A stretch of 64,000 nucleotides of DNA from assembly GCA_964612745.1 (NCBI GenBank), contig CAZTCH010000001.1:6074-70073 (forward strand). The letters are read 5' to 3'. The stretch comes from an uncultured Candidatus Saccharibacteria bacterium. GTDB lineage: Bacteria > Patescibacteriota > Doudnabacteria > UBA920. The notes under the pieces were generated by a model. That model saw only the letters and a program-made list of their open reading frames with translations, did not search any database and had not been told where the DNA came from. How positions within the stretch are numbered: position 1 is the first letter of the stretch; every line of letters starts with the position of its first letter. Made by a program: the position numbers and the translations under genes. This document shows, one piece after another, positions 1 through 64,000 of the stretch.

Positions 1-408
1 CACAAGGGATGGAGCGAAAAGATTCACAGAACTGGGGTGCGCTAGTGAGATGGTTCCGGTAAGTGCTTTATATTGTGTGAGTTGCTCTTCTAGTTCCGCG
101 AGTAGTATCTGTGTTTGTTCTGGTGTAAGAGCGTCTTTTTCTGTCCACTCAAGGGATATGTGGTACCCTTTGGCGGGTTGCCAAATTATGTATTCTGCAT
201 ATTCTTTTGGGATATGGGAAGAAAGCCACGTATAGATTTCTGCTTGAACGACAGGCGGTACCTCTAAAAGAACTCCAAAAGTAGTAAGCTTTTGTTTTTC
301 TGGAGAAACGACAACTACGTTGGTGTCTTGGATTTTGGCCCAGTGAGTTGCGAGGCTCTTGTCCCATTCCGTATCTAGTTGGTAGCTGTTAGTAGTGGGG
401 GTTGTCAT
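1..408 (-). CDS. hypothetical protein, partial (C-terminus beyond window edge); possibly 2H-phosphoesterase-like (single H-x-S-x motif GYHISL)
   Basis: Manual minus-strand translation from ATG (~408..406) reads MTTPTTNSYQLDTEWDKSLATHWAKIQDT...GYHISLEWTEKDALTPEQ... with no stop to position 1. It is absent from the ORF track because no stop lies in the window. It starts 3 nt after the malic enzyme stop. Confidence 0.4.
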   Translation of the reverse strand, partial: MTTPTTNSYQLDTEWDKSLATHWAKIQDTNVVVVSPEKQKLTTFGVLLEVPPVVQAEIYTWLSSHIPKEYAEYIIWQPAKGYHISLEWTEKDALTPEQTQILLAELEEQLTQYKALTGTISLAHPSSVNLFAPSLV

Positions 409-410
409 AA

Positions 411-1544
411 TTACCGTATCGCGTTTGCAATAGTACTCACGACATTAGGATTAAATGGAGAGGGGAGTATTTCTTCTGGTGTTGGTTGTTCAACTAATTT
501 CGCAAGTGCTTCTGCTGCTTGGGTGAGCATGGTGTCGGTAATTTGGGTGACGGCATTGTCGAGTGCACCACGAAAGATACCAGGGAATGCGAGAACGTTG
601 TTGATTTGGTTTGGGAAATCACTTCTGCCTGTTGCTACAATAAACGCTCCTGCCTCGAGCGCTTCCTGTGGTAGTATTTCTGGAGCGGGATTGGCGAGTG
701 CGAAAATGATTGGTCGTTCTGCCATTTTGCGTACCATGTCTGGGGTCAAGAGTCCTGCTTTGCTAACTCCAATAAAGACATGGGCACTAGCAATAGCTGT
801 TTCCAGACCACCAGAAAGTTGCTTGGGGTTTGTTTTTTGTGCGAGGTGGAGTTTTTCTTCGGTAAGGTCGGTGCGGGAAGTGGTGATAATGCCATGACTG
901 TCTACCACAAGCAGTTGGGTAAAACCGTAGAGACACAAGAGCTCTGCAATGGCGGACCCTGCAGCGCCTGCACCGTTAATAACTATTTGTGCGGTGTGTT
1001 TGTCTAACCCACGAAGCTGTAGGCTGTTGATAAGTGCGGCTAATACTACAACTGCTGTGCCGTGTTGGTCGTCGTGCATAACAGGGATGGCTAGCTCTGC
1101 TTTTAACCGCCGCTCTATTTCAAAGCATCTCGGAGCTGCTATGTCTTCTAGGTTTATTCCACCAAATACTGGTGCAATATTTTTGATGGTCGCAATAATT
1201 CTCTCTGTATCTTGTGTGTCTAAACAGAGGGGGAATGCATCTATGTCTGCGAACTCTTTGAATAATGCGCATTTGCCTTCCATGACTGGCAGTCCGGCGA
1301 GCGCGCCAATATTGCCTAAACCGAGTACTGCTGATCCATCTGTAATAACCGCAATAGTATTGCGTTTGAGTGTGTACTCACGGGCTTCTGCGGGGTCTTG
1401 CCGGATAACTTCGCACACTGCAGCGACGCCAGGGGTATAGGCAGTCGCTAAATCTTCCTTAGTTTTTAGAGGGACTTTGACCGAAGTGCTAATTTTGCCG
1501 TGGTTGGTCTTATGGAGCTCGAGCGCAGCTTTGTTATAGTCCAT
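411..1544 (-). CDS. NAD(P)-dependent malic enzyme (short ~380 aa form)
   Basis: 377 aa with a malic-enzyme Rossmann motif (INGAGAAGSAIAELL) and typical N-terminal TPGVAAVCEVI and VITDGSAVLGLGNIG blocks. Confidence 0.85.
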   Translation of the reverse strand: MDYNKAALELHKTNHGKISTSVKVPLKTKEDLATAYTPGVAAVCEVIRQDPAEAREYTLKRNTIAVITDGSAVLGLGNIGALAGLPVMEGKCALFKEFADIDAFPLCLDTQDTERIIATIKNIAPVFGGINLEDIAAPRCFEIERRLKAELAIPVMHDDQHGTAVVVLAALINSLQLRGLDKHTAQIVINGAGAAGSAIAELLCLYGFTQLLVVDSHGIITTSRTDLTEEKLHLAQKTNPKQLSGGLETAIASAHVFIGVSKAGLLTPDMVRKMAERPIIFALANPAPEILPQEALEAGAFIVATGRSDFPNQINNVLAFPGIFRGALDNAVTQITDTMLTQAAEALAKLVEQPTPEEILPSPFNPNVVSTIANAIR

Positions 1545-1552
1545 GAATATAG

Positions 1553-2215
1553 TTATTTAGCCAATGCTTCTTCTATTTTTTGCTTTGCAGCGGCAAGACC
1601 GCCGTTGTAAATTTGTTCACCGTTTACGTAGAACGTAGGTGTGCCTGGGTTGCCAAGTGCGCTACCGTCTGTTTCATCTTGGTTAATCCGACCTCTGCTG
1701 GATTGGCCGACAAGGGCTTTGTCAAATTTTTCTTCATCTAGTCCAACTGCTTTTGCCATGGTGCGGAAGACTGGTTTTGGATCGCCGAGAGTTTCCCATT
1801 CTGGTTGCTTGGCGTACAAGAGGTCTAACATTTCCCAGAACTTTCCTTGTGCGCCTGCTGCTTCTACTGCATCGGCAGCAACTTTTGCGTTTTTGTGTTG
1901 TGGGAGTGGGTAATGTCTGAATACAAATTTAACTCTATCTCCGTATTCTTTGAATAGTTCGTTTACACTTGGGTTTATTGCTGCACAGGCAGGGCATTGC
2001 ACATCTGCAAATTCAACAAAAGTTACGGCGCTATCGAGCTTGCCACGGACATTCGGCGTTTCTCGATTAATCGCTTCTTCCTTTGTTTTCGGATCGGTTG
2101 TTGCAGTTGGGTTGGTGTAGTTCTGTGGTGAGCGGAGCATGAGCACAATGCCCACACCGAGGACAACAAGAACAATTGCGAGAATCATACCGACAAGTTT
2201 TGCTTCTTTAGTCAT
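1553..2215 (-). CDS. DsbA-family thiol:disulfide oxidoreductase, membrane anchored
   Basis: CPAC active-site motif in a thioredoxin-like context (FADVQCPACAA) with an N-terminal TM helix. The ORF-track start at 2290 lies inside a dispersed low-complexity repeat, so the ATG at 2215 (MTKEAK...) is preferred. Confidence 0.7.
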   Translation of the reverse strand: MTKEAKLVGMILAIVLVVLGVGIVLMLRSPQNYTNPTATTDPKTKEEAINRETPNVRGKLDSAVTFVEFADVQCPACAAINPSVNELFKEYGDRVKFVFRHYPLPQHKNAKVAADAVEAAGAQGKFWEMLDLLYAKQPEWETLGDPKPVFRTMAKAVGLDEEKFDKALVGQSSRGRINQDETDGSALGNPGTPTFYVNGEQIYNGGLAAAKQKIEEALAK

Positions 2216-2460
2216 AAGTGTAGAGAGAAGAATTAGTAAAAATAGAAGAGTTAGAAGAAATAGCCCCGATACTGCATCGGGACCCCGCAAAGTGCGGGGA
2301 GAATAGAAAGTGGGGAGAGCTTTTTAGCTTCCAAGCTTTCTAGCTGTTAGCTTTTAGGAATTAGGGGGTAGGGAGTAGCAATGCAAAATCCACAAAAGTG
2401 GTTTTTCTATTCTACTCTCTATTCTCTACCCTCTATCCGTCCGTTCGACGTTAAGACCTG
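2216..2460. repeat. modular low-complexity intergenic repeat (AG/CT-rich blocks + AGCTTTTTAGCTT block + GGAATTAGGGGGTAGGG block + CTCTACTCTCTATTCTC block)
   Basis: Shares blocks with 13521-13556, 36875-37010 and 42822-42895. It also encodes the spurious N-terminal 25 aa of the ORF-track DsbA ORF. Confidence 0.75.
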
Positions 2461-2480
2461 AAGACGTTCGACTGCTTTCT

Positions 2481-2924
2481 TTATTCTGGTTTTTGCACCG
2501 TACGGCGGAAGAGTAGTAGGAGTACTGTAATTCCGAGGAAACCAAGTGCTGCGAGCAATGGTATGGTCACGAATCCACCCCATTCAATGAACTTTGTAGT
2601 ACAGGAAACACCTGCGACACAAGGAGCTGCTGCTTCGGGTAAAATTTCGTAGTATAGCAGGTTGTGGTACAGGGCAATTCCGAGTCCCACAAGGGAGAAT
2701 GGTAGTGCGTAGCGAAACACAGATCGGTCTTTCGTGGCAATGCCTACTGCGAGAATGGCGACGAGGGGGTACATGCAAATGCGCTGGTACCAGCAGAGCA
2801 CGCAGGGTGGGTAGTTGGCGATTTCACTAAAATACAGACTGCCAAGCATGCCTATAATACTGCCTACCCATGCCAAGAGTAAATAGCCCAATGGCCATGG
2901 TTTTTGTTGTGATTGTATATCCAT
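2481..2924 (-). CDS. disulfide bond formation protein B (DsbB/BdbC-like)
   Basis: 147-aa 4-TM protein with paired Cys motifs (PPCVLCWYQRICMYP and APCVAGVSCTT). It sits adjacent to the DsbA-like gene. Confidence 0.7.
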   Translation of the reverse strand: MDIQSQQKPWPLGYLLLAWVGSIIGMLGSLYFSEIANYPPCVLCWYQRICMYPLVAILAVGIATKDRSVFRYALPFSLVGLGIALYHNLLYYEILPEAAAPCVAGVSCTTKFIEWGGFVTIPLLAALGFLGITVLLLLFRRTVQKPE

Positions 2925-2973
2925 ATAGATATTGTATCACGAAGCGTTTGGTGTTTGTTTGGCCCTAAAACGA

Positions 2974-4383
2974 CTAGTTTTGAGTCTCTGGAACCGATTG
3001 GGAGATGATTTGTTTGTACGTAAAAGCGCTGGGTCTGATGGTGCGAGCTTGGTTGTTTGCGTAATCTACAGCAACAAGTCCAAACCTTGGCCAGAAACCT
3101 TTATCCCATTCGAAGTTGTCCAGAAGTGACCAGGTAAAATACCCACGGACATCTGCACCAGTTTGTAGAGCTTGTTGTACCCAAAAGATGTGGTCAGAAA
3201 TATATGCTGCTCGTAAAGTATCTTGCGCATCTGCAATCCCATTTTCTGTAATATAGATCGGTTTATTGTAACGTTGCGTTGTCTGCATGATTAGCTCGTA
3301 TATGCCATGTGGGTAGACTTCCCAGCCCATGTCGCTCTGTATTGGGGCATTAGGGTCTGGAAAGTTTCGTATCGACACACCATTTTTTCGGTTGAGTGAG
3401 ACTGCGTATTGCATTGGTCCGTAATACTGAATGCCAATAAAGTCCGAATAGTCCTTGGTTGCATCAAGAAATTTCCAATTGGCAAAACCATCAAGATACT
3501 GTTGTGCAAGAGTATTTAGTGCGGTTGCTGGTGCTGCACGTCCTAGTTGCATAGCATGCGTGCTCCCGACTTGCGCGGCTGTATTTTTAGAGTGAATAGC
3601 AGTGTAGGCTTGTTTGTGTGCTTCCATCATGCGCGCAAAGGCCTGATTACCTAAGCGGATACTGCGTTGTTCTGGTGGGATGATTCCTTGGACATATCCT
3701 CCACCAATGTGTAGTTCTGGTTCATTAAACGTCATGTAGTAGGTCACTTGCGAGCCAAATGTCTCTGCGACTTTTGTAGCAAATCGCGTAAAATCGCCCA
3801 CTGTTTTTTCGTTTGTCCATTCGCCTTGATCTGCAATCCAAGTGGGCTGAGTTCGGTGCCATAGTGTGACAAACGGTTCAATGCCCGCTGCTTTGAGTTC
3901 TGAAACAAAAGTCTGATAGTGGTTTAGTGCAGCGGTGTCAAATACTCCATCTGCAGGTTCAATCCGTGACCACTCGACTGAAAAACGATAGGCGGTTAGC
4001 CCGAGCTTTTTCATAATTGCAATGTCTTCCGGGTAACGATGTAACTGGTCCGCTGCTGTTCCAGAAATGTAGTTACTGCTTTCGCTCGCCGTTGCTGAAA
4101 ACAAGCCCCAACGGGGGGTGTTGCTAAATTTGTCCTCAGCCCCAGCAGCGAGCTGCTCAGCATGTGCTTGTTCCCACTGTGTCCAGTCATTGGAGGTGGA
4201 ACCTTCTACTTGGTGGGCAGAGGTGCTTGCTCCCCATAAAAACGAAGTGGGGAGGCGCAGATCTGTTACGGAATATGCTGGGGTCGGGATTTTCTTTCGT
4301 GTAGGGAGTGGTACAGTACAGGCGAGGATTACGAGTAGTATGATTGTGAGAGCGAAGCGGGGTATAAATGAGCGAATATGCAT
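2974..4383 (-). CDS. glycoside hydrolase family 1 beta-glucosidase, N-terminal membrane anchor/signal
   Basis: GH1 catalytic motifs TFNEP (acid/base) and ITENG (nucleophile). 469 aa. Confidence 0.85.
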   Translation of the reverse strand: MHIRSFIPRFALTIILLVILACTVPLPTRKKIPTPAYSVTDLRLPTSFLWGASTSAHQVEGSTSNDWTQWEQAHAEQLAAGAEDKFSNTPRWGLFSATASESSNYISGTAADQLHRYPEDIAIMKKLGLTAYRFSVEWSRIEPADGVFDTAALNHYQTFVSELKAAGIEPFVTLWHRTQPTWIADQGEWTNEKTVGDFTRFATKVAETFGSQVTYYMTFNEPELHIGGGYVQGIIPPEQRSIRLGNQAFARMMEAHKQAYTAIHSKNTAAQVGSTHAMQLGRAAPATALNTLAQQYLDGFANWKFLDATKDYSDFIGIQYYGPMQYAVSLNRKNGVSIRNFPDPNAPIQSDMGWEVYPHGIYELIMQTTQRYNKPIYITENGIADAQDTLRAAYISDHIFWVQQALQTGADVRGYFTWSLLDNFEWDKGFWPRFGLVAVDYANNQARTIRPSAFTYKQIISQSVPETQN

Positions 4384-4460
4384 ATGTATAGTAGTATACC
4401 AGCTCTCGGTTGGGTGCGTGAGGAATACTGTATACTAGAAGTAGTGAAAATTTAGTCTGT

Positions 4461-5831
4461 ATGAAAAAGAATACATTACAAAAAGCAGCCGAAGTGCCGG
4501 CTTCTCTGGTAGAGCGAGGTGTTGAAGATTTAAAGAAATTAGAATCTGAGCTACTGAGTAAAAAACCACTCAAAGCAGCAGAGGATTATTGGCATACGCT
4601 TGGCCCTGGTTTGACCACAGGAGCTTCGGATGATGACCCTTCGGGGATAGCGACATATTCACAAGCAGGAGCGCGGTATGGCTTCCAGCTTTCGTGGCTC
4701 GCTCTGTTTACATTTCCGCTCATGGGCGTGGTGCAAGAAATGTGCGCGCGCATTGGGCTTGTTACCGGTCGAGGCTTAGCAGCCAACATACGGATTTTCT
4801 ACTCAAAAAAAGTTCTCTACGCTGCTGCGACTTTTTTGTTCGTAGCGAATACTTTTAACATTGGGGCAGACTTGGGTGCCATGGCACAAGCAGCGCAGTT
4901 ACTTGCACCAGAAGTGAACTTCTATGTGTTTCTGATTGGGTTTGCACTTATTTCTGTGCTGTTGCAAATATTTACCACGTACGCGCGGTATGCGCGATAT
5001 TTGAAGTACTTAGCACTTGTACTCTTTTCGTATATGTTATCGGCTCTGAGTGTGCGGCTGGATTGGCACGCACTCCTCACTGCTACCATTGTTCCTTCCA
5101 TAGAATTTTCTCGAGAGCAAATACTGTTACTATGTGCTATTTTGGGCACGACTATCTCTCCGTATTTGTTTTTTTGGCAAACCTCCCAAGAAGTAGAAGA
5201 AGAAATTTTGAAGGGCGAGAAAACTATTGCAGCGAGACAACGTTCGGTGACACCAAAAGAAATTTCTCGTATGCGGACGGATGTGTGGTCCGGTATGTTT
5301 ATTTCTAACTTGGTCATGTTCTTTATTATTGCTGCGTGTGCAGCGACTCTGTTTGCGTCTGGTGTGACCAATATAGAAACAGCAGCAGATGCAGCAGCAG
5401 CGCTCAAACCTATTGCAGGGAACGCAGCGTATTGGTTTTTTGCACTGGGTATAATTGGAACAGGTATGTTAGCAATCCCTGTGTTGGCTGGGGCGAGTTC
5501 GTACGCTTTGGCAGAAAGTTTTGGTTGGCGACAGGGACTCTACCGAACATTGGACCAAGCAAAAGCTTTTTATGGGGTGATTATAATTGCTATGGTGCTC
5601 GGCGTACTTATGAATATGACAGGCATTGATCCTGTAAAAGCACTTATATATTCCGCAGTGTTAAATGGAGTTATAGCAGCCCCAATTTTAGCGCTTATTG
5701 TGCGGTTGAGTAGTAGTAAGCGAGTAATGGGAGACTACAAAAATGCACGGTGGCGTACTGCGGTGGGCTGGCTTACGGTAGCGCTTATGGCGGTTTCTGG
5801 TATTGCAGCGTTGGCTACTTTGGTTATTTAA
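4461..5831 (+). CDS. mntH: Nramp-family divalent metal (Mn2+/Fe2+) transporter
   Basis: GPGLTTGASDDDPSGIATYSQAGA and MCARIGLVTGRGLA Nramp signature blocks. Multi-TM, 456 aa. Confidence 0.75.
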   Translation: MKKNTLQKAAEVPASLVERGVEDLKKLESELLSKKPLKAAEDYWHTLGPGLTTGASDDDPSGIATYSQAGARYGFQLSWLALFTFPLMGVVQEMCARIGLVTGRGLAANIRIFYSKKVLYAAATFLFVANTFNIGADLGAMAQAAQLLAPEVNFYVFLIGFALISVLLQIFTTYARYARYLKYLALVLFSYMLSALSVRLDWHALLTATIVPSIEFSREQILLLCAILGTTISPYLFFWQTSQEVEEEILKGEKTIAARQRSVTPKEISRMRTDVWSGMFISNLVMFFIIAACAATLFASGVTNIETAADAAAALKPIAGNAAYWFFALGIIGTGMLAIPVLAGASSYALAESFGWRQGLYRTLDQAKAFYGVIIIAMVLGVLMNMTGIDPVKALIYSAVLNGVIAAPILALIVRLSSSKRVMGDYKNARWRTAVGWLTVALMAVSGIAALATLVI

Positions 5832-5851
5832 AGAAATTGTTGAGTTATGTG

Positions 5852-5893
5852 AAAAAGGGTAACCCTTTCCGATGCGAAAGGGATACCCTTTTC
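5852..5893. terminator. bidirectional hairpin terminator between convergent mntH-like and truB genes
   Basis: aaaaagggtaaccctttccgatgcgaaagggatacccttttc. It shares the AAAAGGGTAACCC arm with the hairpin at 36791-36830. Confidence 0.6.
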
Positions 5894-5900
5894 TTTTAGT

Positions 5901-6698
5901 TTAGAGTTGGTAGTTGCCAACGTGAGTGCGAACGAGCTGGTAGATGCACGCACCAGTGCCCAGCTTTGCCCCTAATTCATGAACGAGTGAGCGAATGTAC
6001 GTACCACTTTGGCAATGTACTGTAAACGTTATGGTGGTGAATGGCTTTTGCGGTGATTGCAAAAGGGCGTCCCACGTCCCGAGTATATCTGCTTGTCTAA
6101 AATCTCCGTGTACGCGGGGAATATAGGTGTGCAGGCGTGTAGAAAGTTCGCTCGGCTCTATGGTGTTGAAGTGCGGTGTGGAGATGTTTGTTATGTGAGT
6201 AGTGCGCAATGGCGCAATGTGCACAGTTGGTTGTTTTCGTGCCCACCAAAACAGTGGTTTACCTTGGTGAGGAGGAGAACTGAACGGGGGAAGGGGGAGG
6301 GTGGTAGTGCCGACAAGTGATTGCAGAACAGGAGTTGCTTGAGCAAGTAATTGACCAGAATTGTCCAGAATTGACATTGAATGACCAGAATTGAAAACAG
6401 GCATACCAAGAAGGTCGTAGGAATCAGTGGCAATGCCGAGAAGGGCGGTAACAGTGTAGATTTTATCTAACCCTAAGAACTCTGGTTTTTTGTGAACCAT
6501 GTCTCCTGCCAGCACAAGCAGTAACCCTTCTGCCATAGGATCAAGCCTCCCTGCGTACGTGAGCAAAGTATTAGCGAGTGTTGGTTGTTGTAGTCTGAGT
6601 TCATCCAATGTTTGTAACGGGGTTTGTCCTGCGGGCTTGTAGACGCCCCAGACACCAGAAGAAAACTCTTGGCTTTGTAATAACGTGGTTGTGTCCAT
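5901..6698 (-). CDS. truB: tRNA pseudouridine(55) synthase TruB
   Basis: GVWGVYKPAGQT and GRLDPMAEGLLLV motifs (TruB catalytic Asp block). Contains an in-frame tandem nucleotide repeat at 6350-6395. Confidence 0.8.
   Translation of the reverse strand: MDTTTLLQSQEFSSGVWGVYKPAGQTPLQTLDELRLQQPTLANTLLTYAGRLDPMAEGLLLVLAGDMVHKKPEFLGLDKIYTVTALLGIATDSYDLLGMPVFNSGHSMSILDNSGQLLAQATPVLQSLVGTTTLPLPPFSSPPHQGKPLFWWARKQPTVHIAPLRTTHITNISTPHFNTIEPSELSTRLHTYIPRVHGDFRQADILGTWDALLQSPQKPFTTITFTVHCQSGTYIRSLVHELGAKLGTGACIYQLVRTHVGNYQL
6350..6395. repeat. short in-frame tandem repeat (ccagaattg-like units) inside truB
   Basis: gaccagaattgtccagaattgacattgaatgaccagaattg encodes the reiterated NSGQ/NSGH peptide segment. 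Confidence 0.6.
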
Positions 6699-6716
6699 GA
6701 AAAGATGGCTGGTGGC

Positions 6717-7694
6717 TTACGTGGTGGCGAAGTACACAAAATAAATTGCCTGTGCAATAACAAAGAGTGTGTATACGGACAAGAGTAGGTAGCCCTCTTT
6801 TCTGCTAATGTCCGTTTTGGATTTTGCTGCAATAAAAAATGCGATAAATCCTGCCACAGTGAGTGCCGCAGTGGCTTGAAATTCGCGTGCTTCGAGGTTG
6901 AAGTTACCATTTACAAATGGCAGGAACGCAAAAAATACGGTATTGGCAACAGCGGAACCAAGATAATCCCCAAGGGCGATATCTTTTCGCTTTTTTAATA
7001 TAGAACGAATAGCTATAACCAGTTCTGGAACATTCGTTCCGAGCGAGAGAAGTAGTAGGCCAATGATAGAGCTCGGAACGCTGAGTGCGTTGGAAAAAAA
7101 GACGGCTTCCTGTACTAGTAAATGCCCCGCAGCAAAAATTGCAGCTGCGCCAATTACTATTTTCCCAATATCCCACATGCCGGCGTGACTCTTTTCGACA
7201 AGGCTGGACTCTAGGGCTTGGAGTACTTTAGGGGCGGCAACATTACCTTGTTTTCGGATTTGGTACAACAGCGAAACATATAACAGTAAGCAGAGCAAAC
7301 CTTCTTGACGGTTAAGGTTGCCATCGAGTACAAGGAGCACAGGGAGCGCTGCCACTACGAGTGCGAGCCCTAAATTTTTTCTGGAAAGGGTATTTTTCAG
7401 AGTGACACCTTTGCCCACAACAGCGAGAGCGGGAATGACGAGTAGTATGAGCACAAACGAAGCGCCAATGAGATTTCCGGCGGACACTTGTGGGTTACCC
7501 TCTATGCTCGCATTGACCATGACAGAAAACTCGCTAATAGAGGTAAGAAAACCGAGTAAGAAAAAAGCTACCGTAAAACCAGTTTGGTGAAATCTGCGAG
7601 CTACTTTGCTGGCAGACTCCACGAGCATACCGGCAAAAAACCAAATAACAGCAGCAGAAAAAAATAGGGTAATAATATGGGGGATGTAGTTCAT
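6717..7694 (-). CDS. Ca2+/cation antiporter (CaCA family, YrbG-like)
   Basis: Two alpha-repeat motifs (GNLIGASFVLILLV and GDYLGSAVANTVF). Multi-TM, 325 aa. Confidence 0.75.
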   Translation of the reverse strand: MNYIPHIITLFFSAAVIWFFAGMLVESASKVARRFHQTGFTVAFFLLGFLTSISEFSVMVNASIEGNPQVSAGNLIGASFVLILLVIPALAVVGKGVTLKNTLSRKNLGLALVVAALPVLLVLDGNLNRQEGLLCLLLYVSLLYQIRKQGNVAAPKVLQALESSLVEKSHAGMWDIGKIVIGAAAIFAAGHLLVQEAVFFSNALSVPSSIIGLLLLSLGTNVPELVIAIRSILKKRKDIALGDYLGSAVANTVFFAFLPFVNGNFNLEAREFQATAALTVAGFIAFFIAAKSKTDISRKEGYLLLSVYTLFVIAQAIYFVYFATT

Positions 7695-7725
7695 ACGTAT
7701 TGTGTGACTAGCGATGATTTGTCAG

Positions 7726-8238
7726 TTAGCCGAACCACTGAATATGCGCGCCAAGGGGGAGTTTGCGAATGGTGGCTCCTGCTGGGTCGGCGGATATCCA
7801 TTCAGCACCAATTTTGACTCGTAGGTGTTGGTGAATAAAGAAATTAAAAAACACCGTTTTCATTTGAATATCTTCTGGTCGAAACAAAGAGCTGGTAGTG
7901 AGTAAGGTAAACAGTAAGTAGTTTTGGGTGTTGCAGTGTGCATAGCCCGGCGCATTCCAAATTTCTTCTAAGTTCGTACGAAAGGCGAGTGGGGCGTACC
8001 AAACTGTTTGCATTCTTCCGGCCCAGTAGCGTTCTGCGACTAGTGTGTATGCAGCGAGAAGATACTCTTTTTGGGTGGGATGATTTTGTTCGAGTGACTG
8101 TACTACTTGTGTAATATTCGCCGGAACATGGGTTGGTTTACCCCACGCCCGAAAGCCCATGAAAGGAGCAGTGAGGCGTAACACAAGAAAAATAAGAAAA
8201 AAGTAACTCAGAATGCCAACTAAAAGGTATGTCCACAT
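7726..8238 (-). CDS. membrane-anchored transglutaminase-like (TGc) superfamily protein
   Basis: N-terminal TM helix. Cys, His and Asp are spaced as in the TGc core: GYAHCNTQNYLLFTLL, then HQHLRVKIGAEW, then ISADP. Confidence 0.4.
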   Translation of the reverse strand: MWTYLLVGILSYFFLIFLVLRLTAPFMGFRAWGKPTHVPANITQVVQSLEQNHPTQKEYLLAAYTLVAERYWAGRMQTVWYAPLAFRTNLEEIWNAPGYAHCNTQNYLLFTLLTTSSLFRPEDIQMKTVFFNFFIHQHLRVKIGAEWISADPAGATIRKLPLGAHIQWFG

Positions 8239-8380
8239 ATAGAATAAGTATACCAGTAGTCTCCTGCGTGCGGAGGGGTAGCCCTAGCGCTGGATCTACT
8301 TCAGGTTTATTGGCTTTTTAGAATGGTAGATCTGAGGTGTAATTCTACGAATTTTGTTTCAGGTAAGCCAATCTAGAGGA

Positions 8381-8410
8381 CACCACTTTTCACGGCCGTG
8401 AAAAGTGGTG
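8381..8410. promoter_or_regulatory. perfect 30-bp palindrome in divergent promoter region upstream of marR
   Basis: caccacttttcacggccgtgaaaagtggtg. No convergent gene runs into it, so an operator role is more likely than a terminator role. Confidence 0.4.
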
Positions 8411-8439
8411 GCTTTTGGTTGACGGGGGAAAGTAGTTGC

Positions 8440-8465
8440 TATATACTTGAGTAGTCAAGTATATA
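8440..8465. promoter_or_regulatory. perfect palindrome tatatacttga-gtag-tcaagtatata, candidate MarR operator
   Basis: Inverted repeat with TTGA/TCAA half-sites typical of winged-helix operators, about 120 nt upstream of the marR start. Confidence 0.4.
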
Positions 8466-8584
8466 CATGTGCGGGGACGGTAGAAGCTGGGTGCATGTTG
8501 GAAGCGCTGAGGTGCTCTATAGCAGTGCTACATTTGTGCGTGTGTGCGACATGTCACAGTTTAAAAAAATAATTTGTGATCACT

Positions 8585-8995
8585 ATGAAAAAACTGAATG
8601 AAAAAATTGCTTTTATGTTTTTGCTTGCCAAAGCAGAAGCAGCTGCTTCTCGCAGATTAAGTGGACAAGGGTTGAGCCTCGCGGACTTGGCGGTGCTACA
8701 TGCGATTGCGGTTTCGCCAGAGGGTAAAGCACGGCGGACCGATTTAGCAGATGCAGTTGGTTTGACTGCGTCTGGGGTAACACGTTTGCTGTTGCCACTC
8801 GAGAAAATTGGTGTCGTAGCACGCGAATCGGCAGAGCTGGATGCACGCGTGAGTTTTGTGGTGCTTACCAAAGCAGGGAAGCAACTTCTGCAAGATGTCC
8901 TGACATGGACGGAGTTTAAAGTAGAAGATATGCTCCCAGATGTAGATGCAAAAAAGCTGGATATTGCCACGCATCTCTTGAAAAAAATTGCGTAG
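8585..8995 (+). CDS. MarR-family transcriptional regulator
   Basis: Winged-HTH pattern (LSLADLAVLHAIAVSPEGKARRTDLADAVGLTASGVTRLL). An alternative GTG start lies at 8576. Overlaps the downstream ABC gene by 8 nt. Confidence 0.75.
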   Translation: MKKLNEKIAFMFLLAKAEAAASRRLSGQGLSLADLAVLHAIAVSPEGKARRTDLADAVGLTASGVTRLLLPLEKIGVVARESAELDARVSFVVLTKAGKQLLQDVLTWTEFKVEDMLPDVDAKKLDIATHLLKKIA

Positions 8996-10787
8996 TATTA
9001 GTGCTATACTTACAGAATGCGATGCTTTGAAGCCTAATTTTTCTTCCGATTTTATGAACGCAGAAACTCCTCCAAAACCCCCACAGCCACAGCTCTTTGG
9101 CGTGCTTAAATCCTATACTTGGTTACTCGTATCCCTTATTGTGTTGTCGTTACTATCCAACGGGTTTACGTTGTGGCTACCACGCATTATGTCTCATGGC
9201 ATAGATGGTTTTGTGCGTGGCGACTCTTTGCGGCTGGTGCTATGGCAGTTTGGTGTGGCCTCTGGGCTTATTTTCCTCTTTACGTATTTGCAAACATTTG
9301 TGCAGACGTATGCGTCAGAACGAGTCGCGCGAGATATGCGCATGCAAGTTTCGGACAAAATAGCGACACAAAGTTACGCGCAAGTGCAGGCAATGAGTCC
9401 CGCAAAGCTTTTGACGAACCTTACTTCTGATATAGACGCGATTAAGACATTTGTGGCACAAGCGATTGTGAATGTTGTCTCTTCGTTATTTTTGATCATT
9501 GGGGCGAGTGTGCTGTTGGTCGTGATTAATTGGAAGCTAGGGTTAGCGGTATTGCTTATTATCCCTATTATTGCCGGTACATTTTTTGTTATTCTAGGCA
9601 AGGTTCGTTCGTTGTTTTTGGAGTCTCGCCAAGTGATTGATTGGCTGAACAAAGTGATTAACGAAAGCATTATTGGTGCGGCGCTCATTCGTGTTTTGCA
9701 CTCTCAGTCGCGCGAGTATGAAAAATTTAGTGATGCAAATAGCAAAGCGCGAGATATTGGGATGGGGATTTTAAAGCTGTTTTCTGCGATGATCCCAATT
9801 ATTACGTTTACGGCTAATTTGGCAACATTGGTTATTTTGGTTTTGGGTGGGAAGTTTGTGATTGGTGGGTCGCTTTCTATTGGTGATTTCGCTTCATTCA
9901 ATAGCTACTTAGTTATTTTAATATTTCCCATTTTACTTATTGGGTTTATGAGTACGCTTATTGCGCAAGCGCAAGCATCGTACGGACGCATTGTCGAAGT
10001 GTTATCGTCTGCGGAAGTGGCGGACACCGGAACGGTTGTTGCAGCACTCGCGGGGAGAATTGATGTGCGTGAGGTGAATCTGTCGTTTGGGCAGAAAGAG
10101 GTGTTGCGTCATGTGTCGTTTGCTGTTGCAGCAGGGAGTCGGGTGGCGATTATTGGTCCGACTGCTGCAGGGAAGACACAGTTACTGCATGTGTTAATTG
10201 GTTTGGTGGCGCCTACTGCTGGCGAGGTATTATATGACGGACGCTCCATTCAGGAATATCAACGTGAAGGTTTGTATAAACAAATTGGATTGGTGTTTCA
10301 AGATAGTGCTATTTTTAACATTAGTCTACAAGAAAATATTGCGTTTAACACCGCAGTCTCAGAAGAGGCAATGCACAAAGCCATTGAAACTGCAGAGCTG
10401 ACTGACTTCATTGCTTCATTGCCGGAAGGCTTACAAACCGTAGTGTCTGAGCGGGGCAATAGTTTGTCGGGTGGGCAAAAGCAGCGCATTATGCTGGCTC
10501 GGGCACTGGCGGTAAACCCGAAGATTATTCTGCTGGACGACTTCACTGCTCGAGTGGATTTGGCAACAGAACAAAAGATCCTTGCGAACATTGCCCAAAA
10601 CTACCCTGGCGTAACGCTGGTCTCTGTAACGCAAAAAATTGCTTCGGTTGAGCAGTACGACCAAATAGTCGTACTTATGGAAGGGGAGGTACTCGCTACA
10701 GGTACTCATGCAGAGCTACTGGCGACGTCACCAGAGTACGTCCAAATATATAATTCGCAGCAAAGCACCAATACTCATGAACTATAA
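8988..10787 (+). CDS. ABC exporter, fused permease/ATPase subunit (heterodimeric multidrug-type)
   Basis: Six-TM N-terminal domain with Walker A GPTAAGKT, signature LSGGQKQR and Walker B ILLDD. Confidence 0.85.
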   Translation: MRSISAILTECDALKPNFSSDFMNAETPPKPPQPQLFGVLKSYTWLLVSLIVLSLLSNGFTLWLPRIMSHGIDGFVRGDSLRLVLWQFGVASGLIFLFTYLQTFVQTYASERVARDMRMQVSDKIATQSYAQVQAMSPAKLLTNLTSDIDAIKTFVAQAIVNVVSSLFLIIGASVLLVVINWKLGLAVLLIIPIIAGTFFVILGKVRSLFLESRQVIDWLNKVINESIIGAALIRVLHSQSREYEKFSDANSKARDIGMGILKLFSAMIPIITFTANLATLVILVLGGKFVIGGSLSIGDFASFNSYLVILIFPILLIGFMSTLIAQAQASYGRIVEVLSSAEVADTGTVVAALAGRIDVREVNLSFGQKEVLRHVSFAVAAGSRVAIIGPTAAGKTQLLHVLIGLVAPTAGEVLYDGRSIQEYQREGLYKQIGLVFQDSAIFNISLQENIAFNTAVSEEAMHKAIETAELTDFIASLPEGLQTVVSERGNSLSGGQKQRIMLARALAVNPKIILLDDFTARVDLATEQKILANIAQNYPGVTLVSVTQKIASVEQYDQIVVLMEGEVLATGTHAELLATSPEYVQIYNSQQSTNTHEL

Positions 10788-12537
10788 TTTACAAACTGCA
10801 AACCAAGAGCAGAAGACGCCATTTTTGCAAGTGCTCAAAAAACTGTGGCCACTGATTGCGCAAGAAAAAACGATTGTTTTGTTTGCGTTGTTGGCTGTAC
10901 TGGTTAACTCTGCGTTCAACTTGGTGGCGCCACGATTAATTGCCCACACTATAGACACCTACTTTTTTACACGTGACTACCACGGAGTACTCGTTTTTTC
11001 TGGAATAATATTGGTACTCTATGTCTTTGGGTTACTCACCAGCTATTTGCAAACACGGCTCATGGGTGGGGTGGGGCAGCGAGTATTGTTCCGGTTGCGC
11101 AATCAGATTTTTAATAAAATTCAAGAACTCCCTGTAGCATTTTTTAACCAAAATAAAGCAGGGGATTTGATTTCGCGAATAAACAACGACACAGACAAAA
11201 TTAACCAGTTTTTTTCCCAAGGATTGGTGCAATTTATTGCGAACTTATTTTTGATGGCGGGTGCAGCAGTATTCATGCTGAGCTTAAATGTCCGTTTGGG
11301 GGCTGCAACACTTGCTCCAGCGGTGGTGTTGGTTGTGTTAACGCAAGTGCTGTCTGGTTGGATTAAACGAAGTAACTTGTCTAGCGCGCAGTCGTTGGGG
11401 AGCCTGAGTTCGGAAATTCAGGAAAGTTTAAATAATTTTAAAGTGATTATTGCGTTTAACCGCAGGGATTATTTTAAAAAGCGGTTCCAAGAGGTAAATG
11501 CAGAGAACTACCACGCTGCGGTAAAGGCAGGGATAGCAAATAACACGTTTACGCCAGTTTACGGGTTGGCTTCCAATGTAGGGCAATTGATTGTGTTGGC
11601 GTATGGTATTTCTTTGATTTTGTCTGGTAATTTTACGTTGGGTTTGCTGGTGAGTTTTATTTCCTATGCGAACCAGTTTTACAATCCACTCAGGCAACTT
11701 GCTGCACTGTGGACGAGTTTCCAAGCAGTACTGGCTAGTTGGGATCGCGTGCATGAAATATTGCAACTAGAAAATAATCTTGCGGTGCAGGAAAACGTAG
11801 AGAGTGCGCAGGCGGCAGTACTTCTTGAGTTTCGGGATGTTGCTTTTCACTACCCAAATGGGCGAGAAGTATTGCGAGGGGTAAACTTGCAACTACAAGC
11901 GGGCAAAACCTATGCACTTATTGGGCCTACTGGTGGTGGTAAAACAACTACGGCTTCGTTATTGGCACGTTTGTACGACCCAACTGCTGGCGCGGTGTTT
12001 ATGCATGGGAGGGATATGCGTAGTTACACACCAGAAGAGCGTACTCAAAAAATCGGATTTATTTTACAAGAGCCAATTTTGTTTACGGGGACCGTACGGG
12101 AAAATATACTATATGGAAACGAGCAGTTTGCGCAGTACGACAATGCACAATTAGAGGCAGTATTGCATACCGCTGGCGTAGAAACATTGTTGCAGCGATT
12201 TGACCAAGGGTTAGACACGCCTCTTACTGCAAGTGGAGAAGCGGTGAGTTTGGGGCAAAAGCAGCTCATTGCATTCATGCGCGCCGTTTTACGCAATCCT
12301 GAGATACTGGTGCTAGACGAAGCAACAGCAAACGTAGACACGGTAACCGAACAGTTGTTGGAAGATATTCTGAATCACTTACCAGCTGCGACTACCAAGG
12401 TGATTATTGCACACCGGCTGAACACTATAAAAAACGCAGACGAAATATATTTTGTGAATGCAGGGGAGGTCACTTTGGCAGGTTCCATGGAGCGTGCGTT
12501 AGACATGTTGCTGCACCAAAAGCGGCAAGGGGAGTAG
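10777..12537 (+). CDS. ABC exporter, fused permease/ATPase subunit (partner of previous)
   Basis: Walker A GPTGGGKTT, degenerate signature LSLGQKQ and Walker B LVLDEA. The ATG at 10777 overlaps the upstream stop by 11 nt. The ORF-track start at 10708 lies inside the upstream gene. Confidence 0.85.
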   Translation: MNYNLQTANQEQKTPFLQVLKKLWPLIAQEKTIVLFALLAVLVNSAFNLVAPRLIAHTIDTYFFTRDYHGVLVFSGIILVLYVFGLLTSYLQTRLMGGVGQRVLFRLRNQIFNKIQELPVAFFNQNKAGDLISRINNDTDKINQFFSQGLVQFIANLFLMAGAAVFMLSLNVRLGAATLAPAVVLVVLTQVLSGWIKRSNLSSAQSLGSLSSEIQESLNNFKVIIAFNRRDYFKKRFQEVNAENYHAAVKAGIANNTFTPVYGLASNVGQLIVLAYGISLILSGNFTLGLLVSFISYANQFYNPLRQLAALWTSFQAVLASWDRVHEILQLENNLAVQENVESAQAAVLLEFRDVAFHYPNGREVLRGVNLQLQAGKTYALIGPTGGGKTTTASLLARLYDPTAGAVFMHGRDMRSYTPEERTQKIGFILQEPILFTGTVRENILYGNEQFAQYDNAQLEAVLHTAGVETLLQRFDQGLDTPLTASGEAVSLGQKQLIAFMRAVLRNPEILVLDEATANVDTVTEQLLEDILNHLPAATTKVIIAHRLNTIKNADEIYFVNAGEVTLAGSMERALDMLLHQKRQGE

Positions 12538-12577
12538 GGCCTTGTTTAGGGTAAAAAAGGAAAACCGCCAGCGAACT

Positions 12578-13192
12578 TTATGGGTTCGGGGCGGTTGTTG
12601 TTAGCGGCTGCGTGGAAGTATAAACTGGCGCGTGTTTGTGTTGGTTTGAGTTTGCACTCCAGCGCATAGCTGTGTAGCTGTGTTCTAGCGCATGTCCTAC
12701 CCAGCGTTCATCTATGAACTGTGGGAGCCCTGGGCGTGGGTTCCATAAAAGCATGTTCCCAAGAAAGCGCCTCCATTCACTTTCTGGAAGTATTGCGGGA
12801 AAGTATAAGTGATGTGACCGTCCACTGCGGTATACATCTACACTTTTGATATCCCACCGAGCGGGTAACCATTTTGCAAAGTTACTATCAGTGTCGTGAG
12901 ATTCCTGACAGTCTGTGAAAAGCATGTGACCACGCTGGTTTCCATGTTTATCAAATACCTGCGATTGTATTGCAAGTTCTTGACCGAGTTTGAGTGTTTC
13001 AATGTGGTACTGAACCAAGTGGGGAGTTAAGTCCTCAAATTTGATTGGTACAATGACACGAGTGTCATTTGTACTCGTTTGCGGTACGTAGAAGTATTTT
13101 GCCAAAAGCAATATGCTTCCACGTGGTATAAGGCCAAGGCGGCCTAACTTGAGAATTGATTGTATGGGATGTAAGTCCCAGTTTATTTCCAC
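12578..13192 (-). CDS. hypothetical protein (GTG start, SD AAGGAGGG 9 nt upstream)
   Basis: 204-aa ORF with a good SD. No recognisable family. Confidence 0.5.
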   Translation of the reverse strand: MEINWDLHPIQSILKLGRLGLIPRGSILLLAKYFYVPQTSTNDTRVIVPIKFEDLTPHLVQYHIETLKLGQELAIQSQVFDKHGNQRGHMLFTDCQESHDTDSNFAKWLPARWDIKSVDVYRSGRSHHLYFPAILPESEWRRFLGNMLLWNPRPGLPQFIDERWVGHALEHSYTAMRWSANSNQHKHAPVYTSTQPLTTTAPNP

Positions 13193-13307
13193 TGTATTAG
13201 CCCTCCTTTGGGTTTCGTGTTGGGGGTATTGTAAGGAATACGGCTAAATATAGCAATTACAAAAAGCTCTATTACATTTCTTGTAATAGAGCGAGTGGTT
13301 GCCTGTT

Positions 13308-13439
13308 CTACTTGGGGAGTGGTTCGTAGCTGGCACGGGGAGAGCTGGGGACTTCGCGGGGAAGTTCGTGCTTGGTACAGCCTGCAGCAAGCAGGGTGAC
13401 CGAAAGAAGAAGTAGGAAATAGATGTGGAATGTTTTCAT
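13308..13439 (-). CDS. small lipoprotein (43 aa), leaderless promoter
   Basis: Manual translation gives MKTFHIYFLLLLSVTLLAAGCTKHELPREVPSSPRASYEPLPK, with a signal peptide and LAAGC lipobox. TATAAT sits 6 nt upstream of the ATG, and a hairpin terminator (13265-13293) follows the stop. Confidence 0.4.
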   Translation of the reverse strand: MKTFHIYFLLLLSVTLLAAGCTKHELPREVPSSPRASYEPLPK

Positions 13440-13520
13440 AGTAGTATTATACCGCATTGTGCCAGTGCATTGATTTTTTTGCCTTATTTTGTTAGTATAA
13501 GCAGGAATTGGGCAAGAGCA

Positions 13521-13556
13521 GAGAATAGAGAGTAGAGGTTAGAAAGAGCTTTTTAG
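13521..13556. repeat. copy of modular low-complexity intergenic repeat (inverted orientation)
   Basis: gagaatagagagtagaggttagaaagagctttttag matches blocks at 2412-2440 and 36960-37000 (CTCTACTCTCTATTCTC) and the AGCTTTTTAG block. Confidence 0.6.
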
Positions 13557-13623
13557 TTTTTCTGGCGTGAAGACTCTCTTGTCTTTCTCGCAACTAGCAA
13601 CTAGTCACTCGCAACTAATTCTG

Positions 13624-13699
13624 GCGCCATCATCTAATGGTTAGGATAGGTGGTTCTCATCCACCAAATCGGGGTTCGATTCCCCGTGGCGCTACCAAT
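13624..13699 (+). tRNA. tRNA-Glu (anticodon CUC), CCA encoded
   Basis: Manual fold: acceptor GGCGCCA/TGGCGCT, D-arm, anticodon stem GGTGG/CCACC with loop TTCTCAT, T-arm CGGGG-TTCGATT-CCCCG, then discriminator A and CCA. Confidence 0.75.
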
Positions 13700-13731
13700 A
13701 AAAATACACCAGCATGCTGGTGTATTTTTAT
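13699..13731. terminator. perfect palindromic hairpin terminator after tRNA-Glu
   Basis: aaaaatacaccagcatgctggtgtattttt. Confidence 0.6.
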
Positions 13732-13732
13732 T

Positions 13733-13930
13733 GGTAGAGAAAAGACACGGGGAATCGAAAAGAGCGGTCCCGCCACCAGCGGGACTGCGCTGCGACTAGT
13801 TGGAGCAGTGCAGAGCGGCGGGGTCGCGTTAGGCGTCATGCGATGCGCCCGAAGGAAGCAGAGCATAGCCGTGGGTGACTGATTCCCCGCATGTTCGCCG
13901 TAGCTTTGGCGAAGGAGTGTGGCGCTACCA
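13733..13930 (+). ncRNA. candidate structured non-coding RNA (GC-rich; SRP-RNA-like GAAGGAAGCAG motif at 13851-13861; ends pair)
   Basis: Lies between two strong terminators. The 5' CGGGGAATC (13757-13765) pairs with the 3' GATTCCCCG (13881-13889), and GGTAG pairs with CTACC. Local hairpins include GTCCCGC..GCGGGAC and GGCG..CGCC. The 3' end duplicates the tRNA-Glu 3' end (gattccccg...tggcgctacca) with a 30-nt insert. ORF-track ORFs here (13637..13882 and others) are judged spurious. Confidence 0.3.
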
Positions 13931-13972
13931 AACTAAAACAACACCGAACAATTGTTCGGTGTTTTAGTTTGC
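13930..13972 (+). terminator. long hairpin terminator (aaactaaaacaacaccgaacaa/ttgttcggtgttttagttt) followed by T-rich tail
   Basis: About 19-bp stem with a 3-nt bulge. Confidence 0.6.
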
Positions 13973-14004
13973 CCTGAGCTTGTCGAAGGGCTCCTGTAAT
14001 CGAC

Positions 14005-14040
14005 GATGGGCACCATGTGCTGCTGTAGATGGTGCCCATC
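14005..14040. repeat. GATGGGCACCAT hairpin repeat family, copy A
   Basis: GATGGGCACCAT-gtgctgctgt-AGATGGTGCCCATC. Other copies at 22635-22679, 42947-43045 and 50862-50914. Confidence 0.8.
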
Positions 14041-14090
14041 TTGCCACCAACTTACTTACCCCACCCCGTGTATTTTGTTATAATTGCTCT

Positions 14091-14579
14091 ATGCACATGT
14101 ATCTTATTGACGGTGTGTCCGGTGCCGGAAAAACAACAATTTGTGAAGAGTTAAATAAGCGCGGGTATAGAGCAGTGGAGGCTGACGAGGTATTAGCAGG
14201 ATTTATTGATCCCGCGACAGGATTGCCTACAGATGACCACTCATCCGAAAATTGGTATTGGAGCAAAGAAAAGTTTGAGAATATGGTCAAAGAAGCGGGT
14301 GAAGCTGATATTTTTGTTTGTGGTGGGGCGATGAATAAACCAGATTTTCTGAATCGATTCACTAAAGTCTTTACGCTACATCTTGATGATGAAACTTTGA
14401 GAGACAGATTGCTACACAGAACTACTAACGACTACGGTAAGAAGCCTGAGGAGCTGGATTTCCAACTCAGGGAGAATCAAAAAACTGTACAGTATTCTAA
14501 GGAGCGTGGTTCTATACTGATTGACGCTACTAAATCTGTCGATGAAGTTTTAACTCAAATAATAAAAAACCTTGTGTAG
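14091..14579 (+). CDS. P-loop NTPase, small nucleotide/antibiotic-kinase-like (AAA_33/CPT-like)
   Basis: Walker A GVSGAGKTT near the N-terminus. ATG at 14091 is 6 nt after TATAAT (14079-14084), a leaderless layout. The ORF-track 13980 start is upstream of the promoter. Confidence 0.65.
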   Translation: MHMYLIDGVSGAGKTTICEELNKRGYRAVEADEVLAGFIDPATGLPTDDHSSENWYWSKEKFENMVKEAGEADIFVCGGAMNKPDFLNRFTKVFTLHLDDETLRDRLLHRTTNDYGKKPEELDFQLRENQKTVQYSKERGSILIDATKSVDEVLTQIIKNLV

Positions 14580-14720
14580 ATCGTTCATACTGCTGACGAT
14601 GTACATTATGTGTAGCTACGACACGCTGTGTTCATTGTTGGGTGGTAATTATATTGAGGCGAGTTGGTAGCGCTGCTTTTTCCTGCTAAAATCACTAAAT
14701 CTAAAACCTAACGAAAAACT

Positions 14721-15200
14721 ATGACTTCAAAAAATACAGTGTGTTTGTGGTACGACCGTGATGCAGAAGCGGCAGCAAACTTTTACGCGGTAACGTTTCC
14801 GGATACGGTAGTGACAGGTGTGCACAAAGCGCCAAGTGATTTTCCCGATGGTAAAGCAGGGGACGTGCTTACCGTTAATTTTACGGTCATGGGCATACCT
14901 TGTATGGGTTTGAACGGCGGACCGGCATTTACACAGAGTGAAGCATTTTCTTTTCAGGTAATTACCGAAACACAAGAAGAAACAGACAAGTACTGGAACG
15001 CAATTGTAGAAAATGGTGGGCAGGAAAGTCAGTGCGGATGGTGCAAAGACCGCTGGGGTGTGTCGTGGCAAATTACCCCACGTGTGCTCGTGGACGCAAT
15101 GACTGCAGGTGGCGAAGAAGCAAAGCGCGCATTTGAAGCAATGATGCCCATGAAAAAGATTGACGTTGCTGCAATTGAGGCAGCACGTAAAGGGGAATAG
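14721..15200 (+). CDS. VOC-family protein (PhnB / 3-demethylubiquinone-9 methyltransferase-domain-like, COG3865)
   Basis: N-terminal CLWYDRDAEAAANFY matches the PhnB-like CLWFDGQAEEAANFY pattern. 159 aa. Confidence 0.7.
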   Translation: MTSKNTVCLWYDRDAEAAANFYAVTFPDTVVTGVHKAPSDFPDGKAGDVLTVNFTVMGIPCMGLNGGPAFTQSEAFSFQVITETQEETDKYWNAIVENGGQESQCGWCKDRWGVSWQITPRVLVDAMTAGGEEAKRAFEAMMPMKKIDVAAIEAARKGE

Positions 15201-15243
15201 CACAGTAAAAGTGGACAGTGGATAGTGGACAGAGAACAGTGCG

Positions 15244-15287
15244 CAGTCGTTTGAGGCCCTGAGGGGTCCTCAGGCCCTCGAAGGGTG
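15244..15287. repeat. hairpin repeat cagtcgtttgaggccctgaggggtcctcaggccctcgaagggtg (left copy flanking tRNA cluster)
   Basis: Internally palindromic (GAGGCCCTGAGG/CCTCAGGCCCTC). The inverted copy at 15802-15853 differs by a few bases. Confidence 0.7.
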
Positions 15288-15303
15288 GATAGTGGACAGA
15301 GGA

Positions 15304-15331
15304 AAAACCGTTGCGGGGCAGCGGTTTTTTT
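15304..15331 (+). terminator. hairpin plus T-run terminator after VOC gene
   Basis: aaaaaccgttgcggggcagcggttttttt. Confidence 0.55.
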
Positions 15332-15334
15332 GTA

Positions 15335-15363
15335 TTGACTTGATGGGATAAAGACGGTATCAT
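15335..15363 (+). promoter_or_regulatory. sigma70-like promoter for tRNA cluster (-35 TTGACT, 17-nt spacer, -10 TATCAT)
   Basis: Consensus hexamers sit 12 nt upstream of the first tRNA. Confidence 0.5.
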
Positions 15364-15375
15364 GCTTCAAACATC

Positions 15376-15447
15376 GGTCCCTTAACTTAATGGTAGAGTG
15401 CTGAGCTCCACGTTCAGAGGTTGTAGGTTCGAATCCTACAGGGGCCA
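15376..15447 (+). tRNA. tRNA-Trp-like (anticodon CCA), atypical C37 and A73
   Basis: Acceptor GGTCCCT/AGGGGCC, D-stem ACTT/GAGT, anticodon stem CTGAG/TTCAG with loop CTCCACG, T-arm GTAGG-TTCGAAT-CCTAC. No encoded CCA. Confidence 0.6.
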
Positions 15448-15571
15448 TGAGTTGTAGCTCAATGGTAGAGCGCTGCTACTGAATAGGTAGGCTAAGACAC
15501 ATCAATTGAAGAAATTATGTGTATAGCGATTAAAAATCCAGAGGTTGTGGGTTCGAATCCCATCAGCTCAG
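15448..15571 (+). tRNA. interrupted tRNA-like gene (124 nt): U1-A72 acceptor, canonical D-arm and T-arm, ~50-nt insertion where the anticodon arm should be
   Basis: 5' TGAGTTG-TA-GCTC-AATGGTA-GAGC and 3' AGGTT-GTGGG-TTCGAAT-CCCAT-CAGCTCA-G pair perfectly as an acceptor stem. No 5-7-5 anticodon arm could be built, and the insert contains an ACACAT/ATGTGT hairpin. Confidence 0.4.
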
Positions 15572-15573
15572 TT

Positions 15574-15646
15574 GCTAGGGTAGCTCAACGGCAGAGCGTT
15601 CGCTTTTATAGCGGAAGGATTGCGGGTTCGAGTCCCGTCCCTAGCG
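15574..15646 (+). tRNA. tRNA with UUA anticodon (ochre-suppressor-like tRNA-Sup(TTA)), 73 nt
   Basis: Perfect 7-bp acceptor GCTAGGG/CCCTAGC, D-arm GCTC-AACGGCA-GAGC, anticodon stem TTCGC/GCGGA with loop TTTTATA (positions 34-36 = TTA), T-arm GCGGG-TTCGAGT-CCCGT, discriminator G. Confidence 0.55.
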
Positions 15647-15801
15647 TTGTCCACAGGAGGACAGATACATGTGCGGTTTGGTGCCGCTTAGTGCGCCAAA
15701 TATTTTGGATCTTAGATCCATTCCGCACTGGCGAGCTTCGTGCCCGCCAACAGAAACGAAAAACAACATGTAATGGTACATGTTGTTTTGTTTTTTCTAT
15801 T

Positions 15802-15853
15802 CACCCTTCGAGGGTCTGAGGACTTCTCAGGGCCTCGAACGACTGTCCACTAT
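15802..15853. repeat. hairpin repeat, right (inverted) copy flanking tRNA cluster
   Basis: cacccttcgagggtctgaggacttctcagggcctcgaacgactgtccactat is the reverse complement of the 15244-15287 family. Confidence 0.7.
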
Positions 15854-15863
15854 ATACTGCTCT

Positions 15864-16730
15864 TTACTCTTCCTCGTCATCTTCATCGTCGTCGTCAATA
15901 AACTCATCTTCTTCTGTGGTGGTTGGGGTTGTTGCTGTAGGTGCTGGAGCAGGTGTTGGGGGTGTGTACGGAGCATATGCAGGCTGGGCTTGCGCGTATG
16001 CCGTGTGTTGGGGTGCTGGCTCTTGCCATGTTTGTGCTGGTGGCTCAGGTTGTACTACAGCTGGTGTTTCTGGTTCACTGAACACCGGAGGAGCTGTAGG
16101 GGCGCTTACATTTTGTGGAGTAGTAGGGAAGTTGGCTACAGGGTCGGTATAGCTTGTAGTTTGTACTGGTGCAGCCTCTGCTTCTGTGACTTCTGCTTTT
16201 GCTTGTGGTGTTTCTGGAAGTTTAATGCTTGCAGTAAGTTTTTCGAACTCTGGCAGGTCTGACACAGATTGCAAACCCATGTGTTGCAAAAACTCTGTCG
16301 TTAGCTGGTAGTGGGCACTTCTGCTGTCTGCAGGGTTAACCACTTTTTCTATAAGTCCGCGCATGAGCAACTGACGAATGGAATACTGACAGTTTACTCC
16401 ACGGATAGCTTCTATTTCTGCTTTGGAAATTGGCTGGCGGTACGCAATAATACCCAATACTTCTACGGTCGCATCGGTCAACTTTTCGCGCAGGTCTGCG
16501 GTTAAGTAGTTTTTAACTAAGTTTACATTTTGTGGGTTGGTACCGAGTTGCCACTGGCCATTGGCTTCCATGACTATGATGCCCGAAGCTTTGCGCGCTT
16601 CTTGCAAACTTTGCAATGCAGCAAGGACTTCTGCTTCTTCCTTTTCACAGAGTTTTGCAAGGAGCGCTGGAGTTGCTGGTTTGTTTGCAACAAACAAAAT
16701 GCTTTCGAGTTGTGCTTTGAGTTCTTCCAT
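15864..16730 (-). CDS. scpB: segregation and condensation protein B (ScpB) with ~115-aa Pro/Thr/Ala-rich and poly-acidic C-terminal extension
   Basis: N-terminal ScpB wHTH region (ESILFVANKP..., GIIAYRQPISKAEIEAIRGV). The tail ends EEDEFIDDDDEDDEEE. Confidence 0.8.
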   Translation of the reverse strand: MEELKAQLESILFVANKPATPALLAKLCEKEEAEVLAALQSLQEARKASGIIVMEANGQWQLGTNPQNVNLVKNYLTADLREKLTDATVEVLGIIAYRQPISKAEIEAIRGVNCQYSIRQLLMRGLIEKVVNPADSRSAHYQLTTEFLQHMGLQSVSDLPEFEKLTASIKLPETPQAKAEVTEAEAAPVQTTSYTDPVANFPTTPQNVSAPTAPPVFSEPETPAVVQPEPPAQTWQEPAPQHTAYAQAQPAYAPYTPPTPAPAPTATTPTTTEEDEFIDDDDEDDEEE

Positions 16731-16753
16731 AGGAGTGAAATAGAGTTAAAAAC

Positions 16754-16984
16754 TTACCGCGCTTGGAACAGCCAAATACCGAGACCAATTAATACCAGCG
16801 AAATAACCACAATCTGTGCTTGGTTGCCCATGAGTCGCGTGTTCTCGGGCATGCCTTCCGGGATTTTGAACACACCCACGTACGAAAGCAACCGTTGCAA
16901 CGTAAAATACCACGGCTCGTACAAGGTAGTACCGTAGATATAGCCCACTATTATGAGTAATGCAGCAAAGATAATTCTGTTCAT
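16754..16984 (-). CDS. small 2-TM membrane protein (76 aa) between scpA and scpB
   Basis: Hydrophobic helices. An overlapping alternative-frame ORF (16746..16994) looks less protein-like. Confidence 0.35.
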   Translation of the reverse strand: MNRIIFAALLIIVGYIYGTTLYEPWYFTLQRLLSYVGVFKIPEGMPENTRLMGNQAQIVVISLVLIGLGIWLFQAR

Positions 16985-17020
16985 GGGTGAACACTATGAC
17001 TGTATTTAGTATAGCAAGTA

Positions 17021-17200
17021 GCTACGAATCTACGAATACCTACAAATCTACGGATGCCTACGGATAAATGCAGATGCGTACTAATCTACGAATACCTACA
17101 AATCTACGGATGCCTACGGATAAATGCAGATGCGTACTAATCTACGAATACCTACAAATCTACGGATGCTGGCTGATCTACGAATTATTCGTGGGTATTC
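17021..17200. repeat. tandem repeat, ~56-nt unit x ~2.7 (ctacgaatacctacaaatctacggatgcctacggataaatgcagatgcgtactaat)
   Basis: Direct reiteration lies between the scpA stop and the small ORF. It ends in the hairpin CTACGAAT..ATTCGTAG. Confidence 0.85.
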
Positions 17201-17211
17201 GTAGCCCTGTC

Positions 17212-17958
17212 TTAATTCGTTGATTCGTTGTGTGTTGATTCGCTGCTCTCTTCGACGCGGCGGATGGTAATGTCTGTAAAGAGTGCGTCTTGTTCGACGC
17301 TGAATATGCGTTGCTTAATCAGTTCCAGCAGGGCCAAGAATGTCACAATAACTTCCGATTTATTTTTCGCTTGGGAAATAATACTGGAGAGCTTCGTCTC
17401 TATTTGTTTGGCAAGCAGTCCTTGCAAGTGCGTAATCTTTTCTTGAATAGAGATTGCTTCTTTAATGCGTGCCTTAGGCAATGCATCTAGCTCTTTTAAG
17501 TTAGTCAGTACTTTCATGACTGCATTTTGCAGTTCGCTTGTCGTGACGCTTTGGTCTGGAAAAAAACTGATGCGCTGCGAAAATACTAGAGTCCGAGTAA
17601 AGCTTTGTTGCTGCAGTGCGTCGAGCACTTTAAGGTGGCGCGCTACTTCGCGGAACTGTTTGTAGAGTAAGAGCTGGGTTTCCAGCGGGACTCCGGCGTC
17701 ATCTTCCTCTATGTCTACTTCTAACGTCGGCAAAATTGCTTTGGACTTTATGACGAGTAACTTTGCAGCAATTGCTAAGTAGTCAGACAACGAGGTTGGG
17801 TCTAGTTCTTCTAATTGTCGAACATACTGCAAAAACTGCTCGGTGACTTGCGCCAAAGAGACTTCGGTAATATTGAGCTTCTGGTTTTCTATTAACGACA
17901 ACAGCAAGTCCAGTGGTCCTTCGAACTGTTGTTTTTCTAATGTAATAACGTGTGACAT
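17212..17958 (-). CDS. scpA: segregation and condensation protein A (ScpA)
   Basis: N-terminal FEGPLDLLLSLIENQKLNITEVSLAQVTEQFL is the ScpA signature. Confidence 0.85.
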   Translation of the reverse strand: MSHVITLEKQQFEGPLDLLLSLIENQKLNITEVSLAQVTEQFLQYVRQLEELDPTSLSDYLAIAAKLLVIKSKAILPTLEVDIEEDDAGVPLETQLLLYKQFREVARHLKVLDALQQQSFTRTLVFSQRISFFPDQSVTTSELQNAVMKVLTNLKELDALPKARIKEAISIQEKITHLQGLLAKQIETKLSSIISQAKNKSEVIVTFLALLELIKQRIFSVEQDALFTDITIRRVEESSESTHNESTN

Positions 17959-17999
17959 GTGGAAAAGTATATAAGCAAGTGCTGTATAGGTAGTATACC

Positions 18000-19484
18000 T
18001 TACCTTGCACTGGTTTGGCTTGTGGAGTTCTTTGGTGAACTGGCATTCTTAACTATTTGCACATATATCGAGATGTGGAACCCAACAACGAGTATGGTAA
18101 CGGGTACTAAAATCCATGCAGGGACAAACAGACTGGCAGCCCAGAGTGTGACCACGCCATAGCCAAGGCTACACAGCGCTACCATGGTGCTACGCAGGAA
18201 ACTTGGACGGGTTGCTGCAGGAAGGGTGTGGTTCAGCCGCAACACCAGTGGCGGGTAGAGCCACATAGTAAATGCTCCAAGGCAGGCAGAAGTCACGAGC
18301 AAGAAGAACGGTTGCTTGAACTGTGGCACCACCAAAGACAGAAGCAAGATAGCCACACCAACCAGTGCGGTGACCGCGCTAATTATTTGGTGGTTGGCCA
18401 GCTTAGGTAGGTTGTAGCGCTTAGCGACTGGGGCAATAATGCGGGCAAAGAGTCTGCCAGTCGCATCTAAGATAACCAAGTTCGCCATTATAAATAACAA
18501 CATGCTGCCCACACCAAACAAAGTGCCAAGGTGGGGGAACGTGTCGTTAAGTGTGAGGATTTCTGCACGCAACACCCCAAAGCCTTGCGCGGTACCGAGG
18601 GGGAGCAAGAGTCGCCCCAAGTATGCCAGTAGGAAAATAGTAATAACGTTCGCCCCCAAAAAGAGTAAGCTGTGTTCTTTGTTGATTGCAGTAAACCAGC
18701 GCTTGAAATTGGAAACAGATTCTGCGCTCTCTAGTTCAATTTGAGTAGTGTTGCTTGAAGCATCCAAAGATTTTGTCAGAGAGACGGAAAGCTCTGCGCT
18801 GTTGCCGTATCCTTTGTCTTTTATCCACTCACTTTGTACTAAGTTCAAAATACCGGCAACACCACCATATGCCAGTGCTGCGACAAAGTCGAAGCGAGGG
18901 AGTCCTTGGGGTAAGTAGCCAAAATTAACCAGTCCTTTGAGACCTTCCCAAAACAAAGCGAGGTCAAACTTGATTACCACTACAAGGAGGATAATGAGCA
19001 GGGATAGTGTAAGTCCAACGCGCGAAATTTTTTCTAGTGCTTTGTAAACGTCCGGTCGGCGAAAAAGGAGTAAGGACAAAAGGAGGAGTGCAACAGCGAG
19101 TACCAGTCCAACTGTGCGCTCTTGTTGTGCCGGTACACCAGCCACCACTGCAATAATGTTACCGGCAGTAGTCATCCACGCGGGCCACACCTGTGCAGCA
19201 AGTGCAGTAACGCCAAAGACAAGTGCCAGCCACGCTTTGTTCTCGGTAAGGGCGGAAGCAATGTGTTTACCGGTTACCAGCGTGTAGCGCTCTATCTCTA
19301 TGTTTACAAAATATTGAAAGACTAAAATAATGGATACCGGCCACAAAATAGCCAGTCCAAAGTTGGCAACAAGGCTTGGCCACAGGAGCATTTCCCCACC
19401 GTTAATGGACAGTGCTACAAACACGACGCTAGGGCCCAGCATGGCGAGGAGAGTTTTGGTGAGAGGTGGGAAGGGTTTTTGCAT
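18000..19484 (-). CDS. divergent Nramp-superfamily-like metal transporter (lacks DPGN)
   Basis: LGPSVVFVALSINGGEMLLWPSLVANFGLAIL...ERYTLVTGKHIA parallels the Nramp N-terminal blocks. 494 aa, multi-TM. It sits 4 nt downstream of the CaCA gene (likely an operon). Confidence 0.5.
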   Translation of the reverse strand: MQKPFPPLTKTLLAMLGPSVVFVALSINGGEMLLWPSLVANFGLAILWPVSIILVFQYFVNIEIERYTLVTGKHIASALTENKAWLALVFGVTALAAQVWPAWMTTAGNIIAVVAGVPAQQERTVGLVLAVALLLLSLLLFRRPDVYKALEKISRVGLTLSLLIILLVVVIKFDLALFWEGLKGLVNFGYLPQGLPRFDFVAALAYGGVAGILNLVQSEWIKDKGYGNSAELSVSLTKSLDASSNTTQIELESAESVSNFKRWFTAINKEHSLLFLGANVITIFLLAYLGRLLLPLGTAQGFGVLRAEILTLNDTFPHLGTLFGVGSMLLFIMANLVILDATGRLFARIIAPVAKRYNLPKLANHQIISAVTALVGVAILLLSLVVPQFKQPFFLLVTSACLGAFTMWLYPPLVLRLNHTLPAATRPSFLRSTMVALCSLGYGVVTLWAASLFVPAWILVPVTILVVGFHISIYVQIVKNASSPKNSTSQTSAR

Positions 19485-19488
19485 AAAA

Positions 19489-20601
19489 TTAGAACCAGTT
19501 GCTTATTTGTAATTTCGCTGGATACAGGGCGCCATAAGCGGTGAAGGCAAGATACGCGAGATACAGCCCTATAAGCGCATACCCTGAGCTGCGCGAGATG
19601 TGGAAGCGTTTAATAAGAAATACAAAGAGCACTGCAATAACCGTACCGAAGAGTAAGAATACTGATGACATAAGGCTTTCTGTGGCAATAGGGACGGATT
19701 TTCCTGTAAACAGAATGTACCCAAACCAAGGCAGCCCCAAACAAATAAGCACATCGAAAATATTGCTACCGACAGCATTGCTTACCGCCATATCTCCACG
19801 ACCTTGTTTTGCCACTATAAGAGAGGCAAGTAAATCTGGTACCGATGTACCGCCAGCGAGAATGGTTAGCGCCACAATCGCTTGTGGTATGCCTAAGTCA
19901 CCAGCCAATGCTACGCCTAATTCAACCAGAGCCCAACTGAGCGCAATAATCCAACCAATAGAAATGGTAAAAGTCAGTGGGTATTTTTCTGGATGCTTGT
20001 CTAGATTGGGGAAGGTTTTCTCTAGTATGGTGTCGACGTGCTTCAGGGCTGCACTGAAAACAGTTCTTGGTTTTTGGACTTCCGTTGCTCGTTCTACTGC
20101 TTCTTCTATCGCTTTGAGTTGTGTGGTGACTGGTGCTGGTTTGTGCCACTTGCTCCACGAAGCGAGAACGACTATGTATAGTGCGTATATCGCTAAGTAG
20201 AACGCTGTTTCGGTAAGGGTAATGTGCCCATCTCGAAAGGTAAAAAGCATAACCAGTATGGAGAGCACGTAAAATGTCATGTCTCTCAGTACTGGTTGCC
20301 AACGAACGTATGCACGTGCGACTACTGCTGAGCCACCTATTATGACAAGGATATTGAAAATGGCAGAGCCGACAATAGTGCCCGCGCCAATATCTTCTGC
20401 ACCAATTTTGAACAGTGCAAGCAGTGCCGTAAAAAATTCAGGGGCAGAGGTACCAATTGCCATGAATGTAGCCCCTGCGACATCTTCTGAAAGCTTTAGT
20501 TTTTTTGCGATAATGTCTAAACTTTGTACGAAGTACTGGTCACAAATTTTAGCAAGAAGGTAAAAGCAAAGTATAAGTCCAGCAAGGTAGAGTAAAATCA
20601 T
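19489..20601 (-). CDS. Na+/Ca2+ exchanger family protein (CaCA, two alpha repeats)
   Basis: GATFMAIGTSAPEFF and GGTSVPDLLASLIVAKQG alpha-repeat motifs. 370 aa. Confidence 0.75.
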   Translation of the reverse strand: MILLYLAGLILCFYLLAKICDQYFVQSLDIIAKKLKLSEDVAGATFMAIGTSAPEFFTALLALFKIGAEDIGAGTIVGSAIFNILVIIGGSAVVARAYVRWQPVLRDMTFYVLSILVMLFTFRDGHITLTETAFYLAIYALYIVVLASWSKWHKPAPVTTQLKAIEEAVERATEVQKPRTVFSAALKHVDTILEKTFPNLDKHPEKYPLTFTISIGWIIALSWALVELGVALAGDLGIPQAIVALTILAGGTSVPDLLASLIVAKQGRGDMAVSNAVGSNIFDVLICLGLPWFGYILFTGKSVPIATESLMSSVFLLFGTVIAVLFVFLIKRFHISRSSGYALIGLYLAYLAFTAYGALYPAKLQISNWF

Positions 20602-20690
20602 GGCTACAGATTTTGTTAGTGTTTGTTATGTACGTATAGGGTACGCACTGATTCTAAATACGGATTTCTTTGGTGGGTGCTATTTGTAAG

Positions 20691-21611
20691 CTACAGCTTT
20701 TTTGGGAACAGCACAGAGAGGAGCAAGGAAGCGGCGAGTGCTGCCATGATGATCGCAAAAGACACGATAGACGAAAGGTGTATGCCAAACATGACTGCCA
20801 GCATTTTTGCACCAATAAAAACTAGAATGAACGACAATCCTTTTTGGAGGTGGTGGAATTTGTGTACCACACCTTCTATTAAAAAGAATAGTGCACGCAG
20901 CCCCATGACCGCAAAAATGTTAGAAGTGAACACCAAGAACGGGTCTTGGGAAATAGAAAATGCTGCGGGGATAGAGTCGATGGCAAAAATTATGTCTGTG
21001 GTTTCTACCAAAATTACAATCATGAGCAGGAGTGTGGCGTAGAGTTTGCCATTTTCGCGCACAAAAAAGTGCCCGCCGTGGTGGTTGGTGGTAAAGCGTA
21101 GTGCTTTGTGCGCGAGTTTGTAGACTTTGCTATTACCAAAGTCGGCGTGTTCTTCTTGTTTGTCTTGCAGGAGCTTAAACCCTGTGTACACTAAAATTGC
21201 ACCAAAGATATACAGCACCCAGTGGAACTGACTCACAATGTAGCTACCCGTTAAAATAAACGCACCGCGGAATACAATAGCCCCCAAGATACCCCAAAAC
21301 AACACACGGTGGTGGTATTTCTCTTCTAGTTTAAAATAGCTAAACAAAAGCAGGATAACGAACAGGTTGTCTACCGAGAGCATTTTTTCGGTTACGTAGG
21401 CAGACAAAAACTGTGTGCCTGCTTCTGCGCCGAGCATGCGAAATACGAGCCCAGAAAAACCCAGCGCTATACAAATCCAAAATAGTGACTGGTAGGCAGC
21501 GGACTTCAGCGAAATTTTGTGCGCTTGGCGGTTAAAGTACCCAAGGTCGGCTACCAAAAATCCAACAATAATTGCGCCGAATATGGCAAAGAGTATTTGT
21601 TCTGGTGTCAT
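20691..21611 (-). CDS. TerC-family membrane protein (putative Mn2+ exporter)
   Basis: EKMLSVDNLFVILLLF and LIVETTDIIFAIDSIPA TerC motifs. Confidence 0.8.
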   Translation of the reverse strand: MTPEQILFAIFGAIIVGFLVADLGYFNRQAHKISLKSAAYQSLFWICIALGFSGLVFRMLGAEAGTQFLSAYVTEKMLSVDNLFVILLLFSYFKLEEKYHHRVLFWGILGAIVFRGAFILTGSYIVSQFHWVLYIFGAILVYTGFKLLQDKQEEHADFGNSKVYKLAHKALRFTTNHHGGHFFVRENGKLYATLLLMIVILVETTDIIFAIDSIPAAFSISQDPFLVFTSNIFAVMGLRALFFLIEGVVHKFHHLQKGLSFILVFIGAKMLAVMFGIHLSSIVSFAIIMAALAASLLLSVLFPKKL

Positions 21612-21639
21612 TTTTTAGAAGTAAAGAGTTCGATTTTTT

Positions 21640-21670
21640 CCGCTTTTCCAAAGAGGGGCTAGGGGAGTTT
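21640..21670. repeat. CCAAAGAGGGGCTAGGGGAGTTT hairpin-repeat family, copy a (imperfect)
   Basis: ccgcttttccaaagaggggctaggggagttt. Confidence 0.7.
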
Positions 21671-21684
21671 GGCTGACTTTTGAA

Positions 21685-22071
21685 TTAGTAGTGTTGTAAA
21701 GAAAAATAAAACCACACAAATGCAGCTGCTAAAGCTTGCAAAAGGATAACTATGAATACTCGTATTCGAGAAAGGTTAAATTTTGTCTGTAAGTACACCA
21801 TGCACAGTAACCAGAGGTAAATTACAGTCAATCCTATATGCAAAGCTCCAGAGAGTATGAGTGTTGTGAAGAATACAATATCTCGCGGTGCACCACAATG
21901 CACGCAGTCGGATGAGAGGTTTGGCGACAATAAAAAACTCAAGAGTAAGAAGCAAAGTGTAACTATGATTGAGAAGGAAAAAAATATTTTGAAGAGTCCA
22001 TTTACATTTTTGTACGGAGAATAAGTTGGGGCTTGGTTGGCAGGATTGTTGTTCACGATATTGTTTTGCAT
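21685..22071 (-). CDS. small membrane protein with CxxC (CVHCGAPRD), DUF2752-like
   Basis: 128 aa with 3-4 TM helices and a conserved Cys pair. Confidence 0.4.
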   Translation of the reverse strand: MQNNIVNNNPANQAPTYSPYKNVNGLFKIFFSFSIIVTLCFLLLSFLLSPNLSSDCVHCGAPRDIVFFTTLILSGALHIGLTVIYLWLLCMVYLQTKFNLSRIRVFIVILLQALAAAFVWFYFSLQHY

Positions 22072-22082
22072 AGTGTTTTGTT

Positions 22083-22116
22083 CCCCCTCTTTTCCAAAGA
22101 GGGGCTAGGGGAGTTT
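22083..22116. repeat. hairpin-repeat family, copy b (perfect stem)
   Basis: ccccctcttttccaaagaggggctaggggagttta. It overlaps the DUF559 stop codon. Confidence 0.75.
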
Positions 22117-22489
22117 ACTGTGGGCGTAACGAGTTAATGGTATTTACCAGTTTTTGGTGCACACCGTCATTATTTTCTAAGACATCATTATTCCAAAATC
22201 GTAACACATGTACGCCTATGTTTGCGAGGTAGTGGCTTCGTTCTTCATCGTTCGAAATTCCTGTGGGGGTGTTGTGTTGTCCACCATCTAGCTCTATGGC
22301 AAGTAGTATTTCTGGGCAGTAGAAATCGAGAATGTAATTTCCTACGCTGTACTGCCGAAAGAATTTCAGGTTTTGTATGTTGCGGTTACGAACCGTGTTC
22401 CACACTATTTTTTCCGCAGGTGTTTGGTTGTGCCGAAGTTGTCTTCTGAGTGGTTTGAGGCTCGGGTTGTTGTAGAGGGTGGTTTTCAC
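22115..22489 (-). CDS. DUF559 endonuclease-domain protein (Vsr/PD-(D/E)xK-like, COG2852)
   Basis: LRRQLRHNQTPAEKIVWNTVRNRNIQNLKFFRQYSVGNYILDFYCPEILLAIELDGGQH matches the DUF559 core pattern. Confidence 0.75.
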   Translation of the reverse strand: MKTTLYNNPSLKPLRRQLRHNQTPAEKIVWNTVRNRNIQNLKFFRQYSVGNYILDFYCPEILLAIELDGGQHNTPTGISNDEERSHYLANIGVHVLRFWNNDVLENNDGVHQKLVNTINSLRPQ

Positions 22490-22506
22490 GGTGTTTGTGT
22501 GAATGG

Positions 22507-22539
22507 AACTCCCCTAACCCCTCTTTGGAAAAGAGGGGG
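22507..22539. repeat. hairpin-repeat family, copy c (inverted orientation)
   Basis: aactcccctaacccctctttggaaaagaggggg. Confidence 0.75.
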
Positions 22540-22580
22540 ATAAAGACATGAGGTCTTTGGGTTTGCGGGCCGGGTCATGT

Positions 22581-22617
22581 CCCTCTCTTAATTATAAGAG
22601 AGGCTAGGTGAGTTTAA
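22581..22617. repeat. hairpin-repeat family, variant copy d
   Basis: ccctctcttaattataagagaggctaggtgagtttaa has the same architecture with a different loop. Confidence 0.6.
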
Positions 22618-22634
22618 TTAATCTAAAACAATAC

Positions 22635-22679
22635 GATGGGCACCATCTGTCCGCCGGCTGGCGACAGATGGTGCCCATC
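22635..22679. repeat. GATGGGCACCATCTG hairpin repeat family, copy B (17-nt arms)
   Basis: GATGGGCACCATCTGTC-cgccggctggcg-GACAGATGGTGCCCATC lies immediately 3' of the aspS stop. Confidence 0.85.
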
Positions 22680-22689
22680 AACGGAGGGG

Positions 22690-24462
22690 TTATGCCTTCT
22701 TTTCTCTTATGTCTATTTTAATGTGTAGGTCTGCGAGTTGTTTGGCGTCTACGGTACTTGGGGCAGACATCATGAGGTCTTCTGCGGAGCCATTCTTTGG
22801 GAACGCAATAACTTCGCGAATGTTTGGTTCGTCGCGTAGTACCATGAACAAACGGTCGAGTCCAAAGGCGCAACCACCGTGTGGTGGTGCACCAAACTCA
22901 AACGCACGAATCATGCCGCCGAAACGTTCGTCTACTGTGGCTTTGTCTATGCCCACAATTTCAAATGCTTTGTACATGACTTCTGGGTTGTAGTTGCGAA
23001 TAGCGCCACTGCAAATTTCGTACCCGTTGGCGACCATATCGTACTGGTCTGCTTTAATTTGGAGTGGGTCTTGTGAAGCGAGTGCTTCGAGCCCGCCTTG
23101 TGGCATGGAGAATGGGTTGTGGGAGAAATCCACTTTTTGTTCGGAGTCGCTCCATTCGTACATTGGGAAATTGGTAATCCACGCGAGTGCAACGACGTTT
23201 GGATCTTTGAGCCCAAAGTCTTCGCCAAGCTGGCTACGAAGTTTGCCCAATACTTTGTTTACAACGCTTCGTTCGTCTGTACCAAAGAAAATAATGTCAC
23301 CATCTACAGCTTCTGTGCGAGAGATAATTGCCGCTATTTCTGTTTCGTTTAGGAACTTGAGGATTGGTGATTTCTTTTCTCCATTTTCGAGGACAATGTA
23401 TGCCAAACCACCAGCGCCTTCTTTGCGCACGAGTTCGGTTAAGGTGTCTATTTGGCTGCGGGAAAGTTTTGCTCCACCTACACAACGAATGGCTTTTACA
23501 CATCCACCATTTTTAATGGCGTTCGCAAAGACACTAAACTGGGTTTCGCGTAGCTCTTCGGTTAGCTCTACCATTTCCATGTCAAAGCGTAAATCTGGTT
23601 TGTCGCTGCCGTACTTCTCCATTGCTTCTGCATAGGGAATACGAGGGACAGGTTTGTGTAATACTTTTTTGCCGGCAAAGTCTTCTACTAGGGAAATAAT
23701 GAGCGGCTCAATTTCGTTCCAAATGGTTTCGCCAGTTTCGGCGAAGCTCATTTCGAGGTCGAGTTGATAAAACTCTCCAGGGTGGCGGTCGGCGCGAGGG
23801 TCTTCGTCACGAAAACAAGGAGCGATTTGGTAGTAGCGAGGCAGTCCACCAACCATCAGTAACTGTTTGAATTGTTGTGGTGCTTGCGGGAGCGCATAGA
23901 ACTTTCCTGGGTGAATACGGCTTGGGACCAAGTAGTCACGAGCACCTTCGGGGGAGCTAGAGGTCAAAATTGGAGTGGTGACTTCTACAAAGTCGTGGTT
24001 GGTCATGTAGTTGCGGATGTGCATGTTGTACTGCGCACGGCTCTTGAGCATTTGCTGCATTTTTGCACGACGCAAATCCAAAAAGCGATATTGCAACCGC
24101 AGGTCTTCGTTTACGTTGACGTCGCTAAATACAGGGAATGGTAGTGGTTTGCTGGTGTTCAGGATTTGTAATTCTGAAACGACTAACTCCACCGTGCCAG
24201 TCGCAATGTTCGGGTTGACGAGTGCTGCGTCTCTTTGAGTTACGGTAGCGGTGGCACGCAACACAAATTCGTCGCGTACTTTGCTTGCGGTGGCAAATGC
24301 GTCTGCGGTTTCTGGGTGCACGGTAAGCTGCACAACACCGGTGTGATCGCGAAGGTCGATGAATATAAGGCCGCCGTGGTCACGGGTAGAAGAAGCCCAA
24401 CCAGAAACGGTGACTGTTTCTCCAACGTGCTGGAGAGTTTCGAGAGATAATGTTCGAGGCAT
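22690..24462 (-). CDS. aspS: aspartyl-tRNA synthetase
   Basis: 590 aa with class II aaRS motifs (FRDEDPRADRHPGEFYQLDLE, GGAPPHGGCAFGLDRL) and an N-terminal OB anticodon-binding domain. Confidence 0.9.
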   Translation of the reverse strand: MPRTLSLETLQHVGETVTVSGWASSTRDHGGLIFIDLRDHTGVVQLTVHPETADAFATASKVRDEFVLRATATVTQRDAALVNPNIATGTVELVVSELQILNTSKPLPFPVFSDVNVNEDLRLQYRFLDLRRAKMQQMLKSRAQYNMHIRNYMTNHDFVEVTTPILTSSSPEGARDYLVPSRIHPGKFYALPQAPQQFKQLLMVGGLPRYYQIAPCFRDEDPRADRHPGEFYQLDLEMSFAETGETIWNEIEPLIISLVEDFAGKKVLHKPVPRIPYAEAMEKYGSDKPDLRFDMEMVELTEELRETQFSVFANAIKNGGCVKAIRCVGGAKLSRSQIDTLTELVRKEGAGGLAYIVLENGEKKSPILKFLNETEIAAIISRTEAVDGDIIFFGTDERSVVNKVLGKLRSQLGEDFGLKDPNVVALAWITNFPMYEWSDSEQKVDFSHNPFSMPQGGLEALASQDPLQIKADQYDMVANGYEICSGAIRNYNPEVMYKAFEIVGIDKATVDERFGGMIRAFEFGAPPHGGCAFGLDRLFMVLRDEPNIREVIAFPKNGSAEDLMMSAPSTVDAKQLADLHIKIDIREKKA

Positions 24463-24624
24463 AGTGTTATTGAAACTTAAAAATTAAAACGCAAAAGTCA
24501 AAACTGCAACTAAAAACTTTTAACTGACTAGTGTGCTTTTAGTTTTGAGTTTTGATTTGAAGTGTTGACTTTGCACTTTTGAGTTTTGACTTAATAAAAA
24601 CAAAAACGTTCTTACAAAATAACC

Positions 24625-24800
24625 ATTTAAAAAAATGATTACGTTGTAAGGACGTTCAAATATGACGTGGTGCCACCTTACTTTGCTCGGCAGTATGCCA
24701 AGGACTTCATTGTCGCCCTTCGACATGCTCTCCTCGAGTCTGAGCGACCTCGGAGTCGATGACAGGGCTTTCAGCGATAACGGGCGTTCCCGGAAGGGTC
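24625..24800 (-). promoter_or_regulatory. probable T-box riboswitch leader of aspS (Asp specifier GAC)
   Basis: On the minus strand: Stem-I distal motif GGAGAGCA, specifier-context GGGCGACAAUG (GAC followed by A), T-box sequence AGUAAGGUGGCACCACG (UGGC bulge; C matches the Asp discriminator G73), then a hairpin and U-run (plus A-run 24628-24636). Lies about 160 nt upstream of the aspS ATG. Confidence 0.45.
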
Positions 24801-24982
24801 TACTAATCAGTGCGAAGTGCTTAGTTCTTAGTGCTTAGGAAGCTTTGCACTAAGTACTGAGTACTCAGAACTAATGTTCTGCCTTCAGCTCGGCTGTGTT
24901 TGCAGCGTCTGTGCTTGTAAAGTAATTATAGAACATTGGGCTTGGGGAGGCAATAGGAGGGGAGGGGTAGGAGGAGGGGCGT

Positions 24983-25081
24983 TAGACGGGCATCTTCTAA
25001 CGTACGAGTCTTTAGTTGTGTAATGCTGATAATGTTCCTGCCGAGCATATAACTACCATTTGTTAGAAGATGCCCATCTAA
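24983..25081. mobile_element. MITE-like element: 21-nt terminal inverted repeats GTTAGACGGGCATCTTCTAAC / GTTAGAAGATGCCCATCTAAC around a 58-nt core
   Basis: Arms are reverse complements with one mismatch. They share the TTAGATGGGCA seed with the GATGGGCACCATCTG family, and copy C (42947-43045) has the same arm/spacer geometry. Confidence 0.5.
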
Positions 25082-25495
25082 CTTTTTCGGTTGAATAAAA
25101 AAAGAAGACGGAGAAGCGCAGCGTGGGGCTGGGATCTCCGTCAGGGGGGCGTTTACTTTTGGGGCTTTTCGAAACCTGTGATTTGGGGGACCTTGTTTGT
25201 CCCCTTCGTTGCTCTTGTGCTCCAGCTGAGCCTCAAGGCTCCTTCGCTGTAGACGCAATCTGCGTGAGCTGGGATTGGTACAATATTCGGCAATCGATTG
25301 CCTACTCTATGATCGAACTTGAAAATGGCACATTTGCATTGAAGTGTGAAGATGTACATAAAAAATCCTCCTGAGATTCTTTTCGAAATTGCCGAACTGT
25401 TTTTCGGCAATGCATTGTACGATATTTTGCCCACATGTGTCAACTTACGTGTGACGGTGTGGTATACTATTTTTTAGAATTTTCTATAGAGAGAT

Positions 25496-25561
25496 ATGTT
25501 AAAAAAGATCGTACTAGACTTGGAGACTCATCCAGCCTTCGCCAAGGCTTCGGCGGATTAA
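25496..25561 (+). pseudogene. duplicated 5' fragment of downstream exonuclease gene (21 codons, MLKKIVLDLETHPAFAKASAD*)
   Basis: agagagatatgttaaaaaagatcgtactagacttggagactca (25488-25535) nearly duplicates 25594-25641, the true gene start. Confidence 0.55.
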
Positions 25562-25601
25562 TACAAGATACTTTTTGTTTTTCGTTTATTTAAAGAGAGA
25601 T

Positions 25602-26180
25602 ATGTTAAAAAAGATTGTCCTAGATTTAGAAACTCAAAATTCGTTTGCAGATGTGGGTGGGAGAGGAAAAAACCACTTGCTCAAGATTTCGGTGTGCGGA
25701 GTGTATTTTTACGAAACAGACACATACGTGTGCTACGAAGAACACGAGCTTTCCAAACTGGCACCGCTCTTGCAAACTGCGGATCAGATTATTGGGTATA
25801 ACATTAAAGACTTTGACTTCGAAGTGTTGCAGCCGTACTTGAATTTTAATATTTTCGATATTCCGTATTTAGACGTGTTGCAAGAAATAGAAAAATCTAT
25901 TGGTCACCGTGTGAAGCTCGAGTCAGTTGCCCAAGCAACGCTCGGCACGGGGAAGTCGGGGACCGGTTTGCAAGCGATTGTGTACTGGCGAGAAGGTAAG
26001 TTAAACGAACTAAAAAGTTATTGTTTGGATGACGTAAAAGTAACCAAGCAAGTGTACGAGTACGGCATGAAACATGGAAAAGTTTTGTACTCGGACTATT
26101 TTAATACAAAAGAATGCCCCGTAACGTTCGTAGAACCGAACGCACGGGGCGAGGTGCTTCACCAAGGAAGCTTGTTTTAA
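25602..26180 (+). CDS. DEDDy-type 3'-5' exonuclease (RNase D/WRN-exo-like fold)
   Basis: Exo I LDLETQ, Exo II GYNIKDFDFEVL, Exo III YCLDDVKVTKQVYEY. Start at MLKKIVLDLE is preferred over the upstream TTG/ATG. Confidence 0.6.
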   Translation: MLKKIVLDLETQNSFADVGGRGKNHLLKISVCGVYFYETDTYVCYEEHELSKLAPLLQTADQIIGYNIKDFDFEVLQPYLNFNIFDIPYLDVLQEIEKSIGHRVKLESVAQATLGTGKSGTGLQAIVYWREGKLNELKSYCLDDVKVTKQVYEYGMKHGKVLYSDYFNTKECPVTFVEPNARGEVLHQGSLF

Positions 26181-26629
26181 CGTACTATTTCAATCGTAAG
26201 TATGGGGTGCTGACCTGTATCGGTGATACACAACTCACTTACAGATATGGATCTTAGATACGCATGTAAAATGGTTTTCGTCGTTTCGGCATCAATACCT
26301 TTTGTAGGTATGTTTTCAGTCGTTCCTACAGAAGTTTTTAGATTCGCACAGAGTTCGTTATTTTGCAAAAATAGCAACGCTAATTGGATTATCTGTGCTT
26401 TGTCATTGCTTTGCCACACGACAAGGGTGTGGGTTAAGTAGTCTTTTAGGGCATCAGCGTGGCGAAACTTTTCCGCCGACTGCTGCTTACCTTTTCGGTG
26501 ACCAAGGAAAACATTGTACATTGCTTGCCTCCAAGAGCTAGGTTTTCTTTGTTGATATCTTGAACAAGGATTGACGCAGTACGGTGTCAAAAATAAATAA
26601 TCCAGTATTGCCGTATTCCGAGATAGCAA
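26177..26629 (-). CDS. hypothetical protein (possible 3' part of a frameshifted gene)
   Basis: 150-aa ORF overlaps the 26538..26954 ORF by 92 nt in another frame. Contains an FLGHRKGKQQSAEKFRH segment. No confident family. Confidence 0.3.
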   Translation of the reverse strand: MLSRNTAILDYLFLTPYCVNPCSRYQQRKPSSWRQAMYNVFLGHRKGKQQSAEKFRHADALKDYLTHTLVVWQSNDKAQIIQLALLFLQNNELCANLKTSVGTTENIPTKGIDAETTKTILHAYLRSISVSELCITDTGQHPILTIEIVR

Positions 26630-26954
26630 GTGCTATAGCCTGTTTCAGTCCCTGTTTATTTTGCTCAGCTATTTTAGTAGCGAGGACTTTTGCTGAGCCG
26701 CGTTGTCTCAGTACTTGCTTTGCTCCCAAAGACTCATAAATAAACCGAAGCGCTTGTTTTGCTGTTACTTGAACGGCTTTCCCTTGGTTGACGCAAATTT
26801 CAATGTCTAACGTTTTATTCCAATTCACAATGTCAGAGCCAGATTGTTGTGGTTTACTATTTGATGCTTGTATCAGATATGTTGGCACAGTAGAAGACCT
26901 CCTTTGATCTTGAGTAGTGTTTGTTTGAGCGGACGAGGTGTAGTATAAGCTCAT
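26538..26954 (-). CDS. hypothetical protein (possible 5' part of a frameshifted gene)
   Basis: 138-aa ORF. See the previous entry. Confidence 0.3.
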   Translation of the reverse strand: MSLYYTSSAQTNTTQDQRRSSTVPTYLIQASNSKPQQSGSDIVNWNKTLDIEICVNQGKAVQVTAKQALRFIYESLGAKQVLRQRGSAKVLATKIAEQNKQGLKQAIALAISEYGNTGLFIFDTVLRQSLFKISTKKT

Positions 26955-26981
26955 CTGCGCCGTTTGTCATGTTGGTAGTCC

Positions 26982-27032
26982 CCGTTACGAAGGTGACCTT
27001 CGTAACCGTTACCATGGTCACCTTCGTAACGG
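26982..27032. promoter_or_regulatory. nested palindromes upstream of lgt (CCGTTACGAAGGTGACC ... GGTCACCTTCGTAACGG)
   Basis: 17-nt perfect inverted repeat plus an internal TTACGAAGGTGACCTTCGTAA palindrome in the divergent region, immediately before the lgt -10 TATACT. Confidence 0.5.
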
Positions 27033-27046
27033 TGTATACTGGTTAT

Positions 27047-27934
27047 ATGCGAAAGGTAACTCTTATTTGTGCTGCGTTGGCAGTGGTGGCAGGGGGATTT
27101 TTTTTAAAACAAGTTTTTTCTGGGGCGTGGGCATTGCCCCAAACAATTAGTGTGGGATTTGTGACGCTGCACTACTATGGCATTACGATGGCACTGGCAC
27201 TTGCGAGTGCATGGTATTTTGCTGTGTATCGAGCACCTCGTTTTGGTTTAGCGTCTGAATGGGTAGACGCGGCTGCAGTATGGCTGGCTTTGGGTGGGTT
27301 TGCTGGTGCGCGGTTGTACCATGTATTTTCTAGCTTTGGTTACTATACGCAGAACCCTGTAGAAGTATTTATGGTGTGGCATGGGGGATTGTCTATTTTT
27401 GGTGCCCTCCTCGGAGGGTTTGCAGCGCTGCTGGGGTACCTGTATTTTTTCCGCAAGCAATCAGCTACTGCAGAAGTATGGGGTTGGTTGGATGTGTTGG
27501 CGCCGGCAGTACTGCTCGGGCAAATAGTTGGTCGGTTTGGGAATTTGTTTAACTACGAAGCATTCGGCTACCCAACGGCACTGCCGTGGAAGATGTTTGT
27601 ACCAGAAGTGTTTCGGCCTGTAGAATTTGCAGCGACACAGTTTTTCCATCCTCTGTTTTTGTACGAAGCAGGGGCAAACGCGCTTATTTTTGCGTTCCTA
27701 TGGTGGTACGCGCGACCTTCGGGTCGGACACCGCTGCGCATGGGGGCCGTGTTCAGTTTGTATATTATTCTGTATAATACTGTTAGATTTTTCCTCGAAC
27801 ACTTGCGCACAGACAGTACATTTCTTTCGCCTCAGGTGCGGTTGAATGCGGTGGCTAGCGCGCTCTTAGTTGTCGTGGGCAGTGCAATTTATTTCTATGT
27901 AAGACGTTATGGCAGAACCTACACTCGTTCATAA
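27047..27934 (+). CDS. lgt: prolipoprotein diacylglyceryl transferase
   Basis: Lgt signature GRFGNLFNYEAFG. Multi-TM. ATG at 27047 is 6 nt after TATACT (leaderless). The ORF-track start 26921 runs through the palindrome region. Confidence 0.8.
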   Translation: MRKVTLICAALAVVAGGFFLKQVFSGAWALPQTISVGFVTLHYYGITMALALASAWYFAVYRAPRFGLASEWVDAAAVWLALGGFAGARLYHVFSSFGYYTQNPVEVFMVWHGGLSIFGALLGGFAALLGYLYFFRKQSATAEVWGWLDVLAPAVLLGQIVGRFGNLFNYEAFGYPTALPWKMFVPEVFRPVEFAATQFFHPLFLYEAGANALIFAFLWWYARPSGRTPLRMGAVFSLYIILYNTVRFFLEHLRTDSTFLSPQVRLNAVASALLVVVGSAIYFYVRRYGRTYTRS

Positions 27935-28673
27935 AAAATGGCTTCGGGGGATTAGCATCTTCGCGGCTTTGGTATTGCCGGTGGGGGTATATGCGCTGTC
28001 GCTTCCAACTCCTGTGTTCCGCTACATTATCCCTTTTGTACTTGCGGTAGTGCTTTTGGTTGAGTTGGTTACGTGGTTTTCTTTGGCGCAAACTCCAGAA
28101 GTACGCCGGTGGATGTTAGTCCGAAGTGCGCTGTTTTACTGTGCATGGTTGGCGGTGTTCTTTTTAGTACCTTTCTCTTCTTTGTTTTCTTGGTACATGG
28201 TGTTGAGTGTGCCACTGTTGTACTTGGGGCACACTATGGTGACATATACCGGAGAGACGGTACTGATTTCCCACACAATTTTAGTGAGCTTTGGGATATT
28301 GCTCACGGCAGCTGCAGGGGAGTATTACTTTAAAGCAGGGAGTTTGCTTCTGACCACATTGGTATTTGCAGCTTTGGTGCTCTTGACTCGGGGGACGTTT
28401 GTATTGGTGCCGCAGCAACCAGCAGTGCGTTTGTCTGCGTCCTTGTTGGTGGCGCTGTTTGCAACCGAAACGTATGCAGCATTGTTACTGCTACCATTTC
28501 ACTACACCGTGATTGGGTTTCTGGCGTTCCTTGCGTTTTATGTGGTGTGGTTGTGCGCGTACTACTGGCAGTTCAACGTTTTGACTGCGCAACGCGCGAA
28601 GTTTTACTTGTTTGTAGCGCTTGTTCTTGCTGGTTTGGTGTTGCTGGTCACACCATGGCAAGTTGTGGCATAA
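27909..28673 (+). CDS. hypothetical polytopic membrane protein
   Basis: 254 aa with about 8 TM helices. Overlaps the lgt end by 26 nt. Confidence 0.5.
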   Translation: MAEPTLVHKKWLRGISIFAALVLPVGVYALSLPTPVFRYIIPFVLAVVLLVELVTWFSLAQTPEVRRWMLVRSALFYCAWLAVFFLVPFSSLFSWYMVLSVPLLYLGHTMVTYTGETVLISHTILVSFGILLTAAAGEYYFKAGSLLLTTLVFAALVLLTRGTFVLVPQQPAVRLSASLLVALFATETYAALLLLPFHYTVIGFLAFLAFYVVWLCAYYWQFNVLTAQRAKFYLFVALVLAGLVLLVTPWQVVA

Positions 28674-28723
28674 TATAGAAAAGTACGACTGGTTCGTGCT
28701 CTCTATTTTCAACTTTATATCTT

Positions 28724-29782
28724 ATGAAATTTGGTTTCTTTCGGACTTTGCTCTGGATAGTCAGTGTAGGCGTAGTAGTTTTTTTCTGCTCCGTCTTGTT
28801 TGGCGATGTGTTACTTGCTCGCCTGTCTACGTTGAGCGTTGTGAAGAAGTATCACTTACTTGAACCAAGTGCTCCGTTGGTCATAAACACTCGAGAAGAA
28901 GTACGGGTAAACGAAGCAAACGACATTATTGCCGCAATTAACAAAAACCAAGAGAAGGTTGCTGCGGTGGTAACTGGGTCTGGAACGGGGACGGTGTTGC
29001 GCGGTGCTGCACTAGCTTCGGTGTCCGATGGTTTGTGGTTGACCACAAAAGCAGTTGTTGCGGGAGTAAAGCCTGCAGACTTGGCAGTGGTGCAAAACTC
29101 GGGCAAGCGTTTACCAGTCTCTGCAGTGACACTCGATACCGTGTCTAACTTAGTCTTGCTTCGGACAGATGCAAAAGGTTTGAATGTTTCTGCGTTTCGC
29201 GAATTCAAAGCAGCGGCAACGGGCGAGCGAGTAGTGTTGCTGGGTGCACAAGCAGATGGTGCTATCTATTTTTTGACTAGCTATATTTCTGCGCAAGAAA
29301 AGTTTAGTGGCGCGGTAGTTGCCAGCGAAGCTCCGTCTCGCTCACTACTCCTCCAAACAGTAGCAGGGCTTATGCCTGGGCAAATTGCGTTTGATTTTTC
29401 TGGACAGGTTACCGGCGTGTACGATGGTCAGTCACTCGTGCCAGCAAGTGTGGCGCAGGAGTTTGTGGCAAACGTTTTGGCAAACCAAGGAAAACTAGTC
29501 CGGCCGTATTTTGGCTTTTTCTACACTCTGACACCAGAGAAAGGTTTGGTGGTCACAAAGCGGGAAGCGGTGGCGGTCGTAGCGGGAAGTCCTGCAGCTC
29601 GGGCAGGGTTGGTAGAAGGGGACGTTATTACTAAAATTGGGCAACAAAGCGTCCTAGGTGCAACTCCTCCAGATATGATTTTGCAAGCGGTTCCGGTAAA
29701 TGCCCCAATCTTGCTTACGGTTATGCGGCAAAACAAGGAAATCGAGGTTTCTGTAACTCCAATTCCCCAAAAAGCCCAATAA
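28724..29782 (+). CDS. membrane-anchored PDZ-domain protein (HtrA-like architecture without obvious GNSGGP catalytic motif)
   Basis: N-terminal TM and a C-terminal PDZ (GLVEGDVITKIGQQSV). No clear catalytic Ser motif. Confidence 0.55.
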   Translation: MKFGFFRTLLWIVSVGVVVFFCSVLFGDVLLARLSTLSVVKKYHLLEPSAPLVINTREEVRVNEANDIIAAINKNQEKVAAVVTGSGTGTVLRGAALASVSDGLWLTTKAVVAGVKPADLAVVQNSGKRLPVSAVTLDTVSNLVLLRTDAKGLNVSAFREFKAAATGERVVLLGAQADGAIYFLTSYISAQEKFSGAVVASEAPSRSLLLQTVAGLMPGQIAFDFSGQVTGVYDGQSLVPASVAQEFVANVLANQGKLVRPYFGFFYTLTPEKGLVVTKREAVAVVAGSPAARAGLVEGDVITKIGQQSVLGATPPDMILQAVPVNAPILLTVMRQNKEIEVSVTPIPQKAQ

Positions 29783-29892
29783 ACACACGTTCGAGGTAGT
29801 CCATTGGGTGGAAAACCTGCTATTGACAAAAAGGTACATTTATGATATGGTAATAGCCACAGTGATGTGGCTATTATTTATTTATATTTTGT

Positions 29893-31191
29893 ATGGCAGA
29901 TAACAAATTTTACCCAGCAGCAAGCGAAGAAATGGCTCGAATGCTTGGTTTAGTGAGTGAACCAGCAAAAGCTGAGCCCGTGCAGAACACGACTTTTCCG
30001 GAAGTTGTGCCTGTTGAGGCGTCTGTTATACAGATGCCCGTACAGACTCCAGAAGAAATAATTGCCCAAGATGTAGCGGCAATAACTGGTGAAGCACCAG
30101 CAAAAATGATGGAACAAGCCTCTGCGACAGCAGCAGTGGTAGTAGCTGGAAGTGCTTTGCAACCAGCATTGCTCCGTGTTGGAAAAGTGGTTTTGTCTTT
30201 AGTGCCCTACCTCTTAGTATTCGTGATTTTGTTTGGGGTGTACTACTTCTGGTTTGCTGACCCTTCCAACCGTCCTGAAATTTTCCGTAAAGTCCAAACA
30301 AAGACTCCAACAGTTGCAGAGCAGAAAGCTACCGACATGGCCACTGCGCAAAAAGAGCAAAAGGTAGAGTTTAACACATGGATCTTGCAGTACTACTTTG
30401 ATGTGAGCGATGCGGCTATTGTTGCCCCAGACTTTATTGCACCGAACAAGTTAACGAACTTTGAAAACTATTTACTCAAGCTGAACCCGAAGACGAATGA
30501 TATTCGCCGTCTCGGTGTGACCGATGCCGAGTCTGTGTTAAATGGCATAGAGCCGAACACTGGTGAACCTTTGGCAGATTGGCAACGTGACGTGGTAGCA
30601 AAATACTTTAACTCCGACGCAATCCTTGCTCGTGTGCGTGGCGAAACCAGTACAAGTGCTCCTTCTGCAGTAACCCCACGGGTTGCACAAGCAGCGACTT
30701 CTACGCCAAACGGTGTCTGTGCAGAAAATGCTATGGGCATTAACACCGAAATTGCTGGTCGACTCGAAGTACCTTCTATGGGTGTGAACGTGCCAATTAT
30801 TTGGACAAAGAACGCAGCAAACTTCGACAACGATTTAAAGAGCGGTGTGGTGCATTACCCATGTACACCACTTCCTGGTGATACTGGTACCAGTTACATT
30901 TCTGGACACTCCAGTAACTATGCATGGATTAAGGCAGACTTTAACCAAGTGTTTGCACAGATGAACAGCCTTGCCGATGGTGCAACATTTAAGATAACCG
31001 TGGTCGGGAATGATGGTAAAGATATTCGGTTGCACTATATTGTCCAGCGCAAAGCAGTGTACGCAGCAGACGACCAAGCACAGTTCGCAAATACTGCAGA
31101 CTCGCTCGTCGCGTTGTCCACTTGCTGGCCACTGAACACTACCGAGAAACGTATGGTAGCGTACGGCAAGTTGGATAGAGTAGAGAAATAG
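29893..31191 (+). CDS. sortase-family transpeptidase with N-terminal extension and TM anchor
   Basis: C-terminal domain carries His (YISGHSS), the LSTCWP (TLxTC) catalytic Cys motif, and a downstream Arg. Confidence 0.7.
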   Translation: MADNKFYPAASEEMARMLGLVSEPAKAEPVQNTTFPEVVPVEASVIQMPVQTPEEIIAQDVAAITGEAPAKMMEQASATAAVVVAGSALQPALLRVGKVVLSLVPYLLVFVILFGVYYFWFADPSNRPEIFRKVQTKTPTVAEQKATDMATAQKEQKVEFNTWILQYYFDVSDAAIVAPDFIAPNKLTNFENYLLKLNPKTNDIRRLGVTDAESVLNGIEPNTGEPLADWQRDVVAKYFNSDAILARVRGETSTSAPSAVTPRVAQAATSTPNGVCAENAMGINTEIAGRLEVPSMGVNVPIIWTKNAANFDNDLKSGVVHYPCTPLPGDTGTSYISGHSSNYAWIKADFNQVFAQMNSLADGATFKITVVGNDGKDIRLHYIVQRKAVYAADDQAQFANTADSLVALSTCWPLNTTEKRMVAYGKLDRVEK

Positions 31192-31379
31192 AATCAGTCG
31201 AAGGTCTTCACGTCGTAAAGTCGAACGCTTTCAGATTACAGTTGCGGTTTTGTGTTTTGACTTTCCAGTTTGTTCTCTCGTATGTATTTCTGGGGTGAAG
31301 ACGTTACGACCTTATAACGTTACGACATGACTGTTGTGAGCGGGTAGTGGGGGTGTCTAGTCCGGTAGATTGTGGAAAT

Positions 31380-31579
31380 ACTAGTCACTTCCAAACGCGC
31401 CCATGACAAGCGCGATTTGGGGGAGCTCCACCGCGGAGCGCTCCACTTCTTCTGACACCATGCGGTGTCAGTCTAAGCGGGGGGTTGAACAGTTCAATCA
31501 CCCCAAATCTTCGCGCTTCGGCGCAGTACATTCACATTGGTGCGTATAAAATGCGTACCCTATCTCAGGAGGATAGAAA
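31380..31579 (+). promoter_or_regulatory. highly structured GC-rich 5' leader (multiple hairpins including GCGC-UUCG-GCGC) upstream of secreted PG-binding protein gene
   Basis: Hairpins CGCGC..GCGCG, GGAGCGCTCC, CTGACACC-atgc-GGTGTCAG, GGGG..ttgaacagttcaa..CCCC and gcgcttcggcgc. A strong SD AGGAGG precedes the ATG at 31580. Confidence 0.35.
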
Positions 31580-33166
31580 ATGAAAACGAAACTATTTATT
31601 TTGACGATCGCAATTTTAGCGTTTGCATCAACAACGTTTGCGCAACAGACTGACGACTGCCGCCGTAGGGCACAAAATGGTCAGTGTATCGACATGTCCA
31701 CGGTTTTCGTTGGTGCTCCAGACTTACGTAAAGCGAAAATAATCGTCCTTAACGCGCCTGATTTAACGGAAACTCAAGTTAGGTTAGTGATTTCAGAGCT
31801 TACGCCCCATTTTGTTAGTGTCTATGGTAAAAATTTTATCGTAGTCACTGATGAGCGAAAGATTAACCCATCATGGGGTGGTGAGCGGATTCCGCTTACT
31901 TACAACGTGCGCGTACGTTCTGATGTCAGCGAAATGCAATCTTCAACTCTGAGCACTGCTGGTAAGCGTGCAGCTGCTCGCATTGGTCAAAGCGTGTTCA
32001 GTATTTTAGTTCAAGTCATTCCGGGAAACAATCCTATCGCTAGCAGAACTAAAAATGAAGTAGAACGGGCAGGTCAAGATGTTCTTCAAGAACAAATTGA
32101 TAATCACGAGGCGGGTATGGCCCCAAAATACCGAACCTATGCTGTCACTTCGGAGTTACTTCGTGGTGACGGAGCAAAGTTCAAGCCCCTGAAAGACCCT
32201 ACTGACTACTTTGTGATTAAAGAAGTATACAAAACCAAAGGTAGAACAGAACATTTTTTAGTGGCTCAAGGCGATCGAGAAGATCACATAAAGCCGCTAG
32301 AAAAACAAATTTACCTTGGTTACACCTCAGAGGCCCCTCAAAATGGCCTAACACGACTCGAACTTCTACGACTTTTAAGGCGGGATGATGATCCTGCTCA
32401 CAAAAGCCAACCTTTAGACCAATTCTTAAGGGGTGACAGCCCTTCAAGCGACTCATTCGATGCAAGTGGAAACTGCAAACGTCGGGAGTGGAGCGATGAA
32501 AAAAACGACTGGGTCTGCAAAGATTCAGTTGAGGCTAAAACACCTCCACCTTGCAAAACGCAAGTGAGAGATAACTCAGGTGAGTGGCGCTGTGCACCAG
32601 AGCCTCCGCAAACAGCAGCAGTTAAACCAGCAACACAAGAACCAGCACAAGCCGCAAAGCCGACTTGTCCCGATGGTTATAGGCTGGTGTGGCAAAATGG
32701 CACAGCGCCTTTGTGCTTGCCGGTGAGTGGTCCTGTGCCACCGCCTGCGCAAGCAAAAGTTGAGCCGCCGGTGCAAGTAGTACCGACTCCTCAACCGCCA
32801 ACAACTGCAGCTCCTGTTACAGTTGTCGGCTTTCCCGGTTTCAGTTCTACAACGGACTTCAGTACGCGAACCGAAGCTGCAAGTCGAGTAAACGGCTTTT
32901 TCTGCGCTGGGAGCGGTGACCATTGGTTTTACACCCAATGGCAAAGCACATGGATCCCGAATATTTCGGGTCCTAACAGCAAAAAAGCTATTGGCGAGTT
33001 TCAGGCAACAAACGGGTTGCCTGTTACGCAAAGATTGGACTTTGCTACGCTCGAAGTGCTGAATCTGTTGTGGCACAAAAATCCACAGCTTTTTCCAACT
33101 ATGGAAGAGCTGTTGAAAAAGTCGCCGCAGCCGTGCAGGGTGCGCCCGAGCGTGCCAAAAAAGTAG
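31580..33166 (+). CDS. secreted protein with C-terminal peptidoglycan-binding (PG_binding_1-like) domain
   Basis: Signal peptide (MKTKLFILTIAILAFASTTFA), a Pro-rich linker, and a C-terminal GLPVTQRLDFATLEVL PG-binding-like repeat. Confidence 0.65.
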   Translation: MKTKLFILTIAILAFASTTFAQQTDDCRRRAQNGQCIDMSTVFVGAPDLRKAKIIVLNAPDLTETQVRLVISELTPHFVSVYGKNFIVVTDERKINPSWGGERIPLTYNVRVRSDVSEMQSSTLSTAGKRAAARIGQSVFSILVQVIPGNNPIASRTKNEVERAGQDVLQEQIDNHEAGMAPKYRTYAVTSELLRGDGAKFKPLKDPTDYFVIKEVYKTKGRTEHFLVAQGDREDHIKPLEKQIYLGYTSEAPQNGLTRLELLRLLRRDDDPAHKSQPLDQFLRGDSPSSDSFDASGNCKRREWSDEKNDWVCKDSVEAKTPPPCKTQVRDNSGEWRCAPEPPQTAAVKPATQEPAQAAKPTCPDGYRLVWQNGTAPLCLPVSGPVPPPAQAKVEPPVQVVPTPQPPTTAAPVTVVGFPGFSSTTDFSTRTEAASRVNGFFCAGSGDHWFYTQWQSTWIPNISGPNSKKAIGEFQATNGLPVTQRLDFATLEVLNLLWHKNPQLFPTMEELLKKSPQPCRVRPSVPKK

Positions 33167-33180
33167 TTTCGATACAAACT

Positions 33181-33216
33181 AAGGATGAACGAGCTTCGGC
33201 ACGTTCATCCTTTTTA
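33181..33216 (+). terminator. hairpin terminator (ggatgaacg-agcttcggca-cgttcatcc + T-run)
   Basis: 9-bp stem followed by TTTTTATT. Confidence 0.6.
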
Positions 33217-33436
33217 TTATGTAATAATATTGACTTATACTCAAATATATATTATAATATTACTTAATAAAATCTAATGTATTGAGCAGCAAAAAAGGGT
33301 ATTTTTACGCTTTTTTGCTGCTCACCTCATTTTTCGCAGTTATATTTTTTATTCGTCGTTATACCCAGAGGTGGGTCCTGAAGCCGAGGACATTTTCGGG
33401 CTACAATAGTTCTTTTACAACCACCTTGGAGGGTGT

Positions 33437-35710
33437 ATGAAATTGAAAAGTTTTATTTTGACTGTATTGGCGTTTGTAAGAGCATTTTTTCTGCGTATTG
33501 TCGCAGGGTGTTTCTTGCTCGCGGGCGTGCTGCTCGTTTGGTTCCTGTTTAGCTTTGTGCCTAAGTACAATGCAGCAGGAGAAATTTTGCGGAACAAAGA
33601 CATTAACGACTTGTTCGAAATGAACAGTGTTGTTGGCGTCTTTGACCGTGACGGAAAATTGCTCGCTACGCTTGGTGAGCAAAAACCCAAGCTATATCCA
33701 CTCGCTCAGCTTGACCCACGCTTTGTAAAAGGCGTGCAAGCCGTGGAAGACCGTCGCTACTATGCGTGGTGGCGGAAATATATTCCCATCGATCCCTTAG
33801 GGACGTTGCGGGCGATAAAAATTAATATTGGTGTTTTGGTGAAAACCATAATACTACGTCAAAAACCGAAAGAGAACATTGCGGGTGGGAGTACTATTTT
33901 GCAAATGTTTTCTCGTACCGTGTTTCCAGAAGTAGGACATGGGCGCACATTGGAGCGTAAGCTGTGGGAGCTGGCATTTAGTTACCAGCTTTCTAGTCGC
34001 TATACCCAAGACGATTTGTTGGCAGCGTTTATTTGCAGAGCGAATTTTGGCTCAGTCAACGGCGTTCCGTTGTATGGAGTAGAGCAAGCTGCCAGTGGCT
34101 ACTACCAAAAGAAAGTTGAAGAACTTTCTTTGGATGAAGTGGCCACACTCGTAGGCGTGCTCAATGCCAACACAGCGTATAACCCAGTTCTAAATCCTAC
34201 CACAAGCCAAAAACGAAGAAATATCGTTTTAAGCATGTGGGAAGATCAAAGGCTGATTACTGCAGTTGAACGAAAAGAGTTAGCTGCTAAACCAATTGTA
34301 ACAAATCCCAAAAAAGCAGGAAGTAAGTACGGTGAGTTCACACAAGCCGTGAAGACTTCCCTTAGTGAGTGGCAAGAGATACGCGCAGAGCTAATGGCGA
34401 ACGGCGTTGTCCTGCCGCCGGATGAACTGTTGCGAATTGAAACAACACTCCACGACGGCATGCAAGACCTTTGGGTCCGGTCATTCCGTTTGGGGCTTTC
34501 CCAGTTGCCGAACAATTTGAAAGCAGCTGGTGGGGTGATGGATTGGCGAACGGGTGAAGTGCTCAGTGTGTATGGCGGTGGAGATTTCTTCAACCGTTTT
34601 ACAGAAGCGACACGACAGCCCGGTTCGGTGTTCAAGCTTTTTGTCTACGCCCTTGCACTTGCAGAGGGCAAAATTGCTCCAGATTCAATATTTATGGACG
34701 AGCCTCGTTCATTTCAATATGAAAATGGAACACGCGAGTACTCACCTGGAAATTACAAAGACGAGTACACAAACGCACCCATAACTGCAGCAGAAGCGCT
34801 GGCGAAATCAAAAAACGTCATTGCGATAGAAGTTGCAGAAAGAGTAGGGTATGACCGCGTGGTCAATTTTGCTCGCGACCTTGGTCTAGAGCTGGTTGCT
34901 GACGGTAAGGGTAACCTTATGCCAACTCCAGCAATTGCATTAGGCGTGTACGAAACAACCATACCGCAGTTGATGAGTGCCCTGTCTGTTTTTGCGAACG
35001 GGGGCAAGCAGGTAACACCGCGCTACATCAAATCTGTGTCAGGGCTCAATGGTCAAGTTTATTACACAATGGATGTTGAATCTGTTGAACGTATTAACTC
35101 TACTGTTGCGGCTGCTGTCACAGCAATGATGGTTGCGTGTGCCGATCACGGTACTGGCAAGGGCATCTTCTCTGGGTTAATAGCTCTCAAAACTGGTTCG
35201 TCACGAGACGGCTGGTTGGTGGGCTTTACTCCAGGTGGTCTCCTGTTTGTTGTGTATGTGGGGTATGACAACCCCACTGGACAAAAAACGAATCAGATTA
35301 CCGGTGCGGGCACTGCGGGTAAAGTCGTTGGGCCATTCTTGGCAGAGGCATCTGCAATGAAAGACCCTTTCGTGCAGGCGCTATTTGCTGGGTCGTTTCC
35401 AGTTTCAAATTGGAATGGTGTAGTGGTGGCTGGTTCGCCAGCTTCTTCTCCATCGACCCCTGCAAGCCCATGTGCTGTCTGGAGTGACTGTCTCAAACAG
35501 GCACCTCAATCAGTTGGGTCTCCTCAGGCTAACCCATCACCCATTGCGTCTCCCATGCCAAGCCCAGCTCGGACATGGCGGGACTACAAGCAGGCTGTGC
35601 CAAAGCCGACACAAGTGCCGCAAACAAACAAAAAGCCGATGACTGCTCCAGCCCCTGCTCAAGCGGGGCCGTGCAGTAACTGGCGGGATTGTAAGAGGCA
35701 GTCTCAGTAA
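33437..35710 (+). CDS. class A penicillin-binding protein (bifunctional glycosyltransferase/transpeptidase, PBP1)
   Basis: GT51 motifs (EDRRYY, GGSTILQ) and transpeptidase SVFK, SPGN-like and KTGS motifs. N-terminal TM and a Pro/Ser-rich C-terminal tail. Confidence 0.85.
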   Translation: MKLKSFILTVLAFVRAFFLRIVAGCFLLAGVLLVWFLFSFVPKYNAAGEILRNKDINDLFEMNSVVGVFDRDGKLLATLGEQKPKLYPLAQLDPRFVKGVQAVEDRRYYAWWRKYIPIDPLGTLRAIKINIGVLVKTIILRQKPKENIAGGSTILQMFSRTVFPEVGHGRTLERKLWELAFSYQLSSRYTQDDLLAAFICRANFGSVNGVPLYGVEQAASGYYQKKVEELSLDEVATLVGVLNANTAYNPVLNPTTSQKRRNIVLSMWEDQRLITAVERKELAAKPIVTNPKKAGSKYGEFTQAVKTSLSEWQEIRAELMANGVVLPPDELLRIETTLHDGMQDLWVRSFRLGLSQLPNNLKAAGGVMDWRTGEVLSVYGGGDFFNRFTEATRQPGSVFKLFVYALALAEGKIAPDSIFMDEPRSFQYENGTREYSPGNYKDEYTNAPITAAEALAKSKNVIAIEVAERVGYDRVVNFARDLGLELVADGKGNLMPTPAIALGVYETTIPQLMSALSVFANGGKQVTPRYIKSVSGLNGQVYYTMDVESVERINSTVAAAVTAMMVACADHGTGKGIFSGLIALKTGSSRDGWLVGFTPGGLLFVVYVGYDNPTGQKTNQITGAGTAGKVVGPFLAEASAMKDPFVQALFAGSFPVSNWNGVVVAGSPASSPSTPASPCAVWSDCLKQAPQSVGSPQANPSPIASPMPSPARTWRDYKQAVPKPTQVPQTNKKPMTAPAPAQAGPCSNWRDCKRQSQ

Positions 35711-35728
35711 TAAACTTTTCATTCTTGA

Positions 35729-35771
35729 AGACAGCGTGCGTACACTTGTGTACAAACGCTGTCTTTTTTTA
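35729..35771 (+). terminator. hairpin terminator AGACAGCG...CGCTGTCT + T7 after PBP gene
   Basis: Perfect 8-bp stem and U-run. The ORF-track start (35736) of the next gene lies inside it. Confidence 0.65.
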
Positions 35772-35813
35772 TTGTGCGGTATACTTATGTATATACATTT
35801 AGAAACGTATTCC

Positions 35814-36764
35814 ATGGGAGAACGAGCACAACATTTTGAAGCTAGGAATAACACACCAGAAAGTCAGAAATCTACACGTCGAGAGTTTTTAAAACTGTCT
35901 GGCGAAGCTGCGATTGCTGGGCTTGCTGCTAAAACATTGTTTTTCGGTGGGAGTAAGGTAGAGGGCGCGGTGGCGCAAGAGAGGGGTAGGGTACGACAGC
36001 GACCAGACGAGCAAGAAACACATACTGCCCAGTCTCGTGAAATACAGCAAGGACCAGAGCGAAAATTTAGACCAGTGCATTTTCCAGCAGAAGTCCGTGG
36101 GGTGTCGAGAGAGGCAGATGGGGCACTGACTGCTGAGTTACAGACACTATTGCAGATGGAGCTCTTCCGACTACGGCGTGAGCTTAAACAAGATCTCTCA
36201 CCATGTATTCTTACTGTTGGTGAATTGGTAACGAAAGAGAGTCAGTCGCGTCTTGGTACGGGTCTGGCAAACGAAGCAGATAGGCAAATAGCGCAAGCAC
36301 CTGTCAACGTTCCTTCGCTAGGGAATGGTAGGATAGCGCAGGCGGCAGGGCAGGCTTTGGACTCGATGCTTCGTTGGGGTAGAAGAAAAGCAGAAGCTAA
36401 AACTAGAGAAAAACTTGCACCGGTAGAAGGGCGGGCCGAGTTGTCATTTACTATGCACGCAGGGACAGAAACCCAGACAGGGCGTGTTACTTTGAAGTAC
36501 GAAAAAGTAGAAGGAAAAGTGGTGCCGAAAAATATTGTTTTGGGTTCTGGTGTAGAACTTCCTGTGCACAACGCTACACAAATTTCTGGGCAAAACATAG
36601 CAGAGATGAAGTCGTTTGTTGCACACGAGCTACTAGAGGCTGCGTTTAGTGTGGCAGGACCAGATGCAGAACAGTTTCCTGTAGCAACAATGGTGCGACG
36701 ATATGTGAAAGAGGCGAGTGTAGAGACCGGCGGACAGAGTAAGACGGTACGACCGAAAAGGTAG
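35814..36764 (+). CDS. Tat-signal (twin-arginine) secreted hypothetical protein
   Basis: STRREFLKLSGEAAIAGLAA twin-arginine motif. The start at M27 of the ORF-track ORF is preferred. Confidence 0.5.
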   Translation: MGERAQHFEARNNTPESQKSTRREFLKLSGEAAIAGLAAKTLFFGGSKVEGAVAQERGRVRQRPDEQETHTAQSREIQQGPERKFRPVHFPAEVRGVSREADGALTAELQTLLQMELFRLRRELKQDLSPCILTVGELVTKESQSRLGTGLANEADRQIAQAPVNVPSLGNGRIAQAAGQALDSMLRWGRRKAEAKTREKLAPVEGRAELSFTMHAGTETQTGRVTLKYEKVEGKVVPKNIVLGSGVELPVHNATQISGQNIAEMKSFVAHELLEAAFSVAGPDAEQFPVATMVRRYVKEASVETGGQSKTVRPKR

Positions 36765-36790
36765 AAAAGTAATTAGTCACTAGTCAAGTC

Positions 36791-36830
36791 AAAAGGGTAA
36801 CCCTTGCGCTGCGCAAAGGTTACCCTTTTG
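36791..36830 (+). terminator. hairpin terminator aaaagggtaaccc-ttgcgctgcgcaa-aggttacccttttg (family shared with 5852-5893)
   Basis: 13-bp arms. Confidence 0.6.
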
Positions 36831-36874
36831 TCTGGTGCTTCTATTTTAGATTTGGAATTACGGATTATGCATTG

Positions 36875-37010
36875 CGTATTACGTATTTCAGATTTTGGAT
36901 TTCGTATTTTGAAAAGCTAACAGCTAGAAAGCTTGAAAGCTAAAAAGCTCTGTCTACTCTCTACTCTCTACTCTCTATTCTCTACCCTCTGTCCTCTCTA
37001 CCTGTGTGTG
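36875..37010. repeat. modular low-complexity intergenic repeat (AGCT-block + CTCTACTCTCTATTCTCTACCCTCT block)
   Basis: gaaaagctaacagctagaaagcttgaaagctaaaaagctc is the reverse complement of 2338-2385. ctctactctctattctctaccctct matches 2412-2440. Confidence 0.75.
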
Positions 37011-37149
37011 GATAAACCGTCTGGTCCGAAATTTGCCCCATGGTATAGTAATGGTAGGTGCGGCGACAGAGTGAGTCGTGCTGTATAACAAAACTTTTTA
37101 AACAAACAAACCAAAAAGCATACGCGTGGTTTGTTTTATTTTTTTATAT

Positions 37150-38310
37150 ATGGATCAAGACCAATTACAAACGCTGATTTCTGAGGCGGAACGGCAAGGT
37201 GGAGGCTTGGTGCTTCGCGTAGGCGAAGCACCCCAAGCAGTAGTGTTGAGTGTCGCAGCGTATTCTGAATTGCTCTCTGGGAGAACTGGGCTTGTGCCAG
37301 AGTTAGAGCCGCAAGACGGAGTAGTGACTGAATCACGGGTGACGCCTGCAAAAACTATTTTAGTAGTGGGTGGTGCGGGGTATATTGGAAGTGTACTTGT
37401 GCGAGAACTATTGGCTGCTGGGGTGCGTGTGGTTGTGTTAGACAATCTTTCTTCGGGAGCGCGTGAGCAGGTGCCTGCAGGTGTGGTGTTTATTGTGGGA
37501 GACTTTGGTGATGCGGCGCTCTTGCGAGATGTATTTGCAGAATATACAGTGAGCGCAGTGGTGCATGTTGCAAGCGTTCATGGCGATGCGGAGAATGCAG
37601 TGGTAGCTCAGGAGCTGCTGCGGAATTCTACGCAGGCACTCTACACGCTTACTACCATCATGGCTGAAAACAGTATTACAGATTTAGTTTTTACATCCGA
37701 TGCGCTTCTTACCTTGCTTGGCCAGTTACAACCGGTAGTGAGCAACACACACGCCACACTACAACCACGTACCGAGACAGCATTGCTCGCAGAGTCTGTG
37801 CTTCGCTATGCAAGTAATTTTTTAGGGTTGCGAACAGTTGTGATGCGTCTTGGTACTGTTGCAGGGGCCATGCCCGAAAGTGGTGTGTACGGAACTTTTC
37901 ACCGACATGGATTTTTAGCTCAGGTGTTGCGGGTTGCCCGCGGGGTTGGTTCGTCTGTAGTAATTCCTGGGGGTGACTGGAATACTAACGATGGTACATA
38001 TGTTCGTGACTATGTGTTTGTGGGAGATGTTGCAAAAGCTGTAGCCGCAGTGGTGCATGCGCCATTTCACGCAGGCATGCAAGTGTACGCGTTTGGGAGT
38101 GGCAAGGGAGTAAGTATTCGCGAACTTATTCAAGCGGCAGCAGAGTCGACAAGTCGAATGATTCCAATGGAACTTGGGCCACGAAATGAACAAGATGTTG
38201 AAAGGATTGTAGTGGATGCAAGCGAGTTTATGAAAACATATGAATTTGCTTGTACCCCAAAGAGTATTCACGAACTTATTGCATCTGAATGGGTCGCTCC
38301 CACGGTGTAG
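37150..38310 (+). CDS. fusion protein: Phd/YefM-like antitoxin-type N-terminal domain + GalE-like NAD(P)-binding SDR domain lacking catalytic Tyr/Lys
   Basis: N-terminus QTLISEAERQGGGLVLRVGEAPQAVVLSVAAYSELL fits the Phd/YefM fold pattern. Rossmann ILVVGGAGYIGSVLVRELLAAGVRVVVLDNLSSG is GalE-like. The expected S-x-YGxSK region reads TSDALL...QPRTETALLAE (Tyr and Lys absent). ATG at 37150 directly follows TTATAT (leaderless). Confidence 0.6.
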   Translation: MDQDQLQTLISEAERQGGGLVLRVGEAPQAVVLSVAAYSELLSGRTGLVPELEPQDGVVTESRVTPAKTILVVGGAGYIGSVLVRELLAAGVRVVVLDNLSSGAREQVPAGVVFIVGDFGDAALLRDVFAEYTVSAVVHVASVHGDAENAVVAQELLRNSTQALYTLTTIMAENSITDLVFTSDALLTLLGQLQPVVSNTHATLQPRTETALLAESVLRYASNFLGLRTVVMRLGTVAGAMPESGVYGTFHRHGFLAQVLRVARGVGSSVVIPGGDWNTNDGTYVRDYVFVGDVAKAVAAVVHAPFHAGMQVYAFGSGKGVSIRELIQAAAESTSRMIPMELGPRNEQDVERIVVDASEFMKTYEFACTPKSIHELIASEWVAPTV

Positions 38311-38361
38311 CTTTTTTCTTAGGGAATATGCTACCATGTAGGTATATTATTGATATTTTTT

Positions 38362-39081
38362 ATGCAAAAGCTTTCTGTGGTAATCCCTTCGTATAGCGAA
38401 GCGGCTCGTATTACTCCAACAATAAAAGAGACAGACGCCTTTTTGTCTGCGCAAGGATATGACTATGAAATTTTAGTCGTCATCGATGGTGCGAAAGACA
38501 ACACTGCGGCAGTGGTGACTGAACTACAAGCGTCTGTACCGAAACTTCGTGTGATTAACAACCCAGAAAATCATGGGAAAGGGTATGTCGTGCGCCAAGG
38601 GATGTTGGAAGCAACTGGCGATATCCGGTTGTTTATGGACGCGGATAACTCCACAAAGGTAGTGCATATTGCAGAGTTTTTGCCATTCTTCGAACAGGGG
38701 AGTGATATTGTTGTTGGTTCACGTCGTATTGCCGGTGCAAATATAGCAGTCCACCAAGGTTTGTTGCGAGATTTCCTCGGCGGTGTGTTTCGGTTTATTG
38801 TCCACACAATTGTGCCACTTGGGGTGACCGATTCGCAGTGTGGGTTTAAAGCGTTTACCGCTGCAGCTGCAGAAAAAGTATTTCCGAAACAAACTATTGA
38901 CCGTTGGGCATTTGACGTAGAAATTTTGGCTATTGCTCGAAAGATGAAGCTGACTATTCACGAAGCTCCAGTGGTGTGGGTCAACGACGGTGCGAGCACC
39001 GTGCGTTTCTCTGGCATGGTTCACATGCTGCTTGAAATCTTGGAAGTCCGCTGGAATTTGTGGACGGGGAAGTACAGATAG
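38362..39081 (+). CDS. family 2 glycosyltransferase (polyprenol-phosphate sugar transferase, Dpm1/GtrB-like)
   Basis: VVIPSYSEAARI, DGAKDNT and MDADNS (DxD) motifs. The ATG is 6 nt after GATATT. Confidence 0.8.
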   Translation: MQKLSVVIPSYSEAARITPTIKETDAFLSAQGYDYEILVVIDGAKDNTAAVVTELQASVPKLRVINNPENHGKGYVVRQGMLEATGDIRLFMDADNSTKVVHIAEFLPFFEQGSDIVVGSRRIAGANIAVHQGLLRDFLGGVFRFIVHTIVPLGVTDSQCGFKAFTAAAAEKVFPKQTIDRWAFDVEILAIARKMKLTIHEAPVVWVNDGASTVRFSGMVHMLLEILEVRWNLWTGKYR

Positions 39082-39235
39082 GCGCAGACGAAAATCCGAA
39101 ATCCCAAACTCGAAATCCCAAAATACAAACAAATCTCAAACTCCAATTTTCAATTTTAGTTGGTCTTGGTTTTTGGGATTTAATTATTTGAAAATTGTTT
39201 GTATTTTGGTGCTTGTTTTTTGATATTTATTCAGT

Positions 39236-40849
39236 ATGTATAAGAAAATAATTAGTGGTATTTTTGTACTTGTTTCGGCGTTGATTACAGCACAGCCTGC
39301 TACTGCTGCTGGTTTTTCTGTTGCGCTCGATGCGACTGATCCGGGGTTTACGAGTAATCCACAAAACGTAGATAAGCAGTGGGCGCTGTCCAAAACGCGA
39401 TTTATTGATGCGTGGAACAAGACCACAGGGAGCAAGCTCGTAAAAGTAGCACTCATAGATACTGGTGTAGACCAAACCCACGAAGATTTGCGTGAGGTGT
39501 CGTTTCTGAGCGGTTATGACTTTGTGAAAAACCGACCAATCGAAGTAGGGAGTGATTCGGATGACAACGGCCATGGGACACTGATTGCTGGTGTGCTTGC
39601 TGCGACTCCCAATAACGGGTTGGGCATTGCAGGGACAAACTGGAAGCTGACTCTGTTGCCTGTAAAAGCGCTCGACGCCACTGGGGATGGAAGCTCAGAA
39701 CAAATTGCAAAAGCAATCCGTTGGGCGACTGATCAAGGCGCAGATATTATTAACTTAAGCCTTGGGGGTGTAGGCTTTGGGCAAGATACTGACTTGGCGG
39801 ACGCAGTCACCTACGCTTTTAAACGGAATGTTGTTTTAGTTGCCGCTGCCGGTAACGACGCAGCAGCAGTAGGGAAAGATTTAGATGTAGAGCCTGTATT
39901 CCCCATTTGTGATGATAACGGTGAAAACATGGTTATTGGGGTTACTGCGGTAGACGTGGATGACACAAAGCCTGGGTTTGCTAACTATGGCAAGTCTTGT
40001 GTGGATGTTGCGGCACCGGGGAAACGGATTCTTTCGACAATCGGTCGCGACCCAATTACAGGGATTATCTCACCAAGCTCGTATGCATATGCTTCAGGGA
40101 CTTCGCTTGCAACACCTTTTGTGAGTGGGCATGCAGCGCTTTTGCGTGCGGTGTACCCCGACGCTACCAACAGACAAATTCGTGATCGCATTATTGCGTC
40201 CACCGATCCGATAGATATGAAAAATACTACCCAGTGCAACGGATCATGTGCTGGTAAACTTGGTTCGGGCAGGATTAATGTGGTCGCAAGTTTTGCTGGT
40301 CCAATTGTACCCGAAGCTTTGGTAGAAGGAGACGTGGTACGAGTGAACGAGACTGGTGTGCTCTATGTGATAAGTGGTGGAAAGCGGTTGCCTCTGAGCG
40401 CGTTTGTGCATCAGCAAAAGTATAAAGGTGTTGTGCCGCGAAAAGTGAACTTGTCTTTGGTGCAAGCATTTCCCGAAGGGCAATTTGCTCCACCAGCAGA
40501 CGGAGCGTTACTTAAGAAAGCCAACGAGCCTACTGTCTATATGGTATCGAATGGTCTGAAAATGCCAATTTTGTATTCTGTGTTTGTGGCGCATGGGTTT
40601 CGGTTCGACCGAGTGTCTACCGTGCCGGAAGCGGAAGTGGATTCGTTGTTAACCGGTAAGTTACTCGCACCACCGGATGGGACACTGGTTCGCAGTCGGA
40701 CTGGACGTACAGTGTATTGGGTTGTTGGTGGTTCGCTTCACCCAATTACAGCTTCCTTTTATAGATCGCGTGGATTGAGTATTTTCCCTTTGTCGTACTT
40801 TAGTGAGCTCGATGTCCGTGGGTTTCCGAAAGGGGAGCCGTACTTGTAA
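39236..40849 (+). CDS. secreted subtilisin-like serine peptidase (S8) with C-terminal repeat domains
   Basis: Catalytic triad blocks VALIDTGVD, HGTLIAGVLAA and GTSLATPFVSGHAALL. Signal peptide. Two ~55-aa C-terminal repeats are shared with the next gene. Confidence 0.85.
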   Translation: MYKKIISGIFVLVSALITAQPATAAGFSVALDATDPGFTSNPQNVDKQWALSKTRFIDAWNKTTGSKLVKVALIDTGVDQTHEDLREVSFLSGYDFVKNRPIEVGSDSDDNGHGTLIAGVLAATPNNGLGIAGTNWKLTLLPVKALDATGDGSSEQIAKAIRWATDQGADIINLSLGGVGFGQDTDLADAVTYAFKRNVVLVAAAGNDAAAVGKDLDVEPVFPICDDNGENMVIGVTAVDVDDTKPGFANYGKSCVDVAAPGKRILSTIGRDPITGIISPSSYAYASGTSLATPFVSGHAALLRAVYPDATNRQIRDRIIASTDPIDMKNTTQCNGSCAGKLGSGRINVVASFAGPIVPEALVEGDVVRVNETGVLYVISGGKRLPLSAFVHQQKYKGVVPRKVNLSLVQAFPEGQFAPPADGALLKKANEPTVYMVSNGLKMPILYSVFVAHGFRFDRVSTVPEAEVDSLLTGKLLAPPDGTLVRSRTGRTVYWVVGGSLHPITASFYRSRGLSIFPLSYFSELDVRGFPKGEPYL

Positions 40850-40942
40850 TATTTTTCTGCTTAACCATGGCTAATGTGGTTTCGTATGGCCTACTTTTGC
40901 CAATCTCCTTGTATACTATGTATACAGGGAGATTTTTGTTCT

Positions 40943-42814
40943 ATGAAGAAACTTATTCAAACGAAACGAGGGGTAACAGTAGTAGTGCTCGCGGTGGTGT
41001 TGTCGCTGTTTGCGCCAGCCCAGCAGATTTCGGCACAGGCATTTGACCCGAGCTTTGACCCCAATACGCTTATTGCAGACAGTGTGTTTTCTGACACCGA
41101 GACATTTGGTGGGGCAGCAGGTGTCCAGAAATTTTTAGAGAGTAAAAATAGTGTGTTGGCGAATACATCGCCTGAGTTTTTGGTAAAACTAAAAGAGCCA
41201 CAATCAGTTACCGTGAAAAGCGGACTGAACGATCCACAGCCAAGTTTGCCGCGTTTGCGTTCTGCGGCAGAACTTATTTGGGACGCTGCCAAACAAAGTG
41301 GAATTAACCCACAAGTGCTTTTGGTAACATTGCAAAAAGAGCAAGGGTTAATTACTGCAAGGCAAAATGATCCACCAGAGAGATTGCAACGCGCCTTAGA
41401 TTTTTCTATGGGATTTGGGTGTCCTGATTCCACGGGGTGTGGGCCACTTTTCTCAGGTTTTTATTTCCAGTTGTTTGGTAATTTTGATGCAGCCAATAAC
41501 CGCTACTTAGGTGCAGCACGCAGCCTTATGGCGTGGTTCAACGTGCCAGAAGGACGTGGGCCGAACATAAATGGCAAGACTACTCGCGTGGGTGAAGTCA
41601 TAGAGCTACAAAATACACTTGGTGGTTTTGATGGCGTCATGGAGCGGCAAACAGTGATGTTGCAAAATCGAGCAACAGCAGCGTTGTATCGGTATACGCC
41701 CCATGTGTTTAACGGTAACTATAATTTCCAAAAATATTTTACGTCTTGGTTTAAGTACCCAAACGGGACGCTTATGAAGCTGTCTGGGGACTCAACCACG
41801 TATATTATCCAGAATGGTAGCAGGCTGACATTACCTTCGTTTGTGGCAGCTGCTCGGGGCCTAGACTTAAACAAAGTAATTACCGTGTCTCCGACAGAGG
41901 TGGCGAGTTATCCATTAAGCGGGTTGCTCGGTCCAGCTGATAACACGGTGGTTATAGTGCCAGGGTCAAACCAAAAGTTTGTGTTTTTGGATAACGTGAA
42001 ACGACCAGCATCTGACTTTGTTATTACCCAGCGGAAATTAAACCCTGCTGCAGCGCTGGTTATGACACCAGCAGACGATGCGTTGTTTACCGCAGGTCCT
42101 ATGCTCACGCCAACCGACGGTACGGTGGTACGTGGCAGCACAAAACCGGAAGTGTATCTAGTCGCCGCTGGCAAGCTCCAGCTGTATAGCGCGTTCACGT
42201 TTGCACAATATGGCGTTGCAAAACAAGTATCCCTTGTGCCAGATGCAGAACTAGAGTTGTACCCAAAAAATGGATTTGTTCCACCGAAAGATGGAACAAT
42301 ATTTAAAGCAGCCAATAGCCAAGCTGTATACGAAATGTTCCAAGGGTCAAAACATCCGTTTACAGCAGCCGTGTTCAAGAACAGGGGTGTGACGCCGAAG
42401 GGTGTAGCAGTACTGTCTGCTGATGAAGTTGCAAGTTTCCCGACTGATGGTTTTGCGAGACCAAAAGATAAGACATTCTTTACTATTGCGGGGAGCGCGC
42501 AGTTGTACTATTACCGTGAAGGGGCAAAGCGAACTATTTCCGCATTTGTCGCAAAGCAGCAAAAAATTACATCTGACTATACCTTTAGCGCGGATGAAGC
42601 AAACACATGGTCCGACGGCACACCTGTCCCTCCTCGAAACAATACTATTGTGAAAGGTGACGGGGATGCTACCGTGTACATTGTGTTAACAGGGCAGCTC
42701 CGCCCACTGACCTATCCTGCTTACCAAGCACGAAAAATTACTCCGAAGAAGATTTCGGTACTGCCACAAGCAGAGGTGGATGCATATGCGAAAGGCGACG
42801 TAGTTAGTAAGTAG
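40943..42814 (+). CDS. secreted hypothetical protein with six-plus ~55-aa repeats homologous to the S8 peptidase C-terminus
   Basis: Signal peptide after MKKLIQTKRG, with SD GGGAGA 10 nt upstream. The repeated motif pattern is (P)DGT.V...(T)..VY.V..G.(K)..(I/L).. Confidence 0.6.
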   Translation: MKKLIQTKRGVTVVVLAVVLSLFAPAQQISAQAFDPSFDPNTLIADSVFSDTETFGGAAGVQKFLESKNSVLANTSPEFLVKLKEPQSVTVKSGLNDPQPSLPRLRSAAELIWDAAKQSGINPQVLLVTLQKEQGLITARQNDPPERLQRALDFSMGFGCPDSTGCGPLFSGFYFQLFGNFDAANNRYLGAARSLMAWFNVPEGRGPNINGKTTRVGEVIELQNTLGGFDGVMERQTVMLQNRATAALYRYTPHVFNGNYNFQKYFTSWFKYPNGTLMKLSGDSTTYIIQNGSRLTLPSFVAAARGLDLNKVITVSPTEVASYPLSGLLGPADNTVVIVPGSNQKFVFLDNVKRPASDFVITQRKLNPAAALVMTPADDALFTAGPMLTPTDGTVVRGSTKPEVYLVAAGKLQLYSAFTFAQYGVAKQVSLVPDAELELYPKNGFVPPKDGTIFKAANSQAVYEMFQGSKHPFTAAVFKNRGVTPKGVAVLSADEVASFPTDGFARPKDKTFFTIAGSAQLYYYREGAKRTISAFVAKQQKITSDYTFSADEANTWSDGTPVPPRNNTIVKGDGDATVYIVLTGQLRPLTYPAYQARKITPKKISVLPQAEVDAYAKGDVVSK

Positions 42815-42821
42815 CCGCTAG

Positions 42822-42895
42822 GAAGCGAGAAGAAATAGAAGAGTTAGAAGAATAAGAAGAAATAGAAAATAGGAATTAGGGGGTAGGAAGATAGT
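42822..42895. repeat. modular low-complexity intergenic repeat copy (atagaagagttagaagaa + ggaattagggggtagg blocks)
   Basis: Matches 2225-2260 and 2385-2405. Confidence 0.7.
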
Positions 42896-42946
42896 AAGTC
42901 GAAAGTCGTCACGTCGTAATGTCTTCACGCCAGAAAAACGGTAGAG

Positions 42947-43045
42947 TTAGATGGGCACCATCTGACATGTAACTTTATATTTACTTATGTCGATGCGTCC
43001 TCAAACCGTATCTGTGGGCATAATGTCAGATGGTGCCCATCTAAC
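42947..43045. mobile_element. GATGGGCACCATCTG family, copy C: 22-nt inverted arms TTAGATGGGCACCATCTGACAT around 55-nt core (MITE-like)
   Basis: Arms are perfect reverse complements. The element lies between convergent genes. Confidence 0.6.
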
Positions 43046-43127
43046 GAAAAGCCATAGCATCTTCAAGCTAGATTAAGTGAAAGTCCAAACAAATACGAGT
43101 TTAACTAATAACTGTCTTAAAGCCCTA

Positions 43128-43168
43128 ATGCCAGAAAAAAATACAACCGCTAGCGGTTGTATTTTTGT
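43128..43168. terminator. bidirectional terminator AAAAATACAACCGC-tagc-GCGGTTGTATTTTT between convergent genes
   Basis: Perfect 14-bp arms with A/T runs on both sides. Confidence 0.65.
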
Positions 43169-43184
43169 TTAGCTATACTTTTTC

Positions 43185-43219
43185 TTAGCACTTAGCACTT
43201 AGCACTTAGCACTTAGCCC
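43185..43219. repeat. tandem heptamer repeat (cttagca)x~5
   Basis: cttagcacttagcacttagcacttagcacttagccc. Confidence 0.8.
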
Positions 43220-43226
43220 TGCTTTC

Positions 43227-44588
43227 CTACTTGCTCGCTACATTCAAAGGGTTGCTGTTGAACACTTGAACTAATCGATGAATTTTGAGTACGTAGTTCA
43301 CTGTTTCGTTGCGTAGGATTGCTCTGTCGAGGCTATCCCGCTCTGCGGTGAGTGAGTTGAGAGTTGCTTGTTCTGCACTTAGAGTTTTTTGCACAGCTGC
43401 TTTCTGGGTTTTACCAGTTGTTTTCTTAAGCTTAGTTTTTAAGCTGTTTACAACGGTGTTTTGTAGTGCGATTTTTCCGTTGAGTGGGGAGAGTTTATCG
43501 CTGTTGTCTTCGTACCATGCGGTGCCAAATTGACGCGCGGCATTGGCAACTCTGGCTGGTCCACCGTTGTACGCGGCAACACCGTAGTCGAAAGCGTGGC
43601 CACTTAAGAAGTACTCGGGGGCTCTGTCTTGCACTGCTTTAATGTAGTCGTCGAGCAAGATAAACGTAGCTTTGACTGCGTTGGTGTGGTCGCGCATGCC
43701 AGTAACAAAATTTGGAATAAGCTGGGCGTCAGGGTGGCGTTTGACGAGTGACGCATATGTAGAAGGAATAAACTGGCTAATTCCTGCTGCGCCAGCGCTC
43801 GAGACACTGTATTTCCACGTTTCACCTTTGTTACTACCCAAGAGTATATTTACTTTTTTAATGAGCTGTTCTGTGTCGGTAGTGTTTAAAAACTCTGTCG
43901 TGTCCATATGCTCGGCGTACAAGAGGGCGCGGACCAACTCTGGTTTAATGGCTTCGGGGATGCTTTTTCCTGGGACACTGACGGAGTTTTTGTTTTGTAG
44001 CGCTGTGGTGGCTGCGGTAATTACACTAGAGAGGTACGTGTTGCCAGCTTGGCTGACCCCGTCGTCTAGGAGCTCTGGGGAATACGGTGTGTAGATACCG
44101 TCGTAGAGCGCATTTTCAATTGCAGCTTTGCTACCCGTTTCTACCGGCGAAATAAGGTACTTGAGCGCTACTACTTTGCCGTTGGCTGGGGTTTGCACTG
44201 AGAATCGTGTATTAACACCGTTGAATCGTATTTTTGTGATAGCGAAATTTTTGTCTGGGAACTCAAACGAAGTATCACGCTGGATTGCTGCGGTAATACG
44301 TATTTGATTTGTGGCAGGGTCAAGGATTGCCAAGGCAAGATCTTTTGCGTCTAGCTTGTACCCAGAAAGTACTTTGGTAGTCGTTTTTTTCTTCTTTACC
44401 GTTTTTGTTACTGTTTTGTACTGTGGCGAAATAGAGTAATTGAGCTTGACTGGCTCAAGCAATTTTCGTGCTTCGTCTATTTTTTGCACTAAATTGAGGT
44501 CGGGGGTATTGCTGGCTGTGTCTGCTGCTACGGTATTTTGACTGAGAGCAAAACTGACGAGAACGAGTGAAAGAAGGAGTTTTTTCAT
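43227..44588 (-). CDS. secreted lytic-transglycosylase (SLT)-domain protein
   Basis: Signal peptide. The AGAAGISQFIPSTYASL motif matches the SLT catalytic-region pattern. Confidence 0.6.
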   Translation of the reverse strand: MKKLLLSLVLVSFALSQNTVAADTASNTPDLNLVQKIDEARKLLEPVKLNYSISPQYKTVTKTVKKKKTTTKVLSGYKLDAKDLALAILDPATNQIRITAAIQRDTSFEFPDKNFAITKIRFNGVNTRFSVQTPANGKVVALKYLISPVETGSKAAIENALYDGIYTPYSPELLDDGVSQAGNTYLSSVITAATTALQNKNSVSVPGKSIPEAIKPELVRALLYAEHMDTTEFLNTTDTEQLIKKVNILLGSNKGETWKYSVSSAGAAGISQFIPSTYASLVKRHPDAQLIPNFVTGMRDHTNAVKATFILLDDYIKAVQDRAPEYFLSGHAFDYGVAAYNGGPARVANAARQFGTAWYEDNSDKLSPLNGKIALQNTVVNSLKTKLKKTTGKTQKAAVQKTLSAEQATLNSLTAERDSLDRAILRNETVNYVLKIHRLVQVFNSNPLNVASK

Positions 44589-44669
44589 GCTTTTAGTATA
44601 TCACGTGAGCGTTCTTGAAAATTGAGTGTGGGCTTTCTGCTGCGGAGCGCTTCTGGTATGATTATGCAT

Positions 44670-46166
44670 ATGGCAACACCATCTAAAAATATTTTGTGGC
44701 TTTCGGTGTCTCGGGTGCTGGGTTTAGTTTTGCTCTTTTTTGCGTACACACAGTTATTTCGTTACTTAGGCCCGTTTGGTACAGGGCAGTACCAGTTTGT
44801 GCTTTCTTTGGTCACAATTTTTGGGGTGGTGATTGATTTGGGGATTTCGCAGTATGTGACCAAAAAAATTGCAGAAGAACCAAAAGAAGTATCGAAGCTA
44901 TTTCACACGTTCTTTGCTGCAGAAGTATTTTTGGCGGGTATTATTTATGCGCTCATGGTGGTGTTTGTGTTTTGGCGTGGGTACGAACCCGTGGTGCAGC
45001 AAGCGGTGATGGTGGCGGGGGTTGGGCTGTTTTGCTATGGGTTAACGACGCCATTCCTTTCGGTGCTTTCTGCGTTTCAGGATTTACGTCGAGTAGCCGC
45101 AATAAATTTGCTTGCTTCGGTAATTAATGCTGTCATAATTTTTTCTGCTATTCATTTCCAGCACTACATTGTGTTTTTGGCGTTGAACCAAGTGGTGTAC
45201 GGTGTAGTAGCTTTTTTCTTGTACCGGCATTTTGTAAAGGCGTATGTGCCACAGATGCACTTGTGGGCAGTACTGCAGCACGTGGACTGGAAGCTGCTCA
45301 AGAAGATTTTGGTTGCAGCATTACCGTTTGCACTCCTTGTGAGCTTTAGTACCGTGTACAATCGCATAGACATTGTAATCATTACGAAGTTGCTTGGATA
45401 CGCAGAGACGGGGTTGTATACAGCAGCGTACAAAGTGGTAGATTTGACCAACTTTTTCCCTGCGGTAGTGTCGCATGCGTTGTACCCAGTATTGGCAGCG
45501 CTCATGGCAAAGGGTGCGCTTTCGGAAGTGCGGGGAACTCTTGAAAAATACATGCGGTTTATGGTGGCTTTGGCGTTGCCCATGGCAATGCTGGGGAGTC
45601 TTTTGTCTAAGCCACTTATTTTGATTTTAACCAGCGGTGACGCGCGTTTTTTGCCCGCGGCACCAGTTTTGTCTATTTTGGTGTGGGCGATTGCTATTTT
45701 GTTTATATACGTAACTGCGAACTCTTTGGTAGTGTCGCAGTTAACGAAGTGGGCAGTGGTGGTCACGGGGGTAAATGTGGTCATAAATATTGTGGGCAAT
45801 GTAGTGCTCTTGCCGTGGATTGGCATTCGGGGAGCGGCAATCATGACGGTGGTGTCCGAAGGGCTGCAAGGTATATTTTATTTTTACTTTATTTGGAAAC
45901 ATATAACTCATTTTTCACTGGTGCAAGCATTTGCAAAGCCACTTGCAGCAACACTCTGCATGGGCGTGTTAGTCTTTGTGCTTCGTGACATGGTGGCGTT
46001 AGGGTTGCCAGATGCAGCTTCTGCAGCTCAGATGGCAGTACTTGTTGCAAAAGTTGCTGGTGTTGCTCTGCTTGGTTTGACTACGTATGTTGCGGTGCTG
46101 GCTGCAGGAAAGTTTTTTACCTCCGAAGATATTGCTTTCGTGAATCGCTTTTTGCGCCGCGCGTAA
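44670..46166 (+). CDS. MOP-superfamily polysaccharide flippase (Wzx/MurJ-like)
   Basis: About 14 TM helices and a polysaccharide-biosynthesis-protein-like N-terminal pattern. The ATG at 44670 is 7 nt after TATGAT. Confidence 0.7.
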   Translation: MATPSKNILWLSVSRVLGLVLLFFAYTQLFRYLGPFGTGQYQFVLSLVTIFGVVIDLGISQYVTKKIAEEPKEVSKLFHTFFAAEVFLAGIIYALMVVFVFWRGYEPVVQQAVMVAGVGLFCYGLTTPFLSVLSAFQDLRRVAAINLLASVINAVIIFSAIHFQHYIVFLALNQVVYGVVAFFLYRHFVKAYVPQMHLWAVLQHVDWKLLKKILVAALPFALLVSFSTVYNRIDIVIITKLLGYAETGLYTAAYKVVDLTNFFPAVVSHALYPVLAALMAKGALSEVRGTLEKYMRFMVALALPMAMLGSLLSKPLILILTSGDARFLPAAPVLSILVWAIAILFIYVTANSLVVSQLTKWAVVVTGVNVVINIVGNVVLLPWIGIRGAAIMTVVSEGLQGIFYFYFIWKHITHFSLVQAFAKPLAATLCMGVLVFVLRDMVALGLPDAASAAQMAVLVAKVAGVALLGLTTYVAVLAAGKFFTSEDIAFVNRFLRRA

Positions 46167-46450
46167 ATCTGTTGTGTCTGTGATACTGTCAATCTATTGG
46201 GTGGCTTCTCTTGGCTATTTGTCTGTATTCTTTATGTTACGCAATCCTATGAGTTTGCTGGCATGATTTTGAAAGCGATCTCATAACTTTCTTGTACCTA
46301 ATTTAGACGGCCGTCTCATTTAGGTACATTTTTTATACTATTATGCCTAGTGATTTGTTATTGGCGATGTATTGGTTGCAAGAAATCTAAAATTCTGGCA
46401 CTGTAAGCTCAAGTGTTTTCACTTGAGGCAAAACTCAGAAGGGGGGTACT

Positions 46451-46720
46451 ATGCCAAATGTAGGTGATCCATATTTTAGGGGTGGTGTTTGTGTTGGGAC
46501 GTGGGAATTTATCGGTGGCAAATTAGTTGGCGTCGTTGACCAACAAGTGAGTGAACATTTTACTACAGAACATAAAGTCATTTCTGTTACTGAGGCACAC
46601 CCAAAACCAATTCACCATGGCCCGTTAGTTAGGCCGCGTAATCAACCTCACAAGGAAGGGGAGGAGTGGTGCGGAGATTGTACGTGCTATCATTTTCCGG
46701 GGCACCACCGTTACAGGTGA
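46451..46720 (+). CDS. small Cys/His-rich hypothetical protein (89 aa)
   Basis: Strong SD GGGGGG, CGDCTCYH and HHGP motifs, followed by a hairpin terminator (46744-46769). Confidence 0.45.
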   Translation: MPNVGDPYFRGGVCVGTWEFIGGKLVGVVDQQVSEHFTTEHKVISVTEAHPKPIHHGPLVRPRNQPHKEGEEWCGDCTCYHFPGHHRYR

Positions 46721-46787
46721 GTTTGCGTACGGTATTTCCATCTCGAGGCTGCAAGCGCGGCCTCTTTTTTCTTGATATACTGTATAT

Positions 46788-47882
46788 ATGATTATTGGCA
46801 TAGAAGCAGAGCGGGCGAATAGTGGGCAGAAGACGGGGGTAGAACACTATGCCCAGCAACTTATTTTACAATTTGCAGAGATAGACAAGGAAAATCAGTA
46901 CGTATTGTATTTGCGGACACAGCCGCAAGAGTGGATTTTGCAATTACCCAAAAATTTTAGTTATAAAGTAATGCCGTTTCCGTTGTTTTGGACGCAACTG
47001 CGGCTTTCTTGGGAAATGTTGCGACATGCCCCAGATGTACTGTTTGTGCCAGCAAGTAGCATGCCGTTGGTGCACCCACGTAAAACGGTAGTAACAGTGC
47101 ATGACTTGGCGTTCATGTTGTACCCAGAAACATATACTTCGTTCATGCGGTACTACCATATGTTTGAAGATGTGCTGGTGAGTCGTTTGGCGTGGCGGGT
47201 GATAACCGTGTCCGAAAGCACCAAACGTGATTTTGTAAAGTTTTGGCAAGCGGACGAAAAGCGGATTCGGGTCATACACCACGGGTATACTGCTCAGTCT
47301 GCTACAACCTACAACCTACAACCTACAACCTCACTACAGTTGCCAGAGAAGTTTGTGCTGTTTCTCTCTACCCTCCAGCCGAGGAAGAATTTGCACGGAC
47401 TGATTGCTGCGTGCAAAGAATATAGACTGCAGCACTCAACTGAAGATCTGAAGCTTGTGGTGGCAGGGCGCGTTGGGTGGAAGTCGGAAGAAATTGTTGC
47501 AGAAATAGAAGCGAATAAAGATTTTGTGGTGCACCTCAACCATGTGACAGATGCAGACAGGGCGATGCTCTACCAGCGTGCGAGTGTGTTTTGTGTGCCG
47601 TCGTTCTACGAAGGGTTTGGTATGTGGATTTTAGAAGCGTTTGATGCGGGGGTTCCGGTGGTCACGTCGAATGTGTCTAGCATGCCAGAAGTGGCAGGGG
47701 ATGCATCCGAGTACTGCGACCCGCACGATATGGCGAGTATTGCCAGTGCACTTACGCGAGTTCTGCAAGACAAAGAAAGAGCCGCTCTACTTGTCCAAAA
47801 AGGACGAGAGCGGCTACAAGAGTTTAGCTGGCGTAAGTGTGCCGAAGAGTCTTTGGCTACTCTGACTTCTCAGGAGCAATAA
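46788..47882 (+). CDS. family 4 glycosyltransferase (GT-B, GT4)
   Basis: EGFG motif (PSFYEGFGMWILEA). The ATG follows TATACT by about 7 nt. Contains an in-frame 9-nt microsatellite. Confidence 0.8.
   Translation: MIIGIEAERANSGQKTGVEHYAQQLILQFAEIDKENQYVLYLRTQPQEWILQLPKNFSYKVMPFPLFWTQLRLSWEMLRHAPDVLFVPASSMPLVHPRKTVVTVHDLAFMLYPETYTSFMRYYHMFEDVLVSRLAWRVITVSESTKRDFVKFWQADEKRIRVIHHGYTAQSATTYNLQPTTSLQLPEKFVLFLSTLQPRKNLHGLIAACKEYRLQHSTEDLKLVVAGRVGWKSEEIVAEIEANKDFVVHLNHVTDADRAMLYQRASVFCVPSFYEGFGMWILEAFDAGVPVVTSNVSSMPEVAGDASEYCDPHDMASIASALTRVLQDKERAALLVQKGRERLQEFSWRKCAEESLATLTSQEQ
47301..47338. repeat. in-frame 9-nt microsatellite (acaacctac x ~3.5) within the GT4 coding sequence
   Basis: gctacaacctacaacctacaacctacaacctcac encodes TTYNLQPTTYNL-like linker repeats. 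Confidence 0.8.
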
Positions 47883-48093
47883 CCTCGATTTCATCTATGG
47901 CGCAATCGTAAATCCCAATATTGCTGTGGAGTACGGCGCGATTATCTGCGAGGCTCAGTGTGCCAATCAAAACAAATATTTCTGTTCGTTCGGTTGCGTC
48001 CTTCAAAAATACGCACCCTTGGCGCAGTACGACAGAGCATCGTTTACCAGAATAGCCGACTTCGAGCACTGTGGTATCGTAGAAACTTTGCAT
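47857..48093 (-). CDS. possible small protein (78 aa) in the gap between the GT4 gene and the ligase-like gene
   Basis: Start M25 of the ORF-track ORF is preferred. It fits the 258-nt gap. No family is recognised, and a spurious antisense ORF is possible. Confidence 0.3.
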   Translation of the reverse strand: MQSFYDTTVLEVGYSGKRCSVVLRQGCVFLKDATERTEIFVLIGTLSLADNRAVLHSNIGIYDCAIDEIEVIAPEKSE

Positions 48094-48139
48094 GAGCAGA
48101 CCTCCTTGTGGTTGCAGGTTTTTGTAATTTGAAAATAGT

Positions 48140-49786
48140 ATGAACGTATTGAAGCAAAAAAACAACTGGTTAGGTTTACTTGTGTTAGCACAGCTTATTT
48201 TGGTGTACCTCTTGGCGATTGGTGTGGTGCCAGCATGGGTTGTTTTAGTGCAAGCAGTAGTGCTTGCGGGTTTAGTGTTGTCACTCCCTTCTACGTATGG
48301 TTTGCGCGTTTTTGTGGTGTCTGTGCCATTTTATTTGGTGTTACCACAGCAGTATTCCAACACATTGTCGACGTGGCGGCCACTGGTAGCGCTTTTGTTT
48401 GTGCGTGTTGTGGGAGAGTTTTTGTTTTACATCTATCGCAGTGGTAGAGCCGAACACAAAACCTTATCCAACTTTTTCACAATTGTGAAAAAGTTGGATA
48501 AGACTGTGCGTAGCGTAAGGGCGTGGGAGTGGACTGCGGTTGCTCTGTTTGTGTTTGGGTTGGTGTCGCTTCTCTGGGCACGATTTCCCGTGGAAGGAGC
48601 AAAGCAGTTAGTATTTTTACTGAACGCAGCGCTGCTCTACCCAATAGTCTTGTGGGTGTTACGGGATAGAAAACAGACTTTGCCGGTGTTGGTGTCTGGG
48701 GTTGTGTCTACTGGGGTAATAATTTTTATGGGGTTTGTGCAATACGCCATAACGCTGTTTACTGTTGCGTATTACTTCTGGCAGTTCTGGGCGTTGCAGG
48801 TAGCAAGTTTGTACTACGGCACGGAGCTTGCGCGCGTGTTGCAGTATTCCAACTCGTGGGTGACGGTGCAAGGTGAAGAAAAGATTTTGCGCATGTTTTC
48901 CGTAATGCCAAGCAGTCATGCGTTCGCTATGGTTGCGGTGCTCTTTTTGGCGTTTGTCTTACCACTGTTGTACCTGAACAGGCATAACGAAAAACTGACG
49001 GCCGTCGAAAATGCGTTACATTTTAGTGAGCTTAAAAAGCAATGGGTGTTGTGGGCTTCTGTGGTGTTGGCGTCGTTTGCGCTAATACTTTCGGGTACGC
49101 GCGGGGTGTGGCTGGGGATGTTACCTGTGTTAGTTGTTGCAGGGTTGGTGTACTACCGAAGTAAGTTGCGAATGTTGGTAGCGCCCATTTTTGCGTGCAT
49201 GCTTTTGGTGGTGGTATTGTTTGAGTTTTCTCCGATTACCGATAGGGTCACATCTTGGGTGCGCAGTGGGGGTTGGCGGTCGGGGACTTTGGAGCGGGTG
49301 GTGAGTATTGCCAACACAAACGAAACTTCGAACGCGGGGAGACTTGCTATGTGGAAGCGTGTGGGTGCGCAAGTACTGCACAATCCGTTTGGGGTGGGCT
49401 ATGGCAACTTTGTGGCTACGCTCGAACCGGACGCAACTACTGCAGACTTTGAAGCTATTGCCAATCAAGACAACGATGCATACAACTTACCACAGCGGTA
49501 TGTGACTGCGCATAGTTTGTACTTGCAACTACTGGCAGAACTTGGAGTAGTTGGGTTGGTATTGTTTGGGTTGTTTTGGATTTTTCTGCTATGGGACATG
49601 GGGAAAGCAGTTGTGGCGAGTAGTGAGTTGAATTTGAACAACATTTTTTTGGTTACCACCTTTTGTGTGTTTCTGTGGTTTTTGGCATATAGCGTATTTG
49701 ACCTGACATGGTTGAATGATAAGATACTTCTATATACGTTTTTGTTGTTCGCCCTTATGCGCACACTCAAACGCCCGCAGATGTAG
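48140..49786 (+). CDS. O-antigen ligase/polymerase-like (Wzy_C domain) membrane protein
   Basis: Polytopic. Contains the conserved SGTRGVWLG and AHSLYLQLLAELGVVG (H-x-x-L...E-x-G) Wzy_C-type motifs. Confidence 0.65.
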   Translation: MNVLKQKNNWLGLLVLAQLILVYLLAIGVVPAWVVLVQAVVLAGLVLSLPSTYGLRVFVVSVPFYLVLPQQYSNTLSTWRPLVALLFVRVVGEFLFYIYRSGRAEHKTLSNFFTIVKKLDKTVRSVRAWEWTAVALFVFGLVSLLWARFPVEGAKQLVFLLNAALLYPIVLWVLRDRKQTLPVLVSGVVSTGVIIFMGFVQYAITLFTVAYYFWQFWALQVASLYYGTELARVLQYSNSWVTVQGEEKILRMFSVMPSSHAFAMVAVLFLAFVLPLLYLNRHNEKLTAVENALHFSELKKQWVLWASVVLASFALILSGTRGVWLGMLPVLVVAGLVYYRSKLRMLVAPIFACMLLVVVLFEFSPITDRVTSWVRSGGWRSGTLERVVSIANTNETSNAGRLAMWKRVGAQVLHNPFGVGYGNFVATLEPDATTADFEAIANQDNDAYNLPQRYVTAHSLYLQLLAELGVVGLVLFGLFWIFLLWDMGKAVVASSELNLNNIFLVTTFCVFLWFLAYSVFDLTWLNDKILLYTFLLFALMRTLKRPQM

Positions 49787-49804
49787 TAATAAAGAACTGT
49801 CAAA

Positions 49805-49828
49805 TTTTACTCACAAATGTGAGTAAAA
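49805..49828. terminator. perfect palindrome TTTTACTCACA-aat-GTGAGTAAAA after the ligase-like gene and before the GT2 gene
   Basis: 11-bp arms. Could be a terminator or an operator. Confidence 0.5.
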
Positions 49829-49844
49829 TTAGACAAAAGATTTT

Positions 49845-50855
49845 ATGGCAAAAGTTGCAATTGTACAAATGGTGTATAACGGAATGAAATATATTCCGCA
49901 GTCGTTTGATTCTATGGTGAACCAGACGTACAAAGACGTAGAAATCATTGCAGTTATAAACGGGAACGCCGATGGAGGGAAAGAGTATATACAGCAACAC
50001 TACCCAAGCGTGCGGATTATTGAACCCTCCGAGAACTTGAAATTTGTGCGGGGACACAATTTAATTTTTGAGACGGTTGATGCCGAGTTTTTTCAGTTGG
50101 TAAACCAAGATTTAATTTTACAGCCTACGTATGTAGAAGAAATTTTACAAGCATTTGCCGACCCTGTGGTTGGTGCTGCAAATGGTAAGATTTTTCAATA
50201 TGATTTTGACTCGAACGTTGCGAGTGACGTACTAGATACTACGGGGATTGTTGTTTCCAAAAATGGTCGTGGAAAAAGCAGAGGGCAGAATGAACAAGAT
50301 ACTGGCGCGTATGATTCCCAGCTAGAGATTGTAGGTGTGGATGGCGCGGCATGTATGTATAGAAAGAGCGCGCTAGAGAAGATTAAATACCAGCGTGTAG
50401 ACGGGCATGCTGAATATTTTGATGTAGATTTTGAGATGTATTGGGAGGACGTAGATTTGTCGCTACGTTTACAAAACGCTGGTTTTAAATGTCGGTTTGT
50501 ACCAGCGGCGGTGGGGTACCATGGTCGCACTGCTGGGTCGAGTAAAAAAGGGTACAAAGATGTAGCTGCGTTTAAAGAGCATCATAAAAAACTACCAACT
50601 TGGATAAAAGAATATAACTATAAGAACCACATTTTTTTAGTTATCAAAAATTTCCCACAGTTTTATTTGAAGTTCTTTGTGCGTGAATTTTTTATGTTGG
50701 GGTATATTTGTGTGTTTGAAACATCGACCTTAAAAATACTTCCAACCATGATTCGACAACTTCCTGCTATGTGGCGAAAACGGAAATGGATACAGATGCA
50801 TCGAAGTAGTGCCAATTGGGTGGGGTTGCTGAATGATAAGGGTTTGCTTTCTTAA
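49845..50855 (+). CDS. family 2 glycosyltransferase
   Basis: N-terminal GT-A fold pattern (AIVQMVYNG...DVEIIAVINGNAD) and DxD-like motifs. Confidence 0.8.
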   Translation: MAKVAIVQMVYNGMKYIPQSFDSMVNQTYKDVEIIAVINGNADGGKEYIQQHYPSVRIIEPSENLKFVRGHNLIFETVDAEFFQLVNQDLILQPTYVEEILQAFADPVVGAANGKIFQYDFDSNVASDVLDTTGIVVSKNGRGKSRGQNEQDTGAYDSQLEIVGVDGAACMYRKSALEKIKYQRVDGHAEYFDVDFEMYWEDVDLSLRLQNAGFKCRFVPAAVGYHGRTAGSSKKGYKDVAAFKEHHKKLPTWIKEYNYKNHIFLVIKNFPQFYLKFFVREFFMLGYICVFETSTLKILPTMIRQLPAMWRKRKWIQMHRSSANWVGLLNDKGLLS

Positions 50856-50861
50856 TGAGTG

Positions 50862-50914
50862 GATGGGCACCATCTGCATGCTCCGCCTGTCGGCGGATGC
50901 AGATGGTGCCCATC
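50862..50914. repeat. GATGGGCACCATCTG hairpin repeat family, copy D
   Basis: GATGGGCACCATCTGCAT-gctccgcctgtcggcgg-ATGCAGATGGTGCCCATC lies between two GT2 genes. It accounts for the N-terminal extension of ORF-track ORF 50859. Confidence 0.85.
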
Positions 50915-50963
50915 GTGCAGTGCGTGTTGGATTTGTTATTTGTTATTTCGAATTTCTATTACT

Positions 50964-51860
50964 ATGGACCTCTCAATTATTTTTGTAAATTATAAAGATA
51001 AGCAACATTTGCTGGATGCTTTGGACGCAGTGTATTCCTCTAAGGTGAATTTTAGCTACGAAGCAATTGTTGTAGACAATGACTCTCAGGATGATAGCTT
51101 GGATGCTGTTCGGGCGCGATTTTTTTCTGACCCAGCGAAAGCGGCGGTTACACAGTTGGTGCCCAATGTGAATAACGGTTTTGTAGGTGGGAATAATTTA
51201 GGTATTAGCTTAGCAAGCGGCGAGTATACGCTGTTACTTAACTGTGACACAAAGCTTTCTCCTGAAACGCTGCAGGTAATGATGGACTTTATGAAGTCAC
51301 GACCGGATGTCGGGATTAGTACGTGCAAGCTGGTAAAAAGAAATGGTGAGTTAGATTGGGCATGCAGGCGCAGTTTCCCTGACCCATGGGTGTCTTTTTT
51401 CCGATTGTCTGGTTTGTCTAAACTATTTCCGAACAGTAAAACACTCGCAGCATACAACCTGACTTACAAAAGCGTAGACGAAGAAACAGAAGTAGACTCC
51501 TGCGTGGGGGCGTTCATGTTTATTTCTCCCGCGTGCATGAAAGCAATCCAAGGGTTTGACACTGACTACTATATGTACGGCGAAGACTTGGACATGTGTT
51601 TTCGGGCAAAGCAGGCAGGGTTTAAAGTCTGGTATTACCCGAAAACTACTACCATTCACTACAAGGGGCAGTCATCGCGCAAGGCACCGAAGCGCGCGCT
51701 CTATGCGTTCCATGACGCCATGTGGATTTTTTACCGTAAACATTTGCAGCAGAAATATCCTGCGCCTTTTAACTGGCTCGTCTATGTTGGTATCTGGGGT
51801 CGCTACTATGTTAAACTGATACAGAACATGCTGCGCAAAGAAGCGATTGTGAGTAAGTAG
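50964..51860 (+). CDS. family 2 glycosyltransferase
   Basis: SIIFVNYKDKQHL...VVDNDSQDDS and GGNNLG motifs. The start at M36 of the ORF-track ORF is preferred (upstream part is repeat-encoded). Confidence 0.75.
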   Translation: MDLSIIFVNYKDKQHLLDALDAVYSSKVNFSYEAIVVDNDSQDDSLDAVRARFFSDPAKAAVTQLVPNVNNGFVGGNNLGISLASGEYTLLLNCDTKLSPETLQVMMDFMKSRPDVGISTCKLVKRNGELDWACRRSFPDPWVSFFRLSGLSKLFPNSKTLAAYNLTYKSVDEETEVDSCVGAFMFISPACMKAIQGFDTDYYMYGEDLDMCFRAKQAGFKVWYYPKTTTIHYKGQSSRKAPKRALYAFHDAMWIFYRKHLQQKYPAPFNWLVYVGIWGRYYVKLIQNMLRKEAIVSK

Positions 51861-51892
51861 AAAAGCAGTTTGAATATTTTTAAGAAACACAC

Positions 51893-53146
51893 ATGGAAGA
51901 ACAAAACACAACAACACCAGAAAAATCTCGCTTCGTAGTGCGTGTACTCAGTGGCGTACTCGTTGCACTATTAGTTGCTGGTGGGTACGGTATTGGGTTT
52001 TGGCAGGGCAAACAAGGGTTTGTGTTTGAACCAAGCACATTTAAAATAGTTAACCAAAAAGATAGACCACAAACAGTAGACTACAACTTACTGTGGGACA
52101 CGATTGCCAAGCTGAAGTCTGCGCACATCGACAAACCAACCAACGACCAAAAAATACTGTATGGTGCGGTCAAAGGTGCAGTGCAGTCTTTGGGTGACCC
52201 CTATAGCGAATTCTTTACTCCAGAAGAGCTCAAGAGTTTCCAGACAGACTTAGCGGGGAGTTTTGATGGCATTGGCGCGGAGATAGGGAAGCAAAATGGT
52301 GACATCGTGATTATTGCCCCGCTCGATGGCGCACCAGCAAAAGCTGCAGGGCTCATGCCAAAAGATATTATTGTGAAAGTAGATGGTGTGCAGGTAGAAG
52401 ACTGGTCGGTAGAAGAAACAGTCAGGCGCATTCGAGGCAAGAAAGGAACTACCGTGACGCTTACCATTTACCGAGAAGGTAGAAGCGATACGTTTGATGT
52501 AGCTATAAAGCGCGACCAGATTGTAATAAAATCGGTAAAGTGGGAAGTAAAGACAGTGACTGCTGCGCGCGACCAAAAGAAAATTGGATATATATCTGTT
52601 TCCCGTTTTGGGGACGACACCGAAAGCTTGTTTAGCACTGCTGTGCAAGATCTTCGCTCCCAAGGCGTGTCTGGTTTAGTGCTCGACTTGCGTAGTGATC
52701 CCGGTGGGTACTTGGACACTGCAGTAGAGCTTGCCAGTTACTGGATTGCTAAAGATAAATTGGTGGTAAAAGAAGCGCACAGTAGCGGTGCGGACGTTGA
52801 CTACAAATCAAAAGGGTACGGCCGGCTCACTGGTGTGCCTACCGTAACACTGATTAACGGCGGGAGTGCTTCTGCTTCGGAAATTTTGGCTGGTGCTTTG
52901 CATGACTACAAACTTACGACGCTCCTTGGTGAAAAGTCTTATGGTAAGGGGAGTGTGCAAGAGATTTTGGCGCTTTCTGGCGGGAGTGCGCTCAAGGTAA
53001 CAATTGCAAAATGGATTACCCCGAACGGGAAAAACATTAGCAAGGAAGGACTTACTCCAGACATAGAAGTAAAACTGACAGAAGAAGATGTAAGGGCGCA
53101 AAAAGATCCCCAGCTCGAGAGGGCGTTACAAGAGTTGACAAAATAG
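51893..53146 (+). CDS. carboxyl-terminal processing peptidase (S41, CtpA-like) with PDZ domain
   Basis: GIGAEIG PDZ-adjacent block, catalytic Ser region GSASASEILAGAL, and a downstream Lys. N-terminal TM. Confidence 0.85.
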   Translation: MEEQNTTTPEKSRFVVRVLSGVLVALLVAGGYGIGFWQGKQGFVFEPSTFKIVNQKDRPQTVDYNLLWDTIAKLKSAHIDKPTNDQKILYGAVKGAVQSLGDPYSEFFTPEELKSFQTDLAGSFDGIGAEIGKQNGDIVIIAPLDGAPAKAAGLMPKDIIVKVDGVQVEDWSVEETVRRIRGKKGTTVTLTIYREGRSDTFDVAIKRDQIVIKSVKWEVKTVTAARDQKKIGYISVSRFGDDTESLFSTAVQDLRSQGVSGLVLDLRSDPGGYLDTAVELASYWIAKDKLVVKEAHSSGADVDYKSKGYGRLTGVPTVTLINGGSASASEILAGALHDYKLTTLLGEKSYGKGSVQEILALSGGSALKVTIAKWITPNGKNISKEGLTPDIEVKLTEEDVRAQKDPQLERALQELTK

Positions 53147-53178
53147 TATAAAGTAAGCATAATACGCTTACAACTACC

Positions 53179-53212
53179 AAAGACGGACGTGCATACCGCA
53201 CGTCCGTTTGGG
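53179..53212 (+). terminator. hairpin terminator AAAGACGGACGTGC-atacc-GCACGTCCGTTTGG
   Basis: Perfect 14-bp arms follow the ctpA-like gene. Confidence 0.6.
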
Positions 53213-53551
53213 TTAGAAAAAATGAAAGGAAGAGACAGCGATGTTTAAGAGACTATGGCTATACGCCAGAATTTTACTCATCGTTGCCCTAATCTGGGGT
53301 CTGGATGCGGTCATAAATTACCGCAAGCCATACCCTGTTATTACTTACAACATAACACTCACCAAGTTGTAAGTAAGCCCACCTTGCCAGCTGTAACAAG
53401 CTGGCATTTTCTTTTGTATTGACTTTTATGCTAAAAAGTGGTAAAATGCATAAAAGCAAAAACGGCAGAAAGTTCTGCCAAAACCACAAAAATCTGAGCA
53501 AGGCTAGTTTTCTAGTTTTGTTCTTCACCACCCTGTAAGGAGGGGAAAATC

Positions 53552-53962
53552 GTGAAAAGAGTATTCTTGTTTTTGGTAGTTGTGGGATTTATTGGGTTGG
53601 TATTTTGGTCGGCTTACAACATTGGTAAAAGCCCCAACCCAAATAACGCGCCATTTATTGCGGAGCCAACACAGCCAACGGTGACTCCTACCGTTGACGC
53701 ATCGGTGAACCTCATTACTGTCCGGGGGTTCGTGCAAACTAAATTGCCCGGCACATTTTACGTGAGCAAAAGCAGAATATACAAAACCCCAGAAGGGGGG
53801 ATGTACATCATTGCTGATAGTAAAATTTACAGAGAGAGATTCTATGACGATGAAGTCCAGATTGCCTTCGACGGTAAAGAAGGCCGCGTCGTTGGCTCGA
53901 TTGAGGGTATCACAAACACCAATGCTAGTATTGGTCCGTATGACATGCCACTCACAAACTGA
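53552..53962 (+). CDS. membrane-anchored hypothetical protein (GTG start, SD AGGAGGGG)
   Basis: 136 aa with an N-terminal TM. Confidence 0.5.
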   Translation: MKRVFLFLVVVGFIGLVFWSAYNIGKSPNPNNAPFIAEPTQPTVTPTVDASVNLITVRGFVQTKLPGTFYVSKSRIYKTPEGGMYIIADSKIYRERFYDDEVQIAFDGKEGRVVGSIEGITNTNASIGPYDMPLTN

Positions 53963-54047
53963 CTATCGCTAACCTTTTTTGACCCGCATGCGCTGTGCTT
54001 TGCAGCACTCGCATGACAGGGTCTTTCTTTTTTGGTATATTTTAACT

Positions 54048-55970
54048 ATGAAAGCAACAGAAGTCAGGTCAAAATATTTGCGGTTTTTTGAAGGTAAGGG
54101 CCATGTCGTCATACCTTCTGCATCTTTAGTGCCAGAGAACGACGCTACGACGTTGTTTACCGGAAGCGGTATGCAGCCAATGGTGCCGTATTTGCTGGGC
54201 GAACCTCACCCGTTGGGTACGCGGATTGCGGACTCCCAAAAGTCATTTCGCAGCCAAGATATAGAAGAAGTGGGCGACAACCGTCACACGACGTTTTTTG
54301 AAATGTTGGGCAACTGGTCCTTGGGTGACTTTTTTAAACAAGAGCAGATTCCGTGGATGTTCGAATTTTTGACTTCCGAACTGGGGCTAGACCCAAGCCG
54401 GATTTACGTGACTTGTTTTCGGGGTAATGACGACTTAGGAATTCCTCGCGACACCGAAGCAGCAGAATTGTGGCAAGGGTTGTTTACGCAAAAAGGTGTA
54501 GACGCAAACATTGTAGATTTCCCTGAGCAGGGTGGCATGCAAGGTGGGCGCATTTTTTACTATAACGAAAAAAAGAACTGGTGGAGCCGTTCTGGTGTGC
54601 CTTCTGCTATGCCCGTGGGTGAGCCTGGTGGACCAGATACAGAAATGTTCTGGGATTTTGGTGCAGCACTTGGTTTGCACGAACAATCCGAGTGGAAAGA
54701 CGAACCATGTCACGTAAACTGTGACTGTGGCCGATTTATGGAAATTGGCAACAACGTGTTCATGGAGTACATCAAAACCGAGACTGGTTTTGAAAAGCTT
54801 AAGCAGCAAAATGTAGATTTTGGTGGTGGGCTCGAACGTATGGCAGCCGCGGTGGGTGATAACCCAGACATGTTCCGCGTGGATTTGCTGTGGAGTTTGG
54901 TGGAGTACATTCAGACAGTGACTGGTAGACAGTACGCAGAGTCTGCAGAAGTGACCAAACAAATGCGTATTGTGGCAGATCACATTCGGGGTAGTGTGTT
55001 TTTGGTGAGTGATGGTGTGGTCCCTTCCAACAAAGACCGTGGCTATGTGCTGCGTCGTTTGCTGCGCCGTGCAATGGTGGCCGTGCGTATGTTAGGAAGC
55101 CAAGCCGATTGGGTTGCAGGAGCTGTAGCAAAAGTCATAGAGATTTACAGCGACTCCTACCCACAACTGGCAACCAACGAAGCACAGATTACCAAAGTTA
55201 TAACAGAAGAAAAAAATAAGTTTGCGACAACTTTAGATAAAGGGATAAAAGAATTTCGTAAGATTGCTATTGATCATTCAGTTGATTTGGATACAGATGC
55301 AGGCGGCTTGCGTGATAAACCATCTAAGGTTTTTACTGCTGTGGATGCGTTTAACTTATACCAAACATTTGGTTTTCCTTGGGAGCTAACCCGAGACTTG
55401 GCCAAAGAGGCAGGGCTCTCCGTGGACGAAGAAGAATTTAAGGCAGAGTTCAAAAAGCACCAAGACTTGTCTCGTACTGCGAGCGCTGGTGACTTTAAAG
55501 GTGGACTTGGCGGTACAGGCGAAATCTATACTCGGTACCACACTGCAACGCACTTGCTACAAAAAGCGCTCCGTATTGTGCTGGGTGAAGACGTGTGGCA
55601 GAAGGGGAGCAATATTACCGAAGAGCGCACTCGGTTTGATTTTACTTTTGGCAGAAAAATGACAGACGAAGAAAAGCAGCAAGTAGAAGATTTGGTAAAC
55701 TCATGGATTGCTCGTGACTTGGGAGTAAAGCGTGAAATGGTAGCACTGGAAGAAGCACGAGCTCGTGGGGCTATTGGGTTGTTCGGCGAAAAGTACGCAG
55801 ACACCGTGTCTTTGTATACCGTGTACGACCCGAAGACAGAAGAAGTGATTTCGCTCGAGTTCTGTGGTGGGCCGCATGTAGAGCACACGCAGATTATTGG
55901 CAAATTTAAAATTCAAAAAGAAGAAGCAGTCAGTGCTGGTGTCCGCCGGATTAAAGCGGTTATTGAATAA
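54048..55970 (+). CDS. alaS: alanyl-tRNA synthetase, short form lacking C-terminal C-Ala/DHHA1 domain (~640 aa)
   Basis: Class II catalytic blocks (FFEGKGHVVIPSASLVP, FTGSGMQP, NRHTTFFEMLGNWS), editing-domain HxxxH (HTATHLLQKAL) and CGGPHV. The ATG at 54048 is 6 nt after TATATT (leaderless). The ORF-track start 53979 lies upstream of the promoter. Confidence 0.85.
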   Translation: MKATEVRSKYLRFFEGKGHVVIPSASLVPENDATTLFTGSGMQPMVPYLLGEPHPLGTRIADSQKSFRSQDIEEVGDNRHTTFFEMLGNWSLGDFFKQEQIPWMFEFLTSELGLDPSRIYVTCFRGNDDLGIPRDTEAAELWQGLFTQKGVDANIVDFPEQGGMQGGRIFYYNEKKNWWSRSGVPSAMPVGEPGGPDTEMFWDFGAALGLHEQSEWKDEPCHVNCDCGRFMEIGNNVFMEYIKTETGFEKLKQQNVDFGGGLERMAAAVGDNPDMFRVDLLWSLVEYIQTVTGRQYAESAEVTKQMRIVADHIRGSVFLVSDGVVPSNKDRGYVLRRLLRRAMVAVRMLGSQADWVAGAVAKVIEIYSDSYPQLATNEAQITKVITEEKNKFATTLDKGIKEFRKIAIDHSVDLDTDAGGLRDKPSKVFTAVDAFNLYQTFGFPWELTRDLAKEAGLSVDEEEFKAEFKKHQDLSRTASAGDFKGGLGGTGEIYTRYHTATHLLQKALRIVLGEDVWQKGSNITEERTRFDFTFGRKMTDEEKQQVEDLVNSWIARDLGVKREMVALEEARARGAIGLFGEKYADTVSLYTVYDPKTEEVISLEFCGGPHVEHTQIIGKFKIQKEEAVSAGVRRIKAVIE

Positions 55971-55978
55971 GTACGATA

Positions 55979-56416
55979 TTGCTTTGGATGCACTCAAAAA
56001 ACACAATTGATATTATGAATACCTATAGTAAATATTTGCGATACCTGTTTGGGGCATGGTTGTTGTTGGTTTTCGTTGGGCTTCCTGTCGCTTGGATATT
56101 TGGGAAGTTGATGTCTCCAGGCGACGACATTATTTATGTAGTGATTGGTGGGTATTGGGTTATTGTCTATTTACTGCTCTGGCTTGTGAGTTTGGTAACT
56201 CTATTAGTTGCGTATAAGCATTGGAGGGTGGAAAGCAGAATAGAGTTTATTGAACAGAAGCGTGTACTCAAAGGCTGGCTGAGGTTGCATGTAGTACTGT
56301 CTTTAATTCCTCTTGCTGTGATTATTTGGTTACAGCTAAGTTCTTTGACTGATGCGACTGTGCCCGTTAATTGTCCGCCGGGGATGGCGTGTGAGACAAA
56401 AGAAATTTACAAATAG
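55979..56416 (+). CDS. hypothetical membrane protein
   Basis: 145 aa with 3 TM helices. An alternative start is at 56012. Confidence 0.4.
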   Translation: MLWMHSKNTIDIMNTYSKYLRYLFGAWLLLVFVGLPVAWIFGKLMSPGDDIIYVVIGGYWVIVYLLLWLVSLVTLLVAYKHWRVESRIEFIEQKRVLKGWLRLHVVLSLIPLAVIIWLQLSSLTDATVPVNCPPGMACETKEIYK

Positions 56417-56431
56417 TAAAATAAGAAAAAT

Positions 56432-56797
56432 ATGAACAGAGAAGGGCTGGGCATGGGAGGGTATGAAGAAGACCCTGAACAGTTTAAAGCTGAAAGGCGT
56501 GAGACCCCCGTTTTAAGCGCAAAGATGCAACTGATACAAGTTTTGAAAAGAGAAGGTTCTGAGCTCCTCCAGCGACCACGGTTTGCCAATTTGGAAGAGG
56601 ATTTTGACCTTTTGGCAGACACGATTTCTAATAATGCCGATCGTGACCTCACAACGCTGACTTCTGAGCAAGTGAGTGAGTTAGAAGGTATGATATCGGA
56701 TGCCATAGATGGTGAAAACTATTCTGTAAAGACAGGGTTTCAGTCAGGTGTCATGACAGAGCTAGGGAAAAAAATTCGGGCAGCGAAGTGGGATTAA
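56432..56797 (+). CDS. hypothetical acidic cytoplasmic protein
   Basis: 121 aa. An alternative start is at 56453, with SD GAAGGG. Confidence 0.4.
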   Translation: MNREGLGMGGYEEDPEQFKAERRETPVLSAKMQLIQVLKREGSELLQRPRFANLEEDFDLLADTISNNADRDLTTLTSEQVSELEGMISDAIDGENYSVKTGFQSGVMTELGKKIRAAKWD

Positions 56798-56825
56798 CAC
56801 GTTTATTCCCTTTTTAAAACAAAAA

Positions 56826-57992
56826 ATGAATTTAGAATATTACAATACGCCAGCGCCAGAAAGTTTGCAGGTGCAACTGCTTCCAAAAGAGTTACCGGCG
56901 TTTTTGTCCTATCGTCCAGACTTTGCGCTGTTAGAGGAACTGCAGAAAGAATATGCACAGTACAAAAAAATTGTAGTGATTGGCCACGGGGGAAGTATTA
57001 CTTCTTTTTTGGGTATGTACACATCGCTCTGCGCTCACTCTGGTGTAGAAGTGTTTTTCTTGAATACGGTGGACGCAGATTATATTGCCTCAGTACGCAG
57101 CGCGACAACTCCACAGGACACACTTGTGCTTGCCGTGAGTAAGTCCGGAGAAACGATTACGCTGTTTGAAGTTTTAAGTCAATTTGCAGACTACCCACTC
57201 GTGTGTCTGACCGAAGCGGGGAGTCCTCTGGCGCAAGCGGCGGAAAAGTTAGGGGCGCGTGTAGTGGCGCACCCTGCAATCGGTGGTCGGTTTACGGGAG
57301 TGACCGAAGTAGGGTTGTTGCCAGCGGTTTTGTGTGGGGTAGACGTAGCTACAGTATTTGCAGGAGCGGCGGAGTTGTATAAGCAGTTTCAGAAAGACAA
57401 TCTTGCATGGAAAGCTGCAAGTATCTTGTGGCAGTTGGAGCAAAAAGGATTTGTAGATGTGTTTCTTCCTGTGTACAGCAGAGGGCTGTATGGTTTGGCG
57501 CAACTATTTGTACAACTGTGCCACGAAAGTTATGGAAAAGAAGGTCGGGGACAAACATTTTTAGCAAGTGAAGCGCCTGAGTCACAGCACCATACAAACC
57601 AACGATTTTTTGGTGGGCGAAAAAACATGTGTGGCTTTTTTGTGACCACCGAAGCAACAAGTGAGAGTATTGTGCGATACCCTGCGAGCCTGCACAGTAT
57701 TCCAGTACACGGGAGACATCTTGCAGACATGAATGGACTCTCGCTCAAGCAGGCGATGCAGGCTGAATGGCAAGGAACGCTCGATGACGCGCGGCTCAAG
57801 AACATGCCTGTGTTGCACCTGAGTACAGCAGTGGTAGATGCCAGAAATGTGGGTAGACAAATTGCTTTTTGGCAACTTGTGGCAGTCTATGGTGCGCTCC
57901 TGCGGGGTGTGGACCCATTTTCCCAGCCACAAGTAGAATCGAGCAAACTACTGAGCGTCACCAAACGCCTGTCTCTGCTCGGTTTGGCGTAA
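56826..57992 (+). CDS. pgi: glucose-6-phosphate isomerase (short SIS-type PGI)
   Basis: VIGHGGS, SKSGETIT and the PGI signature AIGGRFTGVTEVG. C-terminal SQPQVESSK resembles PGI signature 2. Confidence 0.65.
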   Translation: MNLEYYNTPAPESLQVQLLPKELPAFLSYRPDFALLEELQKEYAQYKKIVVIGHGGSITSFLGMYTSLCAHSGVEVFFLNTVDADYIASVRSATTPQDTLVLAVSKSGETITLFEVLSQFADYPLVCLTEAGSPLAQAAEKLGARVVAHPAIGGRFTGVTEVGLLPAVLCGVDVATVFAGAAELYKQFQKDNLAWKAASILWQLEQKGFVDVFLPVYSRGLYGLAQLFVQLCHESYGKEGRGQTFLASEAPESQHHTNQRFFGGRKNMCGFFVTTEATSESIVRYPASLHSIPVHGRHLADMNGLSLKQAMQAEWQGTLDDARLKNMPVLHLSTAVVDARNVGRQIAFWQLVAVYGALLRGVDPFSQPQVESSKLLSVTKRLSLLGLA

Positions 57993-58061
57993 GCGGGGCT
58001 GTTTGACGCACCCGAAGTAGCTGCTATTATGAATACATCTGTATAAGTAGTACCACTGTCC

Positions 58062-59726
58062 ATGTACAAAACGCTGTATTTCAATATTGAAGATGACATA
58101 AAAACCATTACGGGTAGAATCCAAACCGAAACTCTGAGCGAGTTTGTTTTGGTGTTTCCGCGCAGGTCGTATATTTTTTCTGATCCGCTTAACTTAAAAA
58201 TGCTCAAAAAGCAGCTTGATATTTTGAAAAAGCAAGCGCGCATTATGACCATGGACGAACGGGGGCAGCAAGCCGCCACCAGTGCGGGGTTTACGCTCGA
58301 GCAAGTGCCAGTCAGGCGTCCTCGAAGCGCGGCTTCGGATATGGCAGTTGTGGGTAGGCCAGCTGCAGCAGTAGCTGGTGCAGGAGAGTCAGTTCCAGAG
58401 CAACAGCCAGTAGCTCCAGTAGCACCAGTAACGCCACCAGCAACAAAGCCGGTAGTGGCGAAGGTGACTCCTCCGACAAAGCCAATCCCACAAGTGCAAG
58501 TTCGCGACACTATATTTTCTGAAGTGCCACGGAAGTCAGGGGTAGAAACAGAGCTAATTCGGGGTAGGGCAGAGTCAAAGCGCAAGACCGTGCTTGCTGT
58601 GTTGGGTGCGGCAATTGTGCTTGCCTTGGTTGGGGTATTTGCTCTGGTGTTTGTGTTACCCAGTGCAGACGTAACGGTAGTGCCTACATCGGAATCTGTG
58701 GTGCGCGATATGGAGCTCACACTCGCGGTGCAAACACAAACTGCAGATGTTGCTACGCTTGCGCTGCCAGCAATGTTTTCCGACGTGGCCGCTCCAGTCG
58801 AAAAGAAGATAGATACTTTAGGGAAAAAAGAAGTAGGTACAGCCGCCGCGGGTACGGTACGGATTTTTAATTTGACCGGAGCGCCTATTAACTTGCGTGC
58901 AGGAACCACCAAGTTGTCTGCTTCGGGTAGAACTTTTGTGTTTCGGAAAGACCAAAACTACATAAAAGCAGTAACCAAAGCAGGTTTAACCAACCCTAAT
59001 GCAGGGCAAGTGGCCGAAGTCGTTGCAGAAGTAGCGGGTGACGCGGGAAATTTGGCCGTGGGTACAAAGCTAGAGATCTCGAACCAAGTATTTGGGAATA
59101 AACCAGACCAACTCTATGCTGTCGTGGAAGAAGCGTTTGTTGGTGGCAGTTCCAGGTTTGTTTCTGTGGTGGAAGAACAGGACATTACCAAAGCTCAAGA
59201 AAACCTCATGAATACGGCAGTTGACGCATTGGCCGCAGAGCTCAAGACGCAGGGGCGTCTTTTGGCCGAAAGTGCATATAGTGCAGAAATAAGTGACTTT
59301 AGTACAGACAAGCCAGCGGGGACAGAAGCCACCAGTTTTGTTGCAAAAGGGACAGTGCGGGTGCGTGGGCTTTCTTTTGAGCCTGTTGGGCTGACTGACT
59401 TAGTCCGCCGAAGGGTGACCCAAGTCTTGCCCCAAACGGGCAAGTTGCAGGCTGTGGATAAAGATACTATGAATTTCCGAGTAAAGCGCTTAGATTTGGC
59501 TGGGGGCGAGATGAGCTTGATGGTACATTTGGAAACCCGCATGTTTAAAACGCTCGACACGAAAATGGTAACCGATAAAATCCAAGGTAAAAAAGTGGCA
59601 GATGCGGAAAAAAGCCTTATAGAAACGCAAGATATAGAAAAAGTCTCGTTTTCTTTGTGGCCCAGCTGGTTTAAGAACGTCCCAAGACTCGCATCGCGGA
59701 TCTCGGTTACGTTGTCAGAAGAGTAG
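58062..59726 (+). CDS. hypothetical bitopic membrane protein (cytoplasmic N-domain, Pro/Ala-rich linker, TM, large extracytoplasmic domain)
   Basis: 554-aa ORF. The antisense ORF 57887..58912 has a low-complexity S/T/A composition and is judged spurious. Confidence 0.55.
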   Translation: MYKTLYFNIEDDIKTITGRIQTETLSEFVLVFPRRSYIFSDPLNLKMLKKQLDILKKQARIMTMDERGQQAATSAGFTLEQVPVRRPRSAASDMAVVGRPAAAVAGAGESVPEQQPVAPVAPVTPPATKPVVAKVTPPTKPIPQVQVRDTIFSEVPRKSGVETELIRGRAESKRKTVLAVLGAAIVLALVGVFALVFVLPSADVTVVPTSESVVRDMELTLAVQTQTADVATLALPAMFSDVAAPVEKKIDTLGKKEVGTAAAGTVRIFNLTGAPINLRAGTTKLSASGRTFVFRKDQNYIKAVTKAGLTNPNAGQVAEVVAEVAGDAGNLAVGTKLEISNQVFGNKPDQLYAVVEEAFVGGSSRFVSVVEEQDITKAQENLMNTAVDALAAELKTQGRLLAESAYSAEISDFSTDKPAGTEATSFVAKGTVRVRGLSFEPVGLTDLVRRRVTQVLPQTGKLQAVDKDTMNFRVKRLDLAGGEMSLMVHLETRMFKTLDTKMVTDKIQGKKVADAEKSLIETQDIEKVSFSLWPSWFKNVPRLASRISVTLSEE

Positions 59727-59863
59727 TTTGTGTGTTTTGTATAGTATTTTATTGACACATCTGCAGCTCATATGATAAAATAAGACATCTGTCATTTAAC
59801 CGCATAAATAAGACTATTTCCAGCAGAACACCCGATTTTGGGAAGCGCCAGACAAATAAAGAT

Positions 59864-60067
59864 GTGATCGAACTAGAGGGGAAGATTATAGAGAGCTTGC
59901 CCAATGCCATTTTTCGTGTCCAATTGGACTCGGGACAGATGGTCTTGGGGCATTTGGCTGGCAAAATGCGTGTGAATATGATTCGAGTTTTGCCGGGTGA
60001 TAGGGTGATTATTGCAATGACCCCATACGACCTCCAAAAAGGCCGTATTATAAGAAGATTAAGATAA
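59864..60067 (+). CDS. infA: translation initiation factor IF-1 (GTG start)
   Basis: S1-like fold sequence [42 protein letters not shown]. Confidence 0.85.
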
Positions 60068-60173
60068 TTCATCCACGGATGCGCCGATAACACGGATTGC
60101 ATAGATTGGTACTGAGCCTTTGGCCGCTACTTGTCTGTGATATCCGTATAATCCGTGTATTTGTGTAACTACT

Positions 60174-60287
60174 ATGAAAGTAAAAGCAAGCGTTAAGCCG
60201 CGATGTAAAGATTGCAAAATAGTGAAGCGCTTTGGCCGAGTCTACGTGATTTGCAAGACTCCAAAGCACAAACAGCGACAAGGCTAG
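60174..60287 (+). CDS. rpmJ: 50S ribosomal protein L36
   Basis: Manual translation [37 protein letters not shown] (37 aa; below the ORF-track length cutoff). Confidence 0.85.
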
Positions 60288-60370
60288 TGGTCTCGCCTGA
60301 ATTACTGGTTTAGGCACACACTTGAAGCTCCGACGTAATTCACTATCCAATATTTGTAATTTCAATTTTT

Positions 60371-60760
60371 ATGGCACGTATAGCAGGGATTAACATTCCA
60401 AACGAAAAAAGAATAGAAGCAGCACTTCCATACATCTACGGTGTTGGTCCAAGCAATACCAAAGCAATTTTGACTGCAACAAAGATTGATGCAGACAAAC
60501 GGACCAAGGATTTGACCGAAGCAGAGCTCGGGCTTATCCGCGACTACATCGACAAGAACATCAAAGTCGAAGGTCAGTTGCGCCAACAAGTGCTCTTGAA
60601 CATCAAGCGCTTGAAAGAAGTTGGGTCTTACCGTGGTATTCGCCACATTCGCAGCCTTCCTGTCCGTGGGCAGCGTACCAAAACTAACTCCCGTACTCGT
60701 CATGGTAACGTCCGCCGCACTGCTGGCAGCGGTCGCAAGAAATCCTCTGACAAGACCTAA
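60371..60760 (+). CDS. rpsM: 30S ribosomal protein S13
   Basis: [26 protein letters not shown].... Confidence 0.9.
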
Positions 60761-60844
60761 TCGTTAAGGGGTTTATAAAGTTCATAAAGTTTGACGCATT
60801 ACTTTAAGAGCTTTCCACTTTATAAACGTTATAAACTAATTTTT

Positions 60845-61297
60845 ATGGCTGAAGAAATAGTATCCACAACTGAACAAACTCCGGCGGTCGACGCAAAGAC
60901 CGACCTTGCTTCCAAGATTAAAGGTGGTCGCAAGAAAAAGAGTAAAGCAAAAGTAACCAAAGGTCGTATGTACATCACTGCTACATACAACAACACTATC
61001 ATTAGTGTGACTGACCAAACTGGTAACGTGCTTGCATGGGGTAGCAGCGGTCGCACAGGGTTTAAGGGTTCTAAGAAATCCACTCCTTACGCAGGACAGC
61101 GCACCATGGAAGACTTGCTCACTCGAGTAAAAGACAGAGGTTTAGTAGAAGTTGATGTCTTTATTAAAGGTGTGGGAACAAGTCGTGAGTCTGCGGTACG
61201 TGCTTTGCAAGGCTCAGGAATGACCGTTCTGTCCATTAAGGATATGACCCCTGTGGCACACGGTGGCATTCGCCCAAAGAAAGTCAGACGTATCTAG
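60845..61297 (+). CDS. rpsK: 30S ribosomal protein S11
   Basis: GRMYITATYNNTIISVTDQTGNVLAWGSSG... The start at M19 of the ORF-track ORF is preferred. Confidence 0.9.
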   Translation: MAEEIVSTTEQTPAVDAKTDLASKIKGGRKKKSKAKVTKGRMYITATYNNTIISVTDQTGNVLAWGSSGRTGFKGSKKSTPYAGQRTMEDLLTRVKDRGLVEVDVFIKGVGTSRESAVRALQGSGMTVLSIKDMTPVAHGGIRPKKVRRI

Positions 61298-61344
61298 TCT
61301 AACGCTCGAAACACTATTACTTTAATCAACTTTTAACTTACAGT

Positions 61345-61953
61345 ATGAGATATACAGGACCACGTGGTAAACGGGCACGTCGACTTGGACAAGCCTTTAC
61401 CAACAAAGAAGCGGCTGTATTGCGCCGCCGCAGTCAGCCCCCAGGGCAACATACCGACCCAAGAGGACGCCTTTCCGAATTCGGATTGCAACTCAAAGAG
61501 AAGCAGAAAGCTAAGTTTGCCTACGGTGTACAAGAAAAGCAGTTCTATAGCTACTTCTTGAAAGCACAAAACAGACCTGGTGTTACTGGTGCAAACTTGT
61601 TGCAGATTCTTGAACAACGACTCGATAACGTTGTCTACCGACTCGGTTTTGCGGAAACCAGAGCTCAGGCTCGCCAATTGGTTTCCCACGGATTCTTCCA
61701 AGTCAATGGTAAGCGCGTTACTATTCCTTCCTACTCGGTACGAGTTGGGGACATAGTCAGCGTTGGAGCAACCAAGGCAAAGACGAAGTACATGCAAGCA
61801 GCGGCCACTAAACTCAAAGCTGCGCAGTGTCCTGACTGGCTCGACATGCAAGTCGCAGACATGAAAGCAAAAGTACTGAGCCAGCCAACCGCAGAAGACA
61901 TGGATAAGGCGATTAATACGCAGCTTATCATCGAACACTATAGCCGCATTTAA
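61345..61953 (+). CDS. rpsD: 30S ribosomal protein S4
   Basis: MRYTGPRGKRARRLG... plus the S4 domain (LDNVVYRLGFAETRAQARQLVSHG). Confidence 0.9.
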   Translation: MRYTGPRGKRARRLGQAFTNKEAAVLRRRSQPPGQHTDPRGRLSEFGLQLKEKQKAKFAYGVQEKQFYSYFLKAQNRPGVTGANLLQILEQRLDNVVYRLGFAETRAQARQLVSHGFFQVNGKRVTIPSYSVRVGDIVSVGATKAKTKYMQAAATKLKAAQCPDWLDMQVADMKAKVLSQPTAEDMDKAINTQLIIEHYSRI

Positions 61954-62095
61954 TAATTAAATTCGAAGTACGAAATCCGAAATTCGAAACAGTATATATT
62001 CGAATTTCCCAAATTCAAACACTATTAGTATTTGAGGTTGAGGTAAAAGAATTTGTTTCGGGTTTCGACATTCGATAATCGAATTTGTAAAAATT

Positions 62096-63034
62096 ATGGA
62101 AGCTCTCTCTCTTCCCAATCAAGCCAAAGTCGAAAGTCTTGGCAACAATCGATATGCGGTAACTCTCGAACCTTTGCATCCAGGGTACGGGGTTACTATA
62201 GGTAACACGTTGCGTCGCGTATTGCTTTCGAGCATGCCTGGTGCTGCAGTCACAGCGGTCAAAATTCGTTTTGCAGATCATGAATTTTCTACTGTGCCAA
62301 ACGTGAAAGAAGATGTTGTACAGATTATTTTAAATCTGAAGCAGCTTCGCTTAAAGTGTTTCTCTGCTGAACCAGTCAAGGTGAGCATTAAGGTAAAAGG
62401 TGAACGCGTGGTAACCGCTGCAGATATTCAGACTGGTGACCAAGTAGAAATCATCAACACCGATTTGCACATTGCAACTCTGGATGGCAAAAATGCTGAG
62501 CTCGACATGGAGCTCACCGTCGAACAAGGACGAGGTTACGTTCCTGTAGAAGCTCGCGAAACAGAACGCCACGAACTCGGTGTACTCGCAGTTGATGCTA
62601 TCTTTACCCCTGTACGCGCTGTATTCTTCGATGTTACCAACGTTCGCGTTGGACAAATGACCAACTTTGAAAAGTTGTCCATGAACATTGAAACAGATGG
62701 CACGCTCACTGGTGGCGAAGCAGTAGACATTGCTGCGCACATCTTGGTTGACCACTTTAGCATGTTGTTTGGTGGGGTTGCCCCAGTACTCACTGCTGCT
62801 CCAGTTGCCGAAGAAGCAGAAGAAGCAGTCGAAGAAGACGCGGCAGATGTTGCTGCTGAACCAAGCGATTTAGACTCCTTTAGCCTTTCTAACCGAGCAA
62901 AGAATGCACTTCTGAAGTACGGTGTTGTTTCTGCAGAACAGCTGAAAGCATTACCAAGCGAAGAAATAGCCACAATCCCTGGTCTTGGCAAAAAGACTAT
63001 CACAGAGATTATGATGCTGTTAGGAAGAGAATAA
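62096..63034 (+). CDS. rpoA: DNA-directed RNA polymerase alpha subunit
   Basis: N-terminal EPLHPGYGVTIGNTLRRVLLSSMPGAAV, an acidic linker, and the C-terminal alphaCTD. Confidence 0.9.
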   Translation: MEALSLPNQAKVESLGNNRYAVTLEPLHPGYGVTIGNTLRRVLLSSMPGAAVTAVKIRFADHEFSTVPNVKEDVVQIILNLKQLRLKCFSAEPVKVSIKVKGERVVTAADIQTGDQVEIINTDLHIATLDGKNAELDMELTVEQGRGYVPVEARETERHELGVLAVDAIFTPVRAVFFDVTNVRVGQMTNFEKLSMNIETDGTLTGGEAVDIAAHILVDHFSMLFGGVAPVLTAAPVAEEAEEAVEEDAADVAAEPSDLDSFSLSNRAKNALLKYGVVSAEQLKALPSEEIATIPGLGKKTITEIMMLLGRE

Positions 63035-63091
63035 TTACCGTGTGCAGCTGCACCGTGCAATACACGAGCCGCTGACCACAACCCTACATTT

Positions 63092-63436
63092 ATGAGACAC
63101 CACAAGAAGAAAAAATTTGGAAAGGGAATGGACCACCGAAGAAAGTTGTTGAGGACTCTTGCTTCTTCTTTGGTGTTGCATGAACGCATCGAGACTACAT
63201 TTGCAAATGCTCGTGCCGTACGACCTTATTTGGAAAAGCTTATTACGAAAGCGAAAGTACAGAGCTTGCATGTGAGACGTCAGTTGATTGCTGATTTGAC
63301 TCGCAACGCTGCAGCAAAAACTTTCGAAGTACTTGGCCCCAAATACACAGAGCGCCCAGGTGGGTATGTACGACTGACTAAGTTAAATGACCCAAAGGCA
63401 GGTTTGTCCCGCGTGGTTGTGGAGCTCGTTGAATAA
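63092..63436 (+). CDS. rplQ: 50S ribosomal protein L17
   Basis: MRHHKKKKFGKGMDHRRKLLRTLASSLVLHERIETT.... Confidence 0.9.
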   Translation: MRHHKKKKFGKGMDHRRKLLRTLASSLVLHERIETTFANARAVRPYLEKLITKAKVQSLHVRRQLIADLTRNAAAKTFEVLGPKYTERPGGYVRLTKLNDPKAGLSRVVVELVE

Positions 63437-63550
63437 GTTATCCTCGGATGCACGGATAGCACGGATTGCACAGATTGAGCATATGAACATATGCCATCTG
63501 CAAGTAATCTGTGAAGGTCTGTGAAATCCGTGATTCGTGAAATAATTTTT

Positions 63551-63967
63551 ATGAAAGCACAGAAATCTTCCGTTATTACGAAAATCGAACGCACGTGGCA
63601 TGAAGTAGACGCATCTTCCCAAACTGTTGGGCGTGTTGCTACCAGAATTGCTACGCTGCTTCGCGGCAAGCACAAACGCACCTTTACCCCAAATGTGGAC
63701 TGTGGTGATTTTGTGGTCGTGACCAATGTAGACAAGCTAAAATTTACTGGACGGAAGATTGAACAAAAGACCTACTACCGTCACTCTGGATACCTTGGTG
63801 GGTTAAAGAAAACCAGCCTCAAGGTTGCGCTCGAACGCAAGCCAGAATGGGTATTGCGCGAAGCAGTTCGCAGCATGTTGGACGAAGTTCGTTTCCGCAA
63901 GGCCATGCTTGCTCGTATGAAAGTACAAGCTGGAACTGCACATAATTATCCTGTTATTAAGAAGTAA
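63551..63967 (+). CDS. rplM: 50S ribosomal protein L13
   Basis: MKAQKSSVITKIERTWHEVDASSQTVGRVATRIATLLRGKHK aligns to the L13 N-terminus. The ORF-track GTG at 63521 is less likely. Confidence 0.9.
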   Translation: MKAQKSSVITKIERTWHEVDASSQTVGRVATRIATLLRGKHKRTFTPNVDCGDFVVVTNVDKLKFTGRKIEQKTYYRHSGYLGGLKKTSLKVALERKPEWVLREAVRSMLDEVRFRKAMLARMKVQAGTAHNYPVIKK

Positions 63968-63991
63968 CCTCCACTTTAGGACCCATAGCGT

Positions 63992-64000
63992 ATGTCTGAA
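63992..64000 (+). CDS. rpsI: probable 30S ribosomal protein S9, first 3 codons only (window edge)
   Basis: ATG TCT GAA lies 24 nt after the rplM stop. The call rests on conserved rplM-rpsI synteny only. Confidence 0.35.

Follow-up and report, generated by a model that had tools for sequence, protein, structure and literature searches.

A small structured insertion behind a tRNA-Glu gene of a Saccharibacteria bacterium appears to belong to a family of tRNA-adjacent elements in Candidate Phyla Radiation bacteria

The region behind the tRNA-Glu(CUC) gene studied here seems, on comparison with related loci, to be one copy of a conserved family of structured elements and not a random scar. Its members are small, encode no protein, lie beside tRNA genes of Candidate Phyla Radiation (CPR) bacteria, and carry the 3' end of the neighbouring tRNA twice, once in antisense and once in sense orientation. 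Such a family is absent from Rfam 15, and our search of the literature found no description of such an element; it is apparently undescribed. Our tentative reading, to which we give a probability of roughly 0.45, is that of a structured element which is mobile but non-autonomous, acts as RNA or as single-stranded DNA, and is aimed at tRNA 3' ends.

Results and discussion

The tRNA-Glu(CUC) locus

The DNA analysed is a stretch of 64 kb, which is called the window below. The features at the locus are as follows.

13623-13697, + strand: tRNA-Glu (anticodon CUC, CCA encoded), from ARAGORN and the Rfam tRNA model (59 bits)
13675-13698, + strand: X1, the tRNA 3' end (T-loop, 3' strand of the T-stem, 3' strand of the acceptor, CCA and 1 further nt), from repeat analysis
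13692-13737, no strand assigned: P0, or terminator 1, a perfect 23+23-nt palindrome with flanking A and T runs (inverted repeat, 100% complementary, 0-nt spacer)
13732-13759, + strand: Xbar, the antisense copy of the tRNA 3' end, made of TGGTAG, the 8-nt spacer AGAAAAGA and CACGGGGAATCGAA (14/14 complementary to 13675-88)
13757-13764, + strand: junction motif GAAAAGAG (family consensus GAAA(A)G), conserved in the family alignment
13766-13811, + strand: P2 region, two hairpins (13766-13786 and 13787-13811), from RNAfold
13817-13826, + strand: conserved GGCGGGGTCG, of which GGTCG is the 5' strand of the P3 base; common to L014 and all family members
13822-13880, + strand: P3, a rod-like helix GGUCG...UGACU with purine-rich internal loops, from folding and covariation
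13873-13887, + strand: conserved 3' core motif GGGTGACTGATTCCC (family consensus GGGUGACCGAAUCCC), from family comparison
13881-13889, + strand: proximal half of X2, GATTCCCCG, paired with 13748-13757 as closing helix P1 in the MFE fold
13890-13918, + strand: optional 29-nt hairpin at the T-stem/acceptor boundary of X2, seen in the sequence
13919-13931, + strand: distal half of X2, GTGGCGCTACCAA, the ancestral tRNA gene end, followed by the ancestral trailer (direct repeat, expected 0.01)
13929-13971, no strand assigned: terminator 2, homologous to the terminator directly 3' of tRNA-Glu in insertion-free relatives

A sequence-only reading had described a tRNA-Glu (CUC), a palindromic terminator after it, and a GC-rich region closed by a second terminator. 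ARAGORN and Rfam agreed on the tRNA, both terminators were found at the positions listed, and the GC content was 0.60-0.68 over 13750-13900 against about 0.46 for the window. The split second copy of the tRNA 3' end that had been claimed is also present. That is, GATTCCCCG at 13678-86 occurs again at 13881-89, and GTGGCGCTACCAA at 13686-98 occurs again at 13919-31 (repeat search of the window), the two halves of this copy being 29 nt apart and the spacer forming the hairpin TTCGCC/GGCGAA. The complement of the tRNA end on the 5' side of the region turned out to be longer than had been stated, since CACGGGGAATCGAA (13746-59) and tRNA positions 13675-88 are exact reverse complements over 14 nt, a match with a chance expectation of 0.00. 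For the 13-mer GTGGCGCTACCAA the chance expectation in the window was 0.01, and for the X1 sequence, which has two downstream copies in the window, it was 0.00-0.01. The three tRNA-end repeats thus go far beyond chance. The proposed closing helix between the two ends of the region was recovered in the MFE fold, as listed. The arms of P0 take in CTACCA and TGGTAG, of which CTACCA belongs to the tRNA. ORFs of 81, 69 and 67 aa run across the region, overlapping the tRNA and one another.

Insertion compared with empty sites in relatives

In the related Saccharibacteria L104, L105 and L106 the site is empty, and the tRNA-Glu gene is followed by a terminator and a kinase gene. The trailer of the empty sites is homologous to terminator 2 of the window; the alignment of terminator 2 with L104, L105, L002 and L011 has in common ACCA..CTAA.AACAAC...TTTTAGTTTG. 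Since terminator 2 matches the ancestral trailer, about 233 bp were inserted in the window. By this comparison the inserted segment behind tRNA-Glu(CUC) is 13699-13931 (233 bp) or, equivalently, 13686-13918.

The module is missing at the same tRNA in the close relatives L104, L105, L106, L002, L004 and L009, and other insertions are found at this tRNA-Glu 3' end in L002, L004, L009 and L011. L009 has tRNA-Glu(CUC) with a second terminator-bounded segment that looks similar by eye; it was dropped as a member because no covariance-model match was obtained. The insert of the window is bounded by a direct repeat of the tRNA 3' end and follows an intact tRNA, and both features were also found in 8 loci where a tRNA adjoins the module. 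The earlier suggestion of a tRNA-derived structured RNA, of an att-type scar in the tRNA 3' end, or of both, is therefore supported in outline by the insertion relative to relatives and by the duplicated tRNA end.

Members of the family

Beyond the window, 13 contigs of CPR metagenomes and MAGs (Saccharibacteria and Parcubacteria) yielded 14 copies, 13 of them distinct, so that the family amounts to 15 copies (14 distinct) with the window included. One pattern scan of metagenomes gave 13 loci, 12 of them real, and L089 was a chance match within GC-rich coding DNA. L014 was recovered by a genome scan, and a second copy was recovered within L096. When the covariance model R1, made from 12 members, was applied to non-seed members, it scored 46.5 bits for L096 module 2 and 43.1 bits for L014. 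Neither blastn nor the covariance model found a second copy in the 64-kb window, which thus holds one copy; contig L096 holds two. Three pattern scans of 2.9 million viral contigs gave 0, 2 and 0 matches and no true member, the two matches (L107 and L108) being due to chance within GC-rich coding DNA. The region of the window had no BLAST match in phage and plasmid collections.

The members share one order of parts: a hairpin (P0), the antisense tRNA 3' end (Xbar), GAAA(A)G, variable hairpins (P2), the pair GGCGGGGUCG...GGGUGACCGAAUCCC, which closes the rod helix P3, and the sense tRNA 3' end (X2). Xbar is the Watson-Crick antisense of the last 10-23 nt of the neighbouring tRNA. The whole element measures 100-230 nt, of which about 100 nt form a homologous core. 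GGCGGGGTCG and GGGTGACYGAWTCCC are conserved in part because the search pattern required them. Several common features lay outside that pattern, namely GAAA(A)G, the 5' motif GG(G)AUUCGAAA(A)G, whose relative place is constant, a same-strand tRNA 60-110 nt upstream, and a 3' tail that repeats 15-21 nt of that tRNA's 3' end exactly.

Where the flanks are intact, the module lies directly downstream of a tRNA and on the tRNA strand, and seven tRNA genes carry it (Glu, Ser-UGA, Ser-GCU, two Met, Arg and Gly). Most members have a hairpin at the P0 position, which may or may not carry a U tract. About half of the loci, the window among them, have a U-tract terminator between tRNA and module, and an RNA of the + strand would then need read-through; no promoter-like site was seen between terminator 1 and the module in the window. 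L095 is an array of the order tRNA-module-module-tRNA, that is, with tandem copies and without a terminator, and L090 is a decayed locus. Hairpin inserts equivalent to the optional hairpin of the window occur on the X2 side in L096 module 1 and L097 and on the Xbar side in L100 and L098.

Structure and covariation

The fold of 13740-13935 was moderately better than that of shuffled sequences, with z = -2.8 for the + strand and -3.4 for the - strand. In 14/14 members P3 folded as a rod. With the raw MAFFT alignment as input, RNAalifold recovered the P3 base alone because the variable arms misalign; we therefore folded each member singly and counted pairs on a gap-poor subset. In the six members with a short P3, 97.8% of the positions were paired and 9/15 pairs showed double (compensatory) changes. 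This pairing was reached in 0/500 shuffles, and slid controls were paired to at most 48%. P3 thus shows strong covariation, and all its non-Watson-Crick pairs are G.U. The + strand was more stable than the - strand in 13/13 modules and in 14/14 P3 arms; the G>C skew of the tRNA strand may exaggerate this asymmetry.

These data point to a predicted core with a three-way junction, formed by GAAA(A)G, the variable P2 and the rod helix P3, in which the conserved GAAA would be unpaired and G.U pairs would occur. P2 varies across the family alignment. P3 contains G.A-rich internal loops and GNRA-like loops, and the closing helix ends in the discriminator base and CCA, the CCA being paired in several members.

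Comparison with known RNAs

The sequence-only reading had offered an ffs/4.5S-like or 6S-like ncRNA as options. When 13500-14100 was searched with Rfam at E<=10, the tRNA was the sole family matched, beyond miRNA-type hairpins on terminator 1, which we judged meaningless; SRP_bact, 6S, tmRNA and RNaseP gave nothing, and a weak match of tmRNA_permuted (12.8 bits, E = 2.4) fell within the tRNA T arm. At the gathering threshold no SRP, 6S, tmRNA or RNase P match was present in the whole window, and on 11 homologous loci at E<=0.1 the module was uncovered. These options must therefore be given up.

The 11-mer GAAGGAAGCAG, on which the likeness to SRP RNA had been based, does occur, in one copy at 13851-61. 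At least one copy also appeared in 4/100 shuffles, so that by itself it is weakly unusual. It is common to bacterial SRP RNA domain IV, which resembles the P3 arm further in being a GA-rich hairpin with a small loop cap. In contrast to domain IV, the arm has no covariance-model match, its would-be symmetric loop lacks the 5' side, and it varies among homologues. That is, the 11-mer lies in the distal, variable part of P3; it is absent from the other members, and the arm of L092, the closest homologue, has the same shape with another sequence. The conserved domain IV motif (tetraloop, symmetric and asymmetric loops) is not kept by the homologues. The 11-mer is thus confirmed and the SRP identity is not, and we regard the probability of an SRP (4.5S), 6S, tmRNA or RNase P-like RNA as practically nil.

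Self-cleaving ribozymes (HDV-like/theta, hammerhead, twister, hatchet and pistol) gave no Rfam matches. Judged by eye, the junction strands (GAAA(A)G / GG / none) are unlike a hammerhead core, and the anatomy does not fit hammerhead, HDV, T-box, group I intron, IS110 bridge RNA or TnpB omega-RNA. Theta (HDV-like) ribozymes adjoin phage tRNAs (PMC10879173) and likewise are small structured RNA elements right beside tRNA genes. Unlike them, the present element has no HDV-like double pseudoknot or Rfam ribozyme match, stands behind a hairpin, ends in a copy of the tRNA 3' end, and was not found in viral contigs.

Flanks matched to the local tRNA

We compared Xbar of 9 loci with the 9 tRNAs. The own tRNA ranked 1, 1, 3, 1, 1, 2, 3, 2 and 1, that is, first in 5/9 loci and second or third in 4/9; by our own calculation, a rank sum of <=15 has p of about 1e-5. 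Xbar thus matches the local tRNA, as does X2 with its identical tail. Xbar is closer to X1 than to X2 in the window and in L101. The sequence rules out that Xbar began as a direct copy of the 5' strands of its tRNA and then decayed, because AAUCGAA stands opposite UUCGAUU T-loops and A stands opposite U where the tRNA has G.U.

A local replication accident could give the order X1-P0-rc(X)-...-X2 by template switching between quasi-palindromes (the terminator and the T-arm GGTTCGAATCC), as in tandem inversion duplication, and no element would then exist. The direct-inverted-direct order, the hairpins at both junctions, and Xbar being a true reverse complement nearer X1 than X2 in the two loci just named agree with such an accident. 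However, it leaves unexplained the core of about 100 nt that is common to unrelated tRNAs and different phyla, and because this core is shared across loci the explanation is largely refuted. We consider it very improbable as a whole, although such an accident may account for the origin or upkeep of the flank complementarity.

Signs of mobility and neighbouring genes

The two modules of L096 are alike in P2 (23/24) and differ in their P3 arms, and the flanks of each match its own tRNA-Met. L094 and L100 have closely similar cores and different tRNA tails. P3 of the window resembles that of L092 (tRNA-Ser) and not that of L014 (tRNA-Glu). Among the 15 copies there was no pair of near-identical copies at different sites, and recent transposition is thus without a direct example. 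Pfam scans found no integrase, transposase or reverse transcriptase in window 1 to 38 kb or beside 11 other loci, and no neighbouring gene family is common to the loci. In L098, a pair of HTH and M78-peptidase genes (ImmR/ImmA-like) lies just upstream of the module.

The region might be an ordinary scar of integrase-mediated integration at the tRNA T-loop or 3' end, composed of attL, attR and attP arm remains, with an incidental structure. In tyrosine-integrase islands and prophages that use such sites, the tRNA 3' end likewise forms a direct repeat around the insert (attL/attR), the tRNA gene stays intact, and the same tRNA end is an insertion hot spot in relatives. Here too the tRNA-Glu 3' end is a hot spot, with the other insertions noted above, and the direct repeat spans T-loop to CCA, which is reportedly the pattern that Williams described in 2002 for T-loop-type tRNA sites; the ImmR/ImmA-like pair of L098 also suits a scar. 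In contrast to such islands, the element has only 100-230 bp, encodes no integrase or other protein, and has an extra antisense tRNA-end copy and a folded core kept by compensatory changes. A complete unit of this size stands in 14 places, none with an integrase, and its antisense copy follows each tRNA. Compensatory changes keep P3 paired, whereas double-stranded protein-binding arm sites need none. The 2.9 million viral contigs held no match, and the window copy was unmatched in phage and plasmid collections. An ordinary scar is thus improbable in our judgement.

MITEs and other non-autonomous miniature elements, including cis-mobilisable att-flanked ones, are likewise small, non-coding and bounded by inverted repeats (here Xbar and X2, 10-23 nt), patchy in relatives, and present as paralogous copies on one contig. 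Unlike theirs, the inverted repeats of this element copy the local target tRNA and are not element-specific; no parent element or transposase was seen, and copies number one in the 64-kb window and two on contig L096.

A folded single-stranded DNA recombination site, similar to integron attC or the CTX-phage attP(+) hairpin, was also considered. Xbar and X2 would anneal and rebuild a double-stranded tRNA 3' end, which a host or trans-encoded tyrosine recombinase would exchange with the tRNA gene. Both known sites have imperfect inverted repeats around a variable, structure-conserved centre and fold in a strand-specific manner, and the tandem array of L095 is in line with them. In the family, structure is kept more than sequence, and it is the G-rich strand, the template of lagging-strand synthesis, that folds. 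CTX-type integration leaves an inverted site, a spacer, a direct site and the chromosomal flank, and the element order matches this product. However, the attC boxes R''/L''...L'/R' (RYYYAAC / GTTRRRY) are lacking, the inner ends being GGAUUCG / CGAAUCC; no integron, IntI or Xer-type integrase context is nearby; and the flanks are a tRNA 3' end. Furthermore, the three-way junction with conserved unpaired purines (GAAA) and the G.U pairs look more RNA-like, and 100-230 nt is very small for a replicon or circle. We therefore assign this site a rather low probability.

A host-beneficial small RNA in a tRNA-like minihelix is an unlikely reading. Xbar:X2 would mimic the stacked acceptor and T stems and end in CCA; excision of the RNA from the tRNA transcript could be the work of RNase P, 3' trimming and the CCA enzyme; and the core would, for example, bind protein, serve as a decoy or regulate tRNA maturation. 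Known RNAs of this kind (the tRNA-like domain of tmRNA, mascRNA-type 3' ends and YrlA) likewise have a closing helix of acceptor and T stem with discriminator and CCA, and processing by tRNA enzymes is therefore plausible. The module always lies on the tRNA strand directly behind the tRNA, the L095 array is free of a terminator, and the closing helix has the expected end. The place of the optional hairpins is precisely the acceptor/T-stem boundary, the point from which the tRNA body would branch, and the G.A-rich internal loops and GNRA-like loops of P3 are typical of RNA. In contrast to the known RNAs, the element has no T-loop, the core standing in its place, its CCA is paired in several members, and it has no Rfam tmRNA or mascRNA match. 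Also against a host-beneficial RNA are its patchy occurrence in close relatives, where it is missing at the same tRNA in the six named above, the similar cores behind different tRNAs with two copies on one contig, the decayed locus L090, and the U-tract terminators upstream in about half of the loci.

Proposed explanation

We return to the reading preferred here, a mobile structured element aimed at tRNA 3' ends. Such an element would be non-autonomous and specific for tRNA 3' ends, and its duplication of this end would leave the tRNA gene intact. The + strand fold would pair Xbar with X into a closing helix like that of acceptor and T-stem, and this strand could act either as single-stranded DNA or as an RNA made in one transcript with the tRNA. 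A putative trans-acting propagation machinery would use this fold, and on a move to another tRNA gene the flanks of the element would be re-templated from the new target.

We think a more specific form of this explanation distinctly unlikely, namely a protein-less mobile RNA. Xbar would guide it to a chosen tRNA 3' end, its CCA-ended sense tail would mimic a tRNA, and it would be copied behind new tRNA genes through an RNA intermediate, the flanks being re-templated for each target. Copying might proceed by reverse transcription, with a switch of template at CCA ends, or by a reaction of the ribozyme type.

In CPR genomes, elements of this kind give rise to false ORF predictions and to tRNA fragments called as "islands", and the covariance model obtained here offers a means to annotate them. 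If the family is real, CPR bacteria would contain a new sort of genetic element tied to tRNA genes, which has a conserved folded core of about 100 nt, bears the 3' end of whichever tRNA adjoins it in both antisense and sense orientation, and lacks an enzyme gene of its own. Its study could reveal a new RNA- or single-stranded-DNA-guided targeting of tRNA genes, a new class of tRNA-scaffolded small RNA, or a new mechanism that makes target-matched flanks. If the reading with an RNA intermediate were true, the element would be a programmable, tRNA-homing, structured RNA parasite of CPR bacteria.

A tRNA-Glu gene with a split copy of its 3' end

The window, in which the feature lies, is a stretch of bacterial chromosome with a GC content of about 46% and with housekeeping genes (ABC transporters, ScpA/ScpB, AspRS, TruB, Lgt and a penicillin-binding protein). 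The kinase gene adjoining the feature shows 71-73% identity to genes of Candidatus Saccharibacteria MAGs. The tRNA-Glu, the split repeat of its 3' end and the two terminators described in the sequence-only reading were all recovered by ARAGORN, Rfam and a repeat search. The components are as follows.

13623-13697, tRNA-Glu(CUC) (ARAGORN and Rfam)
13678-86 and 13881-89, GATTCCCCG, direct repeat of the tRNA 3' part
13686-98 and 13919-31, GTGGCGCTACCAA, direct repeat of the tRNA 3' part
13692-13737, terminator 1, a perfect palindrome of 23+23 nt
13746-59, CACGGGGAATCGAA, inverted copy, exact complement of tRNA positions 13675-88
13890-13918, 29-nt hairpin splitting the second copy into halves
13929-71, terminator 2

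The inverted copy had also been noticed, but its length was understated; the exact complement is 14 nt, and the chance expectation in the window is 0.01 for the 13-mer GTGGCGCTACCAA and 0.00 for this 14-mer. The GC content is 0.60-0.68 over 13750-13900.

An 11-mer, GAAGGAAGCAG, had been noted as a possible sign of an SRP-like RNA. The 11-mer is present, but the SRP identity did not hold. The proposed Rfam search (Rfam 15, 13500-14100) gave the tRNA as the sole real match even at E<=10, the remaining matches being miRNA-type hairpin models on the terminator palindrome, and Rfam found no ffs within the window. Moreover, the 11-mer sits far out on a long hairpin, P3, in a part that differs among homologues. 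We therefore rejected an SRP-like RNA, the probability of which we regard as close to nil.

Several other features lie nearby. A 12-bp perfect hairpin (GATGGGCACCAT / ATGGTGCCCATC) is located at 14005-14040, between terminator 2 and the kinase gene, and CCCCGTGTATTTT at 14064-76 is 92% complementary to 13740-52. Immediately upstream of tRNA-Glu, in divergent orientation, is an archaeo-eukaryotic-primase-like ORF (PF24387, E = 3e-26; 12578-13192, minus strand), of a type not found among the neighbour genes scanned beside other modules.

Insertion at an integration hot spot

In three related Saccharibacteria loci (L104, L105 and L106), tRNA-Glu and one terminator stand directly before the kinase orthologue. 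The trailer of this empty site, ACCA-CTAACAACC...TTTTTAGTTTGG, is kept in two further loci, L002 and L011, and what follows copy 2 in the window, ACCA-AACTAAAACAAC...TTTTAGTTTG, is recognisably the same. Copy 2 and terminator 2 are therefore taken as the ancestral gene end, and about 233 bp (13699-13931, equivalently 13686-13918) as inserted, consisting of a new tRNA 3' end (X1), the hairpin P0 (here terminator 1), the antisense copy (Xbar) and the core. Judged from this comparison with relatives, the copy in the window is shown to be an insertion.

Unrelated insertions with small ORFs occupy the same tRNA-Glu 3' end in four relatives (L002 3244-3830; L011 up to 2915; L004 3494-4000; L009 1222-3000), meaning that this end is an integration hot spot. 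At the right junction, L002 and L011 have CTACCA alone, with the ancestral trailer next to it. The locus could also be read as a classical att scar whose structure is incidental; we consider this improbable, and the structure itself is described below.

A family of elements behind tRNA genes

A Saccharibacteria MAG locus, L014, has GGCGGGGTCG...GGGTGACCGAATCCC in common with the window, adjoining its own tRNA-Glu(CUC). One metagenome scan with the pattern GGCGGGGTCG-N20-50-GGGTGACYGAWTCCC gave 13 loci, 12 of them genuine; L089, in GC-rich coding DNA, was dropped as a match by chance. The genuine loci have features in common outside the search pattern. All 12 have the 5' motif GG(G)AUUCGAAA(A)G, or GGGAUGAGAAAG, at a distance of 40-80 nt upstream, and those with an intact flank have a tRNA gene 60-110 nt upstream and on the same strand. 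Straight after GAAUCCC comes a copy of the tRNA 3' end (remaining T-stem 3' strand, acceptor 3' strand, discriminator and usually CCA), identical over 15-21 nt and longer in L092 and L095. The tRNAs concerned are shown below.

tRNAs carrying a module
Ser-UGA: L091, L093; L090 (decayed)
Ser-GCU: L092, L095
Met: L096, L100
Arg-UCG: L097
Gly-UCC: L101
Glu-CUC: window, L014

With looser local searching, a further module came to light on L096, behind another tRNA-Met. With 12 members as its seed, a covariance model recovered the two non-seed members (46.5 and 43.1 bits) and gave no further match in the window, nor in any of 17 control loci. The family thus comprises 15 copies, window included, with 14 distinct sequences. 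Because the nearest relative of a gene neighbouring L100 is from Candidatus Buchananbacteria, the family spans at least Saccharibacteria and Parcubacteria. These results show a conserved family of structured, non-coding elements, the conservation of the core being partly imposed by the search pattern. All intact-flank copies are behind a tRNA gene and on its strand, directly so in 14 of 15. The exception is L014 (1083-1240), where the module is upstream of an intact tRNA-Glu(CUC); the promoter and 5' part of this tRNA seem to be duplicated, in degenerate form, ahead of the module.

Flanks matched to the local tRNA

Every module stands between an antisense and a sense copy of the 3' end of its own tRNA. 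Xbar is complementary to this end: when nine tRNAs were ranked by duplex energy with Xbar, the own tRNA ranked 1, 1, 3, 1, 1, 2, 3, 2 and 1 (rank sum <=15, p ~1e-5 by our own calculation). We rejected the idea that Xbar is a decayed copy of the tRNA 5' strands, since it is a true reverse complement; the T-loop UUCGAUU appears in it as AAUCGAA (window, L098, L101), and at G.U pairs of the tRNA it has A opposite U. In the window and L101, Xbar fits X1 better than the sense copy X2 (14 versus 10 bp in the window), so X1, P0 and Xbar form one long interrupted palindrome. The overall order of the element is direct, inverted, core, direct. In some members the T-stem/acceptor boundary is the exact site of an additional small hairpin, within X2 (window 13890-13918, L096 module 1, L097) or within Xbar (L100, L098).

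Pure duplication by template switching is very unlikely, because it leaves the shared core unexplained, but such switching may account for the making of the flanks or for keeping them complementary.

In L092, another structured segment, unlike the module, lies some 160 nt downstream of it (module orientation) and ends in a third tRNA-Ser acceptor-strand copy, TCCCTCTCCGCCA; the direct repeat after the first module of L092 runs 38 nt past CCA.

A common fold

Each member was folded singly, and all members folded gave the same plan. The closing helix P1, formed by Xbar and X2, is followed by a purine junction, GAAA(A)G, then by P2, which is variable (one to three hairpins, closed by GCC/GGC in one subfamily), and then by GG and P3. 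The last is a rod helix (13822-13880 in the window) with the base GGUCG/UGACC, an internal loop rich in purines and a distal hairpin that varies. Among the six members with a short P3, 97.8% of cells were paired, with compensatory double changes in 9 of 15 pairs; 0 of 500 shuffles matched this, and pairing fell to 48% or less when the partner was slid. The GGG of GGGUGACC, elsewhere fixed, is replaced in L096 module 2 with a matching change on the opposite strand, and the non-Watson-Crick pairs of P3 are G.U in every case. The P3 of the window, where the 'SRP-like' 11-mer is located, and that of L092 have the same irregular shape with nearly all pairs changed.

The tRNA strand folded better than its complement in 13 of 13 modules and 14 of 14 P3 arms, to which the G>C skew of this strand may contribute. 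Strand-specific structure would also be expected of a recombination site that works as a folded single strand (attC or CTX type); we consider this improbable. A host small RNA presented in a tRNA-like minihelix is somewhat likelier, though still unlikely. U-tract terminators stand ahead of the module in about half of the loci.

Signs of mobility

L094 and L100 have similar cores behind different tRNAs. The two L096 modules are alike in P2 (23/24), and the flanks of each match its own tRNA-Met. For the P3 of the window, the nearest counterpart is in a tRNA-Ser module; in L095 two identical units stand in tandem, and the L090 copy is decaying. Taken together, these sequence relationships may be read as signs of mobility. 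The module neighbours are unrelated housekeeping genes, and no integrase, transposase or reverse transcriptase was found among the neighbour genes scanned near any member. Three pattern scans for the family over 2.9 million viral contigs gave no module, and BLAST of the window's copy against phage and plasmid collections gave no match.

The L098 module has no recognisable tRNA in front. An HTH_3 and Peptidase_M78 (ImmR/ImmA-like) gene pair lies just upstream of it (9567-10407, minus strand) and may mark where a larger mobile element ends.

Other tRNA features in the window

Inverted repeats of 55 nt with 87% complementarity (15238-92 / 15797-851) enclose a three-tRNA cluster (15238-15851), which also has short direct repeats, GTGGATAGTGGACAGAG; the arrangement resembles a cassette with terminal inverted repeats. 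A tRNA-Trp-like gene at 15448-15571 (Rfam 49 bits, not called by ARAGORN) has an anticodon arm of 63 nt against 11 in the model. The insertion, some 52 nt long, is too small to be a group I intron. The tRNA at 15573-15647 has the anticodon UUA (loop UUUUAUA) and would read the UAA stop codon; the long ORFs in the window read normally with table 11.

Nature of the element

The modules match no Rfam family, and a full-text literature search found no description of such an element. None of the systems compared combines a conserved three-way-junction core, target-matched antisense and sense flanks, and the lack of a protein. Because it has no Rfam 15 match, no description in the literature searched and no counterpart among these systems, we judge the family to be new in kind.

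Our main reading, to which we tentatively give a probability of about 0.45, is that of a non-autonomous mobile element. Such an element would target tRNA 3' ends and, by duplicating the end, would leave the tRNA intact, and its folded plus strand, as RNA or single-stranded DNA, would be what the propagation machinery recognises.

Follow-up and report, generated by a model that had tools for sequence, protein, structure and literature searches.

Dispersed GATGGGCACCATC hairpins of a Doudnabacteria-like genome form a probable REP/REPIN-type repeat family that flanks RAYT-like genes in related Patescibacteria

Hairpin-forming repeats of the window

The stretch of DNA analysed here (64 kb at its full length, called the window below) comes from a Candidatus Doudnabacteria-like genome (Patescibacteria/CPR) and carries, in the spacers between its genes, five hairpin-forming inverted repeats; four of them have GATGGGCACCATCTG arms, and the fifth has the variant GATGGGCATCTTC (Table 1). 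With up to two mismatches allowed, GATGGGCACCATCTG matches the window eight times, against 0.04 matches expected from shuffled sequences (0 of 100 shuffles reached eight), and every match is part of an inverted pair. An earlier note, made from the sequence of the window, had claimed a dispersed hairpin family of at least five copies, which is borne out by these counts; searches with 7-mer cores found no further convincing copies in the window. The arms, called near-identical in that note, do share the GATGGGCACCATCTG box, but the copy at 14005 has one mismatch in each arm. The variant copy, which had been placed at 24983-25081, is also present, but its coordinates are 24981-25082 and its left arm reads GTTAGACGGGCATCTTCTAAC (C, not T).

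Table 1. Hairpin elements of the window and of related loci (arm motif, GATGGGCACCATCTG; free energies for folding as single-stranded DNA)
Sequence	Position	Element	Arms	Arm motif matches	dG (kcal/mol)	z	Context
Window	14005-14040	Short doublet hairpin, most degenerate copy	GATGGGCACCATgTG ... tAGATGGTGCCCATC	14005/14026	-14.6	-5.3	3' of tRNA-Glu and its terminator-like palindromes; ATG of P-loop kinase-like gene (14094) 53 nt on
Window	22635-22679	Short doublet hairpin, perfect arms	22635-22651/22663-22679, 17 nt, 100% complementary	22635/22665	-25.1	-8.1	Begins 10 nt past aspS stop (22690-24462, minus strand); 145 nt upstream of DUF559 gene
Window	24981-25082	Long doublet of the variant subfamily, GTTAGACGGGCATCTTCTAAC + 60-nt unrelated spacer + GTTAGAAGATGCCCATCTAAC	24981-25001/25062-25082, 21 nt, 95% complementary, 60 nt between		-19.5	-5.3	Divergent genes on either side; upstream of aspS T-box-like leader
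Window	42946-43045	Long REPIN-like doublet, perfect arms GTTAGATGGGCACCATCTGACAT, 54-nt unrelated spacer	42946-42968/43023-43045, 23 nt, 100% complementary, 54 nt between	42950/43027	-29.6	-8.9	Convergent genes on both sides
Window	50862-50914	Short doublet hairpin	50862-50885/50891-50914, 24 nt, 92% complementary	50862/50900	-29.3	-8.0	Begins 6 nt past stop of one GT2 glycosyltransferase gene; ATG of next GT2 (50964) 49 nt after end
L187	10426-10463	Short hairpin with variant box
L123	154-190; 211-840; 849-890	Hairpin; RAYT-like gene; hairpin
L130	5627-5670; 5687-6319; 6352-6395	Hairpin; RAYT-like gene; hairpin
L124/L144		Layout as in L123 and L130
L145		Upstream doublet; RAYT-like gene; downstream singlet hairpin
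L197 (Taylorbacteria MAG)	5898-5935; 5955-6584; 6589-6623	Hairpin; RAYT-like gene; hairpin
L192 (Yanofskybacteria)		RAYT-flanking hairpins	AATGGGCATCTTTGCA
L186 (Doudnabacteria)		RAYT-flanking hairpins	GATGGGAGTCTTC
L195		RAYT-flanking hairpins	AGGGCACCCTCTTGC

In our reading, the family is built from a short palindromic unit, (G)ATGG-GCA-CCAT(C), whose centre is asymmetric. Singlets of this unit occur, and inverted doublets are commoner; a short intervening segment in the doublet gives the three short hairpins of the window, and a segment of 54-60 nt the two elements of about 100 nt. Each arm of the 42946-43045 element is by itself a 21-nt near-palindrome, GTtAGATGG-GCA-CCATCTgAC. Only the 15-nt arms are common to the four main copies, each of which has a different middle. 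When folded as single-stranded DNA, all five elements are stable (-14.6 to -29.6 kcal/mol, z from -5.3 to -8.9), and lone units also fold (the two arms of 42946-43045 at -4.1 and -3.8 kcal/mol, the variant element's left arm at -1.9 kcal/mol, and singlets in the related sequences L190 and L145 at -12 to -14 kcal/mol). Short hairpins had been counted as two, with loops of 10-17 nt; there are three, and because most bases between the arms pair with one another, the predicted loops are only about 4 nt long. The hairpin at 22635 was recovered identically in an independent Logan assembly (L120).

Distribution and variation of the family

Metagenomes were scanned with the exact pattern GATGGGCACCAT-N8-38-ATGGTGCCCATC, which catches a doublet only if its cores are 8-38 nt apart. 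Matches were found on 65 contigs, and megablast clustering grouped these into 55 clusters, one of which is the window, so that 54 distinct contexts remain. The family is thus not restricted to the window, as MAGs of relatives carry it as well, and its copies are not pieces of one larger duplicated segment, because their flanks are unrelated; both possibilities had been raised in the earlier note. With five copies between unrelated flanks in 64 kb, and with the metagenome contexts, the family is as dispersed as REP and REPIN sequences are expected to be. The relatives L197 and L190 have several copies per 16-22 kb, and elsewhere one 38-nt hairpin appears amplified, recurring unchanged at 11 different loci, of which 10 belong to the metagenome Ga0182027 and one to Ga0181520.

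In a scan of genome contigs with the bare 15-mer, there were only single chance matches in unrelated taxa among the matches listed, no viral contig matched the hairpin pattern, and Rfam has no family for the hairpins at either gathering or E-value thresholds. As far as the named hits show, the family is confined to Patescibacteria (CPR). Contigs of 55-70% GC (L127, L141, L152, L177 and L185) have the exact core as well.

Across the metagenome contexts the 12-13-nt core is fixed; the sequence varies in the inner stem, in the loop and in the outer flank, yet the pairing is kept. The 74 hairpins collected have 45 different inner segments, and pairing usually runs on past the fixed core on both sides (consecutive inner pairs are most often 7-8, and 56 of the 74 have at least two outer pairs). 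The subfamilies differ in the bases that adjoin the core on its outer side (TT/AA, CA/TG, AA/TT or AC/GT), and the window copies are flanked by cgac, atac, GTTA and agtg. Neither the window copies nor the scanned hairpins have the conserved GT[AG]G (or CGTC) tetranucleotide that marks canonical REP hairpins at their 5' foot; what is conserved is the box in the stem. Placement is REP-like, with a median distance of 38 nt to the gene 3' end vs 126 nt to the 5' end, as measured on crude gene calls.

All copies were described as intergenic, which holds for the window, but elsewhere the same hairpin is also found in frame within real genes (folA, rnhB and ksgA). Peptides of the 'DGHH...DGAH' type are inserted into real proteins by these in-frame hairpins. 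That the hairpins inflate ORF calls was correctly noted, as the 50862 copy makes a spurious N-terminal extension of ORF 50859, and knowledge of the family is of practical use for the annotation of CPR MAGs. The hairpins may also break or mis-join assemblies.

The presence of the hairpins differs among close relatives. The spacer between the two GT2 genes holds a doublet in the window, two inverted units forming one hairpin as in a REPIN, and a singlet (only the right-hand box) in L199, where the upstream GT2 is 96% identical; relatives with GT2 77% and 74% identical have neither box there. The hairpin after aspS is absent in the relatives L187 and L190 (AspRS 87% and 83% identical), and L187 has the variant box as a short hairpin (Table 1). 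No clean empty site was found for the 24981 element, as alignment with the orthologous spacers (L187, L188, L190) is poor at that place.

The RAYT-like gene and its flanking hairpins

The same hairpins directly flank a gene for a HUH/Y1 protein of about 209 aa in L123, L130, L124/L144, L145 and the Taylorbacteria MAG L197 (Table 1). Therefore, the REP half of the REP/MITE-like label proposed in the earlier note was right, and the MITE half lacks support for the reasons given below. A RAYT, for which a search had been suggested, is found with these hairpins in relatives and not in the 64-kb window, where no homologue was detected (tblastn E > 7); a cognate RAYT may lie elsewhere in the genome from which the window comes. 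The DUF559 (Vsr-like) gene beside the 22635 copy was considered as a partner enzyme and rejected, with DUF559 present on only one other locus contig.

More distant RAYT relatives have hairpin cores of their own, AATGGGCATCTTT, GATGGGAGTCTTC and AGGGCACCCT, which co-vary with the enzyme. The sole Doudnabacteria RAYT locus retrieved (L186) has a different core, GATGGGAGTCTTC, and the RAYT of L143, only 34% identical, is flanked by TTGGGTGCTAAACACCCAA doublets; the homologue in L193/L194 has no obvious flanking hairpin. The order DUF4012, small ORF, RAYT, lepA, divIC, ftsH is common to L192 and L197, and lepA is also directly downstream of the RAYT gene in L123 and L145. Judging from this conserved neighbourhood (on the lepA side in four loci), the RAYT gene itself does not appear to hop and seems to be vertically inherited. 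Viral contigs of IMG/VR contain no RAYT relatives.

The protein matches Pfam Y1_Tnp (PF01797) with 37-42 bits, against a cut-off of 23, and the motifs NHFH (HUH) and YIHQNP (Y136-IHQ-NP) are invariant or nearly so in 42 homologues. Its sole match in NCBIfam is 'REP-associated tyrosine transposase' (NF047646), with 28-59 bits, below the cut-off of 80, and E-values down to 6e-16. A single RAYT sequence searched against PDB sequences with phmmer gave no match; only the profile and fold searches reached 4ER8, the E. coli RAYT bound to a REP hairpin, which is the best sequence match in the PDB profile search. The AlphaFold model (pLDDT 88.8) likewise has 4ER8_A as its top Foldseek match (E 5.6e-7, TM normalised by target 0.69), followed by TnpA of IS608 and ISDra2 at about 4e-4. 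At least 7,986 protein clusters match the RAYT-like family, and all taxon-named members among the best 120 belong to Patescibacteria groups. By its motifs and its modelled fold, the flanking gene is that of a RAYT-like Y1/HUH transposase with putative cleaving and rejoining activity.

Interpretation and comparison with known systems

We consider it highly probable that the five elements of the window are non-autonomous palindromic repeats of the REP/REPIN type, which occur singly or as REPIN-like doublets and are moved in trans by a RAYT. The repeated hairpins are real, they are dispersed, they keep their pairing through sequence change, and they are linked to RAYT-like genes in relatives. The hairpins that bracket the gene of the RAYT (TnpA-REP) type in related genomes have the layout of a REPtron. 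By analogy with E. coli TnpA-REP and IS200/IS605 TnpA, the RAYT would bind the folded hairpin on single-stranded DNA, cut beside it and rejoin it elsewhere, and copies would in this way be scattered into intergenic spacers, mostly just past genes and sometimes in frame inside genes. Both the catalysis by RAYT and the single-stranded intermediate are suggested by that analogy, and an effect on the host, such as stabilisation of mRNA 3' ends or termination, may exist. Against the REP/REPIN reading we count that the window copies share only their arms, unlike a young REPIN population of near-identical copies. It also tells against this reading that the window has no RAYT, that the one Doudnabacteria RAYT locus retrieved has another core, that the GT[AG]G tetranucleotide is absent, that the RAYT-like proteins stay below the NF047646 cut-off and that one homologue (L193/L194) lacks an obvious hairpin beside it.

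It is unlikely that the RAYT-like gene and its two hairpins form an autonomous insertion sequence of the IS200/IS605 type, with the solo hairpins as left-over ends. Such an origin would fit the assignment of the protein to Y1_Tnp, an IS200-like family, the significant fold matches to TnpA of IS608 and ISDra2 and the hairpins at both gene ends; IS200/IS605 elements indeed have the same HUH/Y1 fold and recognise subterminal DNA hairpins. However, the gene is syntenic and not mobile, with the same neighbours (DUF4012; lepA, divIC, ftsH) across different candidate phyla, which is unexpected for a hopping IS, and solo hairpins greatly exceed genes (74 hairpins vs 5 RAYT loci among the scanned contigs; 5 vs 0 in the window). 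The tyrosine stands in a Y..NP motif, the signature of class 2 (TnpA-REP), and not in the Y...Q of class 1 (IS200) (PMC6006769), and the best structural match is a RAYT. In addition, flanking hairpins can be identical, as the two at L130 are, whereas the left and right ends of IS200/IS605 elements are distinct.

We also regard it as very unlikely that GATGG-N3-CCATC is the palindromic site of a dimeric DNA-binding protein (for example a regulator, a restriction-like enzyme, or a protein of the nucleoid or of partition) and that the hairpins are paired operators. The arms are 13-bp palindromes of two-fold symmetry, and the core is conserved over contigs of 35-70% GC, as a binding site might be, but the sites lie mostly right after stop codons, between convergent genes or even within CDS and not in promoters, the inverted-repeat pairing reaches well past the box with variable sequence, and presence differs among close relatives. 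The physical linkage is to a transposase-type gene, and the DUF559 nuclease that stands beside one copy is not enriched near the hairpins.

A third origin, in which the elements of about 100 nt are MITEs of a DDE-type insertion sequence and the short hairpins their internally deleted forms, seems highly improbable to us. The earlier note was right that these two elements have inverted-repeat arms around an unrelated core, and perfect terminal inverted repeats of 21-23 nt around 54-60 nt of unrelated sequence would suit a MITE. Target-site duplications, which had been proposed as a check, are missing, as no direct repeat borders 42946-43045 or 24981-25082, the two cores are unrelated to each other (local alignment score 8 vs a shuffle mean of 7.5), each arm is palindromic and the same box also occurs as singlet hairpins, and neither the window nor the loci showed a DDE transposase or an insertion sequence bearing such ends; the gene that the hairpins flank is of the Y1/HUH type instead. 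That the elements are simply intrinsic terminators or mRNA-stabilising hairpins, each of local origin at its own gene end, is scarcely credible. Three of the five copies are indeed about 10-130 nt away from a stop codon, and the terminator scan caught the 22635 copy, which has a T-rich tail on the minus strand, but four of the five lack a T tract, the other terminator-like sites called in the window have unrelated sequences, and the identical 13-15-nt sequence recurs in unrelated loci and 54 other contexts, and therefore did not originate independently at each place. Once inserted, copies may still act secondarily as terminators or stabilisers.

In the REP/REPIN reading the system is of a kind already known; its lineage and its sequence family are new, and its repeat, which lacks the GTAG head, is atypical. 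To our knowledge, work on REP/REPIN-RAYT systems has been done almost entirely on Proteobacteria. A search of the literature on RAYT, REPIN and repetitive extragenic sequences with Patescibacteria or candidate phyla radiation, and on the core sequence, gave nothing relevant in the searchable papers, which agrees with the earlier note's judgement that the family had not been described for this lineage; as far as such papers go, the pairing of hairpin and RAYT is new for the Patescibacteria/CPR lineage. Patescibacteria genomes are described as ultra-small and reduced. In a survey of complete genomes, Y1-transposase genes were preferentially found in large ones (PMC6006769), and a REP/RAYT family widespread in Patescibacteria is therefore notable. 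With a core common to enzymes of only about 50% identity, the family also offers a new and very different test bed for the purpose of RAYT and REP.

To speculate further, and only tentatively, this could be an ancient, vertically inherited partnership of RAYT and REP across much of Patescibacteria, in which a core of about 11 nt (ATGGGCACCAT) stayed unchanged, enzymes are less than 50% identical, the RAYT gene keeps a fixed place among housekeeping genes beside lepA, and the repeats populate ultra-small genomes and enter even essential genes (folA, rnhB, ksgA) in frame. If that were true, a host-level function and not pure selfishness would keep the system despite strong genome reduction.

By tabulated motifs, the NHFH / [FW]Q / YIH[QLT]NP / SS of the proteins described here resembles two TnpA-Y1 subclasses, 2.6 (NH[LIV]H, WQ, YIH[QN]NP; 'atypical secondary structures') and 2.1 (NH[YF]H, FQ, Y[IV]HLNP) (PMC6006769). 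Subclass 2.6 is mostly from Bacteroidetes, and subclass 2.1 has no associated REP (Quentin et al. 2018, PMC6006769); a text search of that paper gave no mention of Parcubacteria, Patescibacteria or Microgenomates.

With the REP/BIME sequences of E. coli and their TnpA-REP (RayT/YafM) the present system shares short hairpin-forming extragenic palindromes, often just past genes, repeats that flank a single HUH/Y1 gene (REPtron), and the fold and Y..NP motif of the enzyme, with 4ER8 best by sequence profile and by fold. Unlike E. coli REP, the hairpins have neither a GT[AG]G head at the foot nor a conserved bulge, and what they conserve is a stem-internal box of 12-13 nt which is itself palindromic. 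The RAYT-like proteins are only about 15% identical to 4ER8 and about 45 aa longer at the C-terminus, and the host is one of the Patescibacteria with a presumably small genome, not a proteobacterium of 4-6 Mb.

As in the REPIN-RAYT system of Pseudomonas fluorescens SBW25 (Bertels & Rainey 2011, PMC3116915; PMC5581495), two inverted REP units form one long hairpin, singlets resemble decayed doublets, and the RAYT gene is apparently inherited vertically in a conserved neighbourhood, with its flanking repeat abundant elsewhere in the genome. The Pseudomonas spacer is fixed, whereas here the distance between the units runs from about 6 to 62 nt, the spacers are unrelated and the window copies have only their arms in common. 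REP sequences are usually genus- or species-specific. Unlike in the Pseudomonas REPIN-RAYT system, the core described here stays the same between RAYTs with no more than 46-50% identity.

Nested palindromes in the window elements

The window is ordinary bacterial chromosome with a GC content of ~46%. It has genes for GT2 glycosyltransferases, a class A PBP and an S41 peptidase as well as aspS, whose product AspRS shares 87% identity with the AspRS of a Candidatus Doudnabacteria MAG; the remaining named matches are Doudnabacteria or Patescibacteria. The dispersed hairpin family proposed in the earlier note is real: GATGGGCACCATCTG with up to two mismatches has 8 matches in the window against 0.04 expected, a count reached by no shuffle, and these form four inverted pairs (14005/14026, 22635/22665, 42950/43027 and 50862/50900). 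An inverted-repeat finder recovered three of these pairs plus the variant pair, and folding of the five elements as single-stranded DNA put each of them far below shuffles in free energy (dG -14.6 to -29.6 kcal/mol, z -5.3 to -8.9). Core 7-mer searches found no additional convincing copies in the window, the flanks of the five are unrelated to one another, and the 22635 hairpin is identical in an independent Logan assembly (L120). All five are intergenic, as the note had stated, and it is indeed the 50862 copy that gives ORF 50859 its false N-terminal extension. Some details needed correction: three elements, not two, are short hairpins, the predicted loops are shorter than the proposed 10-17 nt because the middles are themselves paired, and the variant exists, its limits (24983-25081) having been off by 1-2 nt and one base misread.

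A point absent from the first description is that every arm forms a small palindrome of its own, GATGG-GCA-CCATC (GATGGNNNCCATC: 7 matches in the window against 0.02 expected), and the arm of the long 42946 element, a 21-nt near-palindrome (GTtAGATGG-GCA-CCATCTgAC), folds alone at -4.1 kcal/mol. Since the arms are palindromic, the elements are inverted doublets, and the unit that is doubled is a palindrome whose centre is asymmetric. The window copies have just 15-nt arms in common, every middle being different yet self-complementary. One possibility is that they represent old subfamilies that have diverged; alternatively, the doublets might come from fold-back copying of a singlet together with adjacent sequence. 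It seems unlikely that the elements are DDE-type MITEs, as the two long ones have no target-site duplications, their cores are unrelated to each other and the arms are palindromes.

Features of the window and of the loci retrieved for comparison (L-numbers); positions are window coordinates unless a locus is named, and arms are from the inverted-repeat finder
Feature	Position	Strand	Setting or description
Element 14005	14005-14040		between tRNA-Glu (with terminator-like palindromes) and kinase-like gene
Element 22635	22635-22679		starts 10 nt past aspS stop; arms 17 nt, perfect
Element 24981 (variant)	24981-25082		between divergent genes, upstream of T-box-like aspS leader; arms GTTAGACGGGCATCTTCTAAC / GTTAGAAGATGCCCATCTAAC, 60-nt core
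Element 42946	42946-43045		between convergent genes; arms 23 nt, perfect, 54-nt core
Element 50862	50862-50914		between two co-oriented GT2 genes; arms 24 nt, 92% complementary
T-box-like leader	24645-24877	minus	upstream of aspS
Octamer array	17022-17204		inverted copy at 17187-17204
scpA	17212-17958	minus	
Promoter-like site	15335-15363		
tRNA-like sequence	15448-15571		124 nt
tRNA (UUA)	15573-15647		
Extra block	20691-22489		aspS to Na/Ca-exchanger gene
L187 spacer	6058-6105		48 nt
L123	154-190, 211-840, 849-890		hairpin, gene, hairpin
L130	5627-5670, 5687-6319, 6352-6395		hairpin, gene, hairpin; hairpins identical
L124/L144			layout as in L123 and L130
L145			upstream doublet, downstream singlet tacactatacGATGG-TGC-CCATCgtatagtgta
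L197 (Taylorbacteria MAG)	5898-5935, 5955-6584, 6589-6623		hairpin, gene, hairpin; two further doublets within 3 kb
L143 RAYT	79-705	minus	
folA (DHFR), L164	689-1237		internal hairpin
rnhB (RNase HII), L177	917-1651	minus	internal hairpin
ksgA/RrnaAD, L140	1406-2191		internal hairpin
PrmC-like methyltransferase, L139	1024-1890	minus	internal hairpin
M24 peptidase, L133	5788-6630		internal hairpin

Other features of the window were recorded as well. The T-box-like leader scores 34.9 bits (E 8e-5), the Rfam gathering score of 93 being far higher, and three relatives (L187, L188, L190) keep its AGTAAGGTGGCACCACG box. Directly downstream of scpA lie 2.6 copies (98% match) of a 56-nt unit made of the octamers CTACGAAT, CTACAAAT and CTACGGAT, an arrangement that resembles an array of iterons or binding sites. 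After tRNA-Trp(CCA) there is a tRNA cluster with a promoter-like site, comprising a tRNA-like sequence with a ~50-nt insertion (Rfam tRNA 49 bits, no ARAGORN call) and a tRNA with a pyrimidine at position 37, which ARAGORN labels 'tRNA-Stop' because its anticodon UUA would read the stop codon UAA.

Copies in metagenomes and relatives

The family continues outside the window: the exact paired pattern GATGGGCACCAT-N8-38-ATGGTGCCCATC matched 65 JGI metagenome contigs, which megablast clustering grouped into 54 distinct genomic contexts, window excluded. The viral contigs scanned with this pattern gave zero matches, and the bare 15-mer gave only chance singletons in genome contigs, among the matches listed. 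The 12-13-nt core is fixed across the metagenome hairpins, as the search design dictates (exact cores and short spacing were demanded, so that ascertainment accounts in part for the apparent core invariance and for long doublets being rare). The 45 different inter-core segments (e.g., CTGGCGGCCGCCAG, CACTCCCAATATTGGGAGTG, CCAACACGCGACGTGTTGG, TGGGAATTTTGAATTCCCA) mostly pair straight inward from the core, and the 2-9 nt outside it are mostly complementary too (cggacaGATGG...CCATCtgtccg; ccttGATGG...CCATCaagg); as both pairings are kept while the sequence varies, the conserved thing is a hairpin whose stem includes a fixed box. Eleven different loci have one identical 38-nt hairpin (10 of them in Ga0182027 and 1 in Ga0181520, both metagenomes), which is a signature of amplification. 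By crude gene calls, the median distance of the hairpins is 38 nt to gene 3' ends vs 126 nt to 5' ends.

At five metagenome loci the hairpin lies inside the unbroken reading frame of a real protein family, contributing peptides of the DGHH...DGAH type, and the Pfam match extends across the insertion in DHFR, RNase HII and RrnaAD. L127, L141, L152, L177 and L185, which have 54-70% GC vs 35-50% elsewhere, contain the exact 24-nt core pattern too, so that the family may not be confined to typical Patescibacteria.

The GT2-GT2 spacer was compared across relatives ranked by upstream GT2 protein identity: in the window it has 108 nt and holds the doublet, in L199 (96% identical) it has 68 nt and only the right-hand box ttgtaGATGGTGCCCATCgtgcag, and the element is absent from L200 (77%) and L201 (74%), whose two genes abut or overlap. 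The post-aspS hairpin is missing in relatives with AspRS 87% and 83% identical, where the region also differs by an inserted block including a DUF559 gene. L187 (AspRS 87%) lacks ~2 kb here; the extra window block, with the DUF559 (Vsr-like nuclease) gene and two more ORFs, may be an insertion adjoining the 22635 hairpin. The position of the DUF559 gene beside one copy is a coincidence. L187 has a variant GATGGGCATCTTC hairpin, L190 two doublets whose feet are AATGG or CATGG as well as a perfect singlet, and L200 a ATGGGCACCATT doublet elsewhere than the GT2 spacer.

The RAYT-like partner gene

A search for a cognate REP-associated tyrosine transposase (RAYT), suggested earlier, found no such gene within the 64-kb window, but several contigs have a hairpin pair ~700 nt apart with one gene in between (L123, L130, L124/L144, L145 and L197). 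The products (~209 aa) match Pfam Y1_Tnp above cut-off and contain NHFH (HUH motif) and YIHQNP, and their sole NCBIfam match is 'REP-associated tyrosine transposase' (28-59 bits, below the equivalog cut-off of 80). A profile search reached E. coli TnpA-REP (4ER8) marginally (E 0.011), while for the AlphaFold model (pLDDT 88.8) the top PDB match is 4ER8_A, a RAYT bound to a REP hairpin (E 5.6e-7), with IS608 and ISDra2 TnpA ranking behind it (~4e-4). Class 2 (TnpA-REP) is marked by Y..NP and IS200 transposases by Y...Q (motif table, PMC6006769), and a REPtron is by definition a RAYT gene bracketed by a repeat dispersed elsewhere in the genome (PMC6006769; PMC5581495).

At least 7,986 protein clusters match the family at E <= 1e-5; among the best 120, all taxon-named ones are Patescibacteria groups (Taylor-, Magasanik-, Doudna- and Yanofskybacteria, Paceibacterota, 'Patescibacteria group'), the other labels being 'bacterium', 'putative transposase' and the JGI automatic 'REP element-mobilizing transposase RayT'. 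RAYTs at just 46-50% mutual identity (L123 vs L130 and L124) have an identical GATGGGCACCAT core. Around more distant homologues the hairpins are related but different in sequence, with cores AATGGGCATCTTTGCA in L192 (Yanofskybacteria), AGGGCACCCTCTTGC in L195 and GATGGGAGTCTTC in L186, the sole Doudnabacteria RAYT locus retrieved, whose core differs from the window's; the L143 RAYT, just 34% identical, has inverted doublets of the palindromic unit TTGGGTGCTAAACACCCAA on its flanks, and L193/L194 has no clear flanking hairpin. A further copy of the TTGGGTGCTAAACACCCAA unit is located within the coding sequence of the L143 RAYT, a situation reported also for TnpA-REP subclass 2.4 (PMC6006769). 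The order DUF4012, small ORF, RAYT, lepA, divIC, ftsH is common to L192 and L197, lepA is directly downstream of RAYT in L123 and L145 as well, and no RAYT relatives were found in IMG/VR. The conserved neighbours and the IMG/VR result point to an enzyme inherited vertically while the hairpins multiply.

A probable REP/RAYT family in Patescibacteria

The elements are best read as members of a REP/RAYT family of the Patescibacteria, in the form of REP singlets and REPIN-like doublets, so that from the original label 'REP/MITE-like' the first half is retained, the hairpins bracketing a RAYT-like gene in relatives, and the second is dropped. By analogy with E. coli TnpA-REP and IS200/IS605 (PMC3479197, PMC8266576), a Y1 enzyme would recognise the hairpin folded in single-stranded DNA, cut next to it and join it to another site. 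These hairpins lack the canonical GT[AG]G head, the conserved part being the stem box. GCA is a GNA-type triloop, and such triloops give unusually stable DNA mini-hairpins; speculating from this stability, the strand reading GATGG-GCA-CCATC might be the recognised form.

A paired operator for a dimeric protein would agree with the two-fold symmetry of the box, but is at odds with hairpins located after stop codons, with copies within genes and with the link to a transposase. The synteny of the gene and the excess of solo hairpins contradict an autonomous IS200-like element. Origin as ordinary terminators is excluded, as four of the five elements have no T tract and the terminator-like sites elsewhere in the window are unrelated in sequence, although a secondary 3'-end role is possible. 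Three further long palindromes of the window, perfect or nearly so (13692-13737, 13940-13963, 48454-48511), have no sequence relationship to the REP family. The last two end in T-rich tails and were called by a terminator scan, and these palindromes show that the window's terminator-like sites look unlike REP hairpins.

In the searchable library we found no paper tying RAYT, REPIN or 'repetitive extragenic' sequences to Patescibacteria or CPR, nor one with the core sequence in a relevant context, in line with the earlier view that the family is undescribed for this lineage, and the broad survey PMC6006769 leaves Patescibacteria/CPR unmentioned. REP/REPIN-RAYT systems are already well known, and atypical non-GTAG secondary structures beside some TnpA-Y1 subclasses were noted earlier (PMC6006769); the unusual traits of the present family are its deeply conserved nested-palindrome core and its residence in a lineage known for genome reduction.

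Follow-up and report, generated by a model that had tools for sequence, protein, structure and literature searches.

How does a gene begin to be translated when its promoter leaves no room for a leader? The question is raised by a gene for a small P-loop kinase in the window, by which we mean the whole 64,000-nucleotide stretch of DNA analysed here, where a TATAAT hexamer ends 6 nt before the start codon. The original prediction had read this gene as one of several with a −10 box almost touching the ATG, and box and start codon were confirmed base by base:

14076–14084, plus strand: extended −10 promoter element TGTTATAAT, with TGT before the hexamer TATAAT (14079–14084), the spacer TGCTCT after it and the ATG at 14091
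14091–14579, plus strand: P-loop NMP-kinase-like gene (AAA_18), 162 aa, with ATG 14091 as the predicted +1 of the transcript

The start codon of the kinase gene is well placed relative to its homologues. The matching Pfam and NCBIfam profiles start 4 residues past Met 14091, most of 38 kinase homologues are 160 to 165 aa long, and the 162-aa product is identical to a public gene call. A second in-frame ATG lies 6 nt downstream, at 14097; the number of residues before the conserved YL(I/V)(D/E)G motif in kinase orthologues is 2 to 4, which fits use of the first ATG. The promoter geometry can be followed through these orthologues, which are 60% to 75% identical to the focal protein. Three of them read TGATATCAT-6-ATG (L098), TGTTAGAAT-6-ATG (L099), and TGATATACT-6-ATG (L100), and a fourth (L097) has TACACT without the TG, again 6 nt before the ATG; L096 is unclear. 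The spacers among these orthologues are unrelated in sequence and the geometry is the same.

A systematic scan of the window found the same arrangement at 11 of 58 protein genes (19%), a share that rises to 26% among genes lying at least 40 nt from the gene before them or next to a divergent one. Every one of the 11 follows a gap of 41 nt or more or faces a divergent gene, as expected of the first gene in a transcription unit. Nine of the boxes lie 6 to 7 nt from the ATG and 2 lie at 8 to 9 nt (8238 and 4383). These 11 include 4 starts (13439, 27047, 44670, and 54048) that were picked among in-frame alternatives partly by the box itself, profile support among the 4 being confined to 54048 and 44670. 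We consider it probable, on the evidence of sequence, that the class consists of extended −10 promoters placed to give leaderless mRNAs. Besides the kinase, its members are as follows:

27035–27049, plus strand: lgt (27047–27934); TATACT at 27035–27040, 6 nt, ATG 27047; a TG abuts the hexamer, with no canonical TGn
54033–54050, plus strand: alaS (54048–55970); TGGTATATT (TGG-TATATT, hexamer 54036–54041), 6 nt, ATG 54048
46745–46790, plus strand: GT4 glycosyltransferase gene; hairpin GAGGCTGCAAGCGCGGCCTC and TTTTTT, then TGATATACT (TGA-TATACT, hexamer 46776–46781), 6 nt, ATG 46788
44654–44672, plus strand: Wzx-type flippase gene (44670–46166); TGGTATGAT (TGG-TATGAT, hexamer 44657–44662), 7 nt, ATG 44670
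44586–44603, minus strand: gene for an SLT-domain protein (43227–44588, public call of 453 aa); TGATATACT (hexamer 44600–44595), 6 nt, ATG 44588
13437–13451, minus strand: putative lipoprotein, a 43-aa ORF with the lipobox LLAAGC; TATAAT at 13451–13446, 6 nt, ATG 13439
2922–2939, minus strand: gene for a DsbB-family disulfide oxidoreductase (2481–2924, public call of 147 aa); TGATACAAT, 6 nt, ATG 2924
17956–17971, minus strand: scpA (17212–17958, public call of 248 aa); TATACT, 7 nt, ATG 17958
8236–8255, minus strand: gene for a 170-aa protein (public call); TGGTATACT, 8 nt, ATG 8238; predicted leader of 1 to 2 nt
4381–4401, minus strand: gene for a GH1 glycosidase (public call); TGGTATACT, 9 nt, ATG 4383; predicted leader of 2 to 3 nt

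Of the eight examples originally given for a spacing of 6 to 7 nt, six hold and two fail, and five more sites were added by the scan (2924, 44588, 17958, 8238, and 4383, all on the minus strand). The boxes and start codons of lgt and alaS agreed to the base, as did the flippase at 7 nt and the lipoprotein at 6 nt; for GT4 the approximate coordinates had been one base off the true hexamer. The two examples that fail are a GalE-domain protein and a GT2 gene, for which spacings of 6 to 7 nt had been claimed:

37104–37152, plus strand: GalE-domain protein, weak case; a terminator-like hairpin (37104–37136) and T-tract run into ATG 37150
38343–38364, plus strand: GT2, weak case; TATATT 13 nt before ATG 38362, predicted leader of about 6 nt

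At 37150, the TTATAT cited for GalE touches the ATG (spacing 0), and the sole TAnnnT at 7 nt is TATTTT, within the T-tract. An extended −10 box, TGGTATAGT, at 37041–37049 would give this gene a leader of about 95 nt. At 38362, the GATATT cited for GT2 ends 4 nt from the ATG. The GT2 block with its TATATT is kept in strain L101, where an indel makes the spacing 14. Neither 37150 nor 38362 is supported as a leaderless start. The label “YefM” that had been attached to the N-terminus of the GalE protein found no Pfam support, and an Rfam search of 36760–37160 returned no match. Strain L101 was considered as a test of conservation and rejected as too close, its promoter regions being about 98% identical to those of the window.

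The value of a box 6 nt from an ATG depends on that ATG being the true start. Nine of the proposed starts coincide with public calls on the source contig (14091, 54048, 46788, 38362, 2924, 44588, 8238, 17958, and 4383), and for the kinase, the flippase, GT2, GT4, and DsbB the profile opens no more than a few residues from the Met proposed here. For alaS, Met 54048 aligns to position 1 of the full-length profile NF002436 and the 640-aa product equals the public call; for GT4, the ORF has no ATG before 46788 and its 364-aa product likewise equals the public call. Profiles, homologue lengths, and public products agree on the starts of alaS, the kinase, GT4, DsbB, the SLT-domain protein, ScpA, 8238, and GH1. 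Support for the starts of lgt, the flippase, and the lipoprotein is weaker. Near-identical lgt genes are publicly called at 295, 306, 321, and 337 aa; 3 of 5 cluster members (at least 90% identity) are called at 295 aa, equivalent to a start at 27047, and the source contig is called at 26969. In the flippase, position 3 of the Polysacc_synt profile aligns 5 residues past Met 44670, and the public call is ATG 44664. That codon lies only 1 nt past the box and therefore could not sit on a transcript made from it. The 43-aa ORF at 13439 is absent from public gene calls in either length, and the lipoprotein gene itself is hypothetical.

Several comparisons bear on whether boxes at this distance are more frequent than composition would predict. 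With the first ATG of 56 coding ORFs taken by mechanical rule, TAnnnT hexamers matching TATAAT at 4 or more of 6 positions were found at 6 to 7 nt for 7 of these 56 and for 26 of the 1636 remaining ATGs of the window (Fisher p = 6.5e-5). For the extended form, TGnTAnnnT, the corresponding counts were 4 of 56 and 6 of 1636 (p = 2e-4), and 2 of those 6 “other” ATGs are in fact starts supported by homology, those of alaS and the flippase; of the 10 window ATGs with TGnTAnnnT at 6 to 7 nt, 6 are gene starts. Local shuffling of the proximal 20 nt, which controls for the A+T-rich composition near starts, gave 1.5 expected boxes at a match of at least 5 of 6 versus 9 observed, and 0.28 expected TG-extended boxes versus 6 observed (p ≤ 2e-4 in each case). 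Among 43 annotated CDS of E. coli K-12, treated as a control, there was 1 box at 6 to 7 nt and no extended −10. When spacings were counted over all 1693 window ATGs, the small share of true starts among them left no spike, and the signal emerged only with the count restricted to ORF starts or to TG-extended boxes.

The same spacing recurs in DNA that played no part in the choice of the window sites. Public gene calls were gathered from five loci around kinase orthologues, 115 genes in all, which had been called independently of the motif. In this set TAnnnT occurs 20 times at a spacing of 6, compared with about 2.5 at other spacings, and TGnTAnnnT occurs 12 times at a spacing of 6, compared with about 0.3. 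A wider CPR set was assembled from about 90 other Patescibacteria loci via alaS and an ABC transporter, with the bait genes left out, and its 359 long ORFs again have a peak of boxes at 6 to 7. Statistics of the spacing, which the original prediction had proposed as a genome-wide check, came out as a sharp peak at 6 to 7 nt in the window, in the relatives' calls, and in other CPR loci. For alaS the architecture can be compared gene by gene. It is also present in L001, L002, and L059, and among CPR alaS orthologues 18 of 71 have a box 6 to 7 nt before the aligned ATG versus 2.9 expected from local shuffles. The boxed orthologues include those of oral Saccharibacteria, which read TGGTATAAT-7-ATG.

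As for the position of the window itself, which has a G+C content of about 46%, the alaS product is 78% to 84% identical to proteins of metagenome-assembled genomes labelled Candidatus Doudnabacteria or Saccharibacteria and 50% to 63% identical to those of a wide range of other Patescibacteria. One homologue of the focal kinase carries the NCBI name Candidatus Doudnabacteria. The window is therefore taken to come from a CPR (Patescibacteria) bacterium, probably a relative of Doudnabacteria. An exact look-up of the protein at 58062–59726 and a phage search with the tRNA cluster each gave no match. Relatives of about 60% identity came up when metagenomes were scanned with the ABC transporter; their synteny ended with the ABC gene pair, which made them unusable for the neighbouring sites.

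Alignment of 27 sites with a spacing of 6 gives the promoter a recognisable signature at positions on which the sites had not been selected. TG occupies −15/−14 in 17 of the 27 sites versus 5 of 128 starts without a proximal box (p = 8e-12). At its unselected positions the alignment shows this TG (to 74%), T at −17 and −15, and an enrichment of T between −21 and −15; around −35 it carries no information. The consensus is TTTTTG-n-TA(T/C)A(A/C)T. In the window 7 of the 11 sites have the TG one base upstream of the hexamer, GH1 being among those with it and lgt, the lipoprotein, and scpA among those without. As read from the sequence, the TG and hexamer together are the extended −10 signature of sigma-70-family promoters. 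A generic −35/−10 consensus scan of positions 1–20000 gave 24 promoter-like sites, with 25.5 expected by chance, and passed over most of those described here; it is uninformative because these promoters lack a −35 element. The alaS upstream region also has ATGACA at a 17-nt spacing, in the −35 position. A pyrimidine at −1 was tried as a signature of the transcription start and discarded, as it is present at 26 of 27 sites and at 81% of other starts too and does not discriminate.

Several of these promoters overlie the T-tract of an upstream terminator. The clearest cases in the window are alaS and GT4, the former of which follows the terminator of the preceding gene:

53981–54032, plus strand: intrinsic terminator of gene 53552–53962, with a hairpin at 53981–54023 followed by TTTCTTTTTT, ending 2 nt before the alaS −10 box

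The fold energy of this hairpin is −27 kcal/mol (z = −4.0). At GT4 a GC-rich hairpin with TTTTTT ends 6 nt upstream of TGATATACT. Because an intrinsic terminator ends 2 to 6 nt before the box at both genes, no space is left there for a leadered promoter. A hairpin and T-run abut 7 of 35 leaderless-type starts versus 6 of 128 others. Elsewhere, a palindrome with a 17-bp stem (26983–27031) occupies the DNA upstream of the lgt box, and the promoter of the SLT-domain protein (44588) stands back to back with that of the flippase.

The original prediction held that leaderless and SD-led genes coexist here as two modes of initiation. Sites of both types are present, and there are at least three classes of gene start rather than two, most genes lacking a proximal −10 box and an SD alike. 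The SD-led class is small. GGAGG lies 3 to 12 nt upstream of the start at 5 genes (at 4 to 9 nt) versus 0.24 expected (p = 5e-6), and 3 of the 5 start with GTG:

53532–53554, plus strand: SD AAGGAGGGG, 8 nt before GTG 53552, contrast class
other GGAGG starts: 31580 and 33437, and 13192 and 26888 on the minus strand

Of the genes to which strong GGAGG sequences had been assigned, 31580 and 53552 do have them, the runs at 40943 and 46451 resemble an SD only weakly, and 12578 marks where a gene on the minus strand ends, its GTG at 13192 having GGAGG 9 nt upstream. Any SD 4-mer was found at 7 of 58 window genes versus 25 of 43 in the E. coli control, and the SD-led share of window genes is about 9% to 12%. 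No leaderless-type site has a GGAGG-type SD 3 to 12 nt upstream. The 35 starts of this type, which leave no space for an SD, use ATG without exception; this usage does not differ statistically from that of the remaining starts. About 40 genes, including the ribosomal-protein and rpoA genes at 60371–63092, have neither box nor SD. In the 20 nt preceding start codons, A+T makes up 71% and G 12%. In aspS (22690–24462, minus strand) a divergent T-box-like leader precedes the gene, and long regulated leaders therefore also occur in this genome.

What would happen at a site such as the kinase can be set out in a few steps. The sigma-A holoenzyme would recognise TGnTAnnnT without a −35 element and initiate at the A of the start codon or no more than 1 to 3 nt away, the 6-nt spacing placing the hexamer at −12 to −7. 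The resulting mRNA would have neither a 5′ untranslated region nor a Shine–Dalgarno sequence, and the ribosome may bind its 5′-terminal AUG directly, by analogy with mycobacteria and Deinococcus. The geometry of the sites, their excess over chance, the start codons, the TG, the conservation, and the abutting terminators can be read in the sequences, and from them we infer the transcription start site and the mode of ribosome loading; each sequence-level test that was run favours a leaderless reading. Single sites are less certain than the class as a whole. The best candidates for leaderless genes are the kinase, alaS, GT4, 44588, and 2924, followed as fair ones by the lipoprotein, lgt, and the flippase, and 8238 and 4383 would have leaders of 1 to 3 nt. 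Read-through from upstream genes could supply additional leadered transcripts.

Three other readings of the boxes can be weighed against this one. The promoters might be real and their mRNAs nonetheless leadered, either because a downstream start codon is used or because upstream promoters or read-through dominate and the proximal promoter is minor. In its favour are the in-frame kinase ATG at 14097 and three clustered ATGs in the flippase region; the GT2 leader is apparently about 6 nt, the boxes of 8238 and 4383 lie at 8 to 9 nt, and terminator efficiency is never complete. This reading is nevertheless unlikely, since position 1 of the alaS profile coincides with the proximal ATG, the 2 to 4 residues before YL(I/V)(D/E)G in kinase orthologues fit the first ATG, no SD lies downstream of the box, and the spacing is not scattered over a range but spikes at exactly 6 nt, which places +1 at the A of the ATG. 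Alternatively, the TA-rich hexamer might act in translation, as an A/U-rich, SD-independent element (a binding or standby site for ribosomal protein S1) on an mRNA that starts further upstream. The A+T-rich and G-poor 20 nt before start codons would suit such an element, as would the scarcity of SDs, given that some SD-independent mode is needed, and there is a small excess of TAnnnT at spacings of 0 to 2. That excess, however, vanishes with boxes matching at least 5 of 6 positions or with TG-extended boxes, when the peak at 6 to 7 alone stays. The invariant T, A, and T of the hexamer, the associated TG, and a spacing fixed to the single nucleotide are traits of sigma factor contacts, not of an enhancer, and where a terminator lies directly upstream no other promoter would fit. 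We regard a purely translational role as very improbable.

It might also be argued that intergenic DNA rich in A+T abounds in TATAAT-like hexamers, from which favourable examples were picked. The failure of two of the eight cited examples and the unremarkable yield of the generic −35/−10 scan speak for this view, and chance is possible for single weak sites such as 37150. For the class as a whole, the Fisher tests, the shuffles, the positional profiles, the relatives' calls, the alaS orthologues, and the E. coli control reject chance, and we hold this explanation to be the most improbable of all. Leaderless transcription from extended −10 promoters is the reading that we prefer for these 11 genes.

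Leaderless expression from a start-proximal −10 box is a known mechanism elsewhere. In Actinobacteria such as M. tuberculosis, M. smegmatis, Streptomyces, and Corynebacterium, about a quarter of genes or 25% to 50% of transcripts are leaderless according to the figures given in PMC6028130 (and Cortes 2013 as cited there). The window resembles these genomes in having TAnnnT 6 to 8 nt before the starts of first genes, a −35 element that is weak or absent, and leaderless genes together with SD-led ones. It differs from them in coming from a small CPR genome with 46% G+C, in an SD frequency of about 12% among the remaining genes, and in that most leadered or operon-internal genes lack an SD too. 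Here, moreover, the prevailing box is TG-extended and preceded by a T-tract, many of the promoters form one unit with the terminator before them, and the start sites are predicted from DNA sequence. In Deinococcus deserti, 167 of 262 genes with mapped starts are leaderless by experiment, as quoted in PMC6028130. The −10 box directly upstream of the ATG is common to that species and the window; start sites and protein N-termini were measured in D. deserti and inferred here, and phylum and base composition differ. The gene finder GeneMarkS-2 places genomes with a Pribnow box at about −10 from the start in many first genes, and ribosome-binding sites elsewhere, in its “group C” (PMC6028130). The window and its relatives fall under the operational definition of this group, which as presented in that paper comprises mainly Actinobacteria and Deinococcus-Thermus with rare Proteobacteria and Firmicutes, CPR lineages being unmentioned in the main text.

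The promoter element has its own counterpart, in Gram-positive bacteria. Gram-positive extended −10 (“−16 TRTG”) promoters have TGn upstream of the hexamer and can dispense with a −35 element. The promoters described here share with them the TG one base upstream of the hexamer and a TnTG formed with the T at −17/−15. What sets the element here apart is its placement with respect to the start codon and the frequent use it makes of an upstream terminator's T-tract. A near-absent −35, terminator-fused promoters, and very low SD use are local features of this lineage.

A full-text literature search that combined leaderless or Shine–Dalgarno with the names CPR, Patescibacteria, and Saccharibacteria found no description of leaderless genes for the phylum; where “leaderless” co-occurred with CPR names, it did so in reference-list entries, a remark on YchF, and passing single mentions. 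A study of CPR ribosomes reported that the anti-SD motif is lost in about half of Parcubacteria and did not address leaderless genes (PMC9297842). A 2024 perspective on the phylum contains nothing on promoters and UTRs, and the sole CPR start-site set found in the literature, that of N. lyticus, was inferred from RNA-seq coverage. The leaderless mechanism is therefore one known from other bacteria for which we found no published account in a CPR lineage. Whether the phylum as a whole has a mode of leaderless expression from extended −10 promoters without a −35, undescribed in print, serving about 1 gene in 5 and often packed into a terminator–promoter–AUG module of about 45 nt or less, seems to us evenly balanced.

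If this were true, then together with the rarity of SDs and their reduced ribosomes it would mean that CPR bacteria depend mainly on SD-independent initiation. A large leaderless class beside an SD-less majority would show how these organisms, with reduced ribosomes, initiate translation, and would add a deep-branching lineage to the case for leaderless initiation being of ancient origin or a mode that streamlined genomes favour. There would be a practical gain for annotation as well. Gene callers disagree at these genes in metagenome-assembled CPR genomes, and a −10 box 6 nt upstream that marks the true ATG would correct N-termini, signal peptides, and lipoboxes; the original prediction had likewise suggested that the pattern flags starts called too long. 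The compact promoter TTTTTGnTATAcT, followed by 6 nt and ATG, would be a ready expression cassette for new genetic systems in Saccharibacteria.

Stop codon use in the window is strongly skewed, with TAA ending 35 genes, TAG 21 and TGA a single one among the 57 called, the sole TGA stop lying at 53960-53962. Out of frame, TGA is as frequent as TAA. In-frame UGA seems nearly unused, and its near-absence may reflect a release factor RF2 that is weak or lost. The share of TGA-ending genes varies among relatives, being 0 of 26 and 6 of 18 at two loci carrying orthologues of the focal P-loop kinase (L097 and L100, respectively). Reassignment of UGA to Trp has been described for a different Patescibacteriota family (2026 paper).

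A tRNA-like gene and a tRNA gene adjoin on the plus strand:

15448-15571, plus strand: tRNA-like gene of 124 nt (Rfam, 49 bits)
15573-15647, plus strand: tRNA gene with anticodon UUA (Rfam, 58.9 bits)

In the second of these, labelled "tRNA-Stop" by ARAGORN, the anticodon arm combines a UUCGC/GCGGA stem with the loop sequence UUUUAUA, in which the U at position 37 is atypical. Judged from its sequence, the UUA anticodon would decode the stop codon UAA. Despite the presence of this tRNA, TAA is the terminal codon of 35/57 window genes. The 124-nt gene lies immediately between tRNA-Trp and the UUA tRNA and carries an insertion of ~50-63 nt within its anticodon-arm region; ARAGORN reports it as tRNA-His(GTG) with an intron, solely when introns are permitted. 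This insertion falls far below the length of a group I intron.

A further RNA element lies within a 1139-nt gap without a called gene, upstream of aspS (22690-24462, minus strand):

24645-24877, minus strand: divergent T-box-like leader

At 34.9 bits (E=4e-6), the match stays below the gathering score of 93. Its recognisable elements are AGUAG, CCGUUA and AAGGUGGCACCACG, and stem I is shortened.

Intergenic space also holds two kinds of palindrome:

14005-14040; 22635-22679; 42950-43041; 50862-50914: copies of a REP-like palindrome
26983-27031: double palindrome of 49 nt, CGTTACGAAGGTGACCTTCGTAAC CGTTACCATGGTCACCTTCGTAACG, between divergent genes

The four REP-like copies share identical 12-nt arms (GATGGGCACCAT ... 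ATGGTGCCCATC) around loops of 12-68 nt, and the window contains 8 arm matches versus 0.2 expected. All four are intergenic, the majority 3' of genes, and one copy precedes the ATG of the focal kinase by 50 nt. The double palindrome forms a stem of 17 bp when folded (z=-6.1) and stops 3 nt short of the lgt -10 box; it may act as an operator or be a repeat element. An artefactual, over-long lgt ORF reads through it.

The gap preceding the GalE-domain gene holds several elements:

36765-37149, plus strand: 385-nt gap before the GalE-domain gene
~36790-36830: terminator
~36950-37010: CT-rich short repeats
37041-37049: extended -10 box TGGTATAGT

The box is followed by a ~95-nt stretch that is almost invariant in the close strain L101 and closes with a terminator-like hairpin (37104-37136). 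This stretch is a candidate small RNA or attenuator; an Rfam search of the gap returned no match. The encoded protein has a ~69-aa N-terminal extension (37150-37371, plus strand) ahead of its Rossmann fold. The original prediction called this N-terminus YefM, a label that finds no support in Pfam, where the extension had no match at E<=0.01.

A further short element precedes the ABC transporter:

9002-9037, plus strand: TGCTATACT, with a 6-nt spacing to ATG 9017, which opens a 6-codon mini-ORF (MRCFEA)

This ATG lies 37 nt upstream of the transporter ATG at 9054, and may mark either a leaderless leader peptide or the start of a ~37-nt leader for the transporter operon.
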